Shown in pieces: positions 1 through 64,000 of a stretch of 64,000 nt of DNA. The DNA comes from Streptosporangiaceae bacterium (GTDB lineage: Bacteria > Actinomycetota > Actinomycetes > Streptosporangiales > Streptosporangiaceae): NCBI GenBank assembly GCA_050698755.1, contig JBOHCK010000001.1:140-64139 (forward strand), written 5' to 3'. Positions within the stretch are counted from its first letter, which is position 1, and the number at the start of each line of letters is the position of its first letter. The notes under the pieces were generated by a model. It had not been told where the DNA came from and ran no database searches. It saw only the letters and a list, made by a program, of their open reading frames with translations. The position numbers and the translations under genes were made by a program.

Positions 1-164
1 CCTCGGTGGAGCCCGCCCCGGGCGGCTTCCTCATCAAAGGCACGCTCCCCGAGTGGCAGCACTCCGTGTCCCGTGACGACCTAGACCGCCTCCTGGCCAC
101 CATCCGCGGTGGCAAGGACCGGGACCAGGGCCGGGACCAGGGCCGGGACCGCCCGGAGACCTAA
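1..164 (+). CDS. 3' end of an unidentified CDS (partial, begins left of window)
   Basis: Frame 3 is open from the window edge to TAA at 162-164 (...DDLDRLLATIRGGKDRDQGRDQGRDRPET*). No family recognised. Confidence 0.35.
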   Translation, partial: SVEPAPGGFLIKGTLPEWQHSVSRDDLDRLLATIRGGKDRDQGRDQGRDRPET

Positions 165-180
165 AGGCCAGGCCGCGCCC

Positions 181-945
181 CTAGCGCGGGGCCATGCGGA
201 TGGCGCCGTCGAGGCGGATGGTCTCGCCGTTGAGCATGGGGTTCTCCACGATGTGCGCGGCGAGGGCCGCGTACTCGGTGGGCTGGCCGAGCCGGGAGGG
301 GTGCGGTATCTGGTCGCCCAGCGACTTGCGGGCTTCCTCGGGCAGGCCGGCCAGCAGCGGGGTGTCGAACAGGCCCGGTGCGATGGTCACCACCCGGATC
401 TTCAGCCGGGCCAGGTCGCGGGCGATGGGCAGCGTCATGCCGACGATGCCGCCCTTGGAGGCGGAGTAGGCCGCCTGGCCGATCTGCCCGTCGAACGCCG
501 CCACCGAGGCGGTGTTGACGATCACGCCCCGCTCTTCGTCTTCCTCGGGCACCTGGCTGATGCGGGTCGCGGCCAGCCTGATGACGTTGAACGTCCCGAT
601 CAGGTTGACCTGGACCACCCGGGTGAACGCGTCCAGCGGGAACGGGCCGTCCTTGGTCGTGGTCCGGTGCGCGTTGCCGATGCCCGCGCAGTTGACCACG
701 ATCCGGAGCACGCCGGGCAACCCGCCCGCCGCGTCCAGCGCGCCCTCGACGTCGTCCGGGTTCGTGACGTCGCCGGCGGCGAATGCGGCTCGCGAGCCCA
801 GCTCCTCCACCACCGCCTTACCGTTCGAGCGCGGCAGGTCCAGGATGACCACCGACGCGCCCGCCCCGTGCAGCCTCCTGACCGTCGCCAGTCCCAGACC
901 GGACGCCCCGCCGGTAACCAGGGCGATGTTTCCCGCGATCTTCAT
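181..945 (-). CDS. SDR-family 3-hydroxyacyl-CoA dehydrogenase (type-2/HSD10-like)
   Basis: ORF 181-981. Likely start is the internal Met ([18 protein letters not shown], a TGxxxGxG Rossmann motif). YSASK catalytic Tyr/Lys present. Divergent from mcr, as in M. tuberculosis Rv1143/Rv1144. Confidence 0.85.
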
Positions 946-1080
946 CCACGCCTCCTGTGCCCGTCGAAATCCGAGTCTCAAGTTACCTCTCGGTACGCAG
1001 CAGCGTTGCGCGGGGCAGGCACCACCGTTCGTTCGGCATATAGGTTTTCACCAAATACGGCGACGACGGAGGTAGCGACG

Positions 1081-2226
1081 ATGAGCCACCCTGCCGGCCC
1101 GCTGGCCGGGCTGCGCGTGCTTGAGCTCGCCGGCATCGGGCCCGGGCCGTTCTGCGCCATGATGCTGGCCGACGCCGGCGCGACCGTGCTGCGCATCGAC
1201 CGCCCCGGAGCCAGGCCACGCCAGCCCGAGCGCGACCTGCTGAACCGCGGGCGGCAGTCCGCCGTGCTGGACCTGAAGCACTCGCGCGGGATCGATGCGC
1301 TGCTGCGGCTGGTCGAAACGGCGGACGTCCTGCTCGAGGGGTTCCGGCCAGGGGTGACCGAGCGCATGGGCGTCGGACCCGACGCGTGCCTGGCGCGCAA
1401 TCCCCGGCTGGTCTACGCGCGGATGACGGGGTGGGGGCAGGAGGGGCCCGCCTCGGCCACGGCCGGGCACGACATCGGGTACATCGCGCGCACCGGCGCG
1501 CTGCACGCCCTGGGCCGGGCGGGCGGGCCGCCCCAGTTCCCCATCAACCTGCTCGGGGACTTCGGCGGCGGCGGGATGCTCATGGCCTTCGGCATCTGCG
1601 CGGCCCTGGTGGAGCGGGGCACCTCCGGCCGCGGGCAGGTCGTCGACGCGGCCATCGTCGACGGGGTGGCGTCCATCCTGGCCATGCCGTACATGCTGAT
1701 GGCGCAGGGTTTCTGGCGCGACGAGCGGGGCGTGAACCTGCTCGACGGCGGGGCGCCGTGGTACGACGTCTACTCCACGGCCGACGGGAAGTGGATGGCC
1801 GTCGGAGCCCTGGAGCCGCAGTTTTACGCCGCGCTGCTGGCCGGGCTGGGCCTGGACGAGGACAAGGATCTGCCCGACCGGGGTGACCCGCGGAACTGGC
1901 CCGAGCTGCGCGCGCGGCTGGCCGCCCGGTTCGCCGAGCGGACCAGGGACGAGTGGACCGCCGCCTTCGCCGGGGGTGAGGCCTGCACCGAGCCGGTCCT
2001 GTCGCTGACCGAGGCCGCCGCCGACCCGCACCTGGTCGCGCGGGAAACCTACGTGACCGCGGACGGCGTGACCCAGCCCGCCCCGTCACCCCGCTTCTCC
2101 CGGACGCCCGGCGCGCTGTCGCAGCCTCCGCCCGCGCCCGGGCAGCACACGACGCAGGCGCTCACCGAGTGGGGCCTGCCTGACGCGCAGGACCTGGTCG
2201 CCTGCGGGGCCGCCGTCCAGGCGTGA
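1081..2226 (+). CDS. mcr: alpha-methylacyl-CoA racemase / family III (CaiB/BaiF) CoA-transferase
   Basis: In-frame ATG at 1081 gives MSHPAGPLAGLRVLELAGIGPGPFCAMMLADAGATVLRIDRPG, the characteristic family III N-terminus. The upstream 109-1080 part of the ORF is antisense to the SDR gene and R/G-rich. Confidence 0.85.
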   Translation: MSHPAGPLAGLRVLELAGIGPGPFCAMMLADAGATVLRIDRPGARPRQPERDLLNRGRQSAVLDLKHSRGIDALLRLVETADVLLEGFRPGVTERMGVGPDACLARNPRLVYARMTGWGQEGPASATAGHDIGYIARTGALHALGRAGGPPQFPINLLGDFGGGGMLMAFGICAALVERGTSGRGQVVDAAIVDGVASILAMPYMLMAQGFWRDERGVNLLDGGAPWYDVYSTADGKWMAVGALEPQFYAALLAGLGLDEDKDLPDRGDPRNWPELRARLAARFAERTRDEWTAAFAGGEACTEPVLSLTEAAADPHLVARETYVTADGVTQPAPSPRFSRTPGALSQPPPAPGQHTTQALTEWGLPDAQDLVACGAAVQA

Positions 2227-2235
2227 CGGCGCGCC

Positions 2236-4605
2236 TCATTCGCCGAGCTGGGCGATGGCCGCGTCCCTGATGTACCGCCGGATCGCCAGATCCTCGATCC
2301 GATCCAGCCGGCGGAGCAGATCCCGGAGTTCATTCAGGAATGCCGAACGCCGTTTGCAGAGGTCCTCGCCTGGCTCGAAGAGTCCCCGATTCCTCGCTAG
2401 CTGCAGGGCCGTGGCGAACAGCAGCACCGAGACCGACTCCGAACTGCGCAGCCGCCCCTGGGCCACGTACTGATGGCCCAGCCCCAGCGCCCGCTTGACC
2501 ACCTCCGCCTCATCGGCCTGCTCGCCGACCGCCAGCGCGTCATCGCTGGCCAGGACGTCGGCGACCAGCCGGTAGGCCTGGACGAAGGGCCGCACGATGA
2601 CCTGGGACACCAGCGGGCGCATCTCCGCCAGCAAGGCGTCCGCCTCGTCCGGGCCCGACCTGAGCCGTTCCTCCCACGCCGGATCATGCCGGTCCATCTC
2701 CTGGTGTACGCCACGGCGGAACTCGTCACGGTCCTTGAAGTAGAACTCGAACTTCAGCAGGTCACGGAGCCAGGCGATCTCGGCCCAGAAGGCGCCGACC
2801 GGGTCGGTGCTGTCGTGGTTGGCCCGGAGCACGGCCAGCTCGCACAGGGCCGTGTCGAGCATGAAGTGGATTACCGAGTTCCGGTAGAAGGTGGCGGCCA
2901 GCTGGTGGTCAGGCCCGATCTGCCAGACCGGCTCGCGCCCGTCCGCGGTGACGGTGACGAGCCCGCCCGCGACCAGCGCGTCCAGCGTCGCCCGGACGGG
3001 TTCGGCGGCGGACAGCGCCCGCGCGCTCGCCGTCCTCGGGATCCCGCGGTGCTCGAGGTAGTCGAGCCCGTCGGCCAGCCCGAGCCGGATCTGCCCGAAC
3101 GTCAGCGCGGTTCCGTGCATGGCCAGCAGGATCGTGGTGACCAGGGCGGTGGCCGTGACCGGCATGCCCTGGTTGATCCGCCAGGCCACCTCGAACGCCG
3201 TCTTCTGCAGCGCCAGCCGGCGAGCCGCTCCGGTTTCCGGGTTGGTCGCCGGCTCGCCAGATGGCATTCCCAGGAACGAACTCAGCAGGACCGGCTCGCC
3301 GAAGCGCACGTAGACCTTGCCGTAGTGGCGGGCGCCCTGCGCCTTGATGAAGCCGTACAGCCAGCCGAAGCCCTCCGGCTTCTTCTGCGCCCCGCGCGCG
3401 TAGTCGGCGTACTCGGCGATCTCGTGCAGCTGGTCGAAGGTGATCGAGACCGGCAGCAGCGCGATGTCGTCGACCCGGCCCTGCAGGTAGGCGTCGGCGG
3501 CGTAGGACAGCAGGCCCAGCCGCGGCGGGAGCATCTTCCCGGTGCGCGACCGGGTGCCCTCGATCGACCAGCTGAGGTTGAACCGCTTCTCCAGGACGTA
3601 GCCCACGTACTCCCGCAGCACGTACTTGTAGAGCGGGTCGTCTTGCGTGGAGCGCCTGATGAAGATGACGCCCGCCCGCCGCATGATGGCCCCCATCGGG
3701 CCGAACGCCATATTGATGCCCCCGAAGACGTGCGCGGGCGGCAGGTGATGCTCCTGGATCGCGGCGGTCAGCACGAGGTTGTCCAGGTTCGACCGGTGCG
3801 ACCACAGCAGGATCCCCGGGTGGCGCTGCATCGCCGCGCGGAGCCGCTCGACCTGGGCCTCGTCGTAGTCGATCTGCGGGTCGAAGCCTCGCTGGAAGAT
3901 CAGCCGCCCGACGGTGGGGATGACGTCGATGAGCCGGCGGCTCCACCCCGCGGCGAGTTCCTCGAGAATCTCGCCCGCCTCCTCCAGCGAAGGCGGCGCG
4001 CCGTCCGGGTCGCGCTGTACCCCTTCTAGCCCCTCGCGGAACCGGCGCGAGGCGAGGATCTCCTCCTTGACCAGGCTGGGCGTCTTGTACCGCGGGCCGC
4101 GCAGCCGGTACTCCGCCCGGTCGAGCGCGAGCGTGGCCCGCCGGGCCACGTAGCCCCCGAAGTCGTCCGGGTCTTCCCCGCCGGTGGCCTGCGCCCAGCG
4201 CGCGCGCAGCGAGCCGATCGTGGCGGGCTCGCCGGCGAGCACCACGGCCCGGCCGGGGTGGCGGGCCAGGATCCGCTGCTGCTGCCGTTCGTTCGGGCGG
4301 TACGGGTCGCGGCCCGGCATCATGTCGGCCAGCCGGGCCGCGCGCCGGCCCGAGTGCTCCTCGGGCAGCCAGGCGACCCGGACCGGCACCAAGGCGGTGT
4401 CGTCGGCCCGGTCCAGGAGCCCGGCGGGCGGGCGCGCTCCCGGGCTGCCCGCAGGCGGCAGGCTGACCACGGCCTGAACCAACCCGCCGGCCGCGGCCAC
4501 GTGCTTACGGATGAGCCGCTCTTCCGTCGGCGTGGCCGCCTGGATCAGCACCACCGCTCCCGGGTGCTGCGCCAGGAGTTCGGCCGGCCCTCCCGGCCCG
4601 CTCAC
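2236..4605 (-). CDS. plsB: glycerol-3-phosphate acyltransferase (PlsB type)
   Basis: 789 aa. Acyltransferase H(X)4D motif in WSHRSNLDNLVL, then GGINMAFGP and IEGTRSRTGK blocks. GTG start overlaps the upstream stop (GTGA at 4602-4605). Confidence 0.85.
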   Translation of the reverse strand: MSGPGGPAELLAQHPGAVVLIQAATPTEERLIRKHVAAAGGLVQAVVSLPPAGSPGARPPAGLLDRADDTALVPVRVAWLPEEHSGRRAARLADMMPGRDPYRPNERQQQRILARHPGRAVVLAGEPATIGSLRARWAQATGGEDPDDFGGYVARRATLALDRAEYRLRGPRYKTPSLVKEEILASRRFREGLEGVQRDPDGAPPSLEEAGEILEELAAGWSRRLIDVIPTVGRLIFQRGFDPQIDYDEAQVERLRAAMQRHPGILLWSHRSNLDNLVLTAAIQEHHLPPAHVFGGINMAFGPMGAIMRRAGVIFIRRSTQDDPLYKYVLREYVGYVLEKRFNLSWSIEGTRSRTGKMLPPRLGLLSYAADAYLQGRVDDIALLPVSITFDQLHEIAEYADYARGAQKKPEGFGWLYGFIKAQGARHYGKVYVRFGEPVLLSSFLGMPSGEPATNPETGAARRLALQKTAFEVAWRINQGMPVTATALVTTILLAMHGTALTFGQIRLGLADGLDYLEHRGIPRTASARALSAAEPVRATLDALVAGGLVTVTADGREPVWQIGPDHQLAATFYRNSVIHFMLDTALCELAVLRANHDSTDPVGAFWAEIAWLRDLLKFEFYFKDRDEFRRGVHQEMDRHDPAWEERLRSGPDEADALLAEMRPLVSQVIVRPFVQAYRLVADVLASDDALAVGEQADEAEVVKRALGLGHQYVAQGRLRSSESVSVLLFATALQLARNRGLFEPGEDLCKRRSAFLNELRDLLRRLDRIEDLAIRRYIRDAAIAQLGE

Positions 4606-6095
4606 GACGGCCTCCCGTCCCGCCCGGCCAGCGTGACGGGCCAGTCGGCCAGCAGGTCCAGGTACTCGGCTCGGATCTCCTCGATCTTGTCCCGCAGGTT
4701 GGCCGCGGTCCAGTCCTCGACGCTGGCCGGCGGGAGCACCGCGACGTCGACCATCCCCGGGCTGAGCGTGGTGGAGTTGCGGCCGGCGACCGAGTCGGCG
4801 TTCCTGATCACGATCGGCACGATCGGCAGGCCGGTCGCCATGGCGATCCGGAACGCCCCCTTCTTGAACGGGCCCACCCCCGGGCCTTCGATCGTGTCCA
4901 CCCGGGTCCCCTCCGGGGCGATCACGATCGACAGGCCCTTACGGGCGGCCTCCTCGAGCGGCTTGAGCGCGGCGATCGCCGATGCGGCGTCCGCGCGGTC
5001 GATGAACGCGGCGTCCATGAGCCTCCCGAGCGGGCCGATCAGCGGGTGGTTCTGGAGTTCCTTCTTGGCCACGCCGGTCCAGTTGTCCTTGACCAGCGCG
5101 GCCACGATGAACACGTCGAAGTTGTTGCGGTGGTTGAACAGGAAGACCGCGGGCCGCTGCGCGGTCAGGTTCTCCTCGCCGAGCACGTGCAGCGTCACGC
5201 CGTTCAGCGTGAGCAGCGTCTCCGGCCAGAACCGGCTCAGGAAATTGATGCCGTTCCGCTTGTTCTGGGTCAGCACGCCGACGCTCAGCGCGCCCGCGGC
5301 CACGGGGCCGAGCGAGCCGATCGAGGCCAGGGTGCGGACCCGGCCGAGCGGGCCGCCGCCGCCTCGGCTGCCGAACCGCAGGATGGGCCAGCCGCGGCGG
5401 GCGGCCACCTTGGCCAGCGCGGGCCCTGGGTTGGTCGGCCGCGGGTTGCCGACCAGGTGCATGAGGGCGAGATCCTCGTCGCCGTCGGCGTAGAAGTAGG
5501 CAGACCGCAGGTCGATCTGGTGCTCGGCGGCGAACCGCTGCACGCTGCTGGCCTTGGTGGGCCCCCAGATCACCGGGTGCACGATGTCGCCGGTCAGCAC
5601 GCCGTGCTCGTCGACCACGAACCGGTTGCACACCACGTGGTCGATCCCGAGGTAGCGCGCCACGGGCTCGGCCTGCATGGACAGGGCCGATGAGCTCAGC
5701 ACGACCGTGTGGCCGCGGCGCTGGTGGGCCCGGACCAGTTCGCGCATCTCCGGATAGATCAGGTCCGCGATGGACTGCCGGAAGACCCGCTCGCCCATCT
5801 CCTCGACATCCTCGGCCAGCCGTCCCCGGGCCGCGCGGGCGCCCTCCGTGATTACGGTCTCGAACTCCCGCCGCCCGAGCTTGTACTCCAGCGCGAGCTG
5901 CGTCATCCGCAGGAACTCCCCGGCGCCGACCTGCCGCCGGCGCAGCCGGTCCATGGTGTGCGCCGCCACGGTGTACCCGGCGACCAGCGTCCCGTCCAGG
6001 TCGAAGAACGCGCCGATCTCCGGGCCTTTCTGGCTGGCGTCGACCTCGGCCACGGACCCGGGGAGCCTCATCTGCCTGTCCGTTTCGCTGGTCAT
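4602..6095 (-). CDS. plsC: bifunctional HAD-IB hydrolase / 1-acylglycerol-3-phosphate acyltransferase (PlsC type)
   Basis: In-frame ATG at 6095 (MTSETDRQ...). HAD motif I is FFDLDGTL. The C-terminal half has NHRNNFD (HX4D) and APEGTR. The 6096-7166 ORF extension is R/P/G-rich and overlaps the WS/DGAT gene. Architecture resembles Mtb Rv2483c. Confidence 0.8.
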   Translation of the reverse strand: MTSETDRQMRLPGSVAEVDASQKGPEIGAFFDLDGTLVAGYTVAAHTMDRLRRRQVGAGEFLRMTQLALEYKLGRREFETVITEGARAARGRLAEDVEEMGERVFRQSIADLIYPEMRELVRAHQRRGHTVVLSSSALSMQAEPVARYLGIDHVVCNRFVVDEHGVLTGDIVHPVIWGPTKASSVQRFAAEHQIDLRSAYFYADGDEDLALMHLVGNPRPTNPGPALAKVAARRGWPILRFGSRGGGGPLGRVRTLASIGSLGPVAAGALSVGVLTQNKRNGINFLSRFWPETLLTLNGVTLHVLGEENLTAQRPAVFLFNHRNNFDVFIVAALVKDNWTGVAKKELQNHPLIGPLGRLMDAAFIDRADAASAIAALKPLEEAARKGLSIVIAPEGTRVDTIEGPGVGPFKKGAFRIAMATGLPIVPIVIRNADSVAGRNSTTLSPGMVDVAVLPPASVEDWTAANLRDKIEEIRAEYLDLLADWPVTLAGRDGRPS

Positions 6096-6100
6096 CGCGC

Positions 6101-7597
6101 TCAGCCCTCCGTCCCCTCCGGTGCCGAATGCCGCGGCCGTCCGAGGTCGACTACCTCGTCGAGGCCGAGTTGCAGGGCCTTCTCGAGCTGGTCGCTGTCG
6201 GTGAACGACGCGGTGTCGTAGCGGACGGTCAGCGTGCAGATGCCCGCCCGGGACATGAGCACCGCCATCATGGCCACCCGGGGCATCGGGCCCATCCCGT
6301 ACTGCCGGTCGATCCTGGCCCCGGCCAGGAACGTCTCCTGCCAGTACCCGGGCACGTTGCTGGCCTGGATGTCGGGCGGGGTGATCCTGTTGGTGACCGA
6401 CTCGAGTGCCGCGTCGGGGAGCAGGGCCAGCACCGGGGCGACCCGGTCGAGCACGCCGATCGCCGACTCGCCCCGCCGCGCGATCACCTGCTCGCGGACC
6501 AGCCTGATCCGCTCGGCCGGATCGGGTTCGCCGACGGGCGCGGCGATCGTGACGCCCGCGAACCTGTTCCCCGCCGCCGGGTCGTCCGCGGTGCGCAGGC
6601 TGACGGGCAGCGCCAGCGGCAGCTCGTCGACCGGCAGGCCCAGGGCCTCGTGGTACCGGCCGAGGCCGCCGGACAGGGCGGCCAGGTACGCGTCGTTGAC
6701 CGAGCCGCCGACGGTCTTGGCGGCCGCGCGCAGGTCGGCCAGGGGTACCTCCAGGACGTGCGTGCGGGTCACCAGGCTGCGCCGGCGCAGCAGCGGCGAC
6801 TGCGGGGCCGGCTGCGGGCCGAGCACGCGGCGCGCCGAGCCAGCGAAGCCGATCGCCTCCGCGACCGTGGGCCCCGGCGCCCCGAGCACGCGGTCGGCGG
6901 CGCGCGCCGCGCCGCCGAGCAGCCTCCACCCCGCCGAGAAAGTCGCCTCGGGCAGCCGGCGCAGGCCGGCGCGCAGCAGGTCGTTGCCGGTCACGTCGCG
7001 CGGTATGGGCACCGGCGCCAGCGGGCGCGGCCCGCTTTCCCGCTCGGTGTCGTAGACCTGCTCGAACAGGGCGATCCCGCCGAGCCCGTCGGTGATCGCG
7101 TGGCTGTACTTGCTGAGCAGCGCGCTCCGGTCCCCCTCCAGGCCCTCGACGTACACCGCCTCCCACAGCGGGCGCGAGGTGTCAAGCGGCGACTGGAGCG
7201 TGACCTCGGCCAGGTCGAGCAGCTGGCGCAGCGTGCCGGGGCCAGGCAGCCCGACCCACCGCACGTGATAGTCCAGGTCGAAGTCGGGATCGACGACCCA
7301 CCGCGGCGCGGTGACCGGGAGGGGCGGGACCACCACCTTCTGCCGCATCCTGATGACCACCCGGCTGGCCCGGTCCAGCGCCTCGCGCAGCTGGTTCCAG
7401 TCGGCCGGGCGATCGAGGATCTCCACGCCGAGGAACGCCGATCGCGTCGCCGGGTACGCCTCGCCCCGGTGCAGCAGGTAATCCAGCGGGCTGAGCTCGT
7501 CGGACGGTCCGGCGGGCGGTGGCGACGAGTCGGCCATGATGCCCCTCAGGGTCGCGGATGATACATCCGCCATTATCGTCTCAAGCAGGGAGCTCAA
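6101..7597 (-). CDS. wax ester synthase/diacylglycerol acyltransferase (WS/DGAT) family
   Basis: 498-aa ORF. N-terminal LSPLDYLL..., active-site block KYSHAITDGLGG (variant of HHxxxDG), C-terminal NVPG. Start uncertain (7597, 7573 or 7537). Stop lies 5 nt before the plsC start. Confidence 0.8.
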   Translation of the reverse strand: MSSLLETIMADVSSATLRGIMADSSPPPAGPSDELSPLDYLLHRGEAYPATRSAFLGVEILDRPADWNQLREALDRASRVVIRMRQKVVVPPLPVTAPRWVVDPDFDLDYHVRWVGLPGPGTLRQLLDLAEVTLQSPLDTSRPLWEAVYVEGLEGDRSALLSKYSHAITDGLGGIALFEQVYDTERESGPRPLAPVPIPRDVTGNDLLRAGLRRLPEATFSAGWRLLGGAARAADRVLGAPGPTVAEAIGFAGSARRVLGPQPAPQSPLLRRRSLVTRTHVLEVPLADLRAAAKTVGGSVNDAYLAALSGGLGRYHEALGLPVDELPLALPVSLRTADDPAAGNRFAGVTIAAPVGEPDPAERIRLVREQVIARRGESAIGVLDRVAPVLALLPDAALESVTNRITPPDIQASNVPGYWQETFLAGARIDRQYGMGPMPRVAMMAVLMSRAGICTLTVRYDTASFTDSDQLEKALQLGLDEVVDLGRPRHSAPEGTEG

Positions 7598-7611
7598 CAG
7601 GTGGAGGCGGG

Positions 7612-8376
7612 ATGAGCGACGAGGTACTGGTCGAGCGCCGCGGCGCGGTGCAGGTCATCACCATCAACCGGCCGGAGGCCCGCAACGCCCTGAACGGTGC
7701 GGTGGCGGCCGGCATCAGGGACGCGGCCGATGAGCTTGACGGTGATGACGACCTGCGGGTCGGGGTGCTCACCGGAGCGGGCGGGACCTTCTCCTCCGGG
7801 ATGGACCTCAAGGCCTTCCTGAAGGGGGAGATGCCCTCCTTCCCCGGCCGCGGCCTGTGCGGCATCACCCAGACCCCGCCGCGCAAGCCGCTCGTCGGCG
7901 CGGCGGAGGGCTGGGCGCTGGCCGGCGGCTTCGAGCTCCTCCTGGCCTGCGACCTGGTCGTGGCCGGAGCCTCGGCGCGGTTCGGCGTTCCCGAGGTCAC
8001 GCGCGCGCTGGTCGCGGGCGCCGGAGGGGCGCTGGTGCTGGCCCAGCGGGTGCCGCGGGCGCTGGCGCTCGAGCTGCTGCTGACCGGAGACCCGATCGAC
8101 GCCGGGCGGGCCGCCGCGATCGGCCTGGTCAACCGGGTCGTGGACGACGGCCTGGCGCTGGCGGAGGCGATCGGACTCGCCGAGCGCATCGCCGTCAACG
8201 GTCCCCTGGCGGTGATGGCGACCAAGCAGATCGCGCTGTCCGCGGGCGACTGGGCCGCCGGGCAGCGGTGGGACGAGGCAGCCAGGGTGATGGGGCCGGT
8301 GTTCGCCTCGCAGGACGCCAGGGAGGGGGCCAGGGCGTTCGCCGAGCGGCGCCCCCCGGTCTGGCAGGGGCGCTGA
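7612..8376 (+). CDS. echA: enoyl-CoA hydratase (crotonase family)
   Basis: ATG at 7612 is preceded by GGAGG. MSDEVLVERRGAVQVITINRPEARNAL, LTGAGGTFSSGMDL and AEGWALAGGFELLLACD are typical crotonase blocks. Confidence 0.85.
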   Translation: MSDEVLVERRGAVQVITINRPEARNALNGAVAAGIRDAADELDGDDDLRVGVLTGAGGTFSSGMDLKAFLKGEMPSFPGRGLCGITQTPPRKPLVGAAEGWALAGGFELLLACDLVVAGASARFGVPEVTRALVAGAGGALVLAQRVPRALALELLLTGDPIDAGRAAAIGLVNRVVDDGLALAEAIGLAERIAVNGPLAVMATKQIALSAGDWAAGQRWDEAARVMGPVFASQDAREGARAFAERRPPVWQGR

Positions 8377-8391
8377 GGAGGAGGGCGCCAG

Positions 8392-10596
8392 GTGGTATTC
8401 GAGTTCAGCGCCGAGCAGCAGGCCCTCAGGGAGTCCGTGCGGGCCTTCGCTCGCGCGGTCTCACCCGAACCGGAGGTCCGCCGGGCGATGACCCTCCCGG
8501 ACGGCTACGACCGCGCGGTGTGGGCGCGGATGGCCGGCGAACTCGGTCTGCCGGGCCTTGCGGTGCCGGAGCGGTACGGCGGCGCGGGCGCCGGCCTCGT
8601 GGAGGCGGCCATCGTCTTGGAGGAGACCGGCCGGTTCCTGCTGCCCGGGCCGTTGCTCTCCACCCTGCTGGCGGCGGCCGCCATCGTCCGCGTGGCCGAT
8701 GAGAGCGTGGCAGGCTCGCTGCTGCCCGGCCTCTGCGCCGGTGACACGATCGCCACGCTGGCCGTGGCCGAGGCCGGGGGTAGCTGGGACACCGGCGGCG
8801 TCCGCTGCACGGCCACGCAGGTCGCGGGCGGCGGCTGGCGGCTGGACGGCCGCAAGCGCTACGTGCCCGACGCGTTGGCCGCAGGGCTCCTCGTGACGGC
8901 GGCCCGCACCGTCCCGGACGGGGCGGTGGCGCTGTTCGCGGTCGACCGGGGCGCAGACGGCGTGACGGTCGAGCCCCTGACGGCCTTCGACCTGACCCGC
9001 CGGCTGTGCGACGTCACCCTCGACGCGGCCGCCGCCGTCCCGCTGGCCGGCCCAGGGGTGCAGCCGGTGGAGGACGTGCTGGACCTGGTCCGCGTCCTGG
9101 TCGCCGCTGAGCAGGTCGGCACGGCTCAGGCCGCACTGGACCTGGCGGTCGGCTACGCCAGGGAGCGCGTCCAGTTCGGCCGGGCCATCGGCAGCTTCCA
9201 GGCCATCAAGCACATGTGCGCCGACGTGCTGCTCGACGTCGAGTCGGCCCGGTCGGCGGCCTACTTCGCGGCCTGGGCCGCAGACAGCGGTTCGGGCGAC
9301 CTGGCCGTCGCCGCGCCGCTGGCCCGGGCCTTCTGCTCCGACGCGGCACTGGCCGCGGCCGCGCTGAACATGCAGGTCCACGGCGGGCTCTGCTTCACCT
9401 GGGAGCACCCGGCGCACCTGTTCTTCCGCCGCGCGAAGGCCGGCACCCTGCTGTGGGGCGACGCTCAGCAGCACCGGGAACTGCTCGTTACCCGGCTCGG
9501 CGGCCGGCCGCGGGCCTGGGCCATCTGGGCCGCCCCCGCGCCCACGGCCGCGGCAGCTGCGATCGACCCGCAGGCGGGCGTGGCGATGAACCTGTACGCG
9601 AACGTGATCCTCGCCCACGGCACCGAAGACCAGAAGCGCAGCTTCGTCGAGCCGCTGGCCCTGGGCGAGCACCGCGGCTGCCTGCTCTACAGCGAGCCGG
9701 GCGCGGGCTCCGACCTGGCCGCGGTCCAGACCCGCGCCGACCGCGACGGCGACGACTGGGTGATCACCGGCCAGAAGGTGTGGACCTCGGGAGCCGCGCA
9801 GGCCACCCACGGGCTCTTGGTGGCGCGTTCGGACTGGGACGTCCCCAAGCACCAGGGGCTCACGTTCTTCTGGTTCCCCATGCGCCAGCCCAGTGTCGAG
9901 GTCCGGCCGATCAGGCAGGTGACCGGGGGAGCCGAGTTCAACGAGGTCTTCCTGGACGGCGCGCGGGTGCCCGACGCCAACCGCCTGGGCGAGCCGGGCG
10001 GCGGCTGGCGCGTCCTGCTGACCGCGCTGGGCTTCGAGCGCCTGCTCATGGGCGCCGACCTCCCCCTCGGCGCCGCCGGGGACGAGCGCGCCAGGACGCC
10101 CGCCGAGATCACCGCGGACCGCCAGTCCCCGTGGACCCGCCAGGTCGGCGGCGCTGATTACTTCGCGCTGGCCCGCATCACCGGCCGCGATACCGACCAG
10201 GTGATCCGCCAGGAGATCGCCCGGCTGTACACGCTCGAGCAGGTCAACGCCTGGAACGCGATGCGCGCTCGCCACGAATCCGGACCCGGCGCGGCCTCTC
10301 CGCTGGCCTCGCTGGGCAAGCTCGCCTTCTCGCGCATCGTGCACAGCGGCGTCGCGCTCACCACCCGCCTGCTGGGCGCCGAGGCCCTGCTCGACGGGGA
10401 CTCCTCGCCGGCCGCCGCCGAGGTGAACCGGTCGGCGTTCGCCGCCTTCGTGACCTCGGTCGGCGGCGGCACCGACCAGATCCAGCGGAACATCATCGGC
10501 GAGCGGCTCCTCGGACTGCCCAAGGAACCGGAGGCCGACCGAGACGTGCCGTTCCGCGACGTCCGCAAGGCCCCAGCCGTCCGGCGCCTGTCCTAG
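8392..10596 (+). CDS. two-module acyl-CoA dehydrogenase (complete ACAD fused to an N-terminally shortened ACAD)
   Basis: 734 aa. The first ~360 aa form a full ACAD (EFSAEQQALRESVRAF ... ERVQFGRAIGSFQAIKH). The second module starts just before HGTEDQKRSF and ends GGGTDQIQRNIIGERLLGLP. Confidence 0.75.
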   Translation: MVFEFSAEQQALRESVRAFARAVSPEPEVRRAMTLPDGYDRAVWARMAGELGLPGLAVPERYGGAGAGLVEAAIVLEETGRFLLPGPLLSTLLAAAAIVRVADESVAGSLLPGLCAGDTIATLAVAEAGGSWDTGGVRCTATQVAGGGWRLDGRKRYVPDALAAGLLVTAARTVPDGAVALFAVDRGADGVTVEPLTAFDLTRRLCDVTLDAAAAVPLAGPGVQPVEDVLDLVRVLVAAEQVGTAQAALDLAVGYARERVQFGRAIGSFQAIKHMCADVLLDVESARSAAYFAAWAADSGSGDLAVAAPLARAFCSDAALAAAALNMQVHGGLCFTWEHPAHLFFRRAKAGTLLWGDAQQHRELLVTRLGGRPRAWAIWAAPAPTAAAAAIDPQAGVAMNLYANVILAHGTEDQKRSFVEPLALGEHRGCLLYSEPGAGSDLAAVQTRADRDGDDWVITGQKVWTSGAAQATHGLLVARSDWDVPKHQGLTFFWFPMRQPSVEVRPIRQVTGGAEFNEVFLDGARVPDANRLGEPGGGWRVLLTALGFERLLMGADLPLGAAGDERARTPAEITADRQSPWTRQVGGADYFALARITGRDTDQVIRQEIARLYTLEQVNAWNAMRARHESGPGAASPLASLGKLAFSRIVHSGVALTTRLLGAEALLDGDSSPAAAEVNRSAFAAFVTSVGGGTDQIQRNIIGERLLGLPKEPEADRDVPFRDVRKAPAVRRLS

Positions 10597-10608
10597 GAGG
10601 GATCCGCC

Positions 10609-11715
10609 ATGCACACCGAAGTCTGCGACCGACTCGGGATCGAGTTCCCCATCTTCGCCTTCAGCCACTGCCGCGACGTCGTGGCGGCCGTCACCAACGC
10701 GGGCGGCCTCGGAGTGCTCGGCGCCGTCGCGCACACCCCGGAATCGCTCGACATCGACCTCACCTGGATCGACGAGCAGACCAGGGGCAAGCCCTACGGA
10801 GTGGACCTGCTGCTGCCAGTCAACTTCGCCGACACCCGTGCTCAGCAGGAAACCTTGTTCCCCGCCGCGCACGTCGCCTTCGTCGAGGATGTCCTCACCC
10901 GCTACGGCGTGCCCGAACTCCCCGAGCACCTCCGGGCCACGGCCGGCCCCCTGAGTGTCTCCCCGCAGGCCGCGGGCACCCTGCTCGACGTTGCGCTCGG
11001 CCATCCGATCGCTCTGTTCGCGAGCGCGCTGGGCCCGCCGCCCCCAGACCTGATCCGCCAGGTCAAGGACCGGAGCATCGTGGTCGCCGCGCTGGTCGGC
11101 ACGGCCGAGCACGCCCGCCGCCAGCAGGCCGCGGGGGTCGACCTCATCGTCGCCCAGGGCACCGAGGCGGGCGGGCACACCGGCACCATCTCGACGATGG
11201 TCCTCGTCCCCGAGGTGGTCAGGGCCGTCTCCCCGATCCCGGTCCTGGCCGCCGGGGGGATCGTAACCGGCGCCCAGGTGGCGGCGGCGCTGGCGCTGGG
11301 CGCCCAGGGAGTGTGGTGCGGTTCGGTCTGGCTGACCACCGAGGAAGCGGAAACCGACCCGACCGTACAGCGGAAGATGCTGGCCGCGACCTCAAGTGAC
11401 ACCATCCGCTCCCGGTCCCTGACCGGCAAGCCGGCCAGGATGCTGCGCAGCGCGTGGACCGACGAGTGGGACAGCCAGGCGGCGCCCGCACCGCTGCCTA
11501 TGCCGCTGCAGACCATGCTCACCGCGCCCGCCCAGCAGCGCATCAACCGCCACGCAGGCGCCGAGGGCAGCGGCGCCTACGAGCTGGCCACCTACTACGT
11601 CGGCCAGGGCGTGGGGCTGATGGACCGGATCAGGCCCGCCCGCCAGGTGGTGGAGCAGATGGTCACCGAGTACCTGGCCGTCGCCGAGCGCTTCGCCGCG
11701 CAACTGGAAAGTTGA
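10609..11715 (+). CDS. nitronate monooxygenase (NMO/2-nitropropane dioxygenase family)
   Basis: 368 aa. MHTEVCDRLGIEFPIFAFSH...AGGLGVLGA and QGTEAGGHTG are typical of FMN-dependent NMO. Confidence 0.85.
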   Translation: MHTEVCDRLGIEFPIFAFSHCRDVVAAVTNAGGLGVLGAVAHTPESLDIDLTWIDEQTRGKPYGVDLLLPVNFADTRAQQETLFPAAHVAFVEDVLTRYGVPELPEHLRATAGPLSVSPQAAGTLLDVALGHPIALFASALGPPPPDLIRQVKDRSIVVAALVGTAEHARRQQAAGVDLIVAQGTEAGGHTGTISTMVLVPEVVRAVSPIPVLAAGGIVTGAQVAAALALGAQGVWCGSVWLTTEEAETDPTVQRKMLAATSSDTIRSRSLTGKPARMLRSAWTDEWDSQAAPAPLPMPLQTMLTAPAQQRINRHAGAEGSGAYELATYYVGQGVGLMDRIRPARQVVEQMVTEYLAVAERFAAQLES

Positions 11716-11721
11716 CCCGGT

Positions 11722-14280
11722 TCACCGGTTGCGCCACCGCGGCGCGCGCTGCTCGCTGAGGGCCTTCATCCCCTCCGCCGCGTCGTCGGTCAGCATCGCC
11801 TGTTCGAGCGCGTCCCCGGTGCTGTTCACCGCCGCGACGGTATCGGCGATGCCCCGGGTGTCGGCCATGATCTGCAGCGCCGAGCGCACCGCGCTCGGGG
11901 ATCCGGCCAGGATCTCGCCGGCCAGTTCCCGCGCTCCGGCGAGCGCGGCGCCCGCCTCGGTGACCCGGTTGACCAGGCCCCACCGGTGCGCCTCGGCCGC
12001 GCCCATCCGCCGCCCGGTCACGATCAGCTCGGTCGCGATCTTCTCCGGTACCGCGCGCGGCAGCCGGACCAGCCCGCCGGCGCCCGGCACCTGGCCGGCC
12101 CGGACCTCGCCCAGCCTGAACGAGGCGGCGGCGTCGGCGACCACCAGGTGGCACGCGAGCGCGATCTCGCACCCGGCGCCTTCGGCCAGGCCGTTCACCG
12201 CGGCGATCACCGGTTTGGGCATCGATGCGCGGCTGGTCAGGCCGGCCTGCCCGTTCAGCGGCACCCAGGCCCGCTGTCCGGTGGCCGCGTAGGCCAGATC
12301 CTGGCCCGCGCAGAACGACTGCTCCCCGGCCCCGGTCAGCGTCGCGCCGGTCAGCGTCGCGCCGGTCAGCGTCGCGCCGGTCAGCGTCGCGCCGGTCAGC
12401 GTCGCACCGGTCAGCGTCGCGCCGGTCAGGACCGCGCCGGTCAGGATCGCGACCCACAGGTCGGGATCGGCGAAGTACGCGTCGAAGATCTCGTCGAGCT
12501 CGTCGTTGGCCGGCGGGTGCAGGGCGTTGCGCACCTCCGGGCGGCTGATCGTGACCTCGAGCAGGTGGCCGTCGCGGCCGACCGTGACGTGCTCGTACTC
12601 CTCGCGCAGCCCGGACCGGCGGGCGGGGAACAGGCTGTCCATCCGCGCCCGGGTGCGGGTGACGTGATTACCGGCGGCGAAGGCCCGCGCGTACACGGCG
12701 GCGCCGAACGGGTCGCCCTCGCCGAGCAGGTCGAGCAGCTCCTCATCGCCGGAGGGAACCGTGGCGACGAAACGCCGGCCACTGCCGTCCAGGTGGCCGC
12801 TGCCCAGGTGGCCGCTGCCCAGGTGGCCGCTGCCCAGGTGGCCGCTGCCCAGGTGGCCGCTGCCGTCCAGGCGGCCGATGACGATGCCGCGGCGGTGGCC
12901 GTCCCGGCCGTGCCTGACGGTGAACGTCTCGATGACCGCCGGCCCGCGCGGGCGGCGGTCGACCTCCACGCGCGGCCGCTCGTCCAGGCTCGCCTGCAGG
13001 GCACCGCTGCGCCCCGGCTGCCACGGCGTCGGCCGGGTGGTGTAGACGCCCGCCGAGTACTTGCCCATGATGCCGCCGTTGGCGCCGACGAAGCCGAAGC
13101 TCCCCGGAGCCTGCCGCGCCCGGTGCAGGGTCTCGACGATGGCGTGCATCGAGTAGTTGTTCCCCGCCCCGCCGAAGTACGGCAGGCCGCCCGTCAGCGT
13201 GAGCCCCCGCGGGTCATCCGCGGCCAGGCCGAACGCGTCGCAGATGTTGAACACCGGGATCGGGAAGCAGCTGTACAAGTCGATGGTGGCGACCTCGGCC
13301 ATGGTGATGCCCGCCAGCTCGAGCGCCAGCTCGCTGGCCCGGGCCGCCGCGGGGCTGCGAGACAGGTCGGGCCGGGTCAACAGCAGCTGCTCGCGCGCGT
13401 CCGCGTGCCCGGCCAGGAACACCCACCGTTCCTCGGGCACGCCGAGCCGCCGGGCGGCCGCGATCGAGGCGAGCACGACCGCCGCGCCCTGGTTGACCTG
13501 ATCGCGGGCCACCAGGTAGCGCGGATAAGGCTCGGCGATGAGGCGGTTAGCCTCGCTCAACGTCACCAGCTCGGCGGCGTCCCTCCTGACCGGCGAGGCG
13601 GCGAACGGGTTGGCCGCCGCGACCTCGGTGAACGGGGCGAACAAGGCGCCCATCCGGGCCGCGTACGCCTCCCGGCTCAGCCCCTCCCGGGCGCGCCGGG
13701 CGTTCTCGAGCAGCGCGTACTGGCTGGGCGCGTCGGTCAGCCCGTGCGCGGCCAGGTGCCGTGAGCCGAGCCCGGCTAGCCCGTAGCCCCGGTCCTCGAG
13801 GCTGCCGCCCACCGTCTCGGTGAAGTCGGGGCGGTCGGCGGCGCCGGCGAAGTGACGCGCGGTCGAGATCGCCTCGGACCCGACGATCAGCGCGACCTGC
13901 GTCTGGCCGGCCGCGATCGACCCGGCCAGCTCGGTGACCAGGTGCTGCGGAGCCTGGCCCCCGCTGACCTCCAGGATGGCCCGGCCGGGCCGGGCTCCGA
14001 TCCGGGCGGCGACGGCTCGCGGGTAGTTGTCGGCGCGGCCCAGGGGAGCCCGGGCGAACGGCGTGGTCGTCTCGAACTGCCGTACCCCGGCGATCGTGTC
14101 CACCGCGGCCGTCAAGGCGGCCAGGTCGGTGCCGCAGTCGGCCAGGGCCGCGTGCGCGGCCTTCGCCGCGAGCCCGACCGCGGACAGCCGCGCATAGTCG
14201 GCCGCGCCCAGCCGGTCGATGGTCTGGCCCCCGCCGATCAGGACGGGAGTCCGCGGGTCAAGCCCGGCCCAGTCGCTCAT
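11722..14280 (-). CDS. thiolase-fold domain fused to a crotonase/enoyl-CoA hydratase domain, with two internal pentapeptide repeat tracts
   Basis: 852 aa. The N-terminal ~440 aa is thiolase-like (DLYSCFPIP..., LTGGLPYFGGAGNNYS). The C-terminal ~300 aa is crotonase (ISRPEVRNAL, FCAGQDL, VNGLAEGAGCEIALACH). (GSGHL)x5 lies in the linker and (LTGAx)x8 in the hydratase domain. Confidence 0.75.
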   Translation of the reverse strand: MSDWAGLDPRTPVLIGGGQTIDRLGAADYARLSAVGLAAKAAHAALADCGTDLAALTAAVDTIAGVRQFETTTPFARAPLGRADNYPRAVAARIGARPGRAILEVSGGQAPQHLVTELAGSIAAGQTQVALIVGSEAISTARHFAGAADRPDFTETVGGSLEDRGYGLAGLGSRHLAAHGLTDAPSQYALLENARRAREGLSREAYAARMGALFAPFTEVAAANPFAASPVRRDAAELVTLSEANRLIAEPYPRYLVARDQVNQGAAVVLASIAAARRLGVPEERWVFLAGHADAREQLLLTRPDLSRSPAAARASELALELAGITMAEVATIDLYSCFPIPVFNICDAFGLAADDPRGLTLTGGLPYFGGAGNNYSMHAIVETLHRARQAPGSFGFVGANGGIMGKYSAGVYTTRPTPWQPGRSGALQASLDERPRVEVDRRPRGPAVIETFTVRHGRDGHRRGIVIGRLDGSGHLGSGHLGSGHLGSGHLGSGHLDGSGRRFVATVPSGDEELLDLLGEGDPFGAAVYARAFAAGNHVTRTRARMDSLFPARRSGLREEYEHVTVGRDGHLLEVTISRPEVRNALHPPANDELDEIFDAYFADPDLWVAILTGAVLTGATLTGATLTGATLTGATLTGATLTGATLTGAGEQSFCAGQDLAYAATGQRAWVPLNGQAGLTSRASMPKPVIAAVNGLAEGAGCEIALACHLVVADAAASFRLGEVRAGQVPGAGGLVRLPRAVPEKIATELIVTGRRMGAAEAHRWGLVNRVTEAGAALAGARELAGEILAGSPSAVRSALQIMADTRGIADTVAAVNSTGDALEQAMLTDDAAEGMKALSEQRAPRWRNR
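12332..12451 (-). repeat. 15-bp in-frame tandem repeat, about 8 copies (ccggtcagcgtcgcg)
   Basis: Six near-identical units plus two diverged units. Encodes LTGAV/LTGAT x8 ending in LTGAG. One unit carries a single G-to-A change. Confidence 0.95.
12789..12863 (-). repeat. 15-bp in-frame tandem repeat, 5 copies (ccaggtggccgctgc)
   Basis: Five perfect copies encoding (GSGHL)x5 between the thiolase-like and hydratase domains. Confidence 0.95.
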
Positions 14281-14441
14281 CCCTCACCTCACCGCCCGGC
14301 CGTCCGGGTCGCCCCTGTTGTAACCAGCCACTGCAGTAACTAGCCAATAGCCACTGCCGTTATTAATAGTGTCCGTCCCATGTAGAGACACATGTGTCCG
14401 GTGATCTGAGGTACGATGCGCCGCGTGAGGGGAACCGGCTG

Positions 14442-15245
14442 ATGTCCGACGGCGACTGGCGGACGACCTTCCGGCCCGACATCCCCAGCGCGGCGCGCGT
14501 GTACGACTACCTGCTGGGCGGCAAGGACAACTACCCGGCCGACCGGGCGGTCGCCGAGTCGATGATCGCCCAGTTGCCGAACGTCCGGCTTGCGGTCCAG
14601 TGGAACCGGGCCTTCCTGCACCGGTTGGTCCGCTATCTGGTCGGGGAGGTCGGCATCCGGCAGATCGTCGACATCGGTGCCGGGCTGCCCACCGTCGGCA
14701 ACACCCACGAGATCGCCCGGCTGGCCCACGCGGACACGAAGGTGGTCTACGTCGACCATGACCCAGTGGTCCTGGCGCACGCCAGGAACATGCTGCAGGG
14801 CATCGCCAACACGGCGATCATCGAGCAGGACCTGCTCGAGCCCGATGCGATCCTGGCCGACCCGGTGCTGCTGGACCAGATCGACTTCACCGAGCCCGTC
14901 GCGTTCCTGTACCTGTCGATCCTGCACTTCGTCTCCGACGAGGCCGACCCGGCCGGGATCATCGCCAGGCTCCTCGACCCGTTCCCCTCCGGGAGCTACG
15001 TCGCGATCTCGCACGCGACCCCCGATACCGTCCCCGAGGTCAACGACGTCGAGCGGGTCTTCGACGAGGCGACCGAGCAGGCCCACGTCCGCACCAGGGC
15101 CGGCGTCGCCAAGCTCGTCAGCGGGATGGATATCGTCGAGCCCGGCCTGGCCTGGCCACCCGAATGGCGGCCGGACCCGGGCGACGAGATCCCCGCCAAC
15201 GTCGCCGAATCGTATTACTGCGTGGTCGTCGCCAGGAAGCCGTGA
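14442..15245 (+). CDS. SAM-dependent methyltransferase (actinobacterial DUF574/Methyltransf_19 type)
   Basis: In-frame ATG at 14442. PSAARVYDYLLGGKDNYPADR and IRQIVDIGAGLPT are signature blocks of this family. Confidence 0.8.
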   Translation: MSDGDWRTTFRPDIPSAARVYDYLLGGKDNYPADRAVAESMIAQLPNVRLAVQWNRAFLHRLVRYLVGEVGIRQIVDIGAGLPTVGNTHEIARLAHADTKVVYVDHDPVVLAHARNMLQGIANTAIIEQDLLEPDAILADPVLLDQIDFTEPVAFLYLSILHFVSDEADPAGIIARLLDPFPSGSYVAISHATPDTVPEVNDVERVFDEATEQAHVRTRAGVAKLVSGMDIVEPGLAWPPEWRPDPGDEIPANVAESYYCVVVARKP

Positions 15246-15251
15246 CCGGGC

Positions 15252-16616
15252 CTAACCGTCCAGCTGGCCTTCGTCCCAGTAGCCGGGCACCCACCGCAGG
15301 ACCTCGGCCCGGAACTCGCCCTCGCACTCGAGCTGGCAGAGCACGCCGATGCCTGCCGTAGACACGCGGTGGATGAGCACGTAGGAGGGCGGCAGGTTGA
15401 ACTTGCGCGTGATGTTGCTCGCGCGCATGTCGGTGACCCGGGCGGCCTCCCCGCGCAGCCATTCGCGGTTGAACTTGAAGCAGTCGACCTTGGACGGCTC
15501 GGCCATCGGCGCGAGGAAGGCCTGCAGCACGTCCAGGTCCACGTCGATGCCGGGGCGCAGGAACCCGTTGGCGCGTAGTTCTCGCTCGACTGACTCGATG
15601 TCCGGGTCGTCCTCGTGCATGATCCGCAGCAGTCGGCCGAAGAACGGCGGCAGCCCGCCCGGCAGGTGATCGACCGCGCCGAAATCCAGCACACCTAGCC
15701 GGCCGTCCTCGAGCAGCCGGAAGTTACCTGGGTGCGGATCGGCGTGCAGCAGCCCGGCCCTGGCCGGCCCGGAGAACAGGAACCGGACGAGCAGGATACC
15801 GGCCCGGTCGCGCTCTTCCCTGGTGCCGTCGCTGATGATCGCCGACAGCGGCGTGCCGTCCATCCACTCGGTGACCAGGACGTGCTTGGTACCCGCCACG
15901 ACGTCGGGCACGTAGATGTCGGGGTCGTCCGCGTAGGCCACGGCGAAGGCGTGCTGCGAGGCCGCCTCGAGCTCGTAGTCGAGTTCCTCGGTCACCCGGT
16001 CGCGCAGCTCGTCGAGCAGGGGCTTGACCTCTAGCCCGGGCATCAGCATGCCGAACAGCCGGCCGGCCCGGCTGAGCTGGTTAAAGTCGCTGATCAGCGC
16101 GCGCCCTGCCCCCGGGTACTGGATCTTCACCGCGACCCGCCGGCCGTCGTGCCAGACCGCCTGGTGCACCTGGCCGATGGACGCCGCCGCCGCCGGCGAT
16201 TCGTTGAACTCGGCGAAGTTCTCCCGCCAGGCCTCGCCCAGGTCACCGACCAGGACCTGGCGCACGCTGCGGGCGGGCAGCGGCGGGGCGGATTCCTGCA
16301 GCTTGGTCAGCGTGGCGCGGTACGGCCCGGCGATCTCGGGCGGCAGCGCCGCCTCGAAGATCGACAGCGCCTGGCCCAGCTTCATGGCGCCGCCCTTGAG
16401 TTCGCCCAGGACGCGGAAGATCTGGTCGGCCGTGCGCTGCTGGATCTCCTGGGCGACGATCTCGGCCGGCCGCCCTCCGATCCGCTTGCCGACCCCGATC
16501 GCCGTGCGCCCCGCGAGCCCGATCGGCAGCCTGGCCAGCTTCGCGGCCCGGCCTACCGTGGTCCGTGGCACCTCACTCGCGCGGGCATTGTCCCGCGTCG
16601 CTGACGTCTCGTTCAT
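15252..16616 (-). CDS. ABC1/UbiB-family atypical protein kinase
   Basis: 454 aa. GGAMKLGQALS, ASIGQVHQAV, VAVKIQYPG and HADPHPGNF are ABC1/AarF kinase motifs. Confidence 0.85.
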   Translation of the reverse strand: MNETSATRDNARASEVPRTTVGRAAKLARLPIGLAGRTAIGVGKRIGGRPAEIVAQEIQQRTADQIFRVLGELKGGAMKLGQALSIFEAALPPEIAGPYRATLTKLQESAPPLPARSVRQVLVGDLGEAWRENFAEFNESPAAAASIGQVHQAVWHDGRRVAVKIQYPGAGRALISDFNQLSRAGRLFGMLMPGLEVKPLLDELRDRVTEELDYELEAASQHAFAVAYADDPDIYVPDVVAGTKHVLVTEWMDGTPLSAIISDGTREERDRAGILLVRFLFSGPARAGLLHADPHPGNFRLLEDGRLGVLDFGAVDHLPGGLPPFFGRLLRIMHEDDPDIESVERELRANGFLRPGIDVDLDVLQAFLAPMAEPSKVDCFKFNREWLRGEAARVTDMRASNITRKFNLPPSYVLIHRVSTAGIGVLCQLECEGEFRAEVLRWVPGYWDEGQLDG

Positions 16617-16666
16617 GGCCCCTCCTCGGACCCCGTGTCCCTAGAACACACGCTAACGAGCATCCG

Positions 16667-17752
16667 TTACCGCGTCGTTACGGCACGGGGGCCAACGCGA
16701 ACCCGAACCGCGCCGCAGGCACACGACGGATGCGGTGGCCAGGTCCGGCGCCGCCACTGCCAGTCCGGGAGAACCACTTCGAGGGTCCCGTTCACGGTAG
16801 CCGGGACCGCGGTCGCGGGGATCAGCGGGGCCGACCCGGCCTGGTCGATGAACGCCAGGGCCTGCGCGGAGGCCATCGTGGCCGTCATGGCGGCCAGCAC
16901 GGTATCGCAGGCCTGCGGCTGGGCCGGGGCGAAGGTGGCCTGGGCCAGGATCTTAGGCCAGGCCGGATCCCCGTCGGCCTTGCGCATGTCCACGCAGCGC
17001 AGACAGGCCGACCGCCCCGGCCGGACCAGCGGCCCGACCACGCCGATCGCCTCGCTGGCCCAGACGGCCAGATGGGGCACGCGGTCACGCAGGAGGCCCT
17101 CGGTCAGGTCCGGCAGCGCCGGGGCGGTGAGGATCACCAGGTCGGGTACCGCGCCGTCGTCCAGGGTCCTGACGTCGGGGGCTGCCCGCCCGACCGCCCG
17201 GGCGGCGCCCTCCTGCCTCGGCTCGCCCAGGTCCGCCCGGATCAGCCCGGCGGGCGCGAGATCGGCAGGCCGGGCCGCTCCCGAATCGGTGCACGTGACG
17301 TGCCCCACGCCGGAGGCGGCCAGGAAGGTCGCGACGCACGCGCCGGTCCGGCCCGCCCCGTGGATCCTGACGAAGGCGGCCCGGCGGCGCGCCAGGGTGC
17401 GGGCCCCGCCGTCCCCGTCCGCGTACGCCAGCGAGGCGGTCGCGAGTTCCGGGGCCAGGCGCGCCCGCAGTTCGTCGGGGAGGCTGGCGTGCAGCCGGGC
17501 CGGGTAGTCATCGAGCACGCCCGCCGCCGCCAGCACCGCGAGCACGTCGCTGGCCGCCTGCTCGCAAACGCCGTACGTCCCGGCCGTGGCGATGACCGCC
17601 GCGCGATCCCGGCTCCCGTCCAGCAGGCTGATGACGGCCGCGGTCCGGCCGAGCCCGCCAATCGCGACCGCCCGCCGCGGATCCACGCCCACCTGCAGCG
17701 TGTCGCGGTCCCGCCACACCGGCAGCAGCCCCGCCTTCAATGCTGGCCTCAT
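16667..17752 (-). CDS. ThiF/MoeB/E1-like adenylyltransferase-fold protein
   Basis: Likely start is the internal Met at 17752 (MRPALKAGLLPVW...). Rossmann-like VRIHGAGRTGACVATFLAASGVGHVTCTD. CLRC and CAC Cys pairs lie near the C-terminus. Start uncertain (17752, 17776 or 17833). Confidence 0.6.
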   Translation of the reverse strand: MRPALKAGLLPVWRDRDTLQVGVDPRRAVAIGGLGRTAAVISLLDGSRDRAAVIATAGTYGVCEQAASDVLAVLAAAGVLDDYPARLHASLPDELRARLAPELATASLAYADGDGGARTLARRRAAFVRIHGAGRTGACVATFLAASGVGHVTCTDSGAARPADLAPAGLIRADLGEPRQEGAARAVGRAAPDVRTLDDGAVPDLVILTAPALPDLTEGLLRDRVPHLAVWASEAIGVVGPLVRPGRSACLRCVDMRKADGDPAWPKILAQATFAPAQPQACDTVLAAMTATMASAQALAFIDQAGSAPLIPATAVPATVNGTLEVVLPDWQWRRRTWPPHPSCACGAVRVRVGPRAVTTR

Positions 17753-17829
17753 AGCCACATGCTGACACCAAGCCATGACATTCCCGAACGGTGCCCTTCC
17801 GGGAAAGGCCGCGCACACCCCTTGACGAC

Positions 17830-17863
17830 GCATCTATCAAAGTGATATCACTTTGATAGATGC
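17830..17863. promoter_or_regulatory. perfect 34-bp AT-rich palindrome, probable operator
   Basis: GCATCTATCAAAGTGATATCACTTTGATAGATGC equals its own reverse complement. It lies between the divergent ThiF-like gene and a small membrane-protein gene, with TTGACG immediately upstream at about 17822. Confidence 0.7.
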
Positions 17864-17901
17864 TCGGACGGCCGGGCACCACAAGTACAGAGGAGAATCC
17901 G

Positions 17902-18144
17902 ATGCGAAACATGTATGCGCACCCCACTTACGCGCCCCCTGGGATCATGAAGGTCATCCCGTTCTGGGAGTACCGCTACCCGAGGACCTTCATCGGCATG
18001 GGCGCGACCGGTGCTGCCTTGTGCGTCATCGCGGGCGCCATTCTGATGGCCGTGGGGTACTACCCCTGGGGAGTCGCGCTGTTCGCGGCGGCGGCACTGC
18101 GCAGCTGGATCGCGTACCAGCTCGTGCAGTTCGTCCACAGCTAG
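17902..18144 (+). CDS. small membrane protein (two predicted TM helices)
   Basis: ATG at 17902 is preceded by GAGGAG. 80 aa with two hydrophobic stretches (FIGMGATGAALCVIAGAILMAV, WGVALFAAAAL). No family recognised. Confidence 0.5.
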   Translation: MRNMYAHPTYAPPGIMKVIPFWEYRYPRTFIGMGATGAALCVIAGAILMAVGYYPWGVALFAAAALRSWIAYQLVQFVHS

Positions 18145-18372
18145 CCTTCGGACGGGCCGCCAGGCCACCAGTCGATCCGGGGTCCGGCCGTCTCTAACAA
18201 GTCCCCCGACGGCCCCGCCCGATCGCAACCTCTAGCCCGCCGGCCTACGCCGGCGGGCTTTCGGCGGCCAGGGGCACTCCCAAGTCCCGGCGACCACCGG
18301 GTAACACGCGGGCGGTCCGAGAACACTGACAGGTGGAACCCATTACCGCGCCTGACGCTTCCGGAGGACCCC

Positions 18373-18837
18373 ATGACCACCGTCCGCATCGCGCACGCCG
18401 AGCCCAGGCCAGGAAAGCTGAGCACCGGGGGATTCTCGACCAAGGGTTTCCTGGTCGTGCTCGCCGACGACGTCGGCCACCGGGCGGTGCCGATCTGGAT
18501 GACCAGCGAGCCAGGAGGAGGCGACCTGTCGGAGCTCCTCGGGTCCGCCCACGAGATCGTGACGGCCAGCGCTCCGCAGGAACTCACCGCCCGGCTGCTG
18601 CACGCGGTCAACGCCACCGTGACCGGCGTGGACATCGACATGACCACCGCGGACGCGACGGAGTTGACCCCGCAAGCCACCGTCGCGCGGATCGGGCTCA
18701 GCGGTCCCGCGGGAACCCGGCAGGTCACGGCGGCCCTCGGCCTGGGCCTCGCCATGGCGGCCGCCGCGGATGCCCCGGTCCGGCTGCCCGACGCAGTGCT
18801 GGATCGCCTGGCCGCGCGCCGTGCTCGCCGACCCTGA
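18373..18837 (+). CDS. bifunctional-nuclease (BFN/DUF151) domain protein, possibly frameshifted at the 3' end
   Basis: 154 aa. FLVVLADDVGHRAVPIWMTSEPGG resembles the BFN core (LLL.E..g.R.LPIWIG). The downstream +1-frame ORF 18770-18994 overlaps its 3' end. Confidence 0.5.
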   Translation: MTTVRIAHAEPRPGKLSTGGFSTKGFLVVLADDVGHRAVPIWMTSEPGGGDLSELLGSAHEIVTASAPQELTARLLHAVNATVTGVDIDMTTADATELTPQATVARIGLSGPAGTRQVTAALGLGLAMAAAADAPVRLPDAVLDRLAARRARRP

Positions 18838-18998
18838 CAACCACATCGTCACCGTCGCCGGCCAGCCCGACTGGACCGGGCATGAGGTCACCGCGAGCGT
18901 TCCCGGCGACACCTACACCGTTATGTTCGGGGTCTTCCTGGCCGGCCCCGGCCGCATCGAGCTACGCGACCCGGAACTGACCCGGCCCGCCTAACCGG

Positions 18999-19379
18999 CT
19001 ATCGCTCCGACTGCGCGGTTGGCGAACCACCGTCCCGCTGCTGGCCGGCGGCAATCCTGATGGCGGCGTCGATGGACTCGACCGAGTATTTCGGCCCCAT
19101 GTCCCGCAGGGCCCGGCCCAGATCCATCATCCAGCTCGTTTCCGCCAGTACGGACTGACCGTCGAATACGGCCGCGCCGTCGGGATCCGAGGTATCGATC
19201 ACGGGCAGGCGATCAACGCTGGCCGCGATTCGCACCGCCGCCAGCCGGCCGGTGGCCAGCTCGGCCTGGAGCGCCTTGATCCGCCTTCTCCTGGAGTGTC
19301 CCTCGCCAGCCTGGACCGCCAGCTCGCGCAGCCCCTGCAGGACGTCGACGAGCTGCGCCAGCCGTTCCTGATCGATCAT
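18999..19379 (-). CDS. hypothetical protein
   Basis: In-frame ATG at 19379 (MIDQERLAQLVDVLQG...) overlaps the stop of the upstream YoaK-like gene (ATGA). The rest of the 276-aa ORF is antisense-like R/G-rich sequence. Confidence 0.45.
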   Translation of the reverse strand: MIDQERLAQLVDVLQGLRELAVQAGEGHSRRRRIKALQAELATGRLAAVRIAASVDRLPVIDTSDPDGAAVFDGQSVLAETSWMMDLGRALRDMGPKYSVESIDAAIRIAAGQQRDGGSPTAQSER

Positions 19380-20239
19380 CTGGTCCCTCTCCTCCCATCT
19401 GCGCGGGCCTGCCCGGCCGTCCGGGCCCGAGGCCAGGTGGCCAGCACGACGCAGGTGATCAGCGCGGCCAGCGGAAGGGCCGGGACACCGTCCGGCGCGG
19501 TCGCCACGAGCAGGCCAGTCAGGCTGGCGCCCGCCGCGAGCCCGAGCAGGACCCCGAGGCGCCGCCAGCGGTCCGGAGCGCGCGGCCCCGGGCTGACCAG
19601 CGAGCTGACCAGCCCGGTCAAGGTCCCGGTGAGGTAGGTGGTCGACACCTCGGTCAAACCCATGTTCTTGACCGCCGATGACTGTACCCCCATCCCAGCC
19701 GCCGCCATCGCGAGCAAGCAGAACTGCACCCACCCGCCCGGCCGGGCCCCGGTGACCTCCCACCCAACGGCGAACCCGCCGAGCAGGGCCAGCTCGGCCA
19801 GCAGCGCCCAGGTGATGTGAACCGGCCACGCCCCCGCCCGTCCCTCGCCCGCCTGCGCGTCACCCTCCTTGCCCTCTGCGTCCTTGCCGCCCCCGCCCCC
19901 GTCCTTCCCGATCCCGATCCCGCCCGCGTCCTTCCCGGCCCCGACCCCGCCTCCGCCCACGTCAGCCGCGGTCCGGCCGCTCGTCCCCCGGGCACCCACG
20001 GCGATGCGGCTGCCGCAGACCACGCCGGCGATGTACCCGAGGATGGCGAGGGCCGTGTGACTGGCCAGCGTCAGCGACCCGCGGGCCGCGGCGAGCCCCC
20101 ACAGCACGATGTTCCCCGTCATGACGCTGGTGAAGACGGTCCCGAGCCTGGTGAAGCTGGCCACGTCCATCGCCCCCGACGCGAACGTCAGCGCGACCGC
20201 GATCACCGTCAAGACCTGCCCACTCGGCCTATGGTCCAT
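19376..20239 (-). CDS. YoaK/DUF1275-family membrane protein with a Gly/Lys/Asp-rich loop insertion
   Basis: Start at the internal Met (MDHRPSGQVLTVIAVALTFASGAMDVASF...TGN), typical of the DUF1275 N-terminus. Multiple TM segments. Confidence 0.7.
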   Translation of the reverse strand: MDHRPSGQVLTVIAVALTFASGAMDVASFTRLGTVFTSVMTGNIVLWGLAAARGSLTLASHTALAILGYIAGVVCGSRIAVGARGTSGRTAADVGGGGVGAGKDAGGIGIGKDGGGGGKDAEGKEGDAQAGEGRAGAWPVHITWALLAELALLGGFAVGWEVTGARPGGWVQFCLLAMAAAGMGVQSSAVKNMGLTEVSTTYLTGTLTGLVSSLVSPGPRAPDRWRRLGVLLGLAAGASLTGLLVATAPDGVPALPLAALITCVVLATWPRARTAGQARADGRRGTR

Positions 20240-20553
20240 GGCCCGCAAGGAGATCACCTCAGGACCCCGCCAGGCAAGCCGGACCCCTTGCCGCCGAACC
20301 ACAACGCTCCTGCCTGGGGGTCGCCGACCCATGCCTGAGACCCCATGAGTCACGAGTGAGTGGTGGATCCAGTGAGTTTGGTGTTGCGTATAGCCCTGGA
20401 ATTATCCTCCCGGTAAAGATGCCGGACCCTCGTACCCCTGAGCGAATAGATGCAGCTGTGGTCAGCGGGACAACTGAGGCACCGGGAAAGCGTAGGCCAG
20501 ACCGCCCGGCGCTACCGAAGCCGGCGCCAGGTCGAGTCGGGCAAAGACCGAGG

Positions 20554-21810
20554 TCACTCCGGCTCGACCCGGACGGCCCGGGCCCAGACCGGCGCGTCGG
20601 GCGCGCCGGGGCCGAGCAGCCCGACGACGACCCGCATCCCCTTGGGCGGCGCCGACGGCCAGGGCGTGTACCCGTCGGTCAGCACGACCGTGACGGCGGG
20701 CCTGGGCCGCAGCGCGGCCGCGGCCTCGATGCCCGCGCCCATGTTGGTGCCGCCGCCGCCGACGAGCTGCACCTGGCGGGCCGAACTCACCCGCTGCGCG
20801 GGCGCGACCGCGTAGTCGCAGGCCAGCACCCGGACCTGCCGGGCCAGCCCGAGGGCCTGCAGCAGCCCCTCGACCTCGGATAGCGCCATGGACAGCAGCG
20901 ACTCGGTCATGCTGCCCGAGGTGTCGCAGACCACGGCGACCTCGGGCACCGGCCGGCGCAGCGCCGGGAGCACGACGTCACCCGCGACGGCGGACCGGCG
21001 CGAGGGCCGCCGGTAGGAGTAGTCGACGGCCCCGGACACCTCGAAGACCGCCCGGCGCAACTCGGCGGCGAGCACCTTGCGCCAGTTGACCCGCGGGCTG
21101 AGGACCTGTTCCGCCCAGCGCAGCATCCCGGCCGGGACGTCCCCGGCCAGCTTGGCGTGCGAGATGACGTCCTGCGCGACCTGGCGCCGCAGCAGGTCCG
21201 CCTGCCAGTCAGGCAGCCCGCCCGGCTCCTGGCCCGGCCGCGGCACCCCGTCCGCGCCGCTCCCGCAGTCAAGCCAGCCGGCCTCCGCATCCCCGGCTTT
21301 TTCCTGACCCGAACGGCCCGTGGTTTCTCCCCCGATCCCGCCCTCGAGTCCCTGAACCGAACGCCGCCCGTCCCGGATCACCGCGTAATACTGCTCGGCC
21401 AGCAGCCCGTCCTGCGCGCCCAGGTCCCGGGGGAGGACCGGGCTGCCGGGCAGGTCAAGCCCGGCCGGCACCAGGTCGTCGTTGATCTCCGCGTCCGCCG
21501 CCCTGATCCAGTCGCGCGCGTCGCGCCCCCGGTCCTCGCCCGCGCCGACCCCCGAAGCCTGGGCCCGCTCCGCGTGGGTCCGCAGCAGATGGCACACGTG
21601 GTGGACCAGCACGCTGCCGAGCTGCGCCGGGGTCCACTCGGCGGTGAGCTCGGGATCGACGCGCATCCGCCAGTTCTCGTCCACCGACACGGTCCCGCTC
21701 CCCGGGTCGGCGATCACCTGCGCCCCGAACACCCCGGTGGCCAGGTAGGGGAACCGGGTCGCCGCCCACAGCCGGGCCGCCGCCAGTCCCTCGATCCTGC
21801 CGCCGGACAT
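20554..21810 (-). CDS. VWA-domain protein with DUF2201-type putative metallopeptidase N-domain
   Basis: 418 aa. The N-domain has HHVCHLLRTH where the family normally has HExxH. The C-terminal VWA domain has a complete MIDAS (DTSGSM ... GGGTNM ... LTDG). Start is 12 nt after the AAA+ stop. Confidence 0.75.
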   Translation of the reverse strand: MSGGRIEGLAAARLWAATRFPYLATGVFGAQVIADPGSGTVSVDENWRMRVDPELTAEWTPAQLGSVLVHHVCHLLRTHAERAQASGVGAGEDRGRDARDWIRAADAEINDDLVPAGLDLPGSPVLPRDLGAQDGLLAEQYYAVIRDGRRSVQGLEGGIGGETTGRSGQEKAGDAEAGWLDCGSGADGVPRPGQEPGGLPDWQADLLRRQVAQDVISHAKLAGDVPAGMLRWAEQVLSPRVNWRKVLAAELRRAVFEVSGAVDYSYRRPSRRSAVAGDVVLPALRRPVPEVAVVCDTSGSMTESLLSMALSEVEGLLQALGLARQVRVLACDYAVAPAQRVSSARQVQLVGGGGTNMGAGIEAAAALRPRPAVTVVLTDGYTPWPSAPPKGMRVVVGLLGPGAPDAPVWARAVRVEPE

Positions 21811-21822
21811 CGCCCGCCGGGC

Positions 21823-22923
21823 CTACATCAGGCCCGCGTCGCGCAGGACCGGGGCGAACAGCTTGATCTCGGCGGGCATCTGCACGACGCCCGCGGGGCG
21901 GCACTTGGCGAGCACCCGCGCGGCCGTGGCCCCGACGTCGGGTGCGGTCTCGGCGGCGAGGCCGAGGACCTGCCAGCCGGCGGCCCAGCGCTCCGGGGTC
22001 GGGTTGGCCGCGACCGCGGCCGCGATCGCGGCCAGCGCGGCGTACGCGCGGTCGCCTCGTTCCGGCAGCCGGAACGAGGCCGGGTCGGCCAGGACCTGCT
22101 CCGGGTCGGGCAGGTCCATCTGGACCAGCCAGGCCAGGAACTCCACGCCCGCGCCGTCGCCGACGGCCCCGGCGATCAGGGCCGACCGCGCCTCATCCGA
22201 CGCGCCGGCCGCGCCCGCGGCGGCCATCAGGCGCGCCGCCATGTCCCAGGTCCGAGGCGACGGCCAGCCGCGCCCCGCCGTCGCCGGGTCGGACGGAACC
22301 GCGCACGCCAAAGCGGGCCTGACGTGCAGGAACGCGGCGACCAGGCCGCGGGCCATGATCTGTTCGGCCTCCCAGCCGTCGGGCAGCAGCGGGACCACGG
22401 GGGCCGCCCAGCCGCCGGCGAGCCCGTCGGCCACCGCCCGCGGGTCGGTCCGCCAGGCCAGGTGGCAGAGCCGGTTGGCCAGCGGCGCGGACAGGTCCCA
22501 GCCGTCGGCGGCCTGCTCGGGCGGGTTGGCCGCGGCCACGACCGCGACCTCGTCCGGCAGGACCAGGTCGCCCACGGCCCGCTCGAGCACGACCCGCAGC
22601 AGGGCGGCCTGGACGGCGGGCGGCGCGGTGGACAGCTCGTCGAGGAACAGCAGGCCGCGCCCGGCCTCGGCCAGCCGGCGCGCCCACGCCGGGGGAGCGA
22701 ACCGGACGCCGTCGCCGACCACGATGGGCAGCCCGGCGAAGTCGGAAGGCTCCCTGATCGAGGCGATGACCGTCTCGCAAGGCAGGCCCATCGTCAAAGC
22801 CATGGCCCGGATCGCGGAGGTCTTCCCGGTGCCAGGCGCGCCCCACAGCAGCACGGGCACCCGGGCCGCGACCGCGACCCCGAGCGCCTCGGCCGCCGGG
22901 TTCGAGCCAGGGGTAACGCTCAC
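21823..22923 (-). CDS. MoxR/AAA_5-type AAA+ ATPase
   Basis: Walker A is LLWGAPGTGKTS and Walker B is LLFLDELS. VVAAANP sensor region present. GTG start overlaps the upstream stop (GTGA at 22920-22923). The 5' extension to 23235 is R/A/G-rich and overlaps the upstream gene. Confidence 0.8.
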   Translation of the reverse strand: MSVTPGSNPAAEALGVAVAARVPVLLWGAPGTGKTSAIRAMALTMGLPCETVIASIREPSDFAGLPIVVGDGVRFAPPAWARRLAEAGRGLLFLDELSTAPPAVQAALLRVVLERAVGDLVLPDEVAVVAAANPPEQAADGWDLSAPLANRLCHLAWRTDPRAVADGLAGGWAAPVVPLLPDGWEAEQIMARGLVAAFLHVRPALACAVPSDPATAGRGWPSPRTWDMAARLMAAAGAAGASDEARSALIAGAVGDGAGVEFLAWLVQMDLPDPEQVLADPASFRLPERGDRAYAALAAIAAAVAANPTPERWAAGWQVLGLAAETAPDVGATAARVLAKCRPAGVVQMPAEIKLFAPVLRDAGLM

Positions 22924-23876
22924 ACCTCCCAGTGTGGCGCATGGCCGGCACCGTCGCCGCCATCGTGCACGTCGAGCGGCTCGGGCTCCGCGCCGGGGGC
23001 GCGCATCCCGAGCACCCGGGCGTCGGGCCATCCCGCCCGCTCCACCGCCACCACGAGGTGCCGGTCCACCAGCGCCAGCCCGGCCGCCCAGACCCGGGCC
23101 AGCCACGAGGGCGACAGGGCGACCCGCAGCCTGCGCTGCTCGCCCCGCCCGGTCAGCTCGACCGACCCCCAGCCCAAGGCCCCGGGCCCGGCGTGCAGTG
23201 ACACGACGACCTGGTCCGGGTCGAGCCCGAGCCACTCTTCCGCGATGGGCCCGAGCCGGCCGGCCATCGCGGCCACCAGAGCGGGCCGGGCCCGCTCCTC
23301 GGCCAGCTCGCCGGAACCGGCACCCGCGTCCGCGTGCGCCGCGGCGACGTGCCCGGCCAGCCTGACCTGGAACCCGTACCCGAGCGCGAGCAGCGACAGC
23401 ATGTCGGTCCTGCGCCGCCGGACCAGCTCAAGCTCCTCCTGGGCGCGCCGCCGCCTGCGCTGCACGCCTGCGGGCACCGACGGGTGCAGCCCCGCCGTCT
23501 GCCGCGCCGCCACCTGCATGGCCGGGGTGGTCCCGGTGAAGGCAAACGCGCCGGGCGCGCCCGGCATCGCGGCGGCTACGTCGTCCCAGCCGATGGCGAT
23601 CTCGTCGCCGGGGCCGCGCGGGCCGATGGCGAGCACCGACAGGTCCTCGGCGTGCCGCGCCCACGCCTGCGCCACCTCTACGCACCGGGCCTTCTCCCCG
23701 CCCAGGGCGGCCAGCACGAGCTCGGCCTCGGCGTCGGGGTGCTCGGGCAGCCGCAGCGATCCCGCCTCCCAGCGGACGGCGTGCGTGCCCTGGCCGCACG
23801 GCACCCTGGCCTCGCAGCTGGGCAGGCAGGCATACCACTCGTCGTTCGGGATCACGGTCACGCAGGGTACCCCCAC
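22920..23876 (-). CDS. hypothetical protein (MoxR/VWA operon partner 2)
   Basis: 318-aa ORF (GTG at 23876, or GTG at 23861 overlapping the upstream stop as GTGA). N-terminal Cys/His cluster CLPSCEARVPCGQGTH. No family recognised. Confidence 0.55.
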   Translation of the reverse strand: MGVPCVTVIPNDEWYACLPSCEARVPCGQGTHAVRWEAGSLRLPEHPDAEAELVLAALGGEKARCVEVAQAWARHAEDLSVLAIGPRGPGDEIAIGWDDVAAAMPGAPGAFAFTGTTPAMQVAARQTAGLHPSVPAGVQRRRRRAQEELELVRRRRTDMLSLLALGYGFQVRLAGHVAAAHADAGAGSGELAEERARPALVAAMAGRLGPIAEEWLGLDPDQVVVSLHAGPGALGWGSVELTGRGEQRRLRVALSPSWLARVWAAGLALVDRHLVVAVERAGWPDARVLGMRAPGAEPEPLDVHDGGDGAGHAPHWEV

Positions 23877-25363
23877 TGCAGCGGTAGCGTGGCGCAGACC
23901 TCAGCCGAACGCCCGGCCACGCGCACCTCGATCCAGGCCGTGGAGCGAGCCAGCCCCGGCCTCAGCTTCATCCGCAGCCAGTACTCGCCGTCAGAGAACT
24001 GCACGCCGTCCACCCCGGCGACGTGCCACCGCCCGCCGCTGTCGCGCACCCACACCGACACCGGCAGGTTGTCCACGATGGGCGGGCCGGTCCCGTCGTC
24101 CTCCGGCAGGCCTCTCACCAGCACGTGCAGGATGGTCTGGCCGTCGGTGTTGTGCAGGCCGAGCAGGGCCAGCCTCATCCCGTCGAACTCGGGGAGGGCG
24201 ACGGCCAGGGGGGCGTGGCCCTCGCGGGCGGGCGCCATGTCCGGCTTCCTGCGCTGGTAGTGCGAGAGCAGGCTGAGCCACCGCTCGGGCAGCTCGGGCC
24301 CGGGCGGCGCAGTCAGGCCGTGCCCGGTGACGCTCAGGCTGGCGCACAGCGCGGCGAGCTGGCCGGGCACCTGGCTATGCGGCGGCAGGACCTCGGCGGC
24401 CTCCAGCGCCGCCACGACGTCGCCGAGTCCCGCGGTCATGGCGTGGAGCGGCGCCCGGGCGTACGAGGTCCGCCGCAGGTCGGGCCCGTGCTCGCTGACC
24501 GCCATGAGCAGCCGGTCCGCGAACACGCTGAGCATCTGCTCGCCGAGGGACAGATCGGTCGGCGTGACCTGCGGCCCGGCGCCGTCCGGCCGAACTGGGC
24601 CCGGCTCACCCAAGGTGATGCGCACGGGCTTCTGGCCGGGCGCGGCAAGCTCCAGCCAGCGCAGGCCGTCCGGCGGGTCGGGATCCAGCCTGATCTCGCC
24701 GGCCCAGTCGGTGAAGCTGAAGTTCACCTGGTACGAGTTGCCCCGGTCGTCCGACACCGTGAACAGCCGGGGGAGAATCGGGCTCCCGAAATGCCGCCCC
24801 ATCAGCGCCTGACCGAGCGGGCTCCGGGTCCGCCAGGTGACGGTGAACCGCGCCCCGGCCGACGTGTGCGCGTAGGAGAGCAGGTTCACCTCGCCGCTGA
24901 CGTCCTCGTGGCGGAACGGGACGCTCAGCCCGAGCGGGACGTAGCAGTCCGGCCCGCCCGCGCCGACCGCGACCGCGCCCAGGCCGGCCGCGCCCGGGTC
25001 GGGCGCCCCCCACCAGGCCCGCGCGTACAGCCTGCCCCGGGTCAGCGCGGGCCTGGTCAGCAGCAGCGGACCTGGGTCCGAATGCTGCCGAACGCCGACC
25101 GCGATCGCAAAGTCGGCCAGGACGTCCTGCGCGGCCGTCACGTCGATGGCGCGTACCGCGGCCAGTGCCTGCGCCACCCGCGCCAGTCGCGGGAAGCTGG
25201 TGGCGGGGCTGTCGCCCGACCACGGCGCGCCGGAGATGAACGTCGCCCCTTCGCGGGCAGCGCGCAGCTCAGTCTCGGCCATCAGCCGCAGGAACGTCTC
25301 CGCGCGCTCGCGGTTCATATTGTCCAGTGTCGCCCCGTCCAACCACCCAGGCGTCCACTCCAA
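23858..25363 (-). CDS. hypothetical protein (MoxR/VWA operon partner 1), apparent internal duplication
   Basis: 501-aa ORF (TTG at 25363, alternative ATG at 25318). It contains two similar helical-plus-beta-rich modules. No family recognised. It starts 36 nt downstream of the CBS gene. Confidence 0.55.
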   Translation of the reverse strand: MEWTPGWLDGATLDNMNRERAETFLRLMAETELRAAREGATFISGAPWSGDSPATSFPRLARVAQALAAVRAIDVTAAQDVLADFAIAVGVRQHSDPGPLLLTRPALTRGRLYARAWWGAPDPGAAGLGAVAVGAGGPDCYVPLGLSVPFRHEDVSGEVNLLSYAHTSAGARFTVTWRTRSPLGQALMGRHFGSPILPRLFTVSDDRGNSYQVNFSFTDWAGEIRLDPDPPDGLRWLELAAPGQKPVRITLGEPGPVRPDGAGPQVTPTDLSLGEQMLSVFADRLLMAVSEHGPDLRRTSYARAPLHAMTAGLGDVVAALEAAEVLPPHSQVPGQLAALCASLSVTGHGLTAPPGPELPERWLSLLSHYQRRKPDMAPAREGHAPLAVALPEFDGMRLALLGLHNTDGQTILHVLVRGLPEDDGTGPPIVDNLPVSVWVRDSGGRWHVAGVDGVQFSDGEYWLRMKLRPGLARSTAWIEVRVAGRSAEVCATLPLQWGYPA

Positions 25364-25399
25364 ACGCCCCGCCCGTCACGCCATGAAAGTTAGCGACCT

Positions 25400-25804
25400 T
25401 CAGGCGGAGGTGGTCACCGGCTGCGGTGCCTCGGCGGAGGTCCAGACGCGGACGATGTCGCGCATGGAGAGCAGTCCGGCCACGTCGTGGCCCTCGATCA
25501 CGACCAGGTGCCGGAACCCGCCGTTGATCATCGCCGCGGCGGCCTCCTCCAGGGTCCACTCGGGCGAGGCGTACACGAGGTCTTCTGTCCGGTGCTGGGC
25601 GACGAGCTCGGCGTCAGGGTCTTCGCCCAGGGCGATCGAGTCGAGGAGGTCACGTTCGGTGAGGATGCCGATGCCCGCGTGCTCGGTGTCGATGACGACC
25701 GCGGCGCCGATGCGCCGCTTGGACATCATCTGCGCTGCCTGCCGCAGCGTGTGCGCTGGCCCGATGGTGAGCACAAGGTGGGACATGCCGTCTCGTACCT
25801 TCAC
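25400..25804 (-). CDS. CBS-pair domain protein
   Basis: 134 aa. Two CBS motifs (RRIGAAVVID...GILTERDLL and FRHLVVIEGHDVAGLLSMRDIV). Confidence 0.85.
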   Translation of the reverse strand: MKVRDGMSHLVLTIGPAHTLRQAAQMMSKRRIGAAVVIDTEHAGIGILTERDLLDSIALGEDPDAELVAQHRTEDLVYASPEWTLEEAAAAMINGGFRHLVVIEGHDVAGLLSMRDIVRVWTSAEAPQPVTTSA

Positions 25805-25873
25805 GGTTACTGCACCCCCTGGGTTCAGCTGCTTGTGAATTTGTGACAGACCACCAGCATCCGTGATATCCCC

Positions 25874-26662
25874 CTAGAGAGCAAGACCCAGGTGAGCAAG
25901 CACCTCCCCGTGCAGGTGACCGTTGGTGGAGACCGCGCTGCCGCCGTCGGGCCTGGCCTCGCCCTCCAGCGAGGTGAACTGTCCCCCCGCCTCGGTGACG
26001 ATGATCTGCAGCGCCGCCAGGTCCCACAACGACACCTCGGGCTCGGCGGCGATGTCGCAGGCGCCCTCGGCGACGAGCATGTGCGACCAGAAATCGCCGA
26101 ACGCCCGCGTCCGCCAGACCGACTTGGCCAGCCCCATGAAGTTGTCGAGCAGCCCGCGCTTCGCCCACCCGCCCAGACCCGAGTACGACATCGAGGCGTC
26201 GTCCAGCTTGGTCACCCCGGACACCCGGCAGGGCGACGCCTTGGTCAGGCTGCGCCCGGTCCACGCGCCGCCGCCCAGCGCTCCCCACCAGCGCCGGCCG
26301 AGGGCGGGCGCCGACACCACGCCGACCACCACGTCCGGCCCGTCCATGAGCCCGATCAGCGTGGCCCAGACCGGCACGCCACGGACGTAGTTCTTGGTCC
26401 CGTCGATGGGGTCGAGCACCCAGCACCGCGGTCCGTAGCCGGCCCGGCCGAATTCCTCGCCGAGCACCGCGTCGCGCGGCCGCGCCCGGCGCAGCACGTT
26501 ACGCAGCGAATCCTCGGCCGCCCGGTCGGCATCGGAGACCGGCGTGAGGTCGGGCTTGGTCTCGACCCGCAGGTCGAGCGCCCGGAACCGCCTGGTCGTG
26601 ATGTCGTCGGCGGCGTCCGCGAGGACGTGCGCGAAGCGCAGGTCGTCGTCGTAACGTGCCAC
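25874..26662 (-). CDS. hisN: histidinol-phosphatase (inositol monophosphatase family)
   Basis: 262 aa, GTG start. [28 protein letters not shown] and the WDLAAL blocks are typical of IMPase-fold actinobacterial HisN. Confidence 0.8.
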
Positions 26663-26714
26663 CCGCGAACGGTACCGCCTCGCACATCACGCTGGCCAGC
26701 CAGGACCCCGCCGG

Positions 26715-27026
26715 GTGATAATGGCCCTGATGGACTTTTCCGCCGAGGGGCTCCTCGCCGACCCGCCCGAGTTGCTGCGGCCCTTCATCCGCGATGGCCG
26801 GATCACGGCCCTCCCGGCTAAGCGCACCCGCCGCCGCCTGCTGCTTGACCAGGTGGCGCAGGCGTTCGAGCCGGGCCGCAAGTACCCGGAGAAGGCCGTC
26901 GACGAGATCCTCAAGGCGGTCGTGGACGATCACTGCACGCTGCGCAGGTACCTTGTAGATGAGGCGTTCTTGTCCAGGACGGCCGCGGGCATCTACTGGC
27001 GCGTAGGGGGCACCGTCGATGCGTAA
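26715..27026 (+). CDS. DUF2087-domain protein
   Basis: 103 aa. RITALPAKRTRRRLLLDQVAQAFEPGRKYPEKAVDEIL...DHCTLRRYLVDEAFL matches my recollection of DUF2087. Exact Met uncertain. Confidence 0.55.
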   Translation: MIMALMDFSAEGLLADPPELLRPFIRDGRITALPAKRTRRRLLLDQVAQAFEPGRKYPEKAVDEILKAVVDDHCTLRRYLVDEAFLSRTAAGIYWRVGGTVDA

Positions 27027-27281
27027 CAAACCCTTTATCCCGAACGAGCGGTGGTGCTTCCCCGAGAAGCCACCGAGTTCCCGGTTGCCGGAGCAGGACA
27101 GGCCCTGATGCTACCCCGAGCGTCCGCCGGGCGATCCCGACGACGAGGGTTGCTTCCCGGAGAGCCCGTCGCGCCGCCGCCGTCGCGCCGTCAGCCTCGA
27201 AGACCTAGCCCGCCTGCTCTAAGCCCGCTGGTCGGCCTGGCCCGCCTGCTTCAGCCGCTCGCCGACCTGGCCCCGCCTGCG

Positions 27282-28271
27282 TTACTCGGGCGCGCCCTCC
27301 CGGCTGCGCAGCACCCGGCGCAGCGAGTCAAGCCGCGCCTCCGCGTGGTGCTCGCGCGCCCACTCGTCCAGCGCGCACCCGGAGAGGTGATCGCACCCCG
27401 GCGGGCACCCGGCGGTGCCCTCGGCCAGGTCCCCGAACGCCTCGATCACCTGCTCCTCGCTCACGTGCCCCAGCCCGAACCCGCGCAGCCCCGGCGTGTC
27501 GATGAGCCACCCGTCGCCCAGTGGCAGCGCCACCACCGACGACGACGTGTGCCGGCCCCGGCCGGTGACCGCGTTCACCCTCCCCACGGTCCGGGCCGCC
27601 TCCGGGACCAGGGTGTTCACCAGCGTGGACTTGCCGACGCCGGACTGCCCGATGAGCACGCTGATCCGGCCGGTCAGCACGTTCCGCACCCGGGCCAGGG
27701 TCCGCGGCGACAGCGGTCGCCTGGTGGTCAGCATGGGCAGCCCGAGCGGGGTGTAGAACGCGCGGACCTTCCGCGGTGACGCCAGGTCGGCCTTGGTCAG
27801 CAGGAGCAGCGGGTCGATCCCCGCGTCGTAGGCCGCGACCAGGCAGCGGTCCACGAAGCGGAGCCTGGGCGGCGGCTGGGCCAGCGCGCAGACGACGACG
27901 AGCTGGTCGGCGTTGGCGACGATGATCCGCTCCAGCGGGTCCGTGTCGTCCGCCGAACGCCGCAGCACGCTGGTCCGCGGCTCCACCCGGACGATCCTGG
28001 CCAGCGACCCCTGCTCGCCCGAGGTGTCCCCGGCCAGCGCGACCCGGTCGCCCACCACGACCGAGCCCTTGCCCAGTTCGCGCGCCTTCATGGCGATGAC
28101 CAGGCGGTCGTCCGCCATGCACCCGTACCGCCCGCGGTCCACGCTGGTCACGAAGCCCTCGACGGCACTGTCGTGCGCGGGGCGCCGCCTGGTCCGCGGG
28201 CGGGAGCCCCGTCCGGGCCGGACCCGGACGTCGTCCTCGTCAAGCCGCGCGTAGCCGGGCCGCGGGCTCAG
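27282..28271 (-). CDS. rsgA: ribosome small-subunit-dependent GTPase A
   Basis: LLLLTKADL (G4), GQSGVGKSTL (G1), DTPG (G3) and a C-terminal Cys cluster. The conserved N-terminal segment (YARLDEDDVRVRPGRGSRPRT...) lies upstream of the track start at 28151. The only candidate start is CTG at 28271, overlapping the aroA stop. Confidence 0.75.
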   Translation of the reverse strand: MSPRPGYARLDEDDVRVRPGRGSRPRTRRRPAHDSAVEGFVTSVDRGRYGCMADDRLVIAMKARELGKGSVVVGDRVALAGDTSGEQGSLARIVRVEPRTSVLRRSADDTDPLERIIVANADQLVVVCALAQPPPRLRFVDRCLVAAYDAGIDPLLLLTKADLASPRKVRAFYTPLGLPMLTTRRPLSPRTLARVRNVLTGRISVLIGQSGVGKSTLVNTLVPEAARTVGRVNAVTGRGRHTSSSVVALPLGDGWLIDTPGLRGFGLGHVSEEQVIEAFGDLAEGTAGCPPGCDHLSGCALDEWAREHHAEARLDSLRRVLRSREGAPE

Positions 28272-29614
28272 GGTTTCTGTCCCAACATTGCCGTCCAGAC
28301 CTGCGAGAAAGCGGGGAACGTCTTGCCCACGGTCTCCGCGCCGGCCACCCGGAGGCCTGGGACGGCCAGGCCGAGCACGGCCGCGGCCATCACCATCCGG
28401 TGGTCGTCGTAGCTGCCGAACGGCTCGCCGCCCGCGCGCAGCGGCCGCGGGTTGATGGCCAGCCCGTCGGGCAGTTCGGTGACGTCGCCGCCGAGGGCGT
28501 TGATCTCCTTGGCCAGCGCGGCCAGCCGGTCGGTCTCGTGCCCGCGGGTGTGCGCCAGCCCGGTGAAGACTGAAGGGCCGTCGGCCAGCGCCGCCACCGC
28601 GGTCAGCACCTGTGCGAGCTCGGGGACGTCCCGCAGGTCCGCGGTGATGCCGCGGACGGCGCCCGTCCCGGACAGGGTCAGCCCCTGCTCGCCGACCTCG
28701 CCCTGCGCGCCCATCCGGGCCAGCACATCCAGGATCAGCCCGGCCGCCTGCAGGCTGTCGGTCGGCCAGCCGGGCACGGTGATCGTCCCGCCGGTAATCA
28801 GCGCCGCGGCCAGGAACGGGCCCGCGTTGGACAGGTCGGGCTCCACGGTGATGGCCCCGAGCTCGAGCCGCCCGGGCCGGACCCGCCAGGCGTCGGGGCG
28901 CGGGCCCCCCGCCGCCGATTCGGCGCTCACGTCGGCCCCCGCGGCCGCGAGCATGCGGACGGTCATCGCGATGTGCGGGGCCGAGGGCACGGGCGGGCCC
29001 TCGTGCCTGATCTCGACGCCCTCGCCGAACCGCGGCGCCGCCAGCAGCAGGCCCGAGACGAGCTGCGACGACGCCGAGGCGTCCAGGGTGACGGTGCCGC
29101 CGCGGACCGCGCCGCGCCCCTGCACGGTGAACGGGACCGCCTCGCGGCCGTCGTCGTCGATGTCCGCACCTAGCCGGCGCAGCGCCGCGAGAATCGCGCC
29201 GACCGGGCGCAGCGGCGCCCGCGCGTCCCCGGCGAACCGGACCGTGGCCCGCGTCAGCGCCGCCACCGCGGGCAGGAAGCGCATGACCGTGCCTGCGTTG
29301 CCCACGTCCACGCTGACCATCGAGCCCTCCGGCGGCTGCCCGGGGGTAACACGCCAGGTCGTTCGGCTATCAGGGTTTTGCTCTTGTCCTTCCCCAGCGA
29401 TCTGCGCGCCCAGGGCGCACAGCCCGCTGACGGCGAGCGCGGTGTCCCTGGCCTGCAGGGGGTTGGCGATCAGGGCGGGGGAGTCGCTCAGGGCCGCTAG
29501 GACCAGCGCGCGGTTGGTGATCGACTTGGACGCGGGCAGCCGGATCCGCGCGCTGACCGGGCCGGAAGCGGTCGGCGCAGTCCAGGTCAGGTCCGCCTCG
29601 TCATCCCCATGCAT
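28268..29614 (-). CDS. aroA: 3-phosphoshikimate 1-carboxyvinyltransferase (EPSP synthase)
   Basis: In-frame ATG at 29614 gives 448 aa. LPASKSITNRALVLAAL, DVGNAGTVMRFL and HRMVMAAAVLGL are EPSPS signatures. The longer ORF extension covers an intergenic repeat. Confidence 0.9.
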   Translation of the reverse strand: MHGDDEADLTWTAPTASGPVSARIRLPASKSITNRALVLAALSDSPALIANPLQARDTALAVSGLCALGAQIAGEGQEQNPDSRTTWRVTPGQPPEGSMVSVDVGNAGTVMRFLPAVAALTRATVRFAGDARAPLRPVGAILAALRRLGADIDDDGREAVPFTVQGRGAVRGGTVTLDASASSQLVSGLLLAAPRFGEGVEIRHEGPPVPSAPHIAMTVRMLAAAGADVSAESAAGGPRPDAWRVRPGRLELGAITVEPDLSNAGPFLAAALITGGTITVPGWPTDSLQAAGLILDVLARMGAQGEVGEQGLTLSGTGAVRGITADLRDVPELAQVLTAVAALADGPSVFTGLAHTRGHETDRLAALAKEINALGGDVTELPDGLAINPRPLRAGGEPFGSYDDHRMVMAAAVLGLAVPGLRVAGAETVGKTFPAFSQVWTAMLGQKP

Positions 29615-29653
29615 ACGCCTGAGCGTATCGGTGCCCGCCCCGATCCGCGCCTC

Positions 29654-29768
29654 GCGCTGGCCCTCCCAGGGTTTGGCGGACCCAGCCCGCGCCCCCGGCG
29701 CTGGCCCTCCCGGTTTGGGCGGACCCAACCGCGCCCCCGGCGCTGGCCCTCCCAGGGTTTGGCGGACC
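29654..29768. repeat. direct repeat of about 43 bp, about 2.7 copies, in the aroA/SRAP divergent intergenic region
   Basis: gcgctggccctccc(a)gg(g)tttggcggaccca(g/a)cc(c)gcgcccccg recurs at about 29654, 29698 and 29740 (periods 44 and 42). It is followed by an 8-bp inverted repeat CCTGGATT-N16-AATCCAGG (29767-29798). Confidence 0.85.
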
Positions 29769-29843
29769 TGGATTATGGTTATGAAATGCCAATCCAGGCT
29801 TAACGGGACGTGTCCGGATTCTTTCACCCTGAGGAAGAGTTTC

Positions 29844-30617
29844 ATGTGCGGTCGGTTCGTGTCGGCGCGTAAGCGCCTCGAGCTCCTCGAGGAGTTCAGC
29901 ATCGAACGGGACCGCGTACCCGACGGACCCGAATCGGAGCCTGCGCCGGACTACAACGTGGCGCCGACCAAACGGATCTTCGCGGTCATCGAACGCCCCG
30001 CCCGCGAAGACGAGCCACAGGCCCGTGAGCTGCGCGTGGTCCGCTGGGGCCTGGTTCCCTTCTGGGCCAAGGACGCCTCGGGCGGCGGCCGGCTGATCAA
30101 CGCCCGCGCCGAGACCGTGGCGACCAAGCCGGCGTTCCGCCGTGCGTTCGCCAAGCGCCGCTGCCTCATTCCTGCCGAAGGCTATTTCGAGTGGCAGCCG
30201 GTCGAGCAGGACGGCAAGACGCGCAAGCAGCCTTACTACATCTTCAGGAAGGACGGTGGTGAGCTGGCCTTCGCCGGGATCTACGATCTCTGGCGAGACG
30301 AGGCACTCCCTGACGATCACGAGCGCGCGTGGCTGTGGACGGCCGCGATCATCACGACCCAGGCGTCCGACGACGTCGGCCAGATTCACGATCGCATGCC
30401 CATGACCATCGCGCCGCAGGCCTGGGCCGACTGGCTGGATCCGGCGACCAGCGACCTTGGCCAGCTACAAGCGACGATGGTGCCTGCCATGTCCGGCGGC
30501 CTGACGTCATTCCCCGTATCTATGGCTGTCAACTCAGTGCGGAACAACGGACCCGAGCTCATAAGGCCGCTGCCTGATTCCGCCGAGGGGGAGCGGCCGC
30601 CCAGCGAGTTGTTCTGA
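29844..30617 (+). CDS. SOS-response-associated peptidase (SRAP/YedK, abasic-site processing protein)
   Basis: ATG at 29844 after GAGGAAG. The N-terminal MCGRF (catalytic Cys2), VVRWGLVPFWAKD and IPAEGYFEW are SRAP hallmarks. Confidence 0.9.
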   Translation: MCGRFVSARKRLELLEEFSIERDRVPDGPESEPAPDYNVAPTKRIFAVIERPAREDEPQARELRVVRWGLVPFWAKDASGGGRLINARAETVATKPAFRRAFAKRRCLIPAEGYFEWQPVEQDGKTRKQPYYIFRKDGGELAFAGIYDLWRDEALPDDHERAWLWTAAIITTQASDDVGQIHDRMPMTIAPQAWADWLDPATSDLGQLQATMVPAMSGGLTSFPVSMAVNSVRNNGPELIRPLPDSAEGERPPSELF

Positions 30618-30688
30618 GTCCGCGGCGCGGCCGCGGCTCTACCGAGCCTGGGCTGCCCATCGCACGCGGACGGGAGGCGAGGACACCA

Positions 30689-31036
30689 GTGGAACTTACC
30701 GTCGCCCGTAAGCGCCTCGAGGAGATGCGCGACGACCTTGACCGGTCGATATCGATCCTGCAGGGTGAGCGCCCGGCGCCGACGGCCGGGTCGGGGTACC
30801 CGCAGGACCAGGCCGACGCGGGTTCCAGCCTGTCCGAAGCCGACCGCACCGAGGCGGTCCTGCACTCGGCCCGTGCCCAGCGCACCGAGGTGGAGGCCGC
30901 GCTCACCCGCATCGACGAGAACAGCTACGGCGAGTGCGTCGCCTGCGGGCATGAAATTCCCGAGGGCCGCCTCGACGCGCGCCCCGACGCGGCCCGCTGC
31001 GTCGGCTGCCAGGCCAAGTACGCCCGCCGCCGCTAG
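30689..31036 (+). CDS. DksA/TraR-family C4 zinc-finger protein
   Basis: 115 aa. C-terminal YGECVACGHEIPEGRLDARPDAARCVGCQ (CxxC-N17-CxxC). Confidence 0.8.
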   Translation: MELTVARKRLEEMRDDLDRSISILQGERPAPTAGSGYPQDQADAGSSLSEADRTEAVLHSARAQRTEVEAALTRIDENSYGECVACGHEIPEGRLDARPDAARCVGCQAKYARRR

Positions 31037-31070
31037 TCCGACGTAACGTCGCTAGTCCGGCTCAACGCCG

Positions 31071-32021
31071 CTAGTCCGGCTTACACGCCGAGATCACGAG
31101 CTGCGCGCCGAGTGACTCATCGCTGGCGGCGGCGAGTTCGGCGCGGACCAGCCGGGCCAGGCTCGCCGGGTCTTCGGCCAGCGCGTGCGTCACCATCGAC
31201 TCGGAGAACACGGTCCGCGGCCTGATCCAGTTCACCAGCAGGCCCGCCCCGCCGAACAACTCGCGCGCCTGCTCCGGTCCGTAGCACCGGGTGATCGCCC
31301 CGTCCGGCCAGGGCACCAGCACGACCTCGGCGTGCGGCAGGTCGACCAGGTGCGGCCAGTGACGCTGCCCCGCGAGCACCGCCATGCCGAGCACGAGCGA
31401 GTCCACGCACGCCAGTACCCGCCCTCCCGGGCGGAGTACCCGGGCGACGTCGGCGATCAGCGTTTCGGCGCCCAGGTGCGTGGACAGCGCCCGGTCCTCG
31501 GCGATGACGCCATCCGCGCAGTTGTCGGCCAGGAAGGACAGCCGCGAGAGGTCGGCGATCAGCGGGAAGATCCTGCCCCGCCCACCCGACCCCATTCCCC
31601 TAGGGCCCATTCCCCTAGGGCCCATTCCCCTAGGGCCCATTCCCTCAGGGCCCGTTTCCCCCGGGCCCGGCGCCGTGCCCGTCCCCCCAGTGCCGGTCGC
31701 CCCGGTGCCCGTCCCCCCGGTGCCGGTCGCCCCGGTGCCCGTCGCCGCAGTACCGGTCGCCTCAGTGCCGCCGGCCCCGATGCCGCCGACCCGGGTCCGG
31801 CTGGGCTCCAGGGCGGCCTCCAGCACGCGCAGGACGGTATGCCCACCCCGTGCGGCCAGTTCCGCGCTCGCCGCGCGCGGTCCCGAGACGTCCACCAGGA
31901 CCCGCCGTCCCGGCGGAAGCCAGGCCGCGAGCTGCGCCCGCGCCACCGCCTCGCAGAAATGCCTGTACGTAGGCGGACGTTCGGTATCCGGCCTAGTGAT
32001 CTCGTTGGCCGCAGGCTGCAC
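31071..32021 (-). CDS. class I SAM-dependent methyltransferase-like protein with an inserted repeat tract
   Basis: VLVDVSGPRA... and ARVLRPGGRVL blocks are separated by about 70 aa of GTG(A/G)T and MGPRG repeats. Start uncertain. GTG at 32021 is preferred because the ORF start at 32144 would overlap the sigH promoter. Confidence 0.55.
   Translation of the reverse strand: MQPAANEITRPDTERPPTYRHFCEAVARAQLAAWLPPGRRVLVDVSGPRAASAELAARGGHTVLRVLEAALEPSRTRVGGIGAGGTEATGTAATGTGATGTGGTGTGATGTGGTGTAPGPGETGPEGMGPRGMGPRGMGPRGMGSGGRGRIFPLIADLSRLSFLADNCADGVIAEDRALSTHLGAETLIADVARVLRPGGRVLACVDSLVLGMAVLAGQRHWPHLVDLPHAEVVLVPWPDGAITRCYGPEQARELFGGAGLLVNWIRPRTVFSESMVTHALAEDPASLARLVRAELAAASDESLGAQLVISACKPD
31591..31790 (-). 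repeat. two adjacent in-frame minisatellites (15-bp unit about x5, then 30-bp unit about x3.5)
   Basis: cccattcccctaggg occurs x3 perfectly plus 2 diverged copies (31591-31665, MGPRG repeats). gtgcccgtccccccRgtgccggtcgccccg occurs x2 near-perfectly plus diverged copies (31675-31790, GTGATGTGGT repeats). Confidence 0.9.
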
Positions 32022-32124
32022 GGGGCCCTGAGCTCCTGACTGCGCGCCTGCGCATACAGACGCGCACCTGTCAGCCTTCCCATTCAGGTGCCCTTCGTCA
32101 CCTGTTCGCGCGGACCCATCCCGT

Positions 32125-32150
32125 GGAATGACAGCCTGCATCAACGTGTT
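32125..32150 (+). promoter_or_regulatory. SigR/SigH-type autoregulatory promoter (GGAAT-N18-GTT)
   Basis: GGAAT at 32125-32129, an exact 18-nt spacer, and GTT at 32148-32150, about 10 nt upstream of an in-frame ATG (32160) of the sigma gene. Confidence 0.75.
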
Positions 32151-32159
32151 GAACGCGGC

Positions 32160-32900
32160 ATGGCAGTCGCAGTCGCCTCGCCACCTCCGGGCACGCTGAA
32201 GCTAGCTCCGTTCCCCGGCACGGTATCCTCCCGCACATACGGTCTGTACCCCAGCAGCCCGACCTCTGTTCACCCAAAGGGGGTGGGTCCCGTTCCGGAG
32301 ACTCTCGAACAGCGCGGTGAGCGCTTCGAGCAGGAGGTGCTGCCCTACCTGGATCAGCTGTACTCCGCAGGGCTTCGGATGACCCGCAACCCGGCGGACG
32401 CCGAAGACCTGGTCCAGGAGACGTTCGCGAAGGCCTACGCGTCCTTCCACCAGTTCCAGCAGGGCACGAACCTGAAGGCGTGGCTGTTCCGGATCCTGAC
32501 CAACACCTTCATCAACAGTTACAGGAAACGGCAGCGCGAACCGCAGCGATCGGGCGCGGAAGACGTCGAGGACTGGCAGCTTGCGCGCGCCGCGTCGCAC
32601 ACCTCCGGGGGGTTGAAGTCGGCCGAAGCCGAAGCGCTAGAACGGCTGCCGGATTCTGACATAAAGGAGGCGCTCCAGGCGCTTCCCGAGGAATTCAGGA
32701 TCGCGGTCTACCTCGCCGACGTCGAGGGGTTCGCGTACAAGGAGATCGCCGACATCATGGATACCCCGATTGGTACCGTGATGTCACGTTTGCACCGCGG
32801 CCGTCGCCAGCTACGCGAACTGCTCCAGGATTACGCTTCGGAACGCGGCCTGGTCAACGCGGGTTCCGAAGCCTCCCTGCCCGGAGAGGAAGGGCGATGA
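32160..32900 (+). CDS. sigH: ECF sigma factor SigH/SigR (thiol-oxidative stress)
   Basis: [49 protein letters not shown] and [19 protein letters not shown] are near-identical to Mtb SigH as I recall it. Long form starts at ATG 32160 and a possible short form at GTG 32283. Confidence 0.9.
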
Positions 32901-33169
32901 GCTGCGGAAAACCGCACGAGACTCCGTGCACCGAGGTTCTCGACCGGGTCTACGGCTACCTCGACGGCGAGCTTGACCACCTGGACTGCGCGAAGATCCG
33001 CCAGCACCTGGACGAATGCGGTCCCTGCCTGCGCGAGTACGGCCTGGAAGAGGCGGTCAAGCGCATCGTCGCCAAGCATTGCGGCTGCGACCCGGCCCCC
33101 GCCGAGTTGCGCGCGAAGATTCTCGTCAGGATCAGGGAAGTACGGGCGTCCATCGAGTTCGCCGAGTAG
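32897..33169 (+). CDS. rshA: ZAS-family anti-sigma factor RshA/RsrA
   Basis: 90 aa. The ATG overlaps the sigH stop (ATGA). HxxxCxxC zinc motif (HLDECGPC) plus upstream Cys residues. Confidence 0.9.
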
Positions 33170-33508
33170 CATCGCGCCCCGGGATTTGCCGGGAGTGTGC
33201 AAATTGCGCCGCAAGTGCCTTACTTGATTGCCTATTGTGACAGACGCTCTCACGATTTGTTCACGATGGGATTTTGGGCCTGCGAGATGCGATGTGGCCA
33301 CGTTATCCTTGACTCAGGGCGATATCTACTGAGCTGTAGGTAGTTGCACGTTAGGGAGGTCAGCTCCATGCGTCCCTCCGGCGGAATCACACCTGCCACA
33401 GATGAGGTACCGGCAGGCTCGGCCTACCCGGCCGCCTTCTCCAGGATTACGTGGGGGTAGGAGTCTTGAAGCCTAGCCCGCGTTCTGCGCTCCCTTCCTG
33501 GGGGAAGC

Positions 33509-34954
33509 GTGGCTAGGCTGTCGTGGCCCGCGCGGCTGTACATCGGCGCGATCGTTGCCGCCGCCGCGGTGCTGCTCGTCCGCGGCCCGTTTGGCGGGGT
33601 CACCTGGTGGCACGAGGTCGCCGTGCTCGGCGTTCTGCTGGTGGTTTTCGAGTCGACGGCGACACTGCTGCGCCCGAGGGAGCTGGCGTGGTCGCCGGCC
33701 CCGATCGCGACCCTGGCCGCCGTGGTCCTGGTCGGACCGGTCGGCGCTGCGCTGGTCGGCGCCTGCACCGCGCTGGGGCTGCGGCGCGGTCCCTCGCTGG
33801 TCCAGCGCGTGTTCAACGCCGGCATGCTCGCCCTGTCCGCGTACCTGGCCGGACGAGTCTTCATCGCCGCGCACGGCCACGTCGGGATGCCGGGGTCGGG
33901 CTCGTTCCCCGGGATCATCGGGCCCTTCGCGGTCGCGGCCGTGGTACACGCGGTCGCGAACCACGGGCTGCTCGGTGGCGTGCTCTGGCTGACCAGCGGG
34001 CCGTACAAGCGGGGACGCCGCACCTCCGCGCCCGGCATGAGCCTGGAGCTGATCGTCTCCGATCTCGGCTACGGCGCGTTCGGGCTGCTCATCGCCGCGC
34101 TCTGGAGCGTGACCGGGCTGTTCGCGCCGGTCCTCGTGCTGATCCCCGTCGCCGTCGCCCGCTGGGCCGTGGCGCAGATCGTGGAACAGCAGCGCGCGTA
34201 CGAGGCCGCGGTCGGCGCGCTGTGCCAGGCGGTCGAGACCAAGGACCTCTACACCCGCGGTCACAGCGACCGGGTCTCGCGCGGTTCGGTCATGATCGCG
34301 CGGGAGATCGGCATGCGCGGCGAGCGGGTAGAGGCGCTGCGATACGCGGGCATGCTGCACGATGTGGGCAAGCTCGGCGTGGCGACCAGGGTCCTGCAGA
34401 AGACGGGGAAGCTGACCGAGGAGGAGTACGCGGCGATCCAGCTTCACCCGATGCGCGGGCTCGACATCGTCAGGGAGATCGGGTTCCTGGACGAGGCCCT
34501 GGCCGGGATCATGCACCATCACGAGCGGATCGACGGCCGCGGCTACCCGATGGGCCTGGCCGGCGACGAGATCCCCGAGTTCGCCAGGATCCTCGCGGTG
34601 GCCGACGCGTTCGACTCGATGACGTCCACCCGGTCCTATCGCGGCGCGCGCCCCATCGAGGAGGCGATCTTCGAGCTGAGGCGGTGGGCGGGCACGCAGT
34701 TCGACCCGGCGTTCGTCGACGCCTTCGTGGCCGCGGTCCTGAAGGAGGGCTGGCAGCGCCCCGAGCCCGAACCCATCACCGGTGACCTGCCCGTGATCCC
34801 GTCCCAGGACCACGACGATCCCGCTTCGCCGCTGCGGGTGATCGCCAGCGAGCGGTACCCGGGACCGATCATCGAGCGCGGTCCGCAGGTGCCAGGGAGC
34901 CGCCGCCCGGACCTCCCCGACCGCGGCCCGAACCTGAATAACGCGAACTATTGA
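33509..34954 (+). CDS. membrane-anchored HD-GYP domain phosphodiesterase
   Basis: 481 aa, GTG start. N-terminal polytopic region. HD domain (GHSDRV, LHDVGK) with an intact HHHERIDGRGYP motif. Confidence 0.85.
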   Translation: MARLSWPARLYIGAIVAAAAVLLVRGPFGGVTWWHEVAVLGVLLVVFESTATLLRPRELAWSPAPIATLAAVVLVGPVGAALVGACTALGLRRGPSLVQRVFNAGMLALSAYLAGRVFIAAHGHVGMPGSGSFPGIIGPFAVAAVVHAVANHGLLGGVLWLTSGPYKRGRRTSAPGMSLELIVSDLGYGAFGLLIAALWSVTGLFAPVLVLIPVAVARWAVAQIVEQQRAYEAAVGALCQAVETKDLYTRGHSDRVSRGSVMIAREIGMRGERVEALRYAGMLHDVGKLGVATRVLQKTGKLTEEEYAAIQLHPMRGLDIVREIGFLDEALAGIMHHHERIDGRGYPMGLAGDEIPEFARILAVADAFDSMTSTRSYRGARPIEEAIFELRRWAGTQFDPAFVDAFVAAVLKEGWQRPEPEPITGDLPVIPSQDHDDPASPLRVIASERYPGPIIERGPQVPGSRRPDLPDRGPNLNNANY

Positions 34955-34979
34955 GTACGACGCAGGCGGACGGGCCGCG

Positions 34980-36314
34980 ATGAGCGAACGACGACACGAG
35001 CCGCGCAGGCGCCCCTGGCCGGTGCGCAACTCCGGGCAGCTCCTGCTCATCGCGGCGGCCGGGGTGGTCCTGGTGGCCTCGGTCGCGCAGACCGCCGTGG
35101 CGGGCGTGCGAGACACCCGGATCGCGTTCGCGTTCGGCGCGCTGATCGCGTTCGGCGAGGTCCTGCGGATCAACCTGCCGGGCGACCGCGAATCGGCGCC
35201 GATCGGGATCGCGGGAGCGCTCGCCTACGCCCTGCTCATCCGCGTAGGCGGGTACCAGGTCATGCACAGCGCCGAGCAGGTGGTCACCGTCACTGCGATC
35301 GGGATGATCATCGGCGCGCTCCCGCACCTGGCCGTCGGCCGGCCGGCCAAGGTGAGCAGCATGGCCACGCGGCTGCTCTGCGTCGCGGCCGTCGCGTTCA
35401 TCTTCCGCTCGCTCGCGGACAGCGACGCCATCTCCGGCCACTGGGGCCTGGCGTTCTCGCTGATGACGTCCCTGGTCCTGCTCGCCTTGCTGCTCGAGGC
35501 GCTGCTCACCGCCCTGATGCGGGTGGAAGAGCAGCGTGCCAGGTTCAAGGTGGCGCTGGTGGACGAGATGCGCGTTCAGCTGCCGCTGGGCGCGGCGGTC
35601 GGGGCCTCGGCCCTGCTCATCGCGTTCGCGGCCGAGACGATGGGGCTGGCCGCGGTGGCCGTGTTCACCGCCCCGCTGCTCCTCACGCAGGTGGCCTTCC
35701 GCCGTTATGCGGGGATCCGGGCCACCTATCTGCAGACCGTGCGAGCGCTGGCCAAGGTCACCGAGATCGGCGGGTACGTGGAACCAGGCCACTCCGAACG
35801 GGTGAGCCAGCTCGCCGTCGCCGTCGGCCGCGAGCTAGGCATCCACGAGCCGGAACTGCTCGAGCTTGAGTACGCCGCGCTCATGCACGACATCGGCCAG
35901 CTCTCGCTGACCGATCCCATCCCCGGCGGCGCCACGGTCCTGGCCGCCCCGCACGAGCAGCGCCGCATCGCCGAGCTCGGCGCCGATGTGATCCAGCAGG
36001 CCCAGGTCCTTGGCTCGGTGGCCGAGATCGTCCGCAGGCAGAACGAGCCGTACCGAGGCATCGAGGTGGCGCACGAGGGCCGTGGCCGCCACGCGGCCGT
36101 ATCCCATTCGGCGAGCCCCTCCGGGCCCCCGCTGAGCAGCCGGATCATCAAGGCCGCCAACGCCTTCGACGACCTGGTGGGCAGCTCGATGGACCCCGAC
36201 CGCGCGGCCGCGGCCGTGCAGCAGCTCCGGCTGGACACGGTCAGCGAGTTCGACCCGGACACGGTCGAGGCCCTCAGCCGCGTAGTGCACCGCCGCTCGG
36301 TCATCCAGCTGTAG
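34980..36314 (+). CDS. membrane-anchored HD-domain protein (degenerate, no GYP motif)
   Basis: 444 aa. Polytopic N-terminus. GHSERV and LMHDIGQ are present, but no HHExxDGxGYP block was seen. Confidence 0.7.
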   Translation: MSERRHEPRRRPWPVRNSGQLLLIAAAGVVLVASVAQTAVAGVRDTRIAFAFGALIAFGEVLRINLPGDRESAPIGIAGALAYALLIRVGGYQVMHSAEQVVTVTAIGMIIGALPHLAVGRPAKVSSMATRLLCVAAVAFIFRSLADSDAISGHWGLAFSLMTSLVLLALLLEALLTALMRVEEQRARFKVALVDEMRVQLPLGAAVGASALLIAFAAETMGLAAVAVFTAPLLLTQVAFRRYAGIRATYLQTVRALAKVTEIGGYVEPGHSERVSQLAVAVGRELGIHEPELLELEYAALMHDIGQLSLTDPIPGGATVLAAPHEQRRIAELGADVIQQAQVLGSVAEIVRRQNEPYRGIEVAHEGRGRHAAVSHSASPSGPPLSSRIIKAANAFDDLVGSSMDPDRAAAAVQQLRLDTVSEFDPDTVEALSRVVHRRSVIQL

Positions 36315-36402
36315 CCCATCTCCCGGGGGCCGCCACCCTTCTCGACCCAGTGGCGCCACCACCCCACGGCCCCCACCTGTCCGACCCCAGTAGGCTGGCT
36401 GG

Positions 36403-37746
36403 ATGCTCGAATCGGTGCTCGTCGCCAACCGGGGTGAGATCGCCAGGCGCGTGATCCGCACGGCCCGGCGGCTGGGGGTAACGGCGGTCGCCGTGTACTC
36501 CGACGCGGACGCGGAACTGCCCTACGTCCGCGAGGCCGACCAGGCGGTGCACATCGGCCCGGCCCAGCCCGCCCTTAGCTATCTGAACGCCGCGGCGATC
36601 ATCGACGCGGCGCGCAAGACCGGGGCGGCCTCGGTGCACCCGGGGTACGGCTTCCTCGCCGAGAACGCGGACTTCGCCGGCCAGGTCATCGCGGCCGGCC
36701 TGACCTGGGTGGGCCCGGATCCGGCCGCGATCGAGCAGATGGGCGACAAGATCCGGGCCAGGAACCTGATGGAGCGGGCCGGGGTCCCGGTCTCGCCGGG
36801 CAGCCGCGAGCCGGTCACCGACGAGGCGGCGGCCGTCGCCGAGGCGGACCGGATCGGCTACCCCGTCATGGTCAAGGCCGCCGCGGGCGGCGGCGGGATC
36901 GGCATGGGCGTGGCCTCAGGCGAGGCCGAACTCCGCGCCGCCTTCGCCACGGCCCGCTCGCGCGCCGAGCGTTTCTTCGGCTCGCCGGAGATCCTGATCG
37001 AGCTCTACGTCGAGCGCGCCAGGCACGTCGAGGTGCAGATCCTCGGCCTGGCCGACGGGAGCGTCCTGGCGCTCGGCGAGCGCGACTGCTCGGTCCAGCG
37101 GCGCCATCAGAAAGTCGCCGAGGAGACCCCGTCCCCCGGCGTCTCGCCCGCGCTGCGCGCACAGATGCTGGCCGCCGCCGTCCGGGCCGGCCAGGCCGTC
37201 GGATACCGGGGCGCGGGGACCGTCGAGTGCCTGGTGGACACCGGCGCCGGCTCGTTCGTCTTCCTGGAGATGAACACCCGCCTACAGGTCGAGCACCCCG
37301 TCACCGAGCTCGTCACGGGCCTCGACCTGGTGGAGCAGCAGTTCCTCATCGCGGCGGGGGAGCCGCCCTCGTTTGACCCGGCCGCCGTCCGCCCCGCGGG
37401 GCACGCCCTCGAGCTGCGCGTCTACGCGGAGGATCCGGTCCGGTTCCTGCCGGCGCCGGGCACGATCACCCGATGGGAGGAGCCCGCGGGCGATGGCGTC
37501 AGGGTGGACGCCGGCTACCAGGTCGGCAACACGGTCACCCCGTACTACGACCCGCTGCTGGCCAAGCTGTGCGTCCACGGCGCCGACCGTGCCCAGGCGC
37601 TGGCCCGGGCGCGGGATGCGGTGGCCGCGTTCGCCGTCGAGGGCCCGAAGACGAACCTGGCGTTCCACGCGGAGCTTCTCGCCAGCCCCGACTTCGTCAG
37701 CGGGGACTACGATACGTCCCTGGTAAGCAAGCTGCGTCCCAGGTAG
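36403..37746 (+). CDS. accC: biotin carboxylase subunit of an acyl-CoA carboxylase
   Basis: 447 aa. MLESVLVANRGEIARRVIRT, HPGYGFLAEN, an ATP-grasp region and EMNTRLQVEHPVTE. Confidence 0.9.
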   Translation: MLESVLVANRGEIARRVIRTARRLGVTAVAVYSDADAELPYVREADQAVHIGPAQPALSYLNAAAIIDAARKTGAASVHPGYGFLAENADFAGQVIAAGLTWVGPDPAAIEQMGDKIRARNLMERAGVPVSPGSREPVTDEAAAVAEADRIGYPVMVKAAAGGGGIGMGVASGEAELRAAFATARSRAERFFGSPEILIELYVERARHVEVQILGLADGSVLALGERDCSVQRRHQKVAEETPSPGVSPALRAQMLAAAVRAGQAVGYRGAGTVECLVDTGAGSFVFLEMNTRLQVEHPVTELVTGLDLVEQQFLIAAGEPPSFDPAAVRPAGHALELRVYAEDPVRFLPAPGTITRWEEPAGDGVRVDAGYQVGNTVTPYYDPLLAKLCVHGADRAQALARARDAVAAFAVEGPKTNLAFHAELLASPDFVSGDYDTSLVSKLRPR

Positions 37747-37784
37747 GACAATGTACGCCTGGGTCAATCAGACAGGAGTCGCCG

Positions 37785-37997
37785 GTGGCTGAGATCCGCG
37801 CCGAGATGGTCGCGAACGTGTGGAAGGTTGTCGCAGCAGAAGGTGATCATGTCGATGACGGCGACACCCTGGTGATCCTCGAGTCGATGAAGATGGAAAT
37901 CCCGGTCCTGGCCGAAGGCCCCGGCGTCCTCACTACCCTGCACGTCGCGGAAGGCGACGTCGTCCAGGAAGGCGACCTCATCGCCGTCATCAGCTGA
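37785..37997 (+). CDS. small biotin carboxyl-carrier (biotinyl domain) protein
   Basis: GTG at 37785 after CAGGAG. 70 aa with the biotinylation motif ESMKME. Confidence 0.8.
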   Translation: MAEIRAEMVANVWKVVAAEGDHVDDGDTLVILESMKMEIPVLAEGPGVLTTLHVAEGDVVQEGDLIAVIS

Positions 37998-38314
37998 CCG
38001 GCCCGCTCAAGGACGACGAACCGTGACCGTTCTCGCAGCGCCACGGCCGGACGTTTCCGCGGAGACCCCACGCAATTGCGCGAGGCGTTTCCGCGGAAAC
38101 GCGCCCCGTGAAGTTTCGCTGTATCTGATGCCTCGCTGCCTCCTCTGTCTGGGTGTGCGGCCGACTGCGGATTGTCGGCCGGAGACTCATGCAGGGCGGA
38201 GGAGCAATGCGAGGCCTGAGCGGTATCCGGGTCTGACGGCGAGGACCTGAGCGCCCCGCCGCCGACCGGGCCTGTTCCACCGGGCCCGGTCGGCCTCTGA
38301 CCGCCGGGCCCCGG

Positions 38315-39964
38315 CTATACGCCGGTGGTAGACCGGGGGTAGGCGATCTCGGGGTCGGTGACCACGTTCACGAGGTAGGGGCAGTTCGCGGCGAACGCGC
38401 GGCGCAGGGCCGGGGCGATCTCGCCGGGCGAGGTGACGATCTCGCCCGCGCCGCCCAGGGCCCGGACCACCTCGTCGTACCGGCAGCCCGGCTGCAGGTC
38501 GGCGAGGACGTCATACCCGTACAGGGCGCGCATCGGGTGTTTCTCCAGGCCCCACGCGCCGTTGTTCCCGCAGACGATGACGACAGGGAGCCGGTGCCGG
38601 ACCAGCGTGTCGGCGTCCATCAGCGAGAACCCGGCCGCCCCGTCGCCGAGCAACAGGACGACCTGCGCGGCCGGGCGCGCCAGCCTGGCCGCGATCGCGT
38701 AGCCGAGTCCGGTGCCGAGGCAGCCGAACGGCCCCGGGTCCAGCCACCCGCCGGGGCGGGCGGGCTCGATGTACTTGCCGGCGAACGACACGAAGTCGCC
38801 GCCGTCGCCGATGACCACCGCGTCGTCGTCGAGCACCTTGAGCAGCTCGCCGTAGACGCGGGCTGGGTGGACCGGCTCGGCGTCACTGGCCAGCAGCGGG
38901 GTATCCAGCGCGTGCGCGGCCTGGACCGCCCCGGTCAGCTGCGGCAGCCAGTCCTCGGTCGGCCCCTGCCCGGCCGCGCCGACCTGCGCGACAAGATCGG
39001 TAAAGAACCCGGCCAGGTCGCCCACGGCCGAGGCCGCCAGCGGGCGGTGGGTGGCAATCCCCCTAGGGGCGTCGGCCACGTGCACGACCTGCGCGGGGGC
39101 ATTTTCTGGCCCGAACGACCCATACCCGAGCCTGAAGTCGAGCGGCGTTCCGACCACGATGACCAGGTCGGCTTCGCGCAGGGCCATGGACCTGGCGCGG
39201 GTGGCCAGCAGATCGTGCCCGGCGGGCAGCACCCCGCGTGCCTGCCCGTTGGCGATGACCGGCAGGCGGAGTTCTTCGGCGGCCTGGCGCGCTGCGTATT
39301 CGGCGCCGCCGAGCCACACGTCCGATCCCAGCACCAGGACCGGCCGGCGCGCCGCGCGTAGCAGCGCCACGATCCGGGTGACATCCTCCGGATCCGGCGG
39401 CGCGGCCGGCGGGAGATCCGCCGCCGGCAGGTCTGCCTCGGCCTGCCCGTAGATCGCCTCGAGCGAGATGTCGAGGAACACCGGCCCGCGGTGCGGGGTC
39501 ATCGCCAGGCGGAACGCGTCATCGACCGACTGGGCCAGGTTCGCCGTGTCGTGCTCCGTCCAGGCCCGCTTGGTGACCGGGGCGAGGAGCGGCGGGTGAT
39601 CGATCTCCTGCAGGCTGCCCGCACCCCACCGGTAGTCCGGCGCGCGCCCGCCCAGGACCACCATCGGCGACCCGTTCAGCCAGGCGGTCGTGACCGCGCT
39701 GACCGAGTTGGTGACGCCCGGCCCAGCGGTGACCACGGCCAGCCCGGGGGTCCTGGTCAACCGCGCGGTCGCCTCGGCCGCGAAGACCGCGGTCTGCTCG
39801 TGCCTGACGTCCACCAGCCGCATCGGCTGCCCGCCCTTGACCGCCGCGTCGTACAGCGGGAACACGTGCCCGCCTGACAAGGTGAACATGGTCGGAACGC
39901 CGTACTCACGGGCCACCGCGAGGGCGTGCACTCCGCCGTGACCAGATATCCGCACCACGGGCAC
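38315..39964 (-). CDS. thiamine-diphosphate enzyme (acetolactate synthase-like large subunit family)
   Basis: About 549 aa from GTG 39964 (alternatives 39958 and 39955). GVPTMFTLSGGH, VRHEQTAVFAAEA, GPGVTN and the ThDP motif LLLGDGAAGF...NN. The ORF continues upstream into an unrelated symporter fragment. Confidence 0.8.
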   Translation of the reverse strand: MPVVRISGHGGVHALAVAREYGVPTMFTLSGGHVFPLYDAAVKGGQPMRLVDVRHEQTAVFAAEATARLTRTPGLAVVTAGPGVTNSVSAVTTAWLNGSPMVVLGGRAPDYRWGAGSLQEIDHPPLLAPVTKRAWTEHDTANLAQSVDDAFRLAMTPHRGPVFLDISLEAIYGQAEADLPAADLPPAAPPDPEDVTRIVALLRAARRPVLVLGSDVWLGGAEYAARQAAEELRLPVIANGQARGVLPAGHDLLATRARSMALREADLVIVVGTPLDFRLGYGSFGPENAPAQVVHVADAPRGIATHRPLAASAVGDLAGFFTDLVAQVGAAGQGPTEDWLPQLTGAVQAAHALDTPLLASDAEPVHPARVYGELLKVLDDDAVVIGDGGDFVSFAGKYIEPARPGGWLDPGPFGCLGTGLGYAIAARLARPAAQVVLLLGDGAAGFSLMDADTLVRHRLPVVIVCGNNGAWGLEKHPMRALYGYDVLADLQPGCRYDEVVRALGGAGEIVTSPGEIAPALRRAFAANCPYLVNVVTDPEIAYPRSTTGV

Positions 39965-39989
39965 GACGCTACCAGCCAGTAGCCGGTTA

Positions 39990-40426
39990 GGTCCCGGGGG
40001 CCGCCGGGACGGGGACCGGGGTCGGGGTCGGGTCGTCGGTGTACTGGTGCGGGAGGGTTTCGTCGGCGAGCCCGCCCAGTGCGACGTGGTCGGCGTCGCC
40101 ACCTTGTAGGCGGCGATCGTGCCGAACACCATGCCGCCCAGCCACCCGGCCAGCAGCGCCCACCGGTCGAGCCAGCGGGTGAACAGGCCGAAGACCAGGG
40201 CCGGGAACGTCTCCAGGATCCAGATGCCGCCTAGCAGCTGCAGGTTGATGGAGAACGTGTGCGGCAGCTCGATCGCGAACAGCAGCGCCCCGACCTTGAC
40301 CACCAGCGAGACCCACTGCGCGACCCGCGTCTGGAGCTGGGGGCTGGCGTCGGGCTTGAAGAACTCCCTCCCAATACCGCCGTTCGGCAATGCTTGGTGC
40401 GCATGAAAGGTATATTGCCGCCCCAT
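39990..40426 (-). pseudogene. 5'-truncated sodium:solute symporter (SSS family) remnant, in frame with the downstream ThDP enzyme gene
   Basis: VAQWVSLVVKVGALLFAIELP...NLQLLGGIWILETFPALVFGLFTRWLDRWALLAGWLGGMVFG resembles only the last 3-4 TM helices of SSS transporters. About 350 N-terminal residues are missing. Abutted by an AT-rich segment. Confidence 0.6.
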
Positions 40427-40570
40427 TTGCCAGTGACTGTGACTATCTATCTGCCCTGGTCAAGAGGGCGTATGTTAGCAATTATCACTTATTGATACTT
40501 AGTCGACAATCATGAGAGGTCCGCTAAAATGTCAGCGGGCGAGAATCAACTCCCCTAAGCGCCGCATTGG

Positions 40571-41332
40571 TTACTTGCGGAGCCTGGTGACGAACTTGTA
40601 CCGGTCGCCCCGGTACCACGATTGCGCCCACTCGACCGGCGCGCCCGTGATGTCGAAGGCGTGCCTGGACAGCAGCAGCAGGGGCAGCCCGGCGTCCACC
40701 CCGAGCAGCGCGGCGTCGTGCGGGTCGGCCAGCACGGTCTCGATCGTCTCCTCCGCCTCCGCGAGCTGGATGTCGTAGTCCACCCGCAGCGCTTCGTACA
40801 GCGACTTGTGCCGCTCCAGACTCCTGCGCAGGCCGGGGAAGCGCCGGGCGGGCAGGTGCGAGGTGTCGATCGACATGGGCTCGCCGTCTGCGAGCCTGAG
40901 CCGGTGGATGCGCAGCGCGCGCCCGCCGGTCCGGATGCCGAGCAGTACCGCGAGCGCCTCGTCTGCGGTGACGTACCCGATGTCAAGGATCTTGGTCTGC
41001 GGGTGCAGGCCGAACGCCCGCATGCCCTCGGTGTAGCTGGCCAGTTCGAGCAGCTGGGCGACCTTCGGCTTGGCTACGAACGTGCCCTTGCCCTGCATGC
41101 GCAGCAGCCGGCCTTCGATGACCAGCTCAGCCAGCGCCTGCCTGACCGTGGTACGCGAGGTTCCGTAGGCGCGCGCGAGTTCCCGCTCCGGCGGAACGGG
41201 GCTGCCCGCGTCCAGGCTGGAGGTCAGCTCGAGGAGCTGCCGTTTCACCTGGTAGTACTTGGGCAGCCGCAATGCCATCTCCACCGGAGGACTACGGACG
41301 GGTTCATCGGCCGGCAGGGGAGAAGCGGTCAT
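40571..41332 (-). CDS. GntR-family transcriptional regulator (HutC subfamily, UTRA domain)
   Basis: 253 aa. The wHTH region is [40 protein letters not shown], followed by a UTRA-like C-terminal domain. Confidence 0.85.
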
Positions 41333-41442
41333 CCGGCATCATTGCCTTAATGAAGGGTTAACGTCAACTCTGCCATGGTCCCGCACCTGAGTCAGTGCCC
41401 GCACCAGGGAATCCGGTCAGGCCGTGATGCGATGATGATGCT

Positions 41443-42951
41443 GTGCCCACGCTGGATGACCTGGTCAGGAACCGCACCAACCTCGGCGACCGCGATCTGG
41501 CCTGGCTGCACGCGCTGGTATCGGACTGGCAGCTCCTGGCCGACCTGTCCTTCGCCGACCTGATCTTGTGGGCGCCCGCCCGCGACGGCGGCGGCTGGCT
41601 GGCGGTCGCCCAGATGCGTCCGACCACCGGCCCTACGTCGCTGCAGGATGATGTGGTCGGGATGATAGCCGGGCCCGAGGACCAGCGCCTGCTCGAGGCC
41701 GCCAGGGACGAGCGGCGCATCTGGCGGGAAAGCGACCCGAACTGGACCACCGGCGTCCCCGTCCGCACCGAGGGCATCCCTGTGACCAGGGCCGACCGGG
41801 TCATCGCCGTCATCGAGCGGTGCACCAACCTGAACTCGGCTCGCACGCCCAGCCGACTGGAGCTCACCTACGTGCAGGGGGCCGATGACCTGGCCCGGAT
41901 GGTGGCGGAAGGTACGTTTCCCCTCCCCGACGAGGCCGAGCTGGTCAGGTCGCCGCGGGTCGGCGACGGGCTGCTCCGGCTCGGCAAGTCGGGCCGCGTC
42001 ACCTACGCCAGCCCGAACGCCGAGTCGGCGTACCGCCGCCTCGGGCTGGCCGCGGACCTCATAGGGGCGGAGCTGGGCGTGCTCACCGCCCGGCTGTGCG
42101 CCTCCGATGAGCCGATCGACGAGATCTTGATGGTGGTGGCCGCCGGGCGTGCGCCCCGGGCGGCCGAGGTATCGGGGAACGGCTCGGTCGTGCAGCTCCG
42201 GGCTATCCCGCTGATCGTGGGCGGGACCAGGACCGGCGCCCTGATCCTGGTCAGGGACGTCACCGAGCTGCGCAGCCGGGAACGCGAGCTGATGACCAAG
42301 GACGCCACGATCAGGGAAATCCATCACCGGGTCAAGAACAACCTGCAGACCGTGGCCGCGCTGCTGCGGTTGCAGGCCCGGCGGCTGCACGCGCCAGAGG
42401 CGCGCGCGGCGCTTGACGAGGCGGTCCGCCGGGTCGGCTCGATCGCCGTGGTGCACGAGACGCTGTCACACGCTCCGGAAGACACCGTGGACTTCGACGA
42501 CATCGCGGATCGGGTCGCGGTGATGACCGGCGAGGTGTCGGCCTCCGAGGTCCGGGTGACCCCGAAGATCACCGGGTCGTTCGGGCTGCTGCCGGCCGCA
42601 GTGGCGACACCGCTGGCCATGGTCCTGACCGAGCTGCTGCAGAACGCCCTCCAGCACGGCTTCCCGCACGCCAGCCGGGGTCCCGGGGTGCTGGAGGTTC
42701 ACGTGGTGCGCGAGCCGGAGCGCCTGACCGTCACGGTCACGGACAGCGGAGTAGGCCTGCCACCGGAGTTCGACCTGGATTCGGCGACCGGGCTGGGCCT
42801 GCAGATCGTCCGCACGCTGGCGGAGGGCGATCTCGGCGGGCGGCTGCGGATCACGCCGAGATCGGGCGGCGGCACGGAGGCGGTAGTGGAGTTTCCTATC
42901 GGGTACGAGTCCCTGCCGGACTCAGCGGACGATCCCTCGGCCCGCACCTGA
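41443..42951 (+). CDS. pdtaS: GAF/PAS sensor histidine kinase, PdtaS type
   Basis: 502 aa, GTG start. H-box IREIHHRVKNNLQTV (HisKA_2-type) and a C-terminal HATPase domain (DSGVGLP, GLGLQIV). Adjacent to whiB1, as Mtb Rv3220c/Rv3219. Confidence 0.8.
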   Translation: MPTLDDLVRNRTNLGDRDLAWLHALVSDWQLLADLSFADLILWAPARDGGGWLAVAQMRPTTGPTSLQDDVVGMIAGPEDQRLLEAARDERRIWRESDPNWTTGVPVRTEGIPVTRADRVIAVIERCTNLNSARTPSRLELTYVQGADDLARMVAEGTFPLPDEAELVRSPRVGDGLLRLGKSGRVTYASPNAESAYRRLGLAADLIGAELGVLTARLCASDEPIDEILMVVAAGRAPRAAEVSGNGSVVQLRAIPLIVGGTRTGALILVRDVTELRSRERELMTKDATIREIHHRVKNNLQTVAALLRLQARRLHAPEARAALDEAVRRVGSIAVVHETLSHAPEDTVDFDDIADRVAVMTGEVSASEVRVTPKITGSFGLLPAAVATPLAMVLTELLQNALQHGFPHASRGPGVLEVHVVREPERLTVTVTDSGVGLPPEFDLDSATGLGLQIVRTLAEGDLGGRLRITPRSGGGTEAVVEFPIGYESLPDSADDPSART

Positions 42952-42976
42952 CTCGCGGGCCACCTGCATCGAGCGG

Positions 42977-43231
42977 TCAGACGTGTGCGCGGGCGCGCAG
43001 CCGGATCGTGCGGCGCTTGAGCGCGCGCCGTTCATCCTCGCTCAGGCCTCCCCAGACACCGGCATCCTGGCCGCTGTCGATCGCCCAGCGCAGGCACTCG
43101 TCCATCACGGAGCAACGTCGGCAGACCTGCTTGGCCTCCTCGATCTGGAACAGCGCGGGACCGCTGTTCCCGATGGGGAAGAACAGCTCAGGGTCCACCT
43201 CACGACAGGCGGCTTCGTGGCGCCAGTCCAT
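42977..43231 (-). CDS. whiB1: WhiB-family [4Fe-4S] transcription factor, WhiB1/WblE type
   Basis: MDWRHEAACR...CRRCSVMDEC...GVWGG is near-identical in layout to Mtb WhiB1. The ORF start at 43240 adds MDI. Confidence 0.9.
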   Translation of the reverse strand: MDWRHEAACREVDPELFFPIGNSGPALFQIEEAKQVCRRCSVMDECLRWAIDSGQDAGVWGGLSEDERRALKRRTIRLRARAHV

Positions 43232-43421
43232 GATGTCCACTCCTTCTGGGCCACCGGGCGCGAGCGGGGTGCGTCCGGTTCCGTCGACATCTAGCTTGTG
43301 AAGGTTTTCACGAGCTTTGCCATACTGTCAGTGGTGTCCAAGTTTCCCGGGACCGTTCTGATGCCGAGCAGAAACCCGTGCGAATCGACATGCGACCCGA
43401 ACGTGCCCCCGAAGGCGACGT

Positions 43422-43447
43422 ACGTGTCATCAGAGCTGATGACACGT
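43422..43447. promoter_or_regulatory. 12-bp-arm inverted repeat upstream of whiB1
   Basis: ACGTGTCATCAG-AG-CTGATGACACGT has perfect 12-nt arms and no flanking U-run on either strand. Confidence 0.5.
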
Positions 43448-43538
43448 GTGAGGCGCCCCCGCGCCAGGCATCACGTCAAGCCTCTCAACGTCAGTTGGCA
43501 TGCGCAAGAGGGCGCAGCTGTCCGTCAGCTCAATTTAA

Positions 43539-43554
43539 TGTCAGATCGATCACA
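43539..43554. promoter_or_regulatory. candidate CRP-family binding site upstream of whiB1
   Basis: TGTCAGATCGATCACA versus the consensus TGTGA-N6-TCACA (1 mismatch), about 310 nt upstream of the whiB1 start in a low-GC intergenic region. Confidence 0.45.
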
Positions 43555-43587
43555 TTTTGCTCGCGCCGCCGCATGAGGCCAGGAATG

Positions 43588-44562
43588 TCACGCAACGACG
43601 CGAAGCGCGTCCGGGACAAACCGGAAGTCAACGGCCTTGATCTCACCCAGGTACTCCCCGTCGACCTGGAACGCGATCGGCCGCGTGGACCGGATGGTCA
43701 GCACTCCGAGGCCCGGCTCGGACAGCAGGTACCGCCCGCGCGGCGGTCGGCTCCTTACCCACATCAACTGCCCGACCGCGTGGAGCACCGTGCCGACGCG
43801 CAGCCTGCGCATCGCCAGCAGGTCAAGACCCGAGTTGAAATCGGGGTTCGGGACGGGAAGCAACGCGCGGGCGCCGACGTACGTCCAGGGCGAGCGGTTG
43901 GTGACGATGGCCAGGAACAGCTCGTCGGCCGGCGGCCGGCCGTCACGCTCTACGGTCAGGGCTGGCACTTGCCGGTCCGTGCTGCGGTAGTACTCCCGCA
44001 CGATGGTCCGCATGTAGAGCGATACGCTCTGGCGGCTGCCCTTCTCGCGCTGCCGATCCACTTCGCGCACCACCTCGGCGTCCCAGCCGAGGTCCGCACT
44101 GAACGTGAAGTACCGGTCGCCGGCCAGCCCGAGGCCTATGGTCCGGTATCGCTCGGCCTCGATGGCCTGCCGGATCCTGCTGACCGCCCCCGCCGTGTCG
44201 ACCGGCAGCCCCATCGCCCGCGCGAACACGTTACCTCCTCCGCCGGGAATGACCCCGATCAGCGGCGGCCTGGACCCCATCGCCCGGCTAGACCCCGTGG
44301 TCCTCCCCGCAGCACTCCCGGAGACCGGGGCCGAGGCGGCCATGACCCCGTTCACGGCCTCGTTGAGCGCACCGTCCCCGCCCAGCACCAGCACCAGATC
44401 CGCGGACGCCCCGGCCGCGGCCGCCAGGTCGCGCGCATGACCACGGTGCCGAGTGTGTTCGACATCGAGGTCGACCACTCCGGCGAGCGAGCGAGTCACG
44501 AGTTCTTCGGCTCCCTCGGCGGCTGTGGTCGCCCGCGGATTGACGATCAGGAGGCCGCGCAC
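43588..44562 (-). CDS. diacylglycerol-kinase-family lipid kinase
   Basis: 324 aa, GTG start. LIVNPRA..., VLVLGGDGALNEAVNG and IPGGGGNVFAR are DAGK catalytic-domain blocks. Confidence 0.8.
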   Translation of the reverse strand: MRGLLIVNPRATTAAEGAEELVTRSLAGVVDLDVEHTRHRGHARDLAAAAGASADLVLVLGGDGALNEAVNGVMAASAPVSGSAAGRTTGSSRAMGSRPPLIGVIPGGGGNVFARAMGLPVDTAGAVSRIRQAIEAERYRTIGLGLAGDRYFTFSADLGWDAEVVREVDRQREKGSRQSVSLYMRTIVREYYRSTDRQVPALTVERDGRPPADELFLAIVTNRSPWTYVGARALLPVPNPDFNSGLDLLAMRRLRVGTVLHAVGQLMWVRSRPPRGRYLLSEPGLGVLTIRSTRPIAFQVDGEYLGEIKAVDFRFVPDALRVVA

Positions 44563-44633
44563 TCGCCCAGGCTAGCCGCCACCTAAGCTGAGAACCTGTG
44601 CGGCCCCGGATCTGACTGGATGGTGAGAGGACG

Positions 44634-45389
44634 ATGGCAAGGCGACCGCCCGGGCCGAAAGCGACCCCGGCGGATGGGATAACCGCGGCGCCTAAGGTCC
44701 CCGCCAGATCCAAGGCGACTAAGCCGCCCCCTCAGCCCCAGCCCGCCCAGCCCAAACCGGCCCGAGCGACCCCGCCCGCCCGTGCGACCCCGCCCGCCCG
44801 CGCCGCCCAGCTCAAGTCCGCCCGCAGTGCCCGGTCCGAGTCCGCCCGCGTCGCCCAGCCCCAGCCCGCCCGCGCCGCCCGGCCGAAGCCCGCCCGCGGC
44901 GCCCAGCCCCAGCCCGAGCCCGCTCCCCGGCCCGGGCCCGCCCCGCGGCCCGAACCCGCCGCCCGGCCCGAGTCAGCCACCCGGCCCGCGCTTACCCCCC
45001 TGGTCGCCCTGCGCCTATCCGCCGCCGCGCTGGCGCTCGAGGCCGTCGGCCTCGCCGTGGCGGCCGTGTTCGCCGTCATCAACACGGTCGACGGGCACGC
45101 CTACCAGTTGGCCGGCGGCATCGCGGCGACTCTGATCGCCCTCGCCACCGCCTCCGGCCTCGGGGGCATCGCGGTGTGCCTGGCCACCGCCAGGCCGTGG
45201 ACCCGCATCCCGACCGCCCTGACGCAGCTGTTCATAGTCATCGCGGGGATCACCCTGCTCCAGGGGCACCGCCTCGAGTGGGGCGTGCCCGCCCTGGCGC
45301 TGGCGGCCACGTGCCTGGCCGGGCTCCTCACCCCCGCGAGCCTACGCGCGCTCAACCGCCCGCCCGTCGAGACCGCGAAGGACAAGTAG
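44634..45389 (+). CDS. membrane protein with a Pro/Ala/Arg-rich repetitive N-terminal region
   Basis: ATG after GAGAGGA. Residues about 31-118 are PxPAR-type low complexity. The C-terminal ~130 aa contain about 4 hydrophobic helices. Confidence 0.5.
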   Translation: MARRPPGPKATPADGITAAPKVPARSKATKPPPQPQPAQPKPARATPPARATPPARAAQLKSARSARSESARVAQPQPARAARPKPARGAQPQPEPAPRPGPAPRPEPAARPESATRPALTPLVALRLSAAALALEAVGLAVAAVFAVINTVDGHAYQLAGGIAATLIALATASGLGGIAVCLATARPWTRIPTALTQLFIVIAGITLLQGHRLEWGVPALALAATCLAGLLTPASLRALNRPPVETAKDK

Positions 45390-45393
45390 CGGC

Positions 45394-46239
45394 TCAGTCG
45401 TCGGTGGTCAGCCCTTCCCGCAGCTGGGTCAGCGTGCGGGCGAGCAGCCGGGACACGTGCATCTGGGAGATGCCGAGCTCCGAGGCGATCTGCGACTGGG
45501 TCATGTTTCCGAAGAACCGGAGCAGGAGGATCTTCTTCTCGCGCGGCGGCAGCTGCTCGAGCAGCGGCTTGAGCGACTCGCGGTACTCCACGCCTTCGAG
45601 CGCGTCGTCGACCATGCCAAGGGAATCCGACACCGCGGGCGCGTCCTCGTCGCCGGAGTCGGGCGCGTCGAGCGACACGGTGGAATAGGCGTTCGCCGAT
45701 TCCAGCCCCTCCAGGACGTCCTCCTCGCTCATCTGCAGGTGCGCGGCAAGCTCGCTCACCGTGGGCGCGCGCCCCTCGCGCTGGGCCAGCTCACCGATGG
45801 CCTTGGTGAGCGAGAGCTTGAGCTCCTGCAGCCGTCGCGGGACCCGCACGGCCCAGCCCTTGTCCCTGAAGTGCCGTTTGATCTCGCCCACGATGGTGGG
45901 GGTGGCGTAGGTGGAGAACTCCACGCCGCGCTCCAGATCGAACCGGTCGATGGACTTGATCAGCCCGATCGTCGCGACCTGGGTCAGGTCGTCGAGCCAC
46001 TCACCGCGGTTCCTGAACCGCCGGGCCAGGTATTCCACGAGCGGAAGGTGGAGCTCGACCAGGTGGCCCCTGATCCGCGCCCGTTCCGGGTCACCGACCG
46101 GAAGCACGGCGAGCCGCTGGAACAGCTCTCGCGCCCGAGCCCGATCAGGCGATCCGTGCTCGATCCTGACCGGTGGTGGTTCGGCGGCCTGGATTACCTC
46201 GAACTCGTCGGTCACCTGGAGTTCGTATTCGCTGCTCAC
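45394..46239 (-). CDS. group 3 sigma factor (SigF/SigB type)
   Basis: 281 aa. DLTQVATIGLIKSIDRFD (region 2.2), FSTYATPTIVGEIKRHFRD (2.3/2.4) and the region 4 HTH MTQSQIASELGISQMHVSRLL. Confidence 0.85.
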   Translation of the reverse strand: MSSEYELQVTDEFEVIQAAEPPPVRIEHGSPDRARARELFQRLAVLPVGDPERARIRGHLVELHLPLVEYLARRFRNRGEWLDDLTQVATIGLIKSIDRFDLERGVEFSTYATPTIVGEIKRHFRDKGWAVRVPRRLQELKLSLTKAIGELAQREGRAPTVSELAAHLQMSEEDVLEGLESANAYSTVSLDAPDSGDEDAPAVSDSLGMVDDALEGVEYRESLKPLLEQLPPREKKILLLRFFGNMTQSQIASELGISQMHVSRLLARTLTQLREGLTTDD

Positions 46240-46718
46240 CCGGACCTCGACCCGGATATCGCCCCGGACCTTGGTGTTTCCTTGCGCTTGCGCAGCACGA
46301 TGGCCACCTGGTCATCGGGCTCCAGCCTGGAGTCGACGGTGCCGGCCAGGGCGGACAGTACGGTCCAGGCGAAGGTGTCCCGGGCGGGCATGCGCGGTTC
46401 CGCGGCGGTCACGGCCACGGTAATCGTCATCTCGTCCGCGCCGAGGTCGAAGACACACTCCAGGTTGGTGCCCGGTATCGCCTGGGGGAGCAGCATTGCG
46501 CAGGCCTCGTCCACGGCGATGCGCAGGTCCTCGATCTCATCGAGGGTGAAGTCGAGCCTCGCCGCCAGGCCCGCGGTCGCGGTGCGGAGCACGGACAGGT
46601 ACGCGCCCTCGGCGGGCAGGCACACCTGTACCCGGTCCTTGGTTTCGCGATCCGCGTGCGTCGCGCCAGGATCCCGCTGCCCTGGCACGGCGGTCGTCGC
46701 GGCGGTGTCTTCGGTCAC
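46236..46718 (-). CDS. anti-sigma factor, RsbW/UsfX-type (HATPase_c-like)
   Basis: GTG at 46718 after GGAGGAG. About 160 aa. LSVLRTATAGLAARLDFTLDEIEDLRIAVDEAC resembles RsbW-type anti-sigma kinases. The stop overlaps the sigma factor start. Confidence 0.7.
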   Translation of the reverse strand: MTEDTAATTAVPGQRDPGATHADRETKDRVQVCLPAEGAYLSVLRTATAGLAARLDFTLDEIEDLRIAVDEACAMLLPQAIPGTNLECVFDLGADEMTITVAVTAAEPRMPARDTFAWTVLSALAGTVDSRLEPDDQVAIVLRKRKETPRSGAISGSRSG

Positions 46719-46839
46719 GTCTCTCCTCCGGGCGGGGTACTGGTCGCCGCCCCTTGCCTGCAACCTACCGCCCGCAGGCCTCGCCGAGAAACACGCCACT
46801 CCGTCACCCACAGTGACTGGCCGAGTAACCGGAAATTAT

Positions 46840-46881
46840 CGTGGGCCGTTACTACCCCCGTGACGGGTGTAACGACCCACG
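46840..46881 (-). terminator. probable sodN terminator hairpin
   Basis: 13-bp arms (CGTGGGCCGTTAC / GTAACGACCCACG, 1 mismatch) lie 23 nt after the sodN stop. On the minus strand they are followed by AUAAUUUCC. Confidence 0.55.
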
Positions 46882-46903
46882 ATGATGCGGGAGCAGGGGG
46901 TTG

Positions 46904-47311
46904 TCAGCCCTGCTTGGTCTCCAAGAAGATCTTGTTGATCTCCTCGATCTTGGCCAGCAGCTCATCGGCCTTGTCCACGTCGGTGCTGCCCTTGGTGCCG
47001 GCCGCGCCGGCCAGCTTGGTGGCCTCGTTGAACAGCTGGTGCAGGTGCGGGTACTTCTCGAAGTGCGGCGGCTTGAAGTAGTCGGTCCATAGCACCCACA
47101 GGTGGTGCTTGACCAGCTCGGAGCGCTGTTCCTTGATGATCAGCGCACGGGTCCGGAACTCCGGGTCCGCGTTCTGGTGGTATTTCTGCGTTATCGCCTT
47201 GACGGATTCCGCCTCGATCCTGGCCTGCGCCGGGTCATAGACTCCGCAGGGCAGGTCGCAGTGGGCGTGGGCGATGGCCTTCGGCTCGAGCAGGCGGGTG
47301 AGCAGCGTCAT
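46904..47311 (-). CDS. sodN: nickel superoxide dismutase
   Basis: A 14-15 aa propeptide is followed by the Ni-hook HCDLPCGVYDPAQARIEAESV, and the rest is collinear with Streptomyces SodN. Confidence 0.95.
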   Translation of the reverse strand: MTLLTRLLEPKAIAHAHCDLPCGVYDPAQARIEAESVKAITQKYHQNADPEFRTRALIIKEQRSELVKHHLWVLWTDYFKPPHFEKYPHLHQLFNEATKLAGAAGTKGSTDVDKADELLAKIEEINKIFLETKQG

Positions 47312-47374
47312 CGATTCCCTTTCTCCGACTCGTCAGCTTGTAGACCCGACACTAGCCCGTGCCCTGGAGGCGGC

Positions 47375-47683
47375 GTGCGCTGGCCCCTATTTCGCGTCAT
47401 GGTCGCCGAACCCTCGATGGTGCCCGCCCTGCGCCCCGGCGACTGGCTGCTGGTCCGCCGCACGCGCCGGATCCGCCCCGGCCAGATCGTGATTGCCCGC
47501 CACCCGGACCGGCAGGACTTCCTGCTCGTCAAGCGCGCCGCCCGCCGCCTGGCCAGCGGCTGGTGGCTCGAGTCGGACAACCCGGCCGCGGGCGCGACCG
47601 ACAGCCGCCGCTTCGGCCCGGTCCCCGCCTCGCTGATCGAGGGCCGCGTCCTGCTGCGCTACCGCCGCGCCCGCACCGGCTGA
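47375..47683 (+). CDS. sodX: Ni-SOD maturation protease (S26 signal-peptidase-like)
   Basis: GTG at 47375 after GGAGG (alternative ATG 47399). AEPSMVPALRPGDWLLV...LVKRA...GDN is S26-like. Divergent from sodN, the canonical arrangement. Confidence 0.8.
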   Translation: MRWPLFRVMVAEPSMVPALRPGDWLLVRRTRRIRPGQIVIARHPDRQDFLLVKRAARRLASGWWLESDNPAAGATDSRRFGPVPASLIEGRVLLRYRRARTG

Positions 47684-47787
47684 GCGCCGTGCCCGGCCGC
47701 CCGCCCGCGCCTTTCCATTTAACCCGAACGAAAGGCGGCTCCCGCCACCGCCGCCCGACCCGGTTCCGTGGGTAGGCCGACACAAGC

Positions 47788-47819
47788 GTTGAGGGCCCCG
47801 CAGCTGCGGGGCCCTCAAC
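47788..47819. terminator. bidirectional terminator hairpin between convergent sodX and permease genes
   Basis: GTTGAGGGCCCCGCAGCTGCGGGGCCCTCAAC is a perfect GC-rich palindrome. Confidence 0.7.
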
Positions 47820-47838
47820 GCCTTCAGCGTGCCTGGGC

Positions 47839-49767
47839 TCAGGCCGCTTGCTCCTCTCCGGGAACGGCGGCGGTGCCAGGAGGCGGCTTCGGGCCGACCG
47901 TCGCTTCGACGATCGCCTTGAGTTCGTCGGTGTAGAAACCGCTGAGAAGCGCGAGCCCGAAGGCGATCAGGCCGATGCCGAGCGCGATCAGGGTGCCCCA
48001 GGGGAACGCGAACGCCGGGACCTTCTCCGGGCCGAAGTAGCCGTAGTAGGACACCGGCAGCAGGCCCCACATGGCGGCGATGAACCACAGGCCGGCCCTG
48101 GTGTGCATGCGGCCGGTCTTGCCGGACAGCAGCCACAGGCACAGGCAGAAGAACGCGACGTCGCCGGCCTGGGCCCCGAAGTAGGTCGGGAATGACCAGG
48201 CGCTCGATGCGGGCGGAGTGACCCGCAGCAGCCAGCCGCCGCCCCACTGGATGTAGCACCAGGTACCGAGGTAGACCAGGTTCATGCCCTGGGCGAGCCA
48301 GTTCTTCACCGGGGTCTCGAACCAGCCGTGCTCCCTGGCGTAGTACCAGACGAAGATCGGCAGGCCGACGAAGACCGCGCCGTACACCTGGATCAGCGTC
48401 GAGTATCCGGACCAGTAGACCACCATCCAGGCGGCGCAGAACCCGACCGGCGCCATCACCCAGGCGAACGGGAGCCGGTACGGCCGGTACAGCTGCGGGG
48501 CGAACCGGCGGAACAAGAGCGTGCTGGTGCCGCCCATGATGTAGGTCAGCGCGGTGGCCGAGCTGATGAAGCCCACCAGCGTGTACCAGCTCGGCGTGGG
48601 GATGAAGAAGATGCACCCGATCACGAGCGCGACCACCAGGGAGAGCCACGGGATGTGCCAGCGGTTCGGCCGCTCGAGCGTCTTGGGCAGGGCGCCGTTC
48701 ACCGCCAGGCCGTAGTTGGTCCTGGCGCTGGTGCCGAGGTAGACCCAGCCGGTGGCCGACGGCGAGATGCCCGCATCCACGACCAGGATGGTGGCCCAGG
48801 TGCCGAGCCAGCCGATGCCGGCCGCCTTGAACGCGTCCACCAGCGGCGAGGCTGACCAGGGGCTGCTAAGCAGGCCCGCCCAATCGCCCGGGTGCACCCC
48901 GGCGTTGTGCCAGTTGACCGCGCCGGTGAAGCCGATCTGGATGGTCACGTAGACGGCGAACCCGATCACCACGGCCAGCACGGTGGCCAGCGGGACGTGC
49001 CGCTGCGGGTTCTTGGCCTCGCCCGCGTAGTCGAGGGCCTGCCGGAAACCGAGGTAGGAGAACAGGATGCCGCTGCTGGAGATCGCGCCGAAGATGGCCG
49101 CCGTGCCGTAGGGCGCGAAGCCCTTCGTGCCCCCGAAGGCCAGTGAGGTGTAGTTGTTCTTGACCGTGAAGATGAACAGGAAGATCGCGGTCAGGGAGGG
49201 AATGATGATCTTCCACCAGGTCAGCCAGCGGTTTACCTCAGAAAGCAGCCGGACGCCGAAGTAGTTCAGGCAGAAGAAGAGCAGCATCAGGCCGATGCCG
49301 AACAAGATGCCCTGGGGCCACCTCATCTCCGGGACGCCGGCTTGCGTGACGAGGATCCCGCTGCTGGGTTCCTGGCCGCCGACGTAGGTGACGACGGCCT
49401 CGGCCTCGATGGCGGGCACGGTGATCGCCGACAGCCAGTAGGCCCAGCCCAGCAACCATCCGGTCCAGGGGCCGTGGGTGAGGGCCGGGTAGCGGACGAT
49501 CGCGCCGCTGCGCGGCAGCATGCCGGCCGGCTCCATGTAGGTGAACGCGATGAAGATGATGAAGGCGCCGCCGATTGCCCAGGCCACGATCGCGGCCGGC
49601 CCGGCGAGCGCGGCGGACTTCAGCGCCGCGAACAGCCAGCCGGAGCCGATGATCGCCGTCACCGACAAGAACAGCAGGTGGTTGAAGCCCATGGTCTTCC
49701 TGAGGCCTCGGTCGGCGGCCTCGAACTCCGCTGTACCTGCGACGTTCGCCTCTTGACCTACAGCCAC
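47839..49767 (-). CDS. APC-superfamily amino acid/polyamine permease
   Basis: 642 aa and highly hydrophobic, with at least 12 TM segments. The N-terminal FLSVTAIIGSGWLF block is typical of APC transporters. Confidence 0.85.
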   Translation of the reverse strand: MAVGQEANVAGTAEFEAADRGLRKTMGFNHLLFLSVTAIIGSGWLFAALKSAALAGPAAIVAWAIGGAFIIFIAFTYMEPAGMLPRSGAIVRYPALTHGPWTGWLLGWAYWLSAITVPAIEAEAVVTYVGGQEPSSGILVTQAGVPEMRWPQGILFGIGLMLLFFCLNYFGVRLLSEVNRWLTWWKIIIPSLTAIFLFIFTVKNNYTSLAFGGTKGFAPYGTAAIFGAISSSGILFSYLGFRQALDYAGEAKNPQRHVPLATVLAVVIGFAVYVTIQIGFTGAVNWHNAGVHPGDWAGLLSSPWSASPLVDAFKAAGIGWLGTWATILVVDAGISPSATGWVYLGTSARTNYGLAVNGALPKTLERPNRWHIPWLSLVVALVIGCIFFIPTPSWYTLVGFISSATALTYIMGGTSTLLFRRFAPQLYRPYRLPFAWVMAPVGFCAAWMVVYWSGYSTLIQVYGAVFVGLPIFVWYYAREHGWFETPVKNWLAQGMNLVYLGTWCYIQWGGGWLLRVTPPASSAWSFPTYFGAQAGDVAFFCLCLWLLSGKTGRMHTRAGLWFIAAMWGLLPVSYYGYFGPEKVPAFAFPWGTLIALGIGLIAFGLALLSGFYTDELKAIVEATVGPKPPPGTAAVPGEEQAA

Positions 49768-50445
49768 GACGGGTCACCTCGTTCTGCTGGCAGATCCAGC
49801 TGGTCGTGTTTGGGTATCGAATATCGCACGTTAGCCCGCTTGGCCATCCTGGTCTCTTCTCGCCTGGATCACCGGGTCCTCCCGCCGAGGCGTCGCCGCC
49901 AGGCGTACGACGCTCGACGGCCCGGAATCCCTCCCCATCCGGCCCGGGCGGGCCGACATCTACCAACCTGGTGACCGGTACCGGGCAGTTTCAGTTGCGT
50001 GATGGATCTCGTTCCTGATCATGCCCCGCAGGGCTGGTTACCTACCGTGCGAAGCCTCCCCGGCACAGGTGAGCCTCTCGTATGCGCCGAGTGAGAACAT
50101 CGTAGAGATCATCTCGATTGCTGAGAAGTGTTCCCCCGGATTCGTTTTCATAACGCAGGTCACCTGGGTGTGTTGTCGCCCCTGGAGCCTGTTTGGGAGC
50201 CGCGTGCGGCTTGTGGCCTTGGCCACGATGCCGACGGCCCTGACCGATTGGGATTGCCCCGTGAAACGGCAGCGTTACATTAAATCGGGGCTGCGTTTAC
50301 GCGGCGCCCACCGACTTCCCCGGCTCCGCCGGGTCCATGGCGCCGATCGGCTCCGCGGGGGCTGCCTCGTGCCCGCCGCGGCTCCCGCTCGGCATCCTCG
50401 CCGGCCTGTGCCGCTACGCCCTCGCCAGCCGCCGCGGCGGTGGAT

Positions 50446-50886
50446 TCACCTGTCGTGCGGCACCACGACGACCGGGCAGTCCGCGTGGTGGGTCACCTGG
50501 GTGCTGACGGATCCCATCATCAGCCGGGCGAAGCCTCCGGTGCCGCGCGACCCGACCACCAGCATGTCCGCGTCCTGCGACGCGTCGATCAGCGCCTTGG
50601 CCGGTGAGTCGTTCACCACGCGCACCGTCACCGAGCCGGGCCGCTGCTCGCCAAGCTCGCTGGCGACCTTCTTCACAAGCTCCTTGGCCGAGGTGCGGGC
50701 CCGGTCCAGGCCCGAGGGATCCTCGCCGTAGTCTTCCCGGTTCCCGGTTGCCAGGCTTGGCACCGCCGGGAGCACGGTCAGCACGGTGAGCTCGGCATGC
50801 CGAACCGCCGCCTCTTTCATCGCCCAGCTAAGCGCGTGTTCCGAGTGGACGGAGCCATCTACTCCCACCACGATCCCGGTCATCAC
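50446..50886 (-). CDS. universal stress protein (UspA family)
   Basis: 146 aa. IVVGVDGS...AL.WA, VVGSRGTGGF and HADCPVVVV. Confidence 0.85.
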   Translation of the reverse strand: MMTGIVVGVDGSVHSEHALSWAMKEAAVRHAELTVLTVLPAVPSLATGNREDYGEDPSGLDRARTSAKELVKKVASELGEQRPGSVTVRVVNDSPAKALIDASQDADMLVVGSRGTGGFARLMMGSVSTQVTHHADCPVVVVPHDR

Positions 50887-51152
50887 CGTCTCCTCTCCCC
50901 GTGGCCACCGCCTGCGGTGGCCACAAAGCTCCTATTGCACATCATGCGCCCGCGACATCGCCGCACGCCATAAACAGCGGTCACGCCGGGGCTGGTGCCC
51001 ACCCGGGAACACGAACGTCCCGCCCTCGCTATACGCTGACGCGCTGGTCACGCCGTGCCGGCACTGGTGGCCGGCGCCGCCCGGCCCGCCGCGCCTGCGG
51101 AGTCCTCGCCGCCGTCACGCGCCGGGAACGCGGAGACGTTCGCCCGGTTCAT

Positions 51153-51361
51153 CTGGATGGTGATCTGTTCCGGGCCGATGAGGACGTCCTTGACAGCAGG
51201 CGCAGCACTCGCTGGCGTTCTTCGGTGGTGGCGGTGGCGGCGCTGTCCCGGAGCTGGGCGGGGAAGCCTTCCAGGTTGCCGGCGAGCTTGAGGTAGGCGT
51301 CGCGGTCGGCGGCCTGGGCGTCCAGGGCGGCGAGTTCGCAATAGCGCAGGTCAACCCACAT
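51153..51361 (-). pseudogene. C-terminal remnant of a large serine recombinase (frameshifted, N-terminally deleted)
   Basis: Two overlapping frames read ...YLKLAGNLEGFPAQLRDSAATATTEERQRVLRLL / VKDVLIGPEQITIQ. This matches my recollection of the conserved tail of large serine recombinases (..ERQRxxRLLVKEVLVG..ITIRH). No catalytic domain is present. Confidence 0.5.
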
Positions 51362-51400
51362 AACGCGCCTCAGGCGTGCCGGAGGCTGCCGGACGGTCCG

Positions 51401-52723
51401 CTACGTCGGGCTATCCGCTGGCGTGGCGGGCGCGCTGTCTGTATACGCCGATAGCCGGGCGGAGTAGATGGAGTATCCGTCGACGTGGAAGGCGACGAGC
51501 GTGGCGATCCCGGTCGCCGCCATCATGGGGACCATCAAAGCGAAGCCGCTATGGGTGAGCTCGAGCACGAGGGCGAGCCCGGACAGCGGCGCCTGCATGG
51601 CCGCGCCGATCATGGCGGCCGCGCCGATCATGGCGAACGCGCCGGACGGAGACCCGGGCCAGGCCAGGCTCCAGGCGATGCCCAGCCCGCCGCCGAGAAC
51701 GGCCCCGGTGCTCAGCGTCGGGGTGAACAAGCCGCCGGATGCCCCGCTGCCCAGGCACAGGGCCGTGACCAGCGGCTTGAGCGCGAACAAGGTCAGCAGC
51801 AGGCCCAGGCCGCCGATGCCGAGGAAGGCGTCACGGGCCATGTCCAGGCCGTTCCCGAACAGCTGCGGGTACCAGATCCCGATGACCCCGAGGACGCCGA
51901 AGGCGATCACCGGCGCGAACAGCGCGGTGGTTCCCCGGGCGCGGTGATACGACACCCAGCCGATGAGCCTGATGTACCCGGCCGAGATCAGCCCGATGAC
52001 CGGCCCGGCCAGCAGCGCCCAGGTCATCAGCGATCCGGTGAAGCGGTAGTCGGGGATGCCCTCGTAGACAGCGTGATCGGGCAGGTATATCCAGGCCGTG
52101 GCGGTCGCGATCCAGGAGCAGGCGAGGGCGGGCAGCATGACGGGCAGGGAGATGCTGCCGATGAGGATCTCGGCGGTGAACAGGGCGCCGGCGAGCGGGA
52201 CGTTGTAGACGGCGGCGAGCCCGGCACCGCCGCCGCACGCGACGAGCAACCGCCGCTGCTGCGCCGACAGGCCGCCCCAGTCAGCCAGGAGGCTGCCTGA
52301 TGCGCCGCCGAGCAGCTTGGGCGCGGACTCTCGGCCGATCGAGGCGCCCATCCCGATGACGATTTCGGAAATCACCGAGCTGCCCAGGCAGCGGCGGAAC
52401 GACAGCCGCCCGTCCCCGCTCCAGACCGCCTCGTCGATCTCGGACGGCTCGCCCTGGGTGTAACGGCGCAGCAGGAACCAGGCGACACCGCCGACCGCAC
52501 CCGCGATCAGCAAGGACCCGACCCGCCGCGCCGCGGATGCCTGCTCCACTCCGTGCTGCAGGCTGCCGGAGTGGTAGTCGAACGCCGCATACTGCACGTT
52601 GAACAAGATCAGCATCATCAGCGCGCCGAGCAGGCCGGCGGCGACGCCAGCCAGGATCACCATCAGCCAGAACCGGGGGGTGAGGACCCCGGCCCCGCCG
52701 CTGGTGATGTTCGGCTGCTCCAT
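51401..52723 (-). CDS. ClC-family voltage-gated chloride channel / antiporter
   Basis: In-frame ATG at 52723 (MEQPNITS...), 440 aa. GASIGRESAP, GLAAVYNVPLAGALFTAEIL and GASGGLFTP are ClC selectivity-filter blocks. The 5' ORF extension is R/P/G-rich. Confidence 0.85.
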   Translation of the reverse strand: MEQPNITSGGAGVLTPRFWLMVILAGVAAGLLGALMMLILFNVQYAAFDYHSGSLQHGVEQASAARRVGSLLIAGAVGGVAWFLLRRYTQGEPSEIDEAVWSGDGRLSFRRCLGSSVISEIVIGMGASIGRESAPKLLGGASGSLLADWGGLSAQQRRLLVACGGGAGLAAVYNVPLAGALFTAEILIGSISLPVMLPALACSWIATATAWIYLPDHAVYEGIPDYRFTGSLMTWALLAGPVIGLISAGYIRLIGWVSYHRARGTTALFAPVIAFGVLGVIGIWYPQLFGNGLDMARDAFLGIGGLGLLLTLFALKPLVTALCLGSGASGGLFTPTLSTGAVLGGGLGIAWSLAWPGSPSGAFAMIGAAAMIGAAMQAPLSGLALVLELTHSGFALMVPMMAATGIATLVAFHVDGYSIYSARLSAYTDSAPATPADSPT

Positions 52724-53024
52724 GGCTCCGCGGCCGGACGGCATGCGCTGCTTCAGCAGCGGCTGCGGGCGCCGCACGCGCTCGCTGACCCTGCCCGGCC
52801 GCCGGCCGCCGGAAGTGCTGAGCCAGCGCGGCAGGCCAGGACGGCGTTCCCGGCCGTCAGGACCGCTCATGCGAGTAGCTCCAGAGTGGCCAGGTAATCG
52901 GCTACCGAGTCCATGGCCGACAGCCGGAACACGTGCCAAGCCGGATCGTCCAGTTCGTCGGCAAGGATCGGTTCGGTGTTCTCGCTGCGGTCGCCGACAG
53001 CGACCGCAGCGGTCCGGTCCTTGG

Positions 53025-53345
53025 TCACTGAGCCACCCAGCCAGGGTAGTAGGCTGCCGTGCCGTCGTCAACCGAGATGCACGCCCCGGTGATCCCCGAC
53101 CCGGCGTCCGAAGCGAGCAGCACCGCGACGGCGGAGACCTCCTCGACGGTGACCGGCCGACCCAGCACGGCGTCCCGACTGCAGCGGGCGACCACCTCAT
53201 CAAGCCCTGACAGGCCGAGTCCCTTCCCGCCGCGTCGGCGGACCAGGCCGGTGACCACCAGTCCCGGGTAGATGACGTCCACGGTGATGCCGAGCGGCCC
53301 CGCCTCCTCCCTTGGCCACGGCCTTGGTCAGCCCGGCTCCTAACC
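53025..53345 (-). pseudogene. SDR-family oxidoreductase remnant (C-terminal third only, frameshifted)
   Basis: GLTKAVAKG / EEAGPLGITVDVIYPG ... GRPVTVEEVSAVAVLLASDAGSGITGACISVDDG reads across two frames. The Rossmann N-terminus is absent. Confidence 0.6.
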
Positions 53346-53349
53346 CGCT

Positions 53350-53928
53350 CTACGCGATGGCGCCCGGAGCCTTGGCGTCTGGTTCGTCTTCGCCGCGCTT
53401 GCGGGCGCGGAACGCGGAAACGTTCGCCCGGTTCATGCAGCGGTCAGAGCAGTACCGCCTGGTGTTGCTGGTGCTGACGTCGATGAACACGCCCCGGCAC
53501 CCCGCGGCCTGGCAGACGCCGAACCTGTCGATGCCCAGGTCCGTCAGCCTGACGGCCAGGCCCATGACCGCCCCGGCCGCGTACTTGTCCGCCACCGAAC
53601 CGCTCTCCGTGTAGTGCACGTGCCACCGCTGGCCGTCGTGCCCGGATAGCTGCGGGTGGACGGGATGCTGGATGAGCAGCGCGTTCAGGCGGGCCGCAGC
53701 GTCCTCCCCGTCGCCGTCGGCGCACGCGACGAAGAACGCGCGGAACTCCGCGCGCAGGCTCCGCAGCGCGTCCAGGTCGCCGCGAGTCACGCCCGTATTG
53801 AGATGCTCGCGGTCGGCGACGAGGGCACGCAGCCCGTCGAGGTTGGCCAGGCGGTCACCGTCCTCGCCCGCCCCACCGGCTGTATTCACGAGTCGAACCG
53901 CGAGTTCCGCGTAGGAGTTGAGATCCAC
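53350..53928 (-). CDS. CGNR zinc-finger (ABATE + zf-CGNR) domain protein
   Basis: GTG at 53928. C-terminal GVCQAAGCRGVFIDVSTSNTRRYCSDRCMNRANVSAFRAR is the zf-CGNR signature. Confidence 0.8.
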   Translation of the reverse strand: MDLNSYAELAVRLVNTAGGAGEDGDRLANLDGLRALVADREHLNTGVTRGDLDALRSLRAEFRAFFVACADGDGEDAAARLNALLIQHPVHPQLSGHDGQRWHVHYTESGSVADKYAAGAVMGLAVRLTDLGIDRFGVCQAAGCRGVFIDVSTSNTRRYCSDRCMNRANVSAFRARKRGEDEPDAKAPGAIA

Positions 53929-54162
53929 TCCCGTTCCTAGCTGCGGGAAGTTTGATGGTAATGGCCAGGTGCCGGTATCGAGTATTACACCATCGGCCGG
54001 GCGGATGCCAGACCGATGGTCACGTTCTGTGGCACAATGGTCCGACGGGACACCCCCGTGTCCGAAGTCTTCATCGCACGGCAACCTCACCCGCAGCCGG
54101 TAAACCCGAGGCTGACCCACCGTCGCCGTGCCCCTCAATGACGATGACCAGGGGGTATTCCC

Positions 54163-55401
54163 ATGTCTGCAGAACCGGCTTTCCCCGCGCCCGCCTACGG
54201 GCCGCCCGCCCTCCTCAAAGAAGCGGGCCGTATGTCCGCGCGTGCCAATCCGGACGATCCGGTATTCGCCATGCACCGCGGCGGCAAGATCGGCGTTTCC
54301 CCGACCGTGGACGTCACCGACCGCGCCGCCCTGGCCCTGGCCTACACCCCCGGGGTGGCCCGCGTCTGCACCGCGATCGCCGAGGACCCCGAACTCGCGG
54401 GCGAGTTCACCTGGGTCTCCAACACCGTCGCGGTGGTCACCGACGGCACGGCCGTCCTCGGCCTGGGCGACATCGGCCCGAACGCCGCCATGCCAGTCAT
54501 GGAGGGCAAGGCGTTGCTGTTCAAGCGGTTCGCCGGCGTCGACGCGGTGCCGATCTGCCTGGCCTGCACCGACCCGGACGAGATCGTGGCCACCGTGGCC
54601 GCGCTCGCGCCGAGCTTCGGCGGCATCAACCTGGAGGACATCTCGGCGCCACGCTGCTTCGAGATCGAGGACCGGCTGCGCGACCTGCTCGACATCCCGG
54701 TCTTCCACGACGATCAGCACGGCACCGCCATCGTGACGCTGGCCGCGCTGCGCAGCGCCGCCCGGGTCGCGGGCAAGGAACTCGGCGAACTCCGCGCCGT
54801 GGTCGCCGGGGCGGGAGCGTCCGGCGTGGCGGTGACCAAGATGCTGCTCCGAGCCGGGATCGGCGACATCGCGGTGTCGGACCGCCAGGGCCTGATCCAC
54901 CGGGGCCGCGTCGGCCTGAACCCGGTCAAGGCCGCGCTCGCCGCCCGTACCAATAAGGCAGGCCTGAAGGGCTCGACCGAGTCGGCCCTGACGGGCGCCG
55001 ACGTGTTCATCGGCCTGTCCAGCGGCACGGTGCCAGAGCCGGCCATCGCGGCGATGGCCCCCGACGCGATCGTCTTCGCGCTGTCCAACCCCGATCCCGA
55101 GGTCCACCCGGACGTCGCGGCCCGCCATGCCCTGGTCGTGGCCACCGGCCGCAGTGACTTCCCGAACCAGATCAACAACTCACTCGCCTTCCCCGGCGTC
55201 TTCCGCGGCGCCCTCGACGTGCGCGCCACCCGCATCACCGAGGGCATGAAGCTCGCCGCCGCCACGGCCATCACCCACCTGGTCGGCGCGGACGCCGCTC
55301 CCGGCTACGTCATCCCCAGCCAGTTCGACGACCGCGTCGCCCCCGCGGTGGCCGCCGCCGTAGCCGCCCAAGCCCGAGCCGAAGGCGTGGCCCGCCGCTA
55401 A
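54163..55401 (+). CDS. NAD(P)-dependent malic enzyme (short bacterial type)
   Basis: 412 aa. [52 protein letters not shown] and GAGASG. Alternative start ATG 54232. Confidence 0.9.
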
Positions 55402-55490
55402 CTTCTTCTTTTTCCTCCGAACGACGTTGGTGTCACCCCCGCAACAACACGAGCCTCTCGCGTCACAGGGCCGCGGCAGGAACTCCCCAT

Positions 55491-55534
55491 GGGTGTGGCA
55501 CCGTACCGATTCTTCCCTGTACGGTGCCACACCC
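55491..55534. terminator. perfect 16-bp-stem hairpin downstream of the malic enzyme gene
   Basis: GGGTGTGGCACCGTAC-N12-GTACGGTGCCACACCC lies 90 nt after the stop. No U-tract follows. Confidence 0.5.
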
Positions 55535-55600
55535 ACCGGTTCCGTACCGCCGCGGACCGGCCCGGCCCGACCCGCCCGCCCCGACCCGGCCGCCCCTGCC

Positions 55601-55654
55601 CGACCCGGACGCCCCGGCCTGACCCGCCGACCCGGACGCCCCGGCCTGACCCGC
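55601..55654. repeat. 27-bp perfect tandem duplication in the intergenic region
   Basis: cgacccggacgccccggcctgacccgc occurs x2. Confidence 0.9.
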
Positions 55655-55710
55655 CGCTGCCCGGGCCTCCGCTGGCCCCTTCACTCCCGCGTTGTGTCTA
55701 TCCCGATAGG

Positions 55711-56688
55711 GTGTCGCTCGTGTTTGCTGTGACTGCCGCGCGCCTCGACGCCGACGATCCGCTGTCCGCGATGGAACTGGGCGAGCGCCCCGATCCCATC
55801 ACGCCCGACGGGTGGGTGACAGTGACGGTCAAGGCGGCGTCGCTCAACCACCACGACGTGTGGACGCTCCGCGGGGTCGGCATCTCGGCCGAGCGGCTGC
55901 CGATCGTGCTGGGCTGCGACGCGGCCGGCCTGGACCCCGAAGGCAACGAGGTCATCGTCCACGCGGTGGTCGGCGACCCGGACGCGGGCGGCGGCAACGA
56001 GACCCTCGACCCGCGACGGTCCCTGCTGTCCGAGCGTTACGACGGCACGTTCGCCGACCTCGTCTGCGTCCCGCGGCGGAACCTCGTGCCCAAGCCCGCC
56101 GCGCTGTCGTTCGAGGAGGCCGCCTGCCTGCCGACGGCGTACCTGACCGCCTACAAGATGATGTTCGAGAAGTCCGGCGTCCAGCCCGGCTCGACCATCC
56201 TGGTCCAGGGCGCGGGCGGCGGGGTCGCCACCGCGCTGATCCTGCTCGGCCACGCGGCCGGCTACCGGATGTGGGCCACCAGCCGCACCGAGCACAAGCG
56301 CGAGCAAGCCGTCACGCTCGGCGCCGACCAGGCCTTTCCGCCCGGGGTCAGGCTCCCGGAGCGCGTCGACGCGGTCATGGAGACCGTCGGCCAGGCTACG
56401 TGGGCCCACTCGGTGCGCTCGCTCAAGCCCGGCGGCCGCATCGTGATCTCCGGCGCCACCACCGGCGACGCCTCGCCGGCCGAACTGACCAGGATCTTCT
56501 TCACCCAGTTGTCCGTGACCGGTTCCACCATGGGCACCCGCGAGCAGCTGGCCCGCCTGGCCACCTTCTGCGAGCAGACCGGCGTCCGCCCCTTGGTCGA
56601 CCGGGTGCTCCCCCTGGCCGAAGCCCGCGACGGCTTCGAGCGCATGATCACCGGCGACCTATTCGGCAAGGTCGTCTTCGTCCCCTAG
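55711..56688 (+). CDS. zinc-type alcohol dehydrogenase / NADPH:quinone oxidoreductase (MDR superfamily)
   Basis: GTG at 55711 (alternative 55720). [29 protein letters not shown] and LFGKVVF. The 5' part of the ORF (55489-55710) spans the hairpin and repeat. Confidence 0.8.
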
Positions 56689-57756
56689 GCCCAGCCGGGC
56701 CAGCGCGGCGACCCGCTCGAAGGAGTGCAGGCGGTCGGCGGGGTCGAAGACCATGGTGGTGAGCATCAGCTCGTCCGCGGCCGTCGCCTCGAGCAGGCTG
56801 GCTAGGCCGCGCCGCACGGTGTCGGGGGCGCCGATGATCTGCGTGGCCCGGCGGTCTTCGAGGAACGCACGCTCCATGTTGTTGTAGGGGTAGCTGGCCG
56901 CTTCCTCGGGCGAGGGCAGCGGACCGGGACGGCCCGAGCGCAGGCGCAGGAACGACAGGGCGCCGGACCCGGCCAGGAAGCTGGCCCGCTCGTCGGTGTC
57001 CGCGCAGACGACCGCGGCCGCGACCATGGCGTACGGGCTTGGCAGGGTCGGCGAAGGGCGGAAGTGCTGGCGGTACAAGGCCAGCGCCGGGAGTGTGTTG
57101 GCCGGGCTGAAGTGATGCGCGAAGGCAAAGGGGAGGCTGAGCAGGCCCGCCACCTGGGCGCTGTACCCGCTCGAGCCAAGCAGCCACATGGCGGGCTGGT
57201 GGCCCCGCCCCGGCACCGCGGTGATCTGGGCGAACGGATGGTTCTCCGGCCAGCGGCCGGTGAAGAACCCGAGCAGGTCCATGAGCTGGTCGGGGAAGTC
57301 ATCCGCCGACAGCGCCTCCACCGAGCGGCGCAGCGCAGCGGCCGTCACCTGGTCGGTGCCCGGCGCCCGGCCGATGCCCAGGTCGATCCGGCCGGGGTGC
57401 AGCGCCTCCAGCATCCCGAACTGTTCTGCGACCACCAGCGAGGCGTGATTGGGCAGCATGACGCCGCCTGAGCCCACCCGGATGGCCGTCGTCGCGTCGG
57501 CGATATGGCCGATCAGCACGGGCGGCGCCGAGCTGGCGATGCCTGGCATGTTGTGGTGCTCGGCGACCCAGAACCGCCTGAACCCGAGTCGCTCGACCTC
57601 CCGGGCCAGCTCGATAGTCGCGCGCAGCGCGTCCCCAGCGTTCCCGCCCTCCGGCACCGGGGCCAGGTCTAGCACCGAGAGCGGCACCTGCCGCGGGCCG
57701 AGAGTGAGGGCCGCAATGTCATCCACGCCTGACCGGAACAGCGCCCAGGGCCCCAT
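56659..57756 (-). CDS. LLM-class flavin-dependent oxidoreductase (luciferase-like)
   Basis: Internal Met at 57756. LSVLDLAPV..., [22 protein letters not shown] and [12 protein letters not shown]. The 3' end overlaps the convergent oxidoreductase gene by 30 nt. Confidence 0.85.
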
Positions 57757-57950
57757 TCTTCCGGCCAACCCCGAATGCCAATGCGACGCACAGCGGGCGC
57801 AGTTGCGGGAGGATCCGGGTTTCCGGGAGGATCCGGTGCATCCCAGTCCCCCCGATCCTCCCGCAGGCCCAGATCCTCCCGGCAAATCCCCGCTCTTACG
57901 TTACGAACGAGGCGGAAGGGGCCAGTGCGGTCACCGTCTGGCCTTCGGGG

Positions 57951-59438
57951 TTAGGCCGGGGCGGCCTCAGCCCCGCCGTCCGGTTGATCCGGGGTCTCCG
58001 GGGCTTCCGCGCTCTCGGCGCCCTCGGCGCCCGGCTGGTCTGCGGCATCGTGCGGACCCGGGGCATCTTGCGTGCCTGCAGCCGGCCGCCGACCTGGCTC
58101 GTGGGAGAAGCCGAAGATCTCGGTCTTGATGCGCTCCAGGGCCTCTTCCAGGATGGAACGCAGGTCGCTGATGACGTTCTCACCGGCCGAGGTGGACTGG
58201 GTGGCCAGCCTCCTGACGTCGGACGTGAACTGCACGGCCAGCCGTTCCAGGTCGCGGAGCGTGGCTAGGTCGAGCGGGCCGGGCCAGCCGCGACGTCCGC
58301 CGCGCCCTCGCGCCCAGTCTTCCCAGCCATGCCGACCTTGCCAGTCCGTGAAGCCCGACCAGCCCGGCGCCTCCCAATTTTGGTCGCCCGGATTGAACCG
58401 GGCCCCGGCTCCCTCGCGGATCCGGTCCCAGGCGCTCCAGTTGCCCGAGGACTCCTCGCGCACGCGCTGAGCTTCCTCACGCAACCGGCGCGCGCTTTCC
58501 CGCACGCGGCGGGCCGCGTCCTGCCCCAGCGACTCCGCACGACTCCGCGCCGACTCCCCGGCCGGGCCGCCCTGCTCTGCCGCTCCGCTGTCTTCGGCCT
58601 GGCCGCCGTGCTCTGCCGCTCCGCCAGCCGTCGCCTGACCGCTTTGCCCCGCCGGTCCGCCGACCCCGGCCTGGCCGCCGTGCTCTGCCGGTCCGCCGTC
58701 CCCCGCCTGGCTGCCATGCTCCGCGGGTCCACCGTCCCCCGCCGGGCCGCCGTGCTCCGCCGGTCCACCGTCCCCCGCCGGTCCGCTGGCACCCTCCCGG
58801 CCCAGGTCCTCCGCGTAGCCGGCCTGGCCCGGTTCGGCCGCTCGCCGCCATTCCCTCGTCTGTTCGCGGGCCCCCTTGGCCTGCTCGAGAGCTTCGTCAC
58901 GGGCCTGACGAGCCTGGTCGCGGGCTTCTTCCCAGTCCATCCGGGCCTGCTCGTAGGCCTCATCGCGGGCCTGGCGGGCCTGCTCGCGCGCTTCCTCGCG
59001 GGCCTGCCTGGCCTGCTCGCGCAGGTCGCCGCCCAGGTCCCGGCCCACCCGGCGGGATTCCCTGGCCGCCCAGGTCAGCTCCTCGCGGAGGCTACGCACG
59101 GTCTGCCTGACGTCCTCCCTGACCTCTCGGACGATGTCGCTGACGGACGCGGACAGCTCCTCTTCGAGCTCGTCGAGCTCGTCACTCCTGCTCCGCAACT
59201 CCTCGCGCCCGGCTTCCGTGATCCGGTAGACCTTGCGCCCGTCGGTCTCGTCGTGCGTGACCAGGCCCTCTTCCTCGAGCCGGGCCAGCCGCGGGTAGAT
59301 CGTCCCGGGGGAGGGCGAGTACACGCCCATGAACCGGTCGCGCAGCAGCCGGATAACCTCATAGCCGTGCCTGGGCTCCTCATCGAGGAGCCGCAGCAGG
59401 TACAGCCGGAGGCTGCCGTGGCGGAATACCGGACTCAA
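57951..59438 (-). CDS. PadR-family transcriptional regulator with a long repetitive/coiled C-terminal extension
   Basis: TTG start overlaps the upstream stop (TTGA). The N-terminal ~90 aa is a PadR wHTH (YLLRLLDEEPRHGYEVIRLL...GTIYPRLARLEEEGLV). An E/R/Q/A coiled region and GGPAEHG repeats follow. Confidence 0.8.
   Translation of the reverse strand: MSPVFRHGSLRLYLLRLLDEEPRHGYEVIRLLRDRFMGVYSPSPGTIYPRLARLEEEGLVTHDETDGRKVYRITEAGREELRSRSDELDELEEELSASVSDIVREVREDVRQTVRSLREELTWAARESRRVGRDLGGDLREQARQAREEAREQARQARDEAYEQARMDWEEARDQARQARDEALEQAKGAREQTREWRRAAEPGQAGYAEDLGREGASGPAGDGGPAEHGGPAGDGGPAEHGSQAGDGGPAEHGGQAGVGGPAGQSGQATAGGAAEHGGQAEDSGAAEQGGPAGESARSRAESLGQDAARRVRESARRLREEAQRVREESSGNWSAWDRIREGAGARFNPGDQNWEAPGWSGFTDWQGRHGWEDWARGRGGRRGWPGPLDLATLRDLERLAVQFTSDVRRLATQSTSAGENVISDLRSILEEALERIKTEIFGFSHEPGRRPAAGTQDAPGPHDAADQPGAEGAESAEAPETPDQPDGGAEAAPA
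58554..58787 (-). repeat. imperfect tandem repeat of about 36 bp, in frame (GGPAEHGGPAGD-type units, about 6 copies)
   Basis: Units like ggccgccgtgctc(t/c)gccggtcc(g/a)ccgtcccccgcc recur. They encode residues about 218-295 of the PadR protein. Confidence 0.8.
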
Positions 59439-60304
59439 CTGGCCTCGCCTTCCATCTCACTCTCATTATCGTGCCCCTCGTGACCATTCCGGGCGTCCTC
59501 GGGCGTAGTGCGGCGTTCGGCGCGCCGCAGCAGGATGACCCGCCCTGACATCGTGGTCACAGACACGTTTCCCGAGCCGGCGCCTAGGCTACCGCTCACC
59601 CGGTGAGACGCCGGCGCCGAGGCGTACGTCAGCTCGGCGAACTCGCTGCGGACCTCGCCCGACACCGAATGCAGGTGGACCCGCGCGTCCGCCTCCGCGG
59701 GGAGCCTGAGCGTGACCTCACCGGACACCGTGGTGACCTGCATGCCGCCCAGCGGGTCGAGGTCGATGTCCGCGGTCACGTCGCCGCTCACCGCGTTCGC
59801 GTCCAGGCGCTCCAGCCAGCCGTCGGCGAGCGTCAGGTCGCCGGAAACGCTGTTGAAGTTGAGCTTGCCGTTGATGCCCTGCGCCTCTAGCGCCCCGGAC
59901 ACCGTGTTGGCGTCAACGTCGCCGGTCACGCCGTCGAGTGTGATCGCGCCTGAGACGCTCTTGACCGACGCCTTCGCGTTGATCCCGGACATCACGGCCG
60001 TCGCGCTGACCACTCCCACCTGAGTCGGGCACTTCCGCGGGACGGTGATCGTCACCGTCGCAGCGTGCCGCTGCGGGCGCAGCCACTTCAGCAGCCCGTC
60101 CCAGCTCAGGTTCTCGTGCGCGATCGTCAGCACGCCGTCCTCGTGCGTCACGGTGAGCGGGTCGCCGGTGATGCTCGTGACGTCCACCGAGGGCTTCTCG
60201 TTGGTGGCTAGCACGGCGACCGACCCGGCAATGAGCCTGACCCGGAGCCCCGTCACGTCGTCAAAGTCCAGACTCGTCGGAGCCTCGATCGTCCACTGCG
60301 CCAT
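59435..60304 (-). CDS. DUF4097-family beta-repeat protein (putative adhesin fold), PadR operon partner
   Basis: Internal Met at 60304 (MAQWTIEAP...). Periodic SG(D/E/A)(V/I/L) repeats (VSGAITLD, VSGALEAQ, VSGDLTLA, VSGDVTAD, VSGEVTLR, VSGEVRSE). Confidence 0.7.
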   Translation of the reverse strand: MAQWTIEAPTSLDFDDVTGLRVRLIAGSVAVLATNEKPSVDVTSITGDPLTVTHEDGVLTIAHENLSWDGLLKWLRPQRHAATVTITVPRKCPTQVGVVSATAVMSGINAKASVKSVSGAITLDGVTGDVDANTVSGALEAQGINGKLNFNSVSGDLTLADGWLERLDANAVSGDVTADIDLDPLGGMQVTTVSGEVTLRLPAEADARVHLHSVSGEVRSEFAELTYASAPASHRVSGSLGAGSGNVSVTTMSGRVILLRRAERRTTPEDARNGHEGHDNESEMEGEAS

Positions 60305-60705
60305 CCGACCGTCCTTTCGCGCGCTCACACGTAACTCTAACGATATATCTCATCCTTCCAAAGTCAAGATGTATCGCGATTATCGCCACCCCAGGACCTT
60401 ATGCCGGACGCTCCATCCCACCGACCGCCCCACTCCCGCTCCGCACCGGCAACCCGCTCCCGCCCCGCTCCGGCTCTCGCCCCACCCCCTGCATCACCAG
60501 CACCTCACGCCGCAAACCGGAACAGGTGGTTGCGGCAACGTAGTGCCTCTTCCGGGTAGTAAGCCACAACCACTGGTTTAAGAAGCGGCGCGATGGTGCG
60601 GCAGCTCCGCCAGCAGCGGCGTCCTCAGGGCTGCCGCACGCTGAAGGCCCGGTGGGGTGCACGTCGCGAGGCTCCCACCACCGCTCGTTCGGGTCAAAGA
60701 GGGCT

Positions 60706-60885
60706 TTAGAGGTCTTCCTCGTCGTCGAGGCGGGCGAGGTAGCTGGCCAGGCGGTCGACGGCGGTCTCGAAGTCCGGAAACTCGTCGACGAAGTCGCGCA
60801 GCCGCGAGGCGAGCCAGGCCACGGAGACCTGCTCGTCGCCGCGCCGCACCTCCAGCTCCTCGATGCCGCGGTCGGTGAAGTACAT
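60706..60885 (-). CDS. small conserved actinobacterial protein (DUF6104-like)
   Basis: In-frame ATG at 60885. 59 aa, MYFTDRGIEELEVRRGDEQVSVAWLASRLRDFVDEF...DDEEDL, lying 17 nt downstream of kgd. Confidence 0.55.
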   Translation of the reverse strand: MYFTDRGIEELEVRRGDEQVSVAWLASRLRDFVDEFPDFETAVDRLASYLARLDDEEDL

Positions 60886-60901
60886 CGGTTCCCCCAAAGG
60901 T

Positions 60902-63900
60902 TCAGTGCGAGGGGATAGCCGTCTCGAGAATGCCCTGGTGGGACCGGGCGTGCTGGGCCGCGGAGCCCGTCGCGGGCGCGGAGCTCGGGGGCAGGGACAC
61001 CAGGCCGACCTCGCGGCCCAAGAGCCGGGGGAGCTTGAGCGCGAAGTTGGGCCAGGCGCCCATGTTGGCCGGCTCCTCCTGGACCCAGGTGACCGACGAA
61101 GCACCCGGGTAGTGGGCGAGCTCGGCGGTCAGCTCCGAGACGGGCAGCGGGTAGAGCCGCTCGACCCGGGCGATGGCTACATCGGAAGCAGCCATCTCCT
61201 GGCGGCGCGCGGCCAGGTCGTAGTACACCTTCCCAGTGCAAAGCAGCACCCGGCGCACGTCGGCATCCCCCCCGGCATGAGAAGACCCGATCAGCGGACG
61301 GAAGGAACCGCTAGTGAACTCGCTGACTGCGGAGGTGGCCGCCTTCAGCCTGAGCATGGACTTCGGGGTGAACACGATGAGCGGCTTGTGCCGGCCGGAC
61401 AGGCCCTGCCAGCGCAGCAGGTGGAAGTAGTTGCCCGGGGTGGTCGGCATCGCCACCGTCATGTTGTCCTGCGCGCACAGCGCGAGGAACCGCTCGATCC
61501 GGGCGGAGGAGTGATCGGGGCCCTGGCCGTCGTAGCCGTGCGGGAGTAGCAGGACCACCCCTGATCGCTGGCCCCACTTCTGCTCGCCGGAGCTGATGAA
61601 CTCGTCGATGATCGTCTGCGCCCCGTCGGCGAAGTCGCCGAACTGCGCCTCCCAGCAGACCAGGGCCTCGGGGCGGGCCACGGAGTACCCGTACTCGAAC
61701 CCCATCGCCGCGTACTCCGACAGCAGGGAGTCGTGCACGAAGAACTTCGCGGCGCCGGAGTCCAGCTGCTTCAGCGGCGTGTACTCCTGGCCGGTGTTCC
61801 TGTCCACCAGCACCGCGTGCCGTTGCCCGAACGTCCCTCGCCTGGAGTCCTGGCCCACCAGGCGCACCGGATACCCGTCGATGAGCAGCGCGCCGAACGC
61901 CAGCAGCTCGCCGGTCGCCCAGTCGATGGTGTCCTCGGCGGCCATCGCGGCCCGCCGGTCGAGGAGCGGCTTGAGCCGAGGATGCACGGTAAAGGAGGGC
62001 GGGAGGCTGACCTGCGTGTCGATGATCCGCTTGACCGTCTCGCCGGACACCGCGGTGGGCACCGACTGGTGGTCGACCGGGCGGTCCTCCGGCTCGGGCG
62101 GCCTGACGGTGCCCGGCTCGGCCGGACGTTCGGCGGCGTCCCTGGTCTCGGTGAAGGCGCGCTCGAGCTGCTGCTGGTAGTGGCGCAGCGCCGCCTCGGC
62201 CTCCTCCATGGTGATGTCGCCGCGGGCGATCAGCGACTCCGTGTAGACCTTACGAGTGGAGCGCCTCGCCTCCACCAGGTCGTACATGAGCGGCTGCGTG
62301 AACGAGGGGTTGTCGGTCTCGTTGTGCCCCCGCTTGCGGTAGCACAGCATGTCGACGACGACGTCCTTCTTGAACGCGTGCCGGTAGGCGAAGGCCAGCC
62401 GCGCAACGCGCACGACGGCCTCCGGGTCGTCCCCGTTGACGTGGAAGATCGGCGCCTGGATCATCCGGGCCACATCAGTCGCGTACACAGAAGACCGCGA
62501 GTACTGCGGGGCGGTGGTGAAGCCCACCTGGTTGTTCACGATGATGTGCACGGTGCCGCCGGTGCGGTACCCGCGCAGCAGCGAGAGGTTCAGCGTCTCG
62601 GCCACCACGCCCTGCCCGGCGAACGCGGCGTCGCCGTGGATGAGCACGGGCAGCACGGTGAACCCGGGCTCGCCCTTGTCGATCACGTCCTGCTTGGCCC
62701 GGACGACCCCCTCGAGGACCGGGTCGACCGCCTCCAGGTGGCTCGGGTTGGCCACCAGCGAGGTCTTGATCGCGCGACCGTCGGGCGCGCCGAAGGTCCC
62801 CTCCGCGCCGAGGTGGTACTTGACGTCGCCCGAGCCCTGCGCGCTGCTCGGGTCCAGGTTGCCCTCAAACTCCTTGAAGATCTGCGCGTAGGACTTGCCG
62901 ACGATGTTGGCCAGCACGTTCAGCCGGCCGCGGTGCGCCATGCCGATGACCGCCTCGTCCAGGCCGGTGTCGGCCGCCTCGGCGAGCACGGCGTCCAGGA
63001 GCGGGATCAGCGACTCGGCGCCTTCCAGGGAGAAGCGGCGCTGCCCCACGAACTTGGTCTGCAGGAACATCTCGAACGCCTCGGCCACGTTGAGCCGGGA
63101 CAGGATGCGGATCTGCTCGTCGTGTTCGGCGCGCGGGTGCGGGACCTCGATCCGGTCCTGCAGCCAGCGGCGCTCCTCCGGGTCCTGGATGTGCATGTAC
63201 TCGGTGCCGACCGTGCGGCAGTACGAGTCGCGCAGCACGCCGAGGATGTCCCGCAGCTTCATCCGCGGCTTCCCGCCGAACCCGCCGGTGGGGAACTCGC
63301 GCTCCAGGTCCCACAGCGTCAGCCCGTGCAGGTTGATGTCCAGGTCGGGGTGCTTGCGCTGGGTGACCTCCAGCGGGTTGGTGTCGGCCATCAGGTGGCC
63401 GCGCACCCGGTACGCGTGGATCAGCTCCTGCACCCGGGCGGACCTGGCGACGTCGTCCTCGTGGCCCTCGGCGAAGTCCCTGACCCAGCGGACCGGCTCG
63501 TACGGGATTCGCAGTGAGGCGAAGATCTCGTCGTAGAAGGCGTCCCCGCCGAGCAGCAGCCCGTGGATCTCGGCCAGGAACTCCCCGGACTGCGCGCCCT
63601 GGATGATCCGGTGGTCGTAGGTGGAGGTGAGCGTGACCGACTTGCTGATGGCCAGCCGGGATAGGGTCTCCTCCGACGCGCCTGCGTACTCGGCCGGGTA
63701 CTCCATCGCGCCGACGCCGACGATGACGCCCTGGCCGGGCATCAGCCTGGGCACCGAGTGGACGGTCCCGATCGTGCCCGGGTTCGTGATGGTCGCCGTG
63801 GTGCCGGCGAAGTCCTCGACCGCGAGCTTGCCCGTACGCGCGCGCCGCACGACGTCCTCGTAGCTCTGCCAGAACATGCGGAAGTCCATGTCCTCCGCCG

Positions 63901-64000
63901 TCTTGATGTTCGGCACCAGGAGCTGCCTGGATCCGTCGGCGGCCTGCACGTCGATGGCCAGCCCCAGGTTGACGTGCTCGGGCTTGGCGACGGCGGGCTT
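60902..64000 (-). CDS. kgd: multifunctional 2-oxoglutarate decarboxylase/dehydrogenase E1 (Kgd/SucA, with E2-like acyltransferase segment); 5' end outside the window
   Basis: The frame is open to the window edge. An E2-like catalytic segment (NLGLAID..., [17 protein letters not shown]) is followed by the E1o ThDP domain ([37 protein letters not shown]). Confidence 0.95.

Follow-up and report, generated by a model that had tools for sequence, protein, structure and literature searches.

Bacterial coding VNTRs consist of head-to-tail units of 10-100 nucleotides that are near-identical at the DNA level and are gained or lost as whole units. A unit length that is a multiple of three keeps the reading frame, and a single tandem duplication seeds the array, with expansion following (PMC12817950; bioRxiv 10.64898/2026.02.28.708716). 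Microhomology-mediated tandem duplication supplies the seeds of tandem repeats (bioRxiv 10.64898/2026.02.28.708716). M. tuberculosis has structural variants that stay in frame and variation in the copy number of tandem repeats, and phase variation through repeat copy number is documented there in promoters (PMC12817950). The array described here shares the unit size (within ~10-100 nt), the head-to-tail arrangement, the high identity between units and the whole-unit differences among close genomes. However, it differs from known VNTRs in its setting, a cytosolic enzyme of lipid metabolism in which it lies at the base of a catalytic loop, rather than a surface protein, a PE/PPE protein or a promoter, and the peptide that it repeats is a conserved family motif.

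The affected domain resembles members of the crotonase superfamily (PF00378), such as rat enoyl-CoA hydratase (ECH; 1DUB/2DUB) and EchA1 and EchA8 of M. tuberculosis, in its fold, its (I/V)LTGAG strand-turn, its F-x-A-G-x-D motif and both glutamates. In rat ECH the NH donors of the oxyanion hole are Ala98, in loop-2, and Gly141, and loop-2 holds the adenine of CoA and, through its precise conformation, sets the geometry of the hole. Helix H10 of the adjacent subunit lies over the adenine pocket (PMC13126182). In contrast to other crotonases, the protein studied here has 35 extra residues between the strand and loop-2 and is fused to a TLP1 part.

The gene lies in a 64-kb window, the whole stretch of DNA that was analyzed, from an uncultured soil actinomycete. 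It occupies positions 11722..14280 on the minus strand (ORF listing; GC3 0.95) and encodes an 852-residue fusion of a TLP1-thiolase-like part and a crotonase/enoyl-CoA hydratase domain, the latter forming the C-terminal part (aa ~555-852). The encoded sequence matches MGH3253790.1 ('MAG: acetyl-CoA acetyltransferase [Streptosporangiaceae bacterium]') with 100% identity and scores 745.9 bits against NCBIfam NF006105 (cut-off 683). Pfam assigns ECH_1 (2.1e-46) and TLP1_add_C (PF18313; 4.5e-11). The crotonase domain passes the superfamily threshold of PF00378 with 158.8 bits (cut-off 27), and its best sequence match in the PDB has an E-value of 3.4e-40. Its profile and predicted fold, together with the putative catalytic glutamate pair and the loop-2 motif, place it in the crotonase superfamily, and a predicted thiolase-fold N-terminal domain with an extra C-terminal beta-barrel (TLP1_add_C) likewise marks the first part as a TLP1. 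Over its N-terminal 540 residues the protein shares 46% identity with MsTLP1 (4egv), on which the full-length model superimposes with a Foldseek TMt of 0.96-0.97, the extra C-terminal beta-barrel domain included. Unlike MsTLP1, however, it continues into a fused ECH domain, and its beta-barrel has five GSGHL units in one hairpin. MsTLP1 reportedly has no thiolase activity, and the name 'acetyl-CoA acetyltransferase' is therefore doubtful. The neighbouring genes encode an acyl-CoA dehydrogenase, an NMO and ECH proteins, with conserved synteny; among them is a stand-alone ECH paralogue at 7558-8376. The fusion product is a cytosolic lipid-metabolism enzyme and not a surface or host-interaction factor.

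Within the ECH domain we find a 15-nt minisatellite of eight LTGAx units (LTGAV, six LTGAT and LTGAG; aa 613-652) at 12325..12451 on the minus strand. TRF, whose register is 12332-12444 (12332-12451 in the earlier note), reports a period of 15, 7.5 copies, 94% matches and no indels, with a score of 198 and the consensus CCGGTCAGCGTCGCG, and a repeat search places eight in-register copies at a spacing of 15 nt. The minus strand of 12325-12447 translates to ILTGAVLTGATLTGATLTGATLTGATLTGATLTGATLTGAG, followed by GEQSFCAGQDL. In codon register the units read, in order, CTGACCGGCGCGGTC, CTGACCGGCGCGACG, CTGACCGGTGCGACG, four further copies of CTGACCGGCGCGACG, and CTGACCGGGGCCGGG, and the perfectly periodic run spans 74 nt (12332-12405). 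The resulting peptide, I-LTGAV-(LTGAT)x6-LTGAG, is seven units (35 residues) longer than in one-unit orthologues. The earlier note had described about eight in-frame copies in the enoyl-CoA hydratase domain, adding about 35 residues by reiteration of the crotonase (I/V)LTGAG segment, and TRF, the repeat search, the translation and the homologue alignment all bear this out. The near-identity of the units at the DNA level also agrees with its view of the expansion as recent. Set against comparison loci, the strength of the array is far beyond chance. Single-strand DNA folding of both arrays of the fusion gene (z-scores -1.07 and +1.00) gave no evidence for a hairpin-driven mechanism.

Directly downstream of the array is crotonase loop-2, GEQSFCAGQDL (12295..12327, minus strand), which aligns with 'GAGG-NFCAGMDL' and 'GAGDKSFCAGADL' from solved crotonases. 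The F656-C-A-G-Q-D-L662 motif and the reading frame are intact. When rat numbering is transferred by aligning the motif F-x-A-G-x-D-[LI], with residue roles from PMC13126182, rat Ala96, Gly97 and Ala98 would correspond to Ala658, Gly659 and Gln660 (through its backbone NH), and Gln660 is eight residues past the final Gly of the array. The earlier note had taken the repeated unit for the oxyanion-hole motif. Alignment and model instead point to the last part of a beta-strand (610-615 in the model) and the turn into loop-2, about eight residues before the oxyanion-hole NH. Both putative catalytic glutamates and the second oxyanion-hole region are encoded further downstream, in GCEIALACHLVVADAAASFRLGEVR (12100..12174, minus strand), which aligns to 'GTELVLSCDLVVAGRSAKFGIPEVK' of 3trr. 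Glu705 (GCE) and Glu725 (GEV) are the probable equivalents of rat ECH Glu144 and Glu164; E705 is invariant and E725 nearly invariant across 119 homologues. The near clade has GAGCE at this position, in contrast to the GGGCE of most of the crotonase family.

About 105 of the 119 homologues carry one ILTGAG unit, nine carry two, one carries three and one carries five, as against eight in the window. Within the close clade, unit counts of 1, 2, 3, 5 and 8 are found in the assemblies. Copy number thus varies among orthologues and sister genomes, a comparison that the earlier note had proposed, and every allele seen is in frame, as it had expected for a unit of this length. A neighbour-joining tree places the two-unit state only in a crown clade, where three one-unit members are also found, and the two-unit form has been retained across a dS of ~0.1-0.2. 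No expanded array was found in 80 species-representative genomes, whose orthologues are at most 62% identical and all lie outside the near clade (75 single-unit, one a residue shorter and four unmatched by the search pattern). Among 66 metagenome loci with the exact 23-nt flank, three have two units and none has more than two, so that no new high-copy allele was seen there; most of these loci are unrelated crotonases sharing WVAILTGAG, and only four belong to the near clade.

The sister MAG GCA_974104545.1, from the same species, is 99.6-99.9% identical to the window over 37.4 kb, with 25 mismatches, and 99.6-99.8% identical over the 20.4 kb that contain the fusion gene. It differs by only three indels (-45, -45 and -15 nt), each of whole units within 15-nt arrays and each leaving the window longer, a one-sided pattern that also fits collapse in the sister assembly. 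Five LTGAx units are present in the sister and eight in the window, both numbers being read from MAG assemblies. The position of a GGT marker unit is identical in the two, and the order of variant units is common to both: the GTC unit, ACG, the GGT-marker, further ACG units and the GGG unit. All of the length variation is confined to the perfectly periodic part of the array, which is what slipped-strand mispairing or unequal recombination would produce. The earlier note had offered an old, fixed, diverged insertion as the finding that would speak against a dynamic repeat. A diverged insertion of one extra unit is indeed old and widespread in the clade; however, a young, dynamic array is superimposed on it.

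The fusion gene holds another in-frame 15-nt minisatellite, GSGHL x5 (aa ~473-497), at 12789..12864 on the minus strand, identified by TRF (5.1 copies, 100% identity) and translation; it was absent from the earlier note. Its perfectly periodic run is 76 nt long, and the sister assembly has two GSGHL units in place of five. The insertion site is the tip of a beta-hairpin in the C-terminal beta-barrel domain of TLP1, where the ancestral state is GRLD(A/G)DGRRF without an insert. No insert is present at this site in 110 of the 119 homologues, and relatives carry +6, +11, +12, +14 or +26 residues.

Similar arrays occur beyond the fusion gene. Defining a strong array by a period of at least 9, at least 3 copies and a TRF score of at least 90, we count five in the 64-kb window, versus four in the 639 kb of the comparison set (orthologous loci of other actinomycetes). 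Each of the five has a period divisible by 3, and in four of them it is 15 or 30. In a methyltransferase-like neighbour gene, a hypervariable linker contains arrays of GMGPR and of TGTGA, the former with four units in the window and three in the sister assembly. An independent array of 12 nt x 10.8 is found in another loop of the orthologue from Actinoplanes, in a cultured strain whose genome is complete. The LTGAx array belongs to a set of several 15-nt arrays in coding sequence of this genome and is not the oddity of one gene that the earlier note had presented.

We consider that the array is probably a coding minisatellite, an in-frame VNTR that arose as a by-product of replication slippage, and not a designed functional module. 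Comparison of relatives shows that the 15 nt encoding ILTGA were tandemly duplicated in the ancestor of the clade, which consists of uncultured Streptosporangiaceae-like bacteria, to give ILTGA-ILTGA-G. The 2-3-nt GC(G) microhomology that flanks the copies may have seeded this event, as in microhomology-mediated tandem duplication, although such a match is trivial in DNA of 72% G+C. The two-unit form persisted and diverged in most members of the clade, a few being without it, and in the window species the tract, as assembled, has re-expanded to 5-8 near-identical units. In the expanded protein the first unit would form the native end of the beta-strand and the last the native Gly-x-Gly turn into loop-2, and because these two elements are still supplied the insertion at the loop-2 root may be tolerated. 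The 35 extra residues would be extruded at the surface, as a loop that is either disordered or a small beta-solenoid of two coils. Most probably, then, the hydratase keeps its fold and at least part of its activity, and the separate stand-alone ECH gene would cushion any cost. The same process is seen in the GSGHL array and in at least one other gene, and we therefore attribute the expansion to a genome or lineage prone to 15-nt in-frame arrays and not to crotonase biology.

An AF2 model of the full-length protein (mean pLDDT 81.5) keeps both domain folds, and its crotonase domain superimposes on 5kjp, 3trr and 6ldz with TMt of 0.91-0.94 at ~2.1 A, leaving ~38 extra alignment columns. The main low-confidence segments are the two arrays (474-499 and 618-653), with native strands on either side. 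The GSGHL region (pLDDT <50) lies between model strands 463-471 and 503-507, and the LTGAx array (pLDDT ~25) has no secondary structure. When modeled alone, the LTGAx segment reaches a pLDDT of 72-77 and shows a 3-residue strand in every five residues, eight times. For this isolated segment the top Foldseek matches are without exception pentapeptide-repeat structures; the best superimposes at 2.6 A over 48 columns, and all E-values are at least 0.38. The Pfam model Pentapeptide (PF00805) matches aa 611-650 with an E-value of 4.1e-12 and 45.9 bits (cut-off 20.2), and the array sequence alone matches 4yfo (1.9e-23), Np275/276 (5.8e-17), HetL (4.5e-16) and, more weakly, MfpA and QnrB1, although E-values of such low-complexity repeats are inflated. 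It aligns to the solved proteins in the register L-x-G-A-(D/N). Like the pentapeptide repeat proteins of the Rfr fold (MfpA, Qnr, HetL, Np275/276), the array in the register A-T-L-T-G fits A(D/N)LXX. Unlike them, it has Thr instead of Asp/Asn at position i-1 and consists of eight repeats, or two coils, inside another domain. Homology to this family was considered and rejected, since the array grows from one crotonase ILTGAG unit through two-, three- and five-unit intermediates. The resemblance to PF00805 is, judging from this derivation from a duplicated crotonase strand-turn, convergent.

The existence of the expansion is not an artefact, because an independent assembly shares the marker unit and relatives hold diverged two- and three-unit forms. 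The earlier note's suspicion of misassembly keeps some force for the exact copy number, both sources being MAGs. We think it unlikely that the array is real while the copy numbers of 8 and 5, and with them the polymorphism between the two MAGs, are products of assembly expansion or collapse. Perfect runs of 74 and 76 nt could trouble a small-k de Bruijn assembly, and minimal-path collapse would give the pattern seen in the sister, which is shorter at all three arrays and at two of them by an equal 45 nt. However, ordinary 150-nt reads and k of at least 77 bridge runs of this length, the two assemblies agree on the order of variant units, and the sister GSGHL array has a SNP of its own (AGT versus AGC in one unit) and so is not a simple collapse of that in the window. 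Nor can collapse produce the diverged forms found in many other assemblies, and the comparable Actinoplanes array comes from a cultured strain with a complete genome. If the lengths are real, their being almost the only difference between near-identical genomes would fit adaptive variation, in which copy number is selected to tune activity, substrate access or oligomerization and a hypermutable tract provides diversity at the level of the population. The array adjoins the CoA-binding loop, and M. tuberculosis offers a precedent, though in promoters. We regard such a contingency or rheostat role as very improbable: comparable arrays in unrelated loops, in the neighbour gene and in Actinoplanes point to mutational bias over site-specific selection. 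The contingency-type polymorphism proposed in the earlier note is unsupported, because a 15-nt unit that keeps the frame of a cytosolic enzyme provides no means of switching its expression on and off. A phase-variable locus was rejected as a candidate class, the unit being 15 nt long, inside the ORF and in frame in all alleles seen, and the product not surface-acting.

The insertion might also have crippled the ECH domain, leaving it to drift towards loss while TLP1 is retained. The array sits close to the oxyanion-hole NH and beside the loop-2 carbonyls that bind adenine, and a stand-alone ECH paralogue is nearby. In pairs involving the window lineage, dN/dS is higher in the ECH domain (0.43-0.72) than in TLP1 (0.20-0.23). 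This lineage has N579S in a near-invariant NRP motif (N in 93 of 95 distant homologues), and changes beside the active site (GGGCE to GAGCE, KVGL to R(A/S)GQ) run across the near clade. The raised ECH ratio and N579S may leave room for relaxed constraint. However, dN/dS is below 1 in both domains over all pairs (TLP1 0.20-0.32, ECH 0.32-0.72), and the fusion gene has accumulated two synonymous and no non-synonymous differences since the split from the sister MAG. The lineage-private substitutions (7 in TLP1, 8 in ECH) are no outlier against relatives with one or two units, and the two-unit form has itself been kept over the dS of ~0.1-0.2 given above. The gene is free of stops, frameshifts and deletions, and it retains both glutamates and F-x-A-G-x-D. 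We found no positive evidence for the recently inactivated enzyme that the earlier note had raised, and judge degeneration to be improbable. It is about as doubtful that the eight LTGAx units fold as a two-coil right-handed quadrilateral beta-helix that projects from the crotonase domain and already has, or is gaining, an independent function. The PF00805 score, the matches to solved pentapeptide-repeat proteins and the regular strands of the isolated segment would speak for such a module; against it stand the strandless array of the full-length model, the poor Foldseek and inflated repeat E-values, and the marginal stability to be expected of a solenoid with two uncapped coils. The sister genome has only five units, which argues that no fixed architecture is maintained. 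We give similarly little credence to a more speculative reading, in which slippage of ILTGA has yielded a near-consensus pentapeptide tract and an Rfr-type helix of two coils beside the CoA adenine pocket. The natural series of 1, 2, 3, 5 and 8 units would then record the intermediate stages by which a repeat fold originates de novo, and the number of copies would tune substrate access or assembly.

The LTGAx array is a real, recent, length-variable coding repeat and, as such, a curiosity and not a new kind of system. In this lineage, arrays of in-frame 15-nt units are where MAG assemblies are least trustworthy, and they would be useful as strain markers because they hold the only indels between two near-identical genomes. 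Slippage from an unrelated motif can yield a tract that scores above the Pfam threshold for 'Pentapeptide', which calls for caution in domain annotation, and such a pentapeptide-like tract is a possible model for the beginnings of solenoid repeats. For the crotonases, the scaffold appears to tolerate insertion at the junction of the ILTG strand and loop-2, and the relatives provide a natural allelic series of 1, 2, 3, 5 and 8 units on a well-understood active site.

The TLP1-ECH gene of this genome (11722..14280 (-); GC3 0.95 in a window of about 72% G+C) is an ORF encoding an 852-amino acid protein. [quoted passage not shown] This domain is 46% identical to the TLP1 of M. smegmatis, and Foldseek superimposes the AF2 model on its structure (4egv) with TMt 0.96–0.97. 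The protein is identical to MGH3253790.1, titled 'MAG: acetyl-CoA acetyltransferase [Streptosporangiaceae bacterium]', a name that is doubtful because the M. smegmatis TLP1 is a monomer without thiolase activity (PMC3406046). The last ~300 residues form a crotonase (PF00378, 158.8 bits). Among solved structures its best matches are enoyl-CoA hydratases (ECH) of mycobacteria (E ~1e-40), and this part of the model matches solved crotonases with TMt 0.91–0.94 at about 2.1 Å (Foldseek). The gene is convergent with a set of ECH, double acyl-CoA dehydrogenase and NMO genes, a layout kept in relatives, and the fusion is common across Actinomycetes (6223 matches at E<=1e-30), with a usual length of 785–797 amino acids.

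The crotonase part carries a 15-nucleotide minisatellite, the LTGAx array, whose eight copies all lie in register in a repeat search of the window. Tandem Repeats Finder reports 7.5 copies at 12332–12444, with 94% matches and no indels. Read in codon register, 12325–12447 (-) encodes I-LTGAV-(LTGAT)x6-LTGAG followed by GEQSFCAGQDL. These searches and the translation agree with the earlier note's description of the array, its coordinates and its figure of 35 extra residues. A second array (GSGHL x5), which that note did not report, is present in the TLP1 part at 12789–12864 (-); its unit is another 15-mer, in 5.1 perfect copies. It maps to a beta-hairpin tip in the C-terminal beta-barrel domain of TLP1.

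The HMMER match to crotonases falls into two pieces: the N-terminal one stops at the first ILTGA, and the C-terminal one begins at the last LTGAGEQSFCAG. Each end of the array is thus a homologue of the one I(L/I)TGAG that other crotonases have. The full-length AF2 model (mean pLDDT 81.5) places a strand at 610–615 (VAILTG), a low-confidence segment at 618–653 and a further strand at 655–657. In rat ECH, loop-2 (Ala96–Lys101) is locked because the CoA adenine hydrogen-bonds to the Ala96 and Ala98 carbonyls (PMC13126182). When rat ECH and the TLP1-ECH protein are aligned on the motif F-x-A-G-x-D-[LI], Ala96, Gly97 and Ala98 of the rat enzyme would correspond to Ala658, Gly659 and Gln660. With Ala98 aligned to Gln660, the array would end eight residues before the oxyanion-hole NH. 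The earlier note's heading calls LTGAG an oxyanion-hole motif; what is repeated is the end of a strand and the turn into loop-2, and not the hole itself. Both catalytic glutamates, Glu705 (GCE) and Glu725 (GEV), are present and conserved across the family.

In an alignment of 119 sequences, the LTGAx site has canonical single-unit spacing in 105. Two units are found in nine, in the diverged forms LTGAI-LTGAG, LTGAM-LTGAG, LTGAV-LAGTG and LTGAI-LMGAG; one sequence has three (LTGAV-LTGAA-LTGTG), another five, and the window eight. Copy number thus varies among relatives, as the earlier note had suggested checking. All expanded forms fall within a crown clade of at least 85% protein identity, which also includes single-unit members. 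Among 80 orthologues from species-representative genomes no expansion was found, with single-unit spacing in 75, one shorter by a residue and four unmatched by the search pattern. Metagenome loci with the exact 23-nucleotide flank have two units in three of 66 cases, and none of the 66 has more. The GSGHL site lacks an insert in 110 of the 119 aligned sequences, and relatives with inserts have 6, 11, 12, 14 or 26 additional residues. Diverged forms of one to three GSGHL units occur in relatives, and the sister MAG (GCA_974104545.1), a second assembly of the same species, has two. DNA comparison shows that the LTGAx site originated by duplication of GCGATCCTGACCGGC (ILTGA), which is followed by GCC in the single-copy state. 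The GSGHL site arose from an 18-nucleotide duplication of RLDGSG, after which R changed to H and a 15-nucleotide HLGSG unit then expanded.

The sister MAG overlaps the window at 1722–22203 and 24984–42021 with 99.58–99.91% identity (25 mismatches in 37.4 kb). Exactly three indels occur in these 37.4 kb: the sister lacks 45 nucleotides of the LTGAx array, 45 of the GSGHL array and 15, or one unit, of the GMGPR array in a neighbouring gene, the last being the sole indel in 17 kb. Outside the arrays the two TLP1-ECH genes differ by two synonymous and no non-synonymous substitutions. At face value, the arrays mutate far faster than the rest of the region. Collapse of repeats in the sister assembly may explain part of the length differences, as all three are in one direction, the perfectly periodic runs measure 74 and 76 nucleotides, and both sequences are MAG assemblies. 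However, the variant LTGAx units follow the same order in both, with a GGT marker in unit 3, and the sole difference is how many perfect units come after this marker (four versus one). This agreement argues against a pure artefact, as do a SNP peculiar to the sister's GSGHL unit and the diverged two- and three-unit forms across many other assemblies.

The TLP1-ECH gene contains no stop or frameshift. Pairwise dN/dS within the clade is 0.20–0.32 for the TLP1 part and 0.32–0.72 for the ECH part, so the ECH domain of the entire clade is under somewhat weaker constraint. The highest ECH values (0.43–0.72) involve the window lineage, which has seven private substitutions in TLP1 and eight in ECH, including N579S in a near-invariant NRP motif. 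The ratio of private substitutions between TLP1 and ECH is similar in one- and two-unit relatives, and neither this ratio nor dN/dS reveals a loss signal specific to the eight-unit lineage. A separate ECH gene 4 kb away could buffer any loss of ECH function. In the near clade as a whole, conserved neighbours of the crotonase active site are altered in the ECH domain (11722–12630 (-)), with GGGCE replaced by GAGCE and EVKVGL(V/A)AGAGG by EVR(A/S)GQVPGAGG.

Pfam assigns residues 611–650 to 'Pentapeptide' (PF00805, E 4.1e-12; 45.9 bits, cut-off 20.2). The array alone matches solved pentapeptide-repeat proteins, including designed beta1 (1.9e-23), Np275/276, HetL, MfpA and QnrB1, with which it shares the register L-x-G-A-(D/N). 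In the full-length AF2 model the array has pLDDT ~25 and no secondary structure. Modelled alone, residues 596–670 have array pLDDT 72–77 and eight three-residue strands, one every five residues; the top Foldseek matches to this segment are all pentapeptide-repeat structures (best 2.6 Å over 48 columns), every one with an E-value of at least 0.38. The likeness is real at the level of sequence and convergent by origin, since the intermediates show that the array derives from a crotonase motif.

The window contains five strong arrays in its 64 kb, versus four in 639 kb of loci from other actinomycetes. All five have periods that are multiples of three, four of them 15 or 30; such periods recur at 12332, 12789, 31591, 31675, 24973 and 27440. 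Adjacent 15-nucleotide arrays (GMGPR x4 and TGTGA/TGTGG x~6; 31591–31785) lie in the linker of ORF 31071–32144 (-), whose methyltransferase-like product has no Pfam match, its relatives bearing the name methyltransferase. This linker is hypervariable in the family, and relatives carry other five-residue arrays (for example ELGRA x5 and DGSRG x4). Nested 18/24/48/72-nucleotide repeats at 44760–44988 encode a Pro/Ala/Arg-rich N-terminal region (PARATPPARATPPARAAQ...PQPARAARPKPARGAQPQPEPAPRPGPAPRPEPAARPE) of a predicted membrane protein without a Pfam match (ORF 44634–45389 (+)). Arrays of 36/108 and 33/66 nucleotides at 58555–59022 (Tandem Repeats Finder scores up to 280) lie in ORF 57951–59438 (-). 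They overlap the C-terminal two-thirds of this PadR-family regulator ORF and an opposite-strand ORF of 384 amino acids, and either strand may code. Periods not divisible by three occur in the tandem repeats at 29654–29768 (43 nucleotides x2.7), 27202–27280 (32 x2.5) and 31028–31090 (19 x3.3); these repeats are situated at gene borders or close to them and presumably fall between genes. In-frame arrays in TLP1-ECH loops are not confined to MAGs, since the complete genome of cultured Actinoplanes sp. CA-142083 (NZ_CP192076.1) has an independent one, a 12-nucleotide x10.8 array encoding (E[RS]TG)n, which lies in another loop, flanked by LLDLLTT and EPIG (locus L006, 4465–4594). As single-stranded DNA, the LTGAx and GSGHL arrays fold no better than shuffled sequence does, and so give no pointer to hairpin-driven instability.

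The LTGAx array is a young, length-variable, in-frame minisatellite on top of an older one-unit duplication. The earlier note's observation stands, and its interpretation is right in part. The array sits at the base of catalytic loop-2 and outside the oxyanion hole. These arrays fit a general model in which a tandem duplication flanked by microhomology provides the seed of a repeat and expansion follows (bioRxiv 10.64898/2026.02.28.708716), and they also fit the tandem-repeat copy-number variation documented in M. tuberculosis, another actinomycete (PMC12817950). The LTGAx array is probably neither a switch nor the mark of a dead gene; the likeliest reading is a tolerated by-product of a genome prone to repeats. 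It belongs among coding VNTRs, with one unusual feature, that a motif of a catalytic domain has become a consensus-like pentapeptide-repeat tract.

Follow-up and report, generated by a model that had tools for sequence, protein, structure and literature searches.

A perfect 34-bp palindrome in front of a small membrane protein gene of a Streptosporangiaceae bacterium has at its center a motif that recurs in about ten bacterial phyla, and, judging from sequence, we consider it very probably the operator of a transcription factor that controls an SPFH-linked regulon. The operator reading is supported because the element is conserved among orthologues, is present in a single copy, and contains a cross-phylum motif that is linked in cis to a gene encoding an Arc-like ribbon-helix-helix (RHH) protein. 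Somewhat less assuredly, we take this Arc-like protein to be the likely binder of the palindrome. The two would form a cross-phylum operator class that is tied to an Arc-like RHH family and to SPFH genes and that is, in kind, a classical repressor-operator pair. No description of this operator class was found in Rfam, Pfam, NCBIfam, or the searchable literature.

The palindrome and its neighbors in the window

The window, by which we mean the whole stretch of 64,000 nucleotides that was analyzed, has the following features around the palindrome.

16667-17752, minus strand: ThiF-family gene (PF00899, E 1e-13), the neighbor on the left
17749-17781, minus strand: 10-codon upstream ORF MSWLGVSMWL*, between the palindrome and the ThiF-like gene; its TGA overlaps the ThiF start as ATGA
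17822-17827, plus strand: -35-like TTGACG, 7 nt before the 24-bp core
17830-17846 and 17847-17863, unstranded: the two palindrome arms, 100% complementary
17835-17858, unstranded: conserved 24-bp core TATCAAAGTGATATCACTTTGATA, the proposed operator; the same in L001, L005, L006, L131, L132, and L136
17838-17855, unstranded: 18-mer CAAAGTGATATCACTTTG, the query of the genome-wide scan
17864-17876, plus strand: short GC-rich inverted repeat (T/C)CGG-N4-6-CCGG just past the palindrome; recurs at this distance in most actinomycete sites, whatever the downstream gene
17890-17895, plus strand: ribosome-binding site (RBS) GAGGAG, read from the sequence; related sites have AGGAG(G) at an equal distance
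17902-18144, plus strand: gene for an 80-aa protein with two transmembrane (TM) segments and a PFWEYRYP motif, behind GAGGAG

The palindrome itself (17830-17863, GCATCTATCAAAGTGATATCACTTTGATAGATGC) consists of two 17-nt arms without a spacer. As the initial annotation had stated, it is self-complementary over all 34 nt, has a G+C content of about 35% (12 of 34), and is built of nested TATCA-N3-TGATA units around a central GATATC. Its length is also beyond chance, as had been claimed: none of 100 dinucleotide shuffles of the window gave a match with up to 3 mismatches allowed. Around the palindrome, the local G+C content (100-nt windows) dips to 0.55, compared to 0.70 to 0.80 in the flanks. The palindrome has no second copy in the 64-kb window, and neither its 22-bp core nor the degenerate pattern ATCA-N3-TGATATCA-N3-TGAT occurs there a second time.

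The 24-bp core can be laid out as T-ATCA-AAG-TGAT-ATCA-CTT-TGAT-A, with four tetramer boxes that make up two 11-bp inverted-repeat units (ATCA-AAG-TGAT at 17836-17846 and ATCA-CTT-TGAT at 17847-17857). The centers of the two units are 11 bp apart, which is one helical turn. The resulting pattern of two ATCA-N3-TGAT elements at one-turn spacing (17836-17857) is also kept in the consensus of the 63 SPFH loci described below (TatCAAAGTGATATCACTTTGATA).

The description of the surroundings by the initial annotation was accurate as well. TTGACG is found just upstream of the palindrome, the small two-TM gene on the right begins at 17902, and no regulator gene, let alone an obvious cognate one, lies next to the palindrome. 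For the ThiF-like gene, a start between 17752 and 17833 had been given; the ORF can indeed begin at 17833, but conservation favors 17752. The small two-TM gene, whose 80-aa product belongs to no Pfam or NCBIfam family, is likely the regulated gene. Its RBS is located about 30 nt beyond the end of the 24-bp core. We infer that the GC-rich inverted repeat between the palindrome and the RBS is probably the 5′ end of the mRNA leader.

A consensus scan of positions 17600 to 18400 detected no full sigma-70 promoter, no canonical -10 element, and no terminator, and there is no T-tract. Two other promoter arrangements, TTGACG paired with a -10 element beyond the palindrome and the -35-like TTGATA of the right arm, were considered and rejected, as both lack a plausible -10 element at 16 to 19 nt. 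Given that TTGAC is situated 6 to 7 nt upstream of the core, the -10 element and the transcription start are expected inside the palindrome.

Three further observations concern genes of the window. The frame and length of the upstream ORF MSWLGVSMWL are kept in L001, L004, L005, L006, L132, and L136, and the L131 version is one codon shorter; possible roles of this ORF are that of a leader peptide or that of an element for translational coupling in the ThiF-ABC1 operon. On the other side of the palindrome, the ORF at 18373-18837 has a junction at about 18814, where approximately 1.95 kb is absent in comparison to positions 6940-8888 of L001, the closest relative. At this junction, the 5′ part of a 331-aa gene is fused to the 3′ end of a 525-aa gene with Sigma70_r2/r4 and BFN_dom domains, resulting in a 154-aa chimeric ORF. 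The two parental genes have a common paralogous segment (66% nucleotide identity), which could have mediated the deletion. Finally, the 852-aa ORF at 11722-14280 on the minus strand, a TLP1_add_C/enoyl-CoA hydratase fusion, has two peptides repeated in tandem and in frame (GSGHL about 5 times and TGATL about 8 times), and its orthologues are shorter (791 to 803 aa).

Conservation of the core at orthologous loci and in distant genomes

Besides the window's own copy, the small protein has 22 homologues, with all sources listed as JGI or ENA only. The order of genes common to their contigs is the ECH-fusion gene, methyltransferase, ABC1 kinase, ThiF, and the small gene. The initial annotation had suggested looking for the element upstream of orthologues, and the palindrome is present at the same place in seven of the nine distinct intergenic regions. 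In these seven versions (the window, L001/L002/L003, L005, L006, L131, L132, and L136), the palindrome comes after cTTGAC, and a 26-bp core, CTATCAAAGTGATATCACTTTGATAG, is identical in all of them. The small proteins encoded in L001/L002, L005, L006, L131, L132, and L136 are 63 to 84% identical to that of the window. A ThiF homologue of Nonomuraea gerenzanensis has neither the palindrome nor the small gene upstream; at an identity of only 42%, its locus was dropped as an orthologous comparison.

The remaining two regions lack the palindrome. In L004, both genes and TTGACG are kept, and the palindrome plus about 3 nt is cleanly absent. Since L004 has the small gene without the palindrome, the site is dispensable. 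In L133 to L135, a deletion has removed about 19 codons of the small gene together with its RBS, the palindrome, and the TTGAC hexamer, and the rest of the gene is fused to upstream sequence. The small gene is probably decaying in this lineage.

Such presence-absence polymorphism, in which L004 is without the palindrome and about 3 nt and L133 to L135 are without it and the 5′ end of the gene, would fit a small mobile or dispersed repeat (REP-like, MITE-like, or like a transposon footprint) that was inserted by chance, and so would the presence of an AT-rich element in a GC-rich genome. We regard this explanation as very improbable. There is one copy in the 64-kb window, no second copy with up to 4 mismatches in the high-G+C loci checked, and one detected site in the Nonomuraea record; the element always keeps a constant, promoter-proximal distance to the start of a gene; and the same core occurs from Bacillota to Cyanobacteria. 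A transposon footprint in particular was rejected, with no target-site duplication visible and a copy number of one. The initial annotation had associated a repeat of this type with absence from orthologous regions and many dispersed copies elsewhere; the opposite is seen, with a single-copy element kept in most orthologous regions.

A wider genome search places the motif far beyond this locus. We scanned one genome per species (596 Gb) for the central 18-mer CAAAGTGATATCACTTTG and found it in at least 119 genomic loci/genomes from about ten phyla. By our own estimate, chance would account for approximately 9 matches if the 596 Gb had an equal base composition and for about 60-fold fewer at 70% G+C. 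Among the matches listed, 110 distinct sites are in loci with a G+C content of at least 0.55. The carriers are Actinomycetota, Alpha-, Beta-, and Gammaproteobacteria, Myxococcota, Acidobacteriota, Gemmatimonas, Opitutaceae, Deinococcus, Acaryochloris, and Thermoactinomycetaceae. A few low-G+C matches (Methanolobus, Vibrio, Finegoldia, and Nitrososphaera) look like chance. More than 120 loci were checked for a second, degenerate site (up to 4 mismatches), and the high-G+C ones among them have none.

The position of the motif relative to promoter elements is similar across carriers. TTGAC(A/G/C) lies 6 to 7 nt before the 24-mer in most of 27 actinomycete sites and 3 to 15 nt before it in other phyla; in two Thermoactinomycetaceae loci (L107 and L119), TATAAT abuts the palindrome. 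The RBS follows 2 to 40 nt downstream of the site. In the 11.85-Mb record of Nonomuraea gerenzanensis, one site (AAAAAAGTGATATCACTTTGCTAG) was detected by BLAST, and it is upstream of an SPFH-RHH pair. The variant in Deinococcus sp. NW-56 is GTATCGATGTGATATCATCTTGATAC. An actinomycete SPFH-RHH operon (L126, 4000-4027) has, in place of the palindrome, two GATATC sequences 22 bp apart in an AT-rich stretch, possibly an operator variant of the array type.

In soil Actinomycetota (Streptosporangiaceae, Trebonia, and Microflora Danica MAGs), these parts form a module composed of cTTGACr, a 6- to 7-nt gap, the 24-mer, a CCGG..CCGG hairpin, AGGAGG, and ATG, with 53 to 57 bp between the center of the palindrome and the ATG. 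The module precedes the SPFH-RHH operon in L012, L039, L046, L050, L115, and L117; in L037, L038, and L125, it precedes a YbjQ_1 gene that has a gene for a small TM protein behind it. It is also found ahead of three subfamilies of small two-TM proteins with a (P/S)WEY motif, including that of the window. Two loci (L073 and L127) have the RHH gene directly upstream of the palindrome and a small WEY-motif gene. In both of them, SPFH is cut down to a C-terminal remnant before the intact RHH gene (L073, 2256-2393; L127, 4703-4987), from which it follows that the regulator can outlive its partner gene. Across loci, the left neighbor of the palindrome changes, and the right-hand gene (small membrane protein, SPFH, or YbjQ) is the constant partner.

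SPFH genes, the Arc-like protein family, and the proposed repression

To describe the gene neighborhood of the motif, we took every ORF located up to 3.5 kb from the palindrome in more than 120 loci and clustered these ORFs. Among the matches listed, 72 loci have an SPFH/Band_7 gene (about 290 aa; PF01145, E 1e-23) just downstream of the motif. In the 63 of these loci where the gene start could be placed, the SPFH gene starts within about 200 bp, and mostly less than 60 bp, of the palindrome center. In 70 of the 72 loci, an HMM search detected a small RHH gene (60 to 100 aa) downstream of the SPFH gene. As for the two exceptions, the L052 locus stops just past the SPFH gene, and the L043 locus extends only about 400 bp beyond it.

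The small proteins have the consensus K-x-F-L-L-R-L-D-P...L..WA..ELRS.NAQIEFLLR.AL. A profile of 23 diverse members aligns to P22 Arc over the full length (pArc 1u9p, E 4e-6; 9pio, 1nla, and 1arq, E 2-3e-3). Single members give subthreshold matches to Pfam RHH_5, Arc, ParD, and FitA, so that the Arc match is significant at the profile level only. The family has no Pfam family of its own, no NCBIfam match, and no precomputed Pfam domain on any member, and its at least 8000 members (clusters) are called “hypothetical protein” where a name is given. In Deinococcus sp. NW-56, for example, PGAP labels the pair “SPFH domain-containing protein” and “hypothetical protein.” An AlphaFold2 model of the RHH monomer (pLDDT 72) has helices only and is confident only for these helices, and a Foldseek search of the PDB with it returned no match. 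Because the RHH protein would be an obligate dimer, both the monomer model and the Foldseek result are uninformative.

Two features of the Arc-like proteins may be relevant to the recognition of DNA. Actinomycete members (L012, L073, L126, and L127) have an invariant C-terminal MRPRGRP after the RHH domain, which most proteobacterial members lack. The RGRP core of this tail resembles an AT-hook, and such a tail would suit an AT-rich site in a genome of 70% G+C. Moreover, the outer triplet of the operator tends to vary with residues of the N-terminal RHH strand, a trend that phylogeny confounds: TAT occurs with KK[SA]FLLR, CAT/TGT/TTT with RKPFLLR, and TAG with RK.[VL]LLR.

Alternatively, the palindrome could be the operator of another, unlinked regulator, such as one of the TetR family, with the RHH protein having a different role. 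The absence of an adjacent regulator from the window and a TetR-like ORF about 1.1 kb from the motif in L104 are compatible with this possibility, and the TATCA..TGATA half-sites are ones that we take to resemble tetO. Yet the clustered neighborhoods of more than 120 loci show no second regulator family that recurs beside the motif, as opposed to the RHH gene with its near-constant presence in SPFH loci, and the box spacing of N3 and the two fused units are unlike tetO. Of the hallmarks of a TetR/tetO system, an adjacent TetR gene did not emerge as recurrent from the clustering, and the spacing differs from that of a 15-bp palindrome with a 1-nt center. We conclude that another regulator is unlikely, and that the site is not a member of the tetO class: despite its similar half-sites, it has a 3-nt rather than a 1-nt spacer, two fused units, and no linked TetR.

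Under the preferred reading, the 24-bp core at 17835-17858 would be the binding site of a small repressor of the Arc family, whose gene, in most carriers of the motif, is directly downstream of an SPFH/Band_7 gene with the same palindrome in its promoter. This connection between the RHH protein and the motif is drawn from gene neighborhood and is, to that extent, putative. As a rule, RHH dimers occupy regularly spaced boxes in a cooperative manner; no fewer than two neighboring dimers are required, and they touch each other through their helical scaffolds (PMC3413123). We propose that the two 11-bp units would be occupied by two or more RHH dimers, lined up next to each other along a single face of the double helix. 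With the site bound, the -10 element and the transcription start would be covered, an arrangement that corresponds to repression by occlusion, and RNA polymerase would be blocked. We infer from the sequence that the protein binds and represses, in which oligomeric state it does so, and where transcription starts.

In the window, the operator would be placed before the small two-TM gene at 17902-18144. Neither an SPFH-type gene nor an Arc-like (RHH) gene was detected anywhere in the 64-kb window (tblastn and HMM searches), and regulation here would therefore act in trans. We assume that the repressor is encoded elsewhere in the genome, and the small gene would then be a trans-regulated member of an SPFH/small-membrane-protein regulon. 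The initial annotation had read the palindrome as an operator bound with high affinity by a dimeric or tetrameric regulator of one or both divergent genes. Its operator part is probably right, and a candidate regulator has now been found, but control of both genes is not supported, because the constant partner of the motif is the right-hand gene and not the ThiF-like gene.

Among the known systems that come closest is P22 Arc, whose operator has two subsites one helical turn apart. The profile of the linked regulator aligns with Arc over its full length, and the operator described here is likewise a short palindrome with two subsites one helical turn apart, on which two cooperative dimers would be expected (PMC3413123). 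The Arc-like regulator is probably autoregulated, because its gene lies in the operon that it would control. Unlike P22 Arc, the regulator is chromosomal rather than of phage or plasmid origin, linked to SPFH, and, in actinomycetes, equipped with the RGRP tail. The operator sequence is also unrelated to that of Arc, its core is identical across about ten phyla, and the protein reaches no Pfam or NCBIfam cutoff.

Similarities extend to ParG, CopG, the omega protein of pSM19035, and MetJ, which also use regularly spaced boxes, as do the tetramers ATCA/TGAT here and the GATATC that recurs at 22 bp in L126. The omega heptad WATCACW is, we assume, similar to the central TATCACT. However, the order and spacing of the boxes differ from those of the four systems, which control plasmid copy number, partition, or methionine genes, whereas the targets here would be membrane proteins. 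By analogy only, the operator can also be compared to the SoxR, NrdR, and LexA boxes. These are near-invariant palindromes upstream of small, coherent sets of genes and are recognizable across distant phyla; the regulator family and the targets are different.

If this interpretation is correct, a single 24-bp sequence marks a previously undescribed regulon in at least 10 phyla (Actinomycetota, Pseudomonadota, Myxococcota, Acidobacteriota, Gemmatimonadota, Verrucomicrobiota, Deinococcota, Cyanobacteria, Bacillota, and others). At least 8000 “hypothetical” proteins of 60 to 100 aa would gain a function as autoregulated Arc-like repressors of SPFH (stomatin/flotillin-like) genes. To our knowledge, the regulation and role of bacterial SPFH proteins are poorly understood, and a conserved repressor-operator pair would make SPFH regulation directly testable. 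It would also offer a portable, very tight operator for synthetic biology. We suggest that it is worth following up an operator so widespread and so invariant, whose putative regulators form such a large unannotated family and whose arms evolve in concert.

Two sets of searches returned no earlier account of the element. Searched against Rfam, the window region and six loci with the motif gave no family, the sole match (Scr2736, E 0.84) being a chance one located elsewhere. Full-text literature searches with AAGTGATATCACTT, with TGATATCA plus ribbon-helix-helix, with GTGATATCAC, and with SPFH/stomatin plus ribbon-helix-helix returned nothing relevant.

Covariation of the outer arms

Conservation of the sequence covers about 24 to 26 bp only, and the arms outside this core covary. 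At positions 14 and 15 from the center the orthologues differ, and five different, perfectly compensated variants exist among the seven loci, as follows (left/right arm ends).

Window: GCATCT / AGATGC
L001: GCTACT / AGTAGC
L006 and L131: GCCACT / AGTGGC
L132: GCACCT / AGGTGC, in a 40-bp palindrome that reaches into the TTGAC hexamer
L136: GCGCCT / AGGCGC

L005 is the sole imperfect palindrome among the seven. Arm length among the orthologues ranges from 14 to 21 nt, and the perfect palindrome extends up to 40 to 42 bp. In 31 actinomycete sites, the covariation score is 0.218 versus 0.096 in shuffled data, a value that none of 500 shuffles reached, and slid controls remain at or below 0.09. The signal is confined to positions 13 to 17 from the center, and positions 14 and 15 each have four types of Watson-Crick pairs. 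The inner 9 to 12 pairs are invariant, and so is the would-be loop. Across the 110 high-G+C sites, pairing declines from 52 to 63% at positions 13 and 14 to 45% at position 15, 36% at position 16, and a background of about 30% beyond.

Covarying arms are not predicted by a pure operator with a fixed-sequence reader. Given that the sequence is kept over about 24 to 26 bp only and that the arms covary, perfection over 34 bp would not be a requirement of the protein. The complementarity of the outer arms suggests either homogenization of the arms by template switching or selection for a hairpin.

Selection for pairing would be expected if the palindrome functioned as a nucleic acid structure, either an RNA hairpin in the 5′ leader (for stability, processing, or as an insulating terminator) or a DNA cruciform. 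The compensated variants and the covariation score are in line with such a function, as is the stable fold of the palindrome, which as single-stranded DNA has a folding energy of −17.4 kcal/mol (z = −6.0 versus shuffles). The inner 18 to 24 bp are nevertheless invariant across phyla, including the would-be loop GATATC, which a hairpin would not need. The start of transcription is probably inside the right arm, in which case the full hairpin would not be transcribed, and this makes an RNA hairpin less likely. There is also neither a T-tract nor an Rfam family, and the gradual decay of pairing and the varying arm lengths fit a mutational process better than a defined structure. Overall, we find a structural role for the palindrome improbable.

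The gradual decay of pairing and the variable arm length favor a mutational explanation for the arms of the proposed operator. According to three papers, hairpin-templated template switching corrects quasipalindromes, evens out the arms of inverted repeats, and can make compensated stem changes in one step (PMC7202029, PMC8604942, and PMC8794818). We propose that this process, by keeping the two arms identical, probably produces the perfect pairing beyond the core as a side effect.

In a more speculative combination of both ideas, which we consider a rather slim possibility, the operator would double as a structure switch. The covarying arms would be selected for a cruciform or hairpin driven by changes in supercoiling, which would evict or trap the Arc-like repressor; expression of a pan-bacterial, hitherto undescribed regulon of small membrane proteins and SPFH proteins would thereby respond to envelope or osmotic stress. 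The series of orthologues with compensated arms is, in addition, a clean natural case for how long perfect palindromes stay perfect.

Follow-up and report, generated by a model that had tools for sequence, protein, structure and literature searches.

Four co-oriented minus-strand genes, A, B, C and D (20554-25318 of the window, the 64,000-nucleotide stretch of Streptosporangiaceae DNA analysed here), probably form an autonomous, vertically maintained MoxR-VWA remodelling system of Actinomycetota with four components arranged as two pairs, each coupled in translation. C-D would be the engine, C being a MoxR AAA+ ATPase with a predicted hexameric ring and D its VWA adaptor, and A-B would be the dedicated partner pair of this engine. 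The features of the locus are listed in Table 1.

Table 1. Genes, domains and motifs of the four-gene locus, with positions in the window.
Feature	Position	Strand	Detail
Gene A	23858..25318	-	486 aa from ATG 25318; alternative TTG 25363 = 501 aa
A, N-terminal helix	25262..25318	-	MNRERAETFLRLMAETELR; E7, R11, E15, R19 invariant in alignment
A, beta-sandwich domain 1	24551..24955	-	residues 122-256; AF2 secondary structure
A, beta-sandwich domain 2	23861..24238	-	residues 361-486; AF2 secondary structure, pLDDT mostly ~90
Gene B	22920..23861	-	313 aa from GTG 23861
B, putative metal-binding tetrad	23682..23798	-	C22 23796-23798, H27 23781-23783, H41 23739-23741, C60 23682-23684
Gene C, MoxR-type AAA+ ATPase	21823..22923	-	366 aa; Pfam AAA_5, AAA_3, bpMoxR
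C, Walker A GAPGTGKT	22819-22842	-	residues 28-35; motif
C, Walker B LFLDEL	22633-22650	-	residues 92-97; motif
C, sensor-1 AAANP	22522-22536	-	residues 130-134; pattern + spacing
C, Arg-finger region ANRL	22468-22479	-	residues 149-152; pattern + spacing
Gene D	20554..21810	-	418 aa; DUF2201_N + DUF2201
D, DUF2201_N zincin-like domain	20959-21780	-	Pfam 143.9 bits (cut-off 23.2), 1e-41
D, HHVCHLLRTH, replacing HExxHxxxxH	21574-21603	-	motif
D, DUF2201 VWA domain	20566-20940	-	Pfam 72.1 bits (cut-off 26.4), 6e-20
D, MIDAS DTSGSM	20908-20925	-	motif
D, MIDAS GGGTNM	20740-20757	-	motif
D, MIDAS LTDG	20671-20682	-	motif

The tight packing of the four genes described in the initial annotation was recovered when the sequence was read again. 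All four ORFs have a coding-type GC3 (0.93-0.96); the stop codon of A (TGA, 23858-23860) and the start codon of B (GTG, 23861-23859) overlap as GTGA, the same overlap joins the stop of B (TGA, 22920-22922) to the start of C (GTG, 22923-22921), and 12 nt separate the stop of C (TAG, 21823-21825) from the start of D (ATG, 21810). Two protein lengths and one distance had to be revised. Considering that homologues of A all begin with MNRERAETF and that the public annotation (P0001) gives 486 aa, the start of A is most likely ATG 25318 rather than the codon that yields the 501 aa proposed earlier, and B has 313 instead of 318 residues. With the start of A moved, the CBS gene upstream lies at 81 nt and not at 36 nt. 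It is a neighbour in one clade only and, judging by this separation and by its absence from all distant contexts, is not part of the A/B/C/D system. Of 73 related loci, 64 offer a start codon that overlaps the A stop by 4 nt, and C and D are separated by 30 nt or less in 50 of 55, so the coupling within A/B and within C/D goes beyond chance. The B-C junction is variable across related loci, and since unrelated genes (a PolA-like polymerase, UMP kinase) stand between B and C in 9 of 72, the link between the two pairs is one of neighbourhood and not of a strict operon.

The four genes are found together well outside this genome, both in the majority of 80 MAG loci at species level from Streptosporangiaceae/Trebonia-like bacteria and in distant Actinomycetota. 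Co-occurrence confined to this genome, one of the outcomes that would have counted against the initial annotation, is not what is seen. All of these relatives come from MAGs or metagenomes, and their hosts include many uncultured soil Actinomycetota. In the main clade the place of the locus in the core genome is constant (IMPase-CBS-[ABCD]-DUF1275); a second locus type is differently located, and one MAG carries two loci. Seven of the eight distant contexts sampled show two divergent pairs (D<-C and A->B) with starts 39-165 nt apart and unrelated flanking genes, from which it follows that A->B and C->D are the stable units. In one locus (L110) all four genes share an orientation and D is separated from A by two genes, and one subfamily (L089) has A-B with no C-D within 7 kb. 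The upstream proteins of the distant loci (410-446 aa) are true homologues of A (HMM E 1e-9 to 1e-20). Taken as a set of A and B homologues (the latter with the C-H-H-C tetrad), a MoxR ATPase and a DUF2201 protein that lacks the Glu, the system is present in the window, in most of the 80 loci and in 7 of the 8 distant contexts. That the genes are simply adjacent, or left over from a decaying prophage or plasmid, and do not work together is therefore highly improbable and contradicted by the conservation of the neighbourhood: mobile-element homologues of C-D do occur without A or B and the B-C junction is sometimes interrupted, but the genes still co-occur in relatives whose A and B are only about 26-33% identical, in two arrangements and among unrelated flanks, purifying selection acts on all four genes, and no mobile-element genes were seen flanking the locus in the window.

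The four components evolve at different rates. Across 32 syntenic loci the median identity to the window is 87% for C, 75% for D, 60% for B and 45% for A, with 89% for IMPase, 86% for RsgA and 69% for AroA as reference genes, and C is thus conserved like its housekeeping neighbours. Because the extreme GC3 compresses dS and makes absolute dN/dS unreliable, only the ranking was used, with A first (0.50-0.74; 0.64-0.87 in beta-sandwich domain 1 and about 1 in the disordered linker only), followed by B (0.37-0.49), D (0.25-0.32; 0.17-0.30, under purifying selection, in the zincin domain) and C (0.14-0.18). Both measures make A the fastest-evolving component; its gene-wide dN/dS is below 1.

The assignment of C to the MoxR/AAA_5 ATPases holds: both Walker motifs (GxxGxGKT, hhhhDE) were found, a sensor-1 Asn and an Arg finger of xxR[FL] type were assigned by pattern and spacing, and its Pfam scores exceed the gathering cut-off, which was taken as the threshold for membership (AAA_5 29.5 bits, cut-off 22; AAA_3 29.9, cut-off 27; bpMoxR 28.3, cut-off 27). 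Midasin AAA modules are its nearest PDB sequences, and in PADLOC it gave weak generic ATPase matches only (E>=7e-7, spanning about 30 residues). For D, all three MIDAS elements were located, in agreement with the full MIDAS noted previously, and the DxSxS signature is present in 55 of 55 clade proteins (DTSGS in 51, DTSAS in 3, DRSAS in 1). D had no match in PADLOC, and its VWA domain scores below the VWA_CoxE threshold. The pair thus has the AAA+ (AAA_5/MoxR) motor and complete-MIDAS VWA partner of NorQ/NorD, RavA/ViaA, CbbQ/CbbO, CoxD/CoxE and Midasin. Unlike in these characterised pairs, the VWA domain of D is of the DUF2201 subfamily and fused to a zincin-like domain, and no known client (NOR, Rubisco, CODH, respiratory complex) lies near C-D, whose partners are two novel proteins. 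Operons of the E. coli yehLMPQ type also combine a MoxR ATPase and a VWA protein with a SWIM zinc-finger protein and a large uncharacterised protein; the likeness to A/B/C/D is one of four-gene layout only, and SWIM, DUF5682 and DUF5691, by which YehLMPQ-like membership was judged, had no match in A or B at E<=1.

Within PHROGs, C matches phrog_1297 (1e-51) and D matches phrog_1314 (4e-40), the two members of a MoxR + DUF2201 pair of phages and actinobacterial plasmids, to which C-D is related. This pair, exemplified by RER_RS00835/RER_RS00840 on Rhodococcus erythropolis pREL1, has the two-gene core and domain architecture in common with C-D, with the genes overlapping or adjacent, and identity to the plasmid copies is 40-50% for C and 43% for D. 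The mobile-element pairs lack A and B, the plasmids carrying instead a 60-aa protein, a ~390-aa protein and an SF1-helicase-like ATPase; we found no experimental literature on them. They also keep HExxHxxxxH with its Glu, whereas D of the window has lost it and, with HHVCH in place of HExxH, does not qualify as an active zincin metallopeptidase. The suggestion that the DUF2201-type N-domain is catalytically altered is borne out by comparison, since the Glu is gone from all 58 A/B-associated D proteins (51 of 51 clade copies in which the motif was found and 7 of 7 distant copies), where the motif reads H[HL]xxH with His or Leu for Glu, and is present in 3 of 3 plasmid and 13 of 14 viral homologues. 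The change from Glu to His is fixed within the clade, and the distant systems have HLxxH. All three His of the zincin site are retained; the clade copies gain an extra His and usually also a Cys, neither of which is conserved in the distant systems. Given that the Glu is lost while the three His are kept and purifying selection persists, the domain is most likely a pseudo-peptidase, one that would hold a peptide segment and leave it uncleaved.

In agreement with the initial annotation, the two leading proteins belong to no family that we could recognise: neither A nor B has a match in Pfam, NCBIfam or PADLOC at E<=1, in PHROGs at E<=0.01 or among PDB sequences, and on these sequence comparisons each appears to be a new protein family. 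B has homologues in 692 clusters at 50% identity (E<=1e-3), and alignments divide it into an N-terminal Cys/His domain, a variable linker, a conserved helix and a likewise conserved C-terminal alpha/beta domain; its AF2 model is poor (pLDDT 54), with the tetrad-bearing N-terminal domain outside the model. The Cys/His cluster pointed out before (CLPSCEARVPCGQGTH) is conserved in part: C22 and H27 are retained family-wide, while C12 and C16 are clade-specific. C22 and H27, together with H41 and C60, make up a C-H-H-C tetrad invariant across 42 sequences, including relatives ~30% identical, which probably binds metal (Zn).

A tetrad of this kind raises the alternative of a maturation or metal-insertion chaperone like NorQD, CoxDE, CbbQO and the Mg/Co-chelatases, where the pseudo-zincin site of D (HHVCH...H) and the tetrad of B would handle a metal ion and A would serve as client or as scaffold for a client encoded elsewhere. 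Metal-centre insertion is a common role of characterised MoxR-VWA pairs (PMC13036017, PMC9976466), and the His ligands kept and gained in D, the stable core location and the housekeeping-like conservation of C are all consistent with it. We nevertheless regard this explanation as improbable, considering that the additional His and Cys of D are confined to the clade, that a metalloenzyme or metal transporter as conserved neighbour is absent in every lineage sampled, and that a fast-evolving, duplicating A would be an unusual housekeeping client.

The AF2 model of A (pLDDT 79, pTM 0.80) predicts N-terminal helices, a disordered linker, a first beta-sandwich, a helical bundle and a second beta-sandwich, the two sandwich domains being weakly alike (hhalign P=0.0055). 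No transmembrane segment or signal peptide was seen by eye. Foldseek found no global structural match, only matches at the level of the beta-sandwich, the best being 3fbq (E 2.4e-3, probability 0.99, TMq 0.15). This is the extracellular sensor domain of the ECF anti-sigma factor BAS1627 (PDB 3FBQ), which like the A model has helices followed by beta-sandwich domains; with TM-scores of 0.15/0.25 and 9% identity, the likeness is a fold-level analogy and not membership. A sigma factor gene adjoining the block is absent in most contexts, one locus (L108) having one about 600 nt from B. The helix core A-E-x-[FY]-L-R-L-x-x-E persists in A-like proteins ~26% identical, the N-termini of distant ones reading FDAELYLRLxGE, and this N-terminal helix is a candidate docking element. 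A occurs in tandem duplicate in about 20 loci, as 2-4 paralogues, and since it is also the fastest-evolving component, it most likely sets the specificity of the system.

The diversification of A also bears on an anti-phage or other conflict system. In this reading A would sense the proteins of an invader, the MoxR-VWA couple would act as a thresholding switch like that of the ternary systems described by Kaur et al. (2020), and B or A-B would provide a non-enzymatic output (sequestration, growth arrest). Those systems likewise join a MoxR-vWA couple to conserved, fast-diversifying components and are likewise enriched in Actinomycetota (PMC7159879), and the bpMoxR score of C narrowly exceeds the Pfam threshold. 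The relatives of C-D among phage and plasmid genes, the dN/dS rank and tandem paralogues of A, the sensor-type ectodomain that is its best structural analogue, the second locus type with two loci in one MAG, and HTH/TA-like genes, PIN, or transposases and a recombinase in some distant contexts would all suit such a role. The published systems, however, derive from CoxD-CoxE, and their third component is a VMAP, iSTAND, FtsH or beta-propeller protein that comes with effector or EAD domains (PMC7159879), whereas the VWA domain of D is of DUF2201 type and none of these domains was detected in A or B (Pfam, E<=1). A and B likewise show no other recognisable enzymatic or effector domain, nucleases, proteases, TIR and pore-forming domains included. 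PADLOC recognises no component beyond the generic matches of C, the main clade holds the locus at its core position with C as conserved as RsgA and IMPase, ordinary housekeeping genes flank it in other lineages, and dN/dS of A approaches 1 in its linker alone, all of which makes a conflict system unlikely.

Returning to the four-component remodelling system, MoxR-VWA pairs generally work by ring-plus-adaptor remodelling of a bound client (PMC9976466, PMC13036017). For A/B/C/D, the sequences show which genes are present, their motifs, co-occurrence and coupling, how fast each evolves relative to the others, and that loss of the Glu goes with linkage to A/B, whereas all physical interactions, metal binding by B and the cellular output are inferred. 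A cycle of three steps is proposed on the model of NorQ/NorD, RavA/ViaA and Midasin. The VWA domain of D would dock on the C ring; the MIDAS ion and/or the pseudo-active-site cleft of D would then capture an acidic or extended element of A-B, the strongest candidate being the invariant helix at the N-terminus of A; and ATP hydrolysis by C would pull on D, so that A-B is switched, assembled or released.

A more tentative possibility is that the locus is an unrecognised signalling or immunity module, a Glu-less MoxR/zincin-VWA 'peptide clamp' gating a sensor and a zinc finger. An engine of phage/plasmid type would here have been made non-cleaving through loss of the catalytic Glu, A would be a sensor that diversifies and bears beta-sandwich domains of Ig-like type, and B a new C-H-H-C zinc-finger protein. 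If this were true, the locus would represent a new class of switch under MoxR-VWA control, widespread in Actinomycetota and founded by two protein families.

All four co-oriented minus-strand ORFs under study, here called A, B, C and D, display a coding-type codon bias, with GC3 values of 0.93-0.96. The coupling signatures previously described for them, namely GTGA overlaps at the A stop/B start and the B stop/C start and a spacing of 12 nt from C to D, can be read in the sequence. The lengths of 501 aa for A and 318 aa for B given in the initial annotation are those of the longest ORFs and were revised: homologues of A and its public annotation in a Streptosporangiaceae MAG (P0001) begin with MNRERAETF, which places the start at the ATG at 25318 and yields 486 aa, and B starts at the GTG overlapping the A stop, yielding 313 aa. 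Because the start of A is set at this ATG, the gap to the CBS-pair gene that ends upstream is 81 nt and not 36 nt. A promoter and terminator scan together with an Rfam search gave no usable regulatory signal.

Coordinates of genes, predicted regions of protein A and related loci
Feature	Sequence	Position	Strand	Remark
Gene A	window	23858-25318	-	486 aa
Gene B	window	22920-23861	-	313 aa
Gene C	window	21823-22923	-	366 aa
Gene D	window	20554-21810	-	418 aa
CBS-pair gene	window	25400-25804		ends upstream of A
DUF1275 membrane-protein gene	window	19376-20353	-	after D
ThiF-family gene	window	16667-17818	-	downstream of block
ABC1 atypical-kinase gene	window	15252-16616	-	downstream of block
AroA (EPSP synthase)	window	28268-29902	-
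SRAP/YedK-like ORF	window	28452-30617	+
N-terminal helices	protein A	residues 1-77		AF2
Disordered linker	protein A	residues 82-121		AF2
Beta-sandwich 1	protein A	residues ~125-253		AF2
Helical bundle	protein A	residues 258-355		AF2
Beta-sandwich 2	protein A	residues 367-480		AF2
B-C insert	L038	9897-12497		polymerase + kinase
B-C insert	L056	10087-13477		polymerase + kinase
B-C insert	L042	12448-13209		UMP-kinase-like gene only called
Isolated A-B pair	L089	5727-7726		241-aa B subfamily + A-like gene
Rhodococcus pREL1 block	L081	6853-11934
Xylanimonas pXCEL01 block	L082	6868-12008
M. intracellulare plasmid block	L083	6829-12226

In agreement with the initial reading, neither A nor B matched a recognised family. 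Nothing was found at E<=1 in Pfam, NCBIfam and PADLOC or at E<=0.01 in PHROGs, the PDB gave no match by sequence or by profile, and a Pfam scan performed homologue by homologue (62 for A and 42 for B) returned noise only, topped by DUF7185 (0.005, 7/62 A) and vRNAP_plug (0.01, 3/42 B). More than 600 homologues of A and more than 1,390 close homologues of B were recovered, and a B profile retrieved 692 clusters (50% identity, E<=1e-3). MAGs and metagenomes are the source of all comparative data; the named matches are all 'hypothetical', and their taxonomic labels, which are the depositors' own, include Streptosporangiaceae, Trebonia, Solirubrobacteraceae, Acidimicrobiales and Actinomycetota. 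A scan of viral contigs gave no B, and tblastn of a distant B gave none on plasmids. We consider A and B two candidate new protein families; both are missing from Pfam and NCBIfam, so they could enter curation now.

The AF2 model of A is good (pLDDT 79, pTM 0.80) and predicts N-terminal helices, a disordered linker and two beta-sandwiches separated by a helical bundle. Foldseek against PDB and BFVD gave no global match for this model, only generic beta-sandwich/Ig-like folds with TMq <=0.17; the top match (E 2.4e-3, TMq 0.15) was 3FBQ, the ectodomain of BAS1627, an ECF anti-sigma factor of B. anthracis (PMC6066255). Comparison of the two sandwiches by hhalign (P=0.0055) hints that they may derive from an ancient internal duplication. 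The extreme N-terminal helix harbors the motif A-E-x-[FY]-L-R-L-x-x-E, which persists in A-like proteins ~26% identical. For B, AF2 gave a poor model (pLDDT 54), and the Foldseek matches obtained with it carry no meaning. By alignment, the tetrad C22, H27, H41 and C60 is invariant in relatives as distant as ~30% identity, together with W31 and G34 of the same N-domain. After the N-domain, the linker is variable, the next helix is conserved, and an alpha/beta domain forms the C-terminus. C12 and C16, formerly counted in the Cys/His cluster of B, proved restricted to the clade described below.

A genome collection was scanned for B with only two short peptide patterns from its alignment, and 80 of the 108 matches were retained. 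Every one of these species-level loci belongs to a Streptosporangiaceae/Trebonia-like Actinomycetes MAG (hereafter, the clade), and most have the order A-B-C-D according to tblastn and gene calls. About half share a core position, in which AroA, RsgA, DUF2087, IMPase and CBS genes precede the block and a DUF1275 membrane-protein gene follows it; in a second group the block is placed elsewhere. All four genes also occur together in seven of eight sampled contexts of B relatives ~30-33% identical, and the A-position proteins of these distant contexts are A homologues (HMM E 1e-9 to 1e-20). The block thus recurs in the clade and in distant contexts, the outcome on which its initial proposal as a unit depended. 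L084, L086, L088, L107, L108 and L109 carry them as two divergent pairs (D<-C / A->B) whose starts lie 39-165 nt apart and whose flanking genes are unrelated between loci; L090 has the same layout with D truncated at the contig end, and in L110 the four genes are co-oriented and two genes separate D from A. L089 carries A-B alone among transposases, without C-D within 7 kb; since this pair lies between IS110/ISL3 transposases and a serine recombinase, it may be mobile or displaced.

In 64/73 loci the A-to-B junction offers a start codon in 4-nt overlap with the A stop, and the C-to-D gap is <=30 nt in 50/55. The B-to-C junction is variable, exceeding 300 nt in 9/72 loci, and some of these gaps are filled by a PolA-like family-A DNA polymerase and/or a UMP-kinase-like gene, the orientation being unchanged. 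From these junction statistics and inserts, the conserved units are the pairs A-B and C-D, which, judging by gene order, stay neighbours over deep divergence.

Neither a fifth conserved gene nor an effector domain was found for A-B-C-D. We rejected the CBS gene as a fifth component, given its 81-nt gap, its variable spacing and its confinement to the clade. The DUF1275 gene, which contains a Gly/Asp/Lys-rich low-complexity insert and begins ~200-250 nt after D, is the usual downstream neighbour in the clade (41 loci) and is missing from distant contexts; being conserved in the clade only, it was counted as a neighbour. The ABC1 and ThiF-family genes downstream have no evident link to A-B-C-D. 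On the other side of the block, the longest AroA ORF has a ~100-aa N-terminal extension that is probably untranslated, and an SRAP/YedK (SOS-response-associated-peptidase)-like coding region ending at 30617 was recognised by eye.

[quoted passage not shown] Its sensor 1 is AAANP, its Arg-finger region is ANRL and the closest solved sequences are Midasin AAA modules. D matches DUF2201_N (1e-41) and the DUF2201 VWA domain (6e-20), and the full MIDAS attributed to it is present (DTSGSM, GGGTNM, LTDG). Literature searches on DUF2201 proteins (PF13203, PF09967) found no functional or experimental study. Both proteins match phage families (C, phrog_1297 at 1e-51; D, phrog_1314 at 4e-40), and plasmids of Rhodococcus, Xylanimonas and Mycobacterium carry homologous C-D pairs with identities of 40-50% for C, compared with 66-70% for the C of distant A/B-associated loci, and 43% for D; uncultivated viral contigs carry D homologues at 29-50% identity. 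The plasmid pairs lie in a conserved block of actinobacterial plasmids, where the MoxR ATPase and the DUF2201 protein are accompanied by two further proteins of ~60 aa and ~390 aa (the latter hypothetical) and by an SF1-helicase-like 'AAA family ATPase'; this block, apparently uncharacterised, is the nearest annotated relative of C-D. PHROGs (phrog_1314) and many phage records (H32, H35, H41, H44 and H47 among them) give DUF2201 zincin-VWA proteins the name 'HNH endonuclease', which looks like a propagated misannotation, since Pfam places D in DUF2201_N and DUF2201.

The peptidase-like site of D, flagged at the outset as possibly altered, has lost the catalytic Glu and kept the His ligands in every A/B-linked copy inspected. 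The motif is HHVCHLLRTH in the window, against HExxHxxxxH in relatives; clade proteins have H-H-[VA]-[CSN]-H in all 51 cases where it was located, and seven distant A/B-associated D proteins have HLxxH (six) or HHVGH (one). HExxH is kept in 3/3 plasmid homologues (HEVGH in the plasmid block) and in 13/14 viral ones, and HMM searches of 16 viral D loci and the plasmid neighbours found neither A nor B nearby. Glu being retained in almost all mobile-element copies and lost in all A/B-associated D proteins inspected, its loss tracks linkage to A-B. Purifying selection acts on the DUF2201_N-type domain (dN/dS 0.17-0.30). Loss of Glu in step with A-B linkage, with the His ligands preserved, is the pattern of a pseudo-enzyme that was most likely kept for binding.

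Median identities to the window over 32 syntenic loci were 87% for C, 75% for D, 60% for B and 45% for A, and 89%, 86% and 69% for the neighbours IMPase, RsgA and AroA. The dN/dS values (NG86, four close relatives) of 0.50-0.74 for A, 0.37-0.49 for B, 0.25-0.32 for D and 0.14-0.18 for C are used only as a ranking because extreme GC3 inflates absolute values. We make no claim of positive selection on A, its gene-wide ratio being below 1; the disordered linker alone comes to about 1, and beta-sandwich 1 lies at 0.64-0.87. Around 20 of the 80 loci have two to four tandem, strongly diverged A paralogues ahead of B (including L016, L033, L042, L043, L046, L048, L062 and L067, upstream of B at ~9001), and in L073 and L078 the genes run A-B-A-B-C-D; the window has one A.

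In NorQ/NorD, the AAA+ pore receives a VWA 'finger', an acidic patch of the client is bound at the MIDAS, and a linker is remodelled as ATP is hydrolysed (PMC9976466, PMC13036017). By analogy, we consider a general four-component remodelling model reasonably probable for A-B-C-D. A hexamer of C would bind the VWA domain of D, and the MIDAS and/or Glu-less cleft of D would grip part of an A-B complex, with the acidic, invariant helix at the N-terminus of A, or a disordered linker, as the leading candidate, so that ATP hydrolysis would switch, assemble or release A-B. B would be the core partner, stabilised by metal at its putative C-H-H-C site, and A would set specificity because it is variable and duplicated. 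Within this model, a sensor or conflict role is suggested by how fast A evolves and how its copy number varies, and by C-D relatives on mobile elements; the stable core location, the conservation of C at the level of housekeeping genes and the lack of PADLOC matches for A, B and D speak against defence, and we regard the sensor or conflict reading as doubtful. Maturation of a metal centre, another specific reading of the model, seems improbable.

Systems of this general kind, in which a MoxR AAA+ ATPase and a VWA adaptor have dedicated partners, are already well known. The combination of a Glu-less DUF2201 zincin-VWA protein, a C-H-H-C protein and a double-beta-sandwich protein in two coupled pairs was undescribed in the libraries and papers searched. 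A-B-C-D differs from MoxR-vWA ternary conflict systems in missing their defining VMAP, iSTAND, FtsH or beta-propeller component and effector, and from the YehLMPQ layout, of which a SWIM protein is a defining feature, in the absence of a SWIM match.

The association between Glu and linkage leads to the hypothesis that the mobile-element versions of D cleave and the chromosomal version clamps. MoxR-VWA pairs are among the commonest uncharacterised ATP-driven machines of prokaryotes, and progress on them hinges on identifying their clients. A and B are a possible client or adaptor pair, genetically tied to the engine across deep divergence, in a system frequent among the Actinomycetota that are dominant in soil and peat yet uncultured (Trebonia-like Streptosporangiales).
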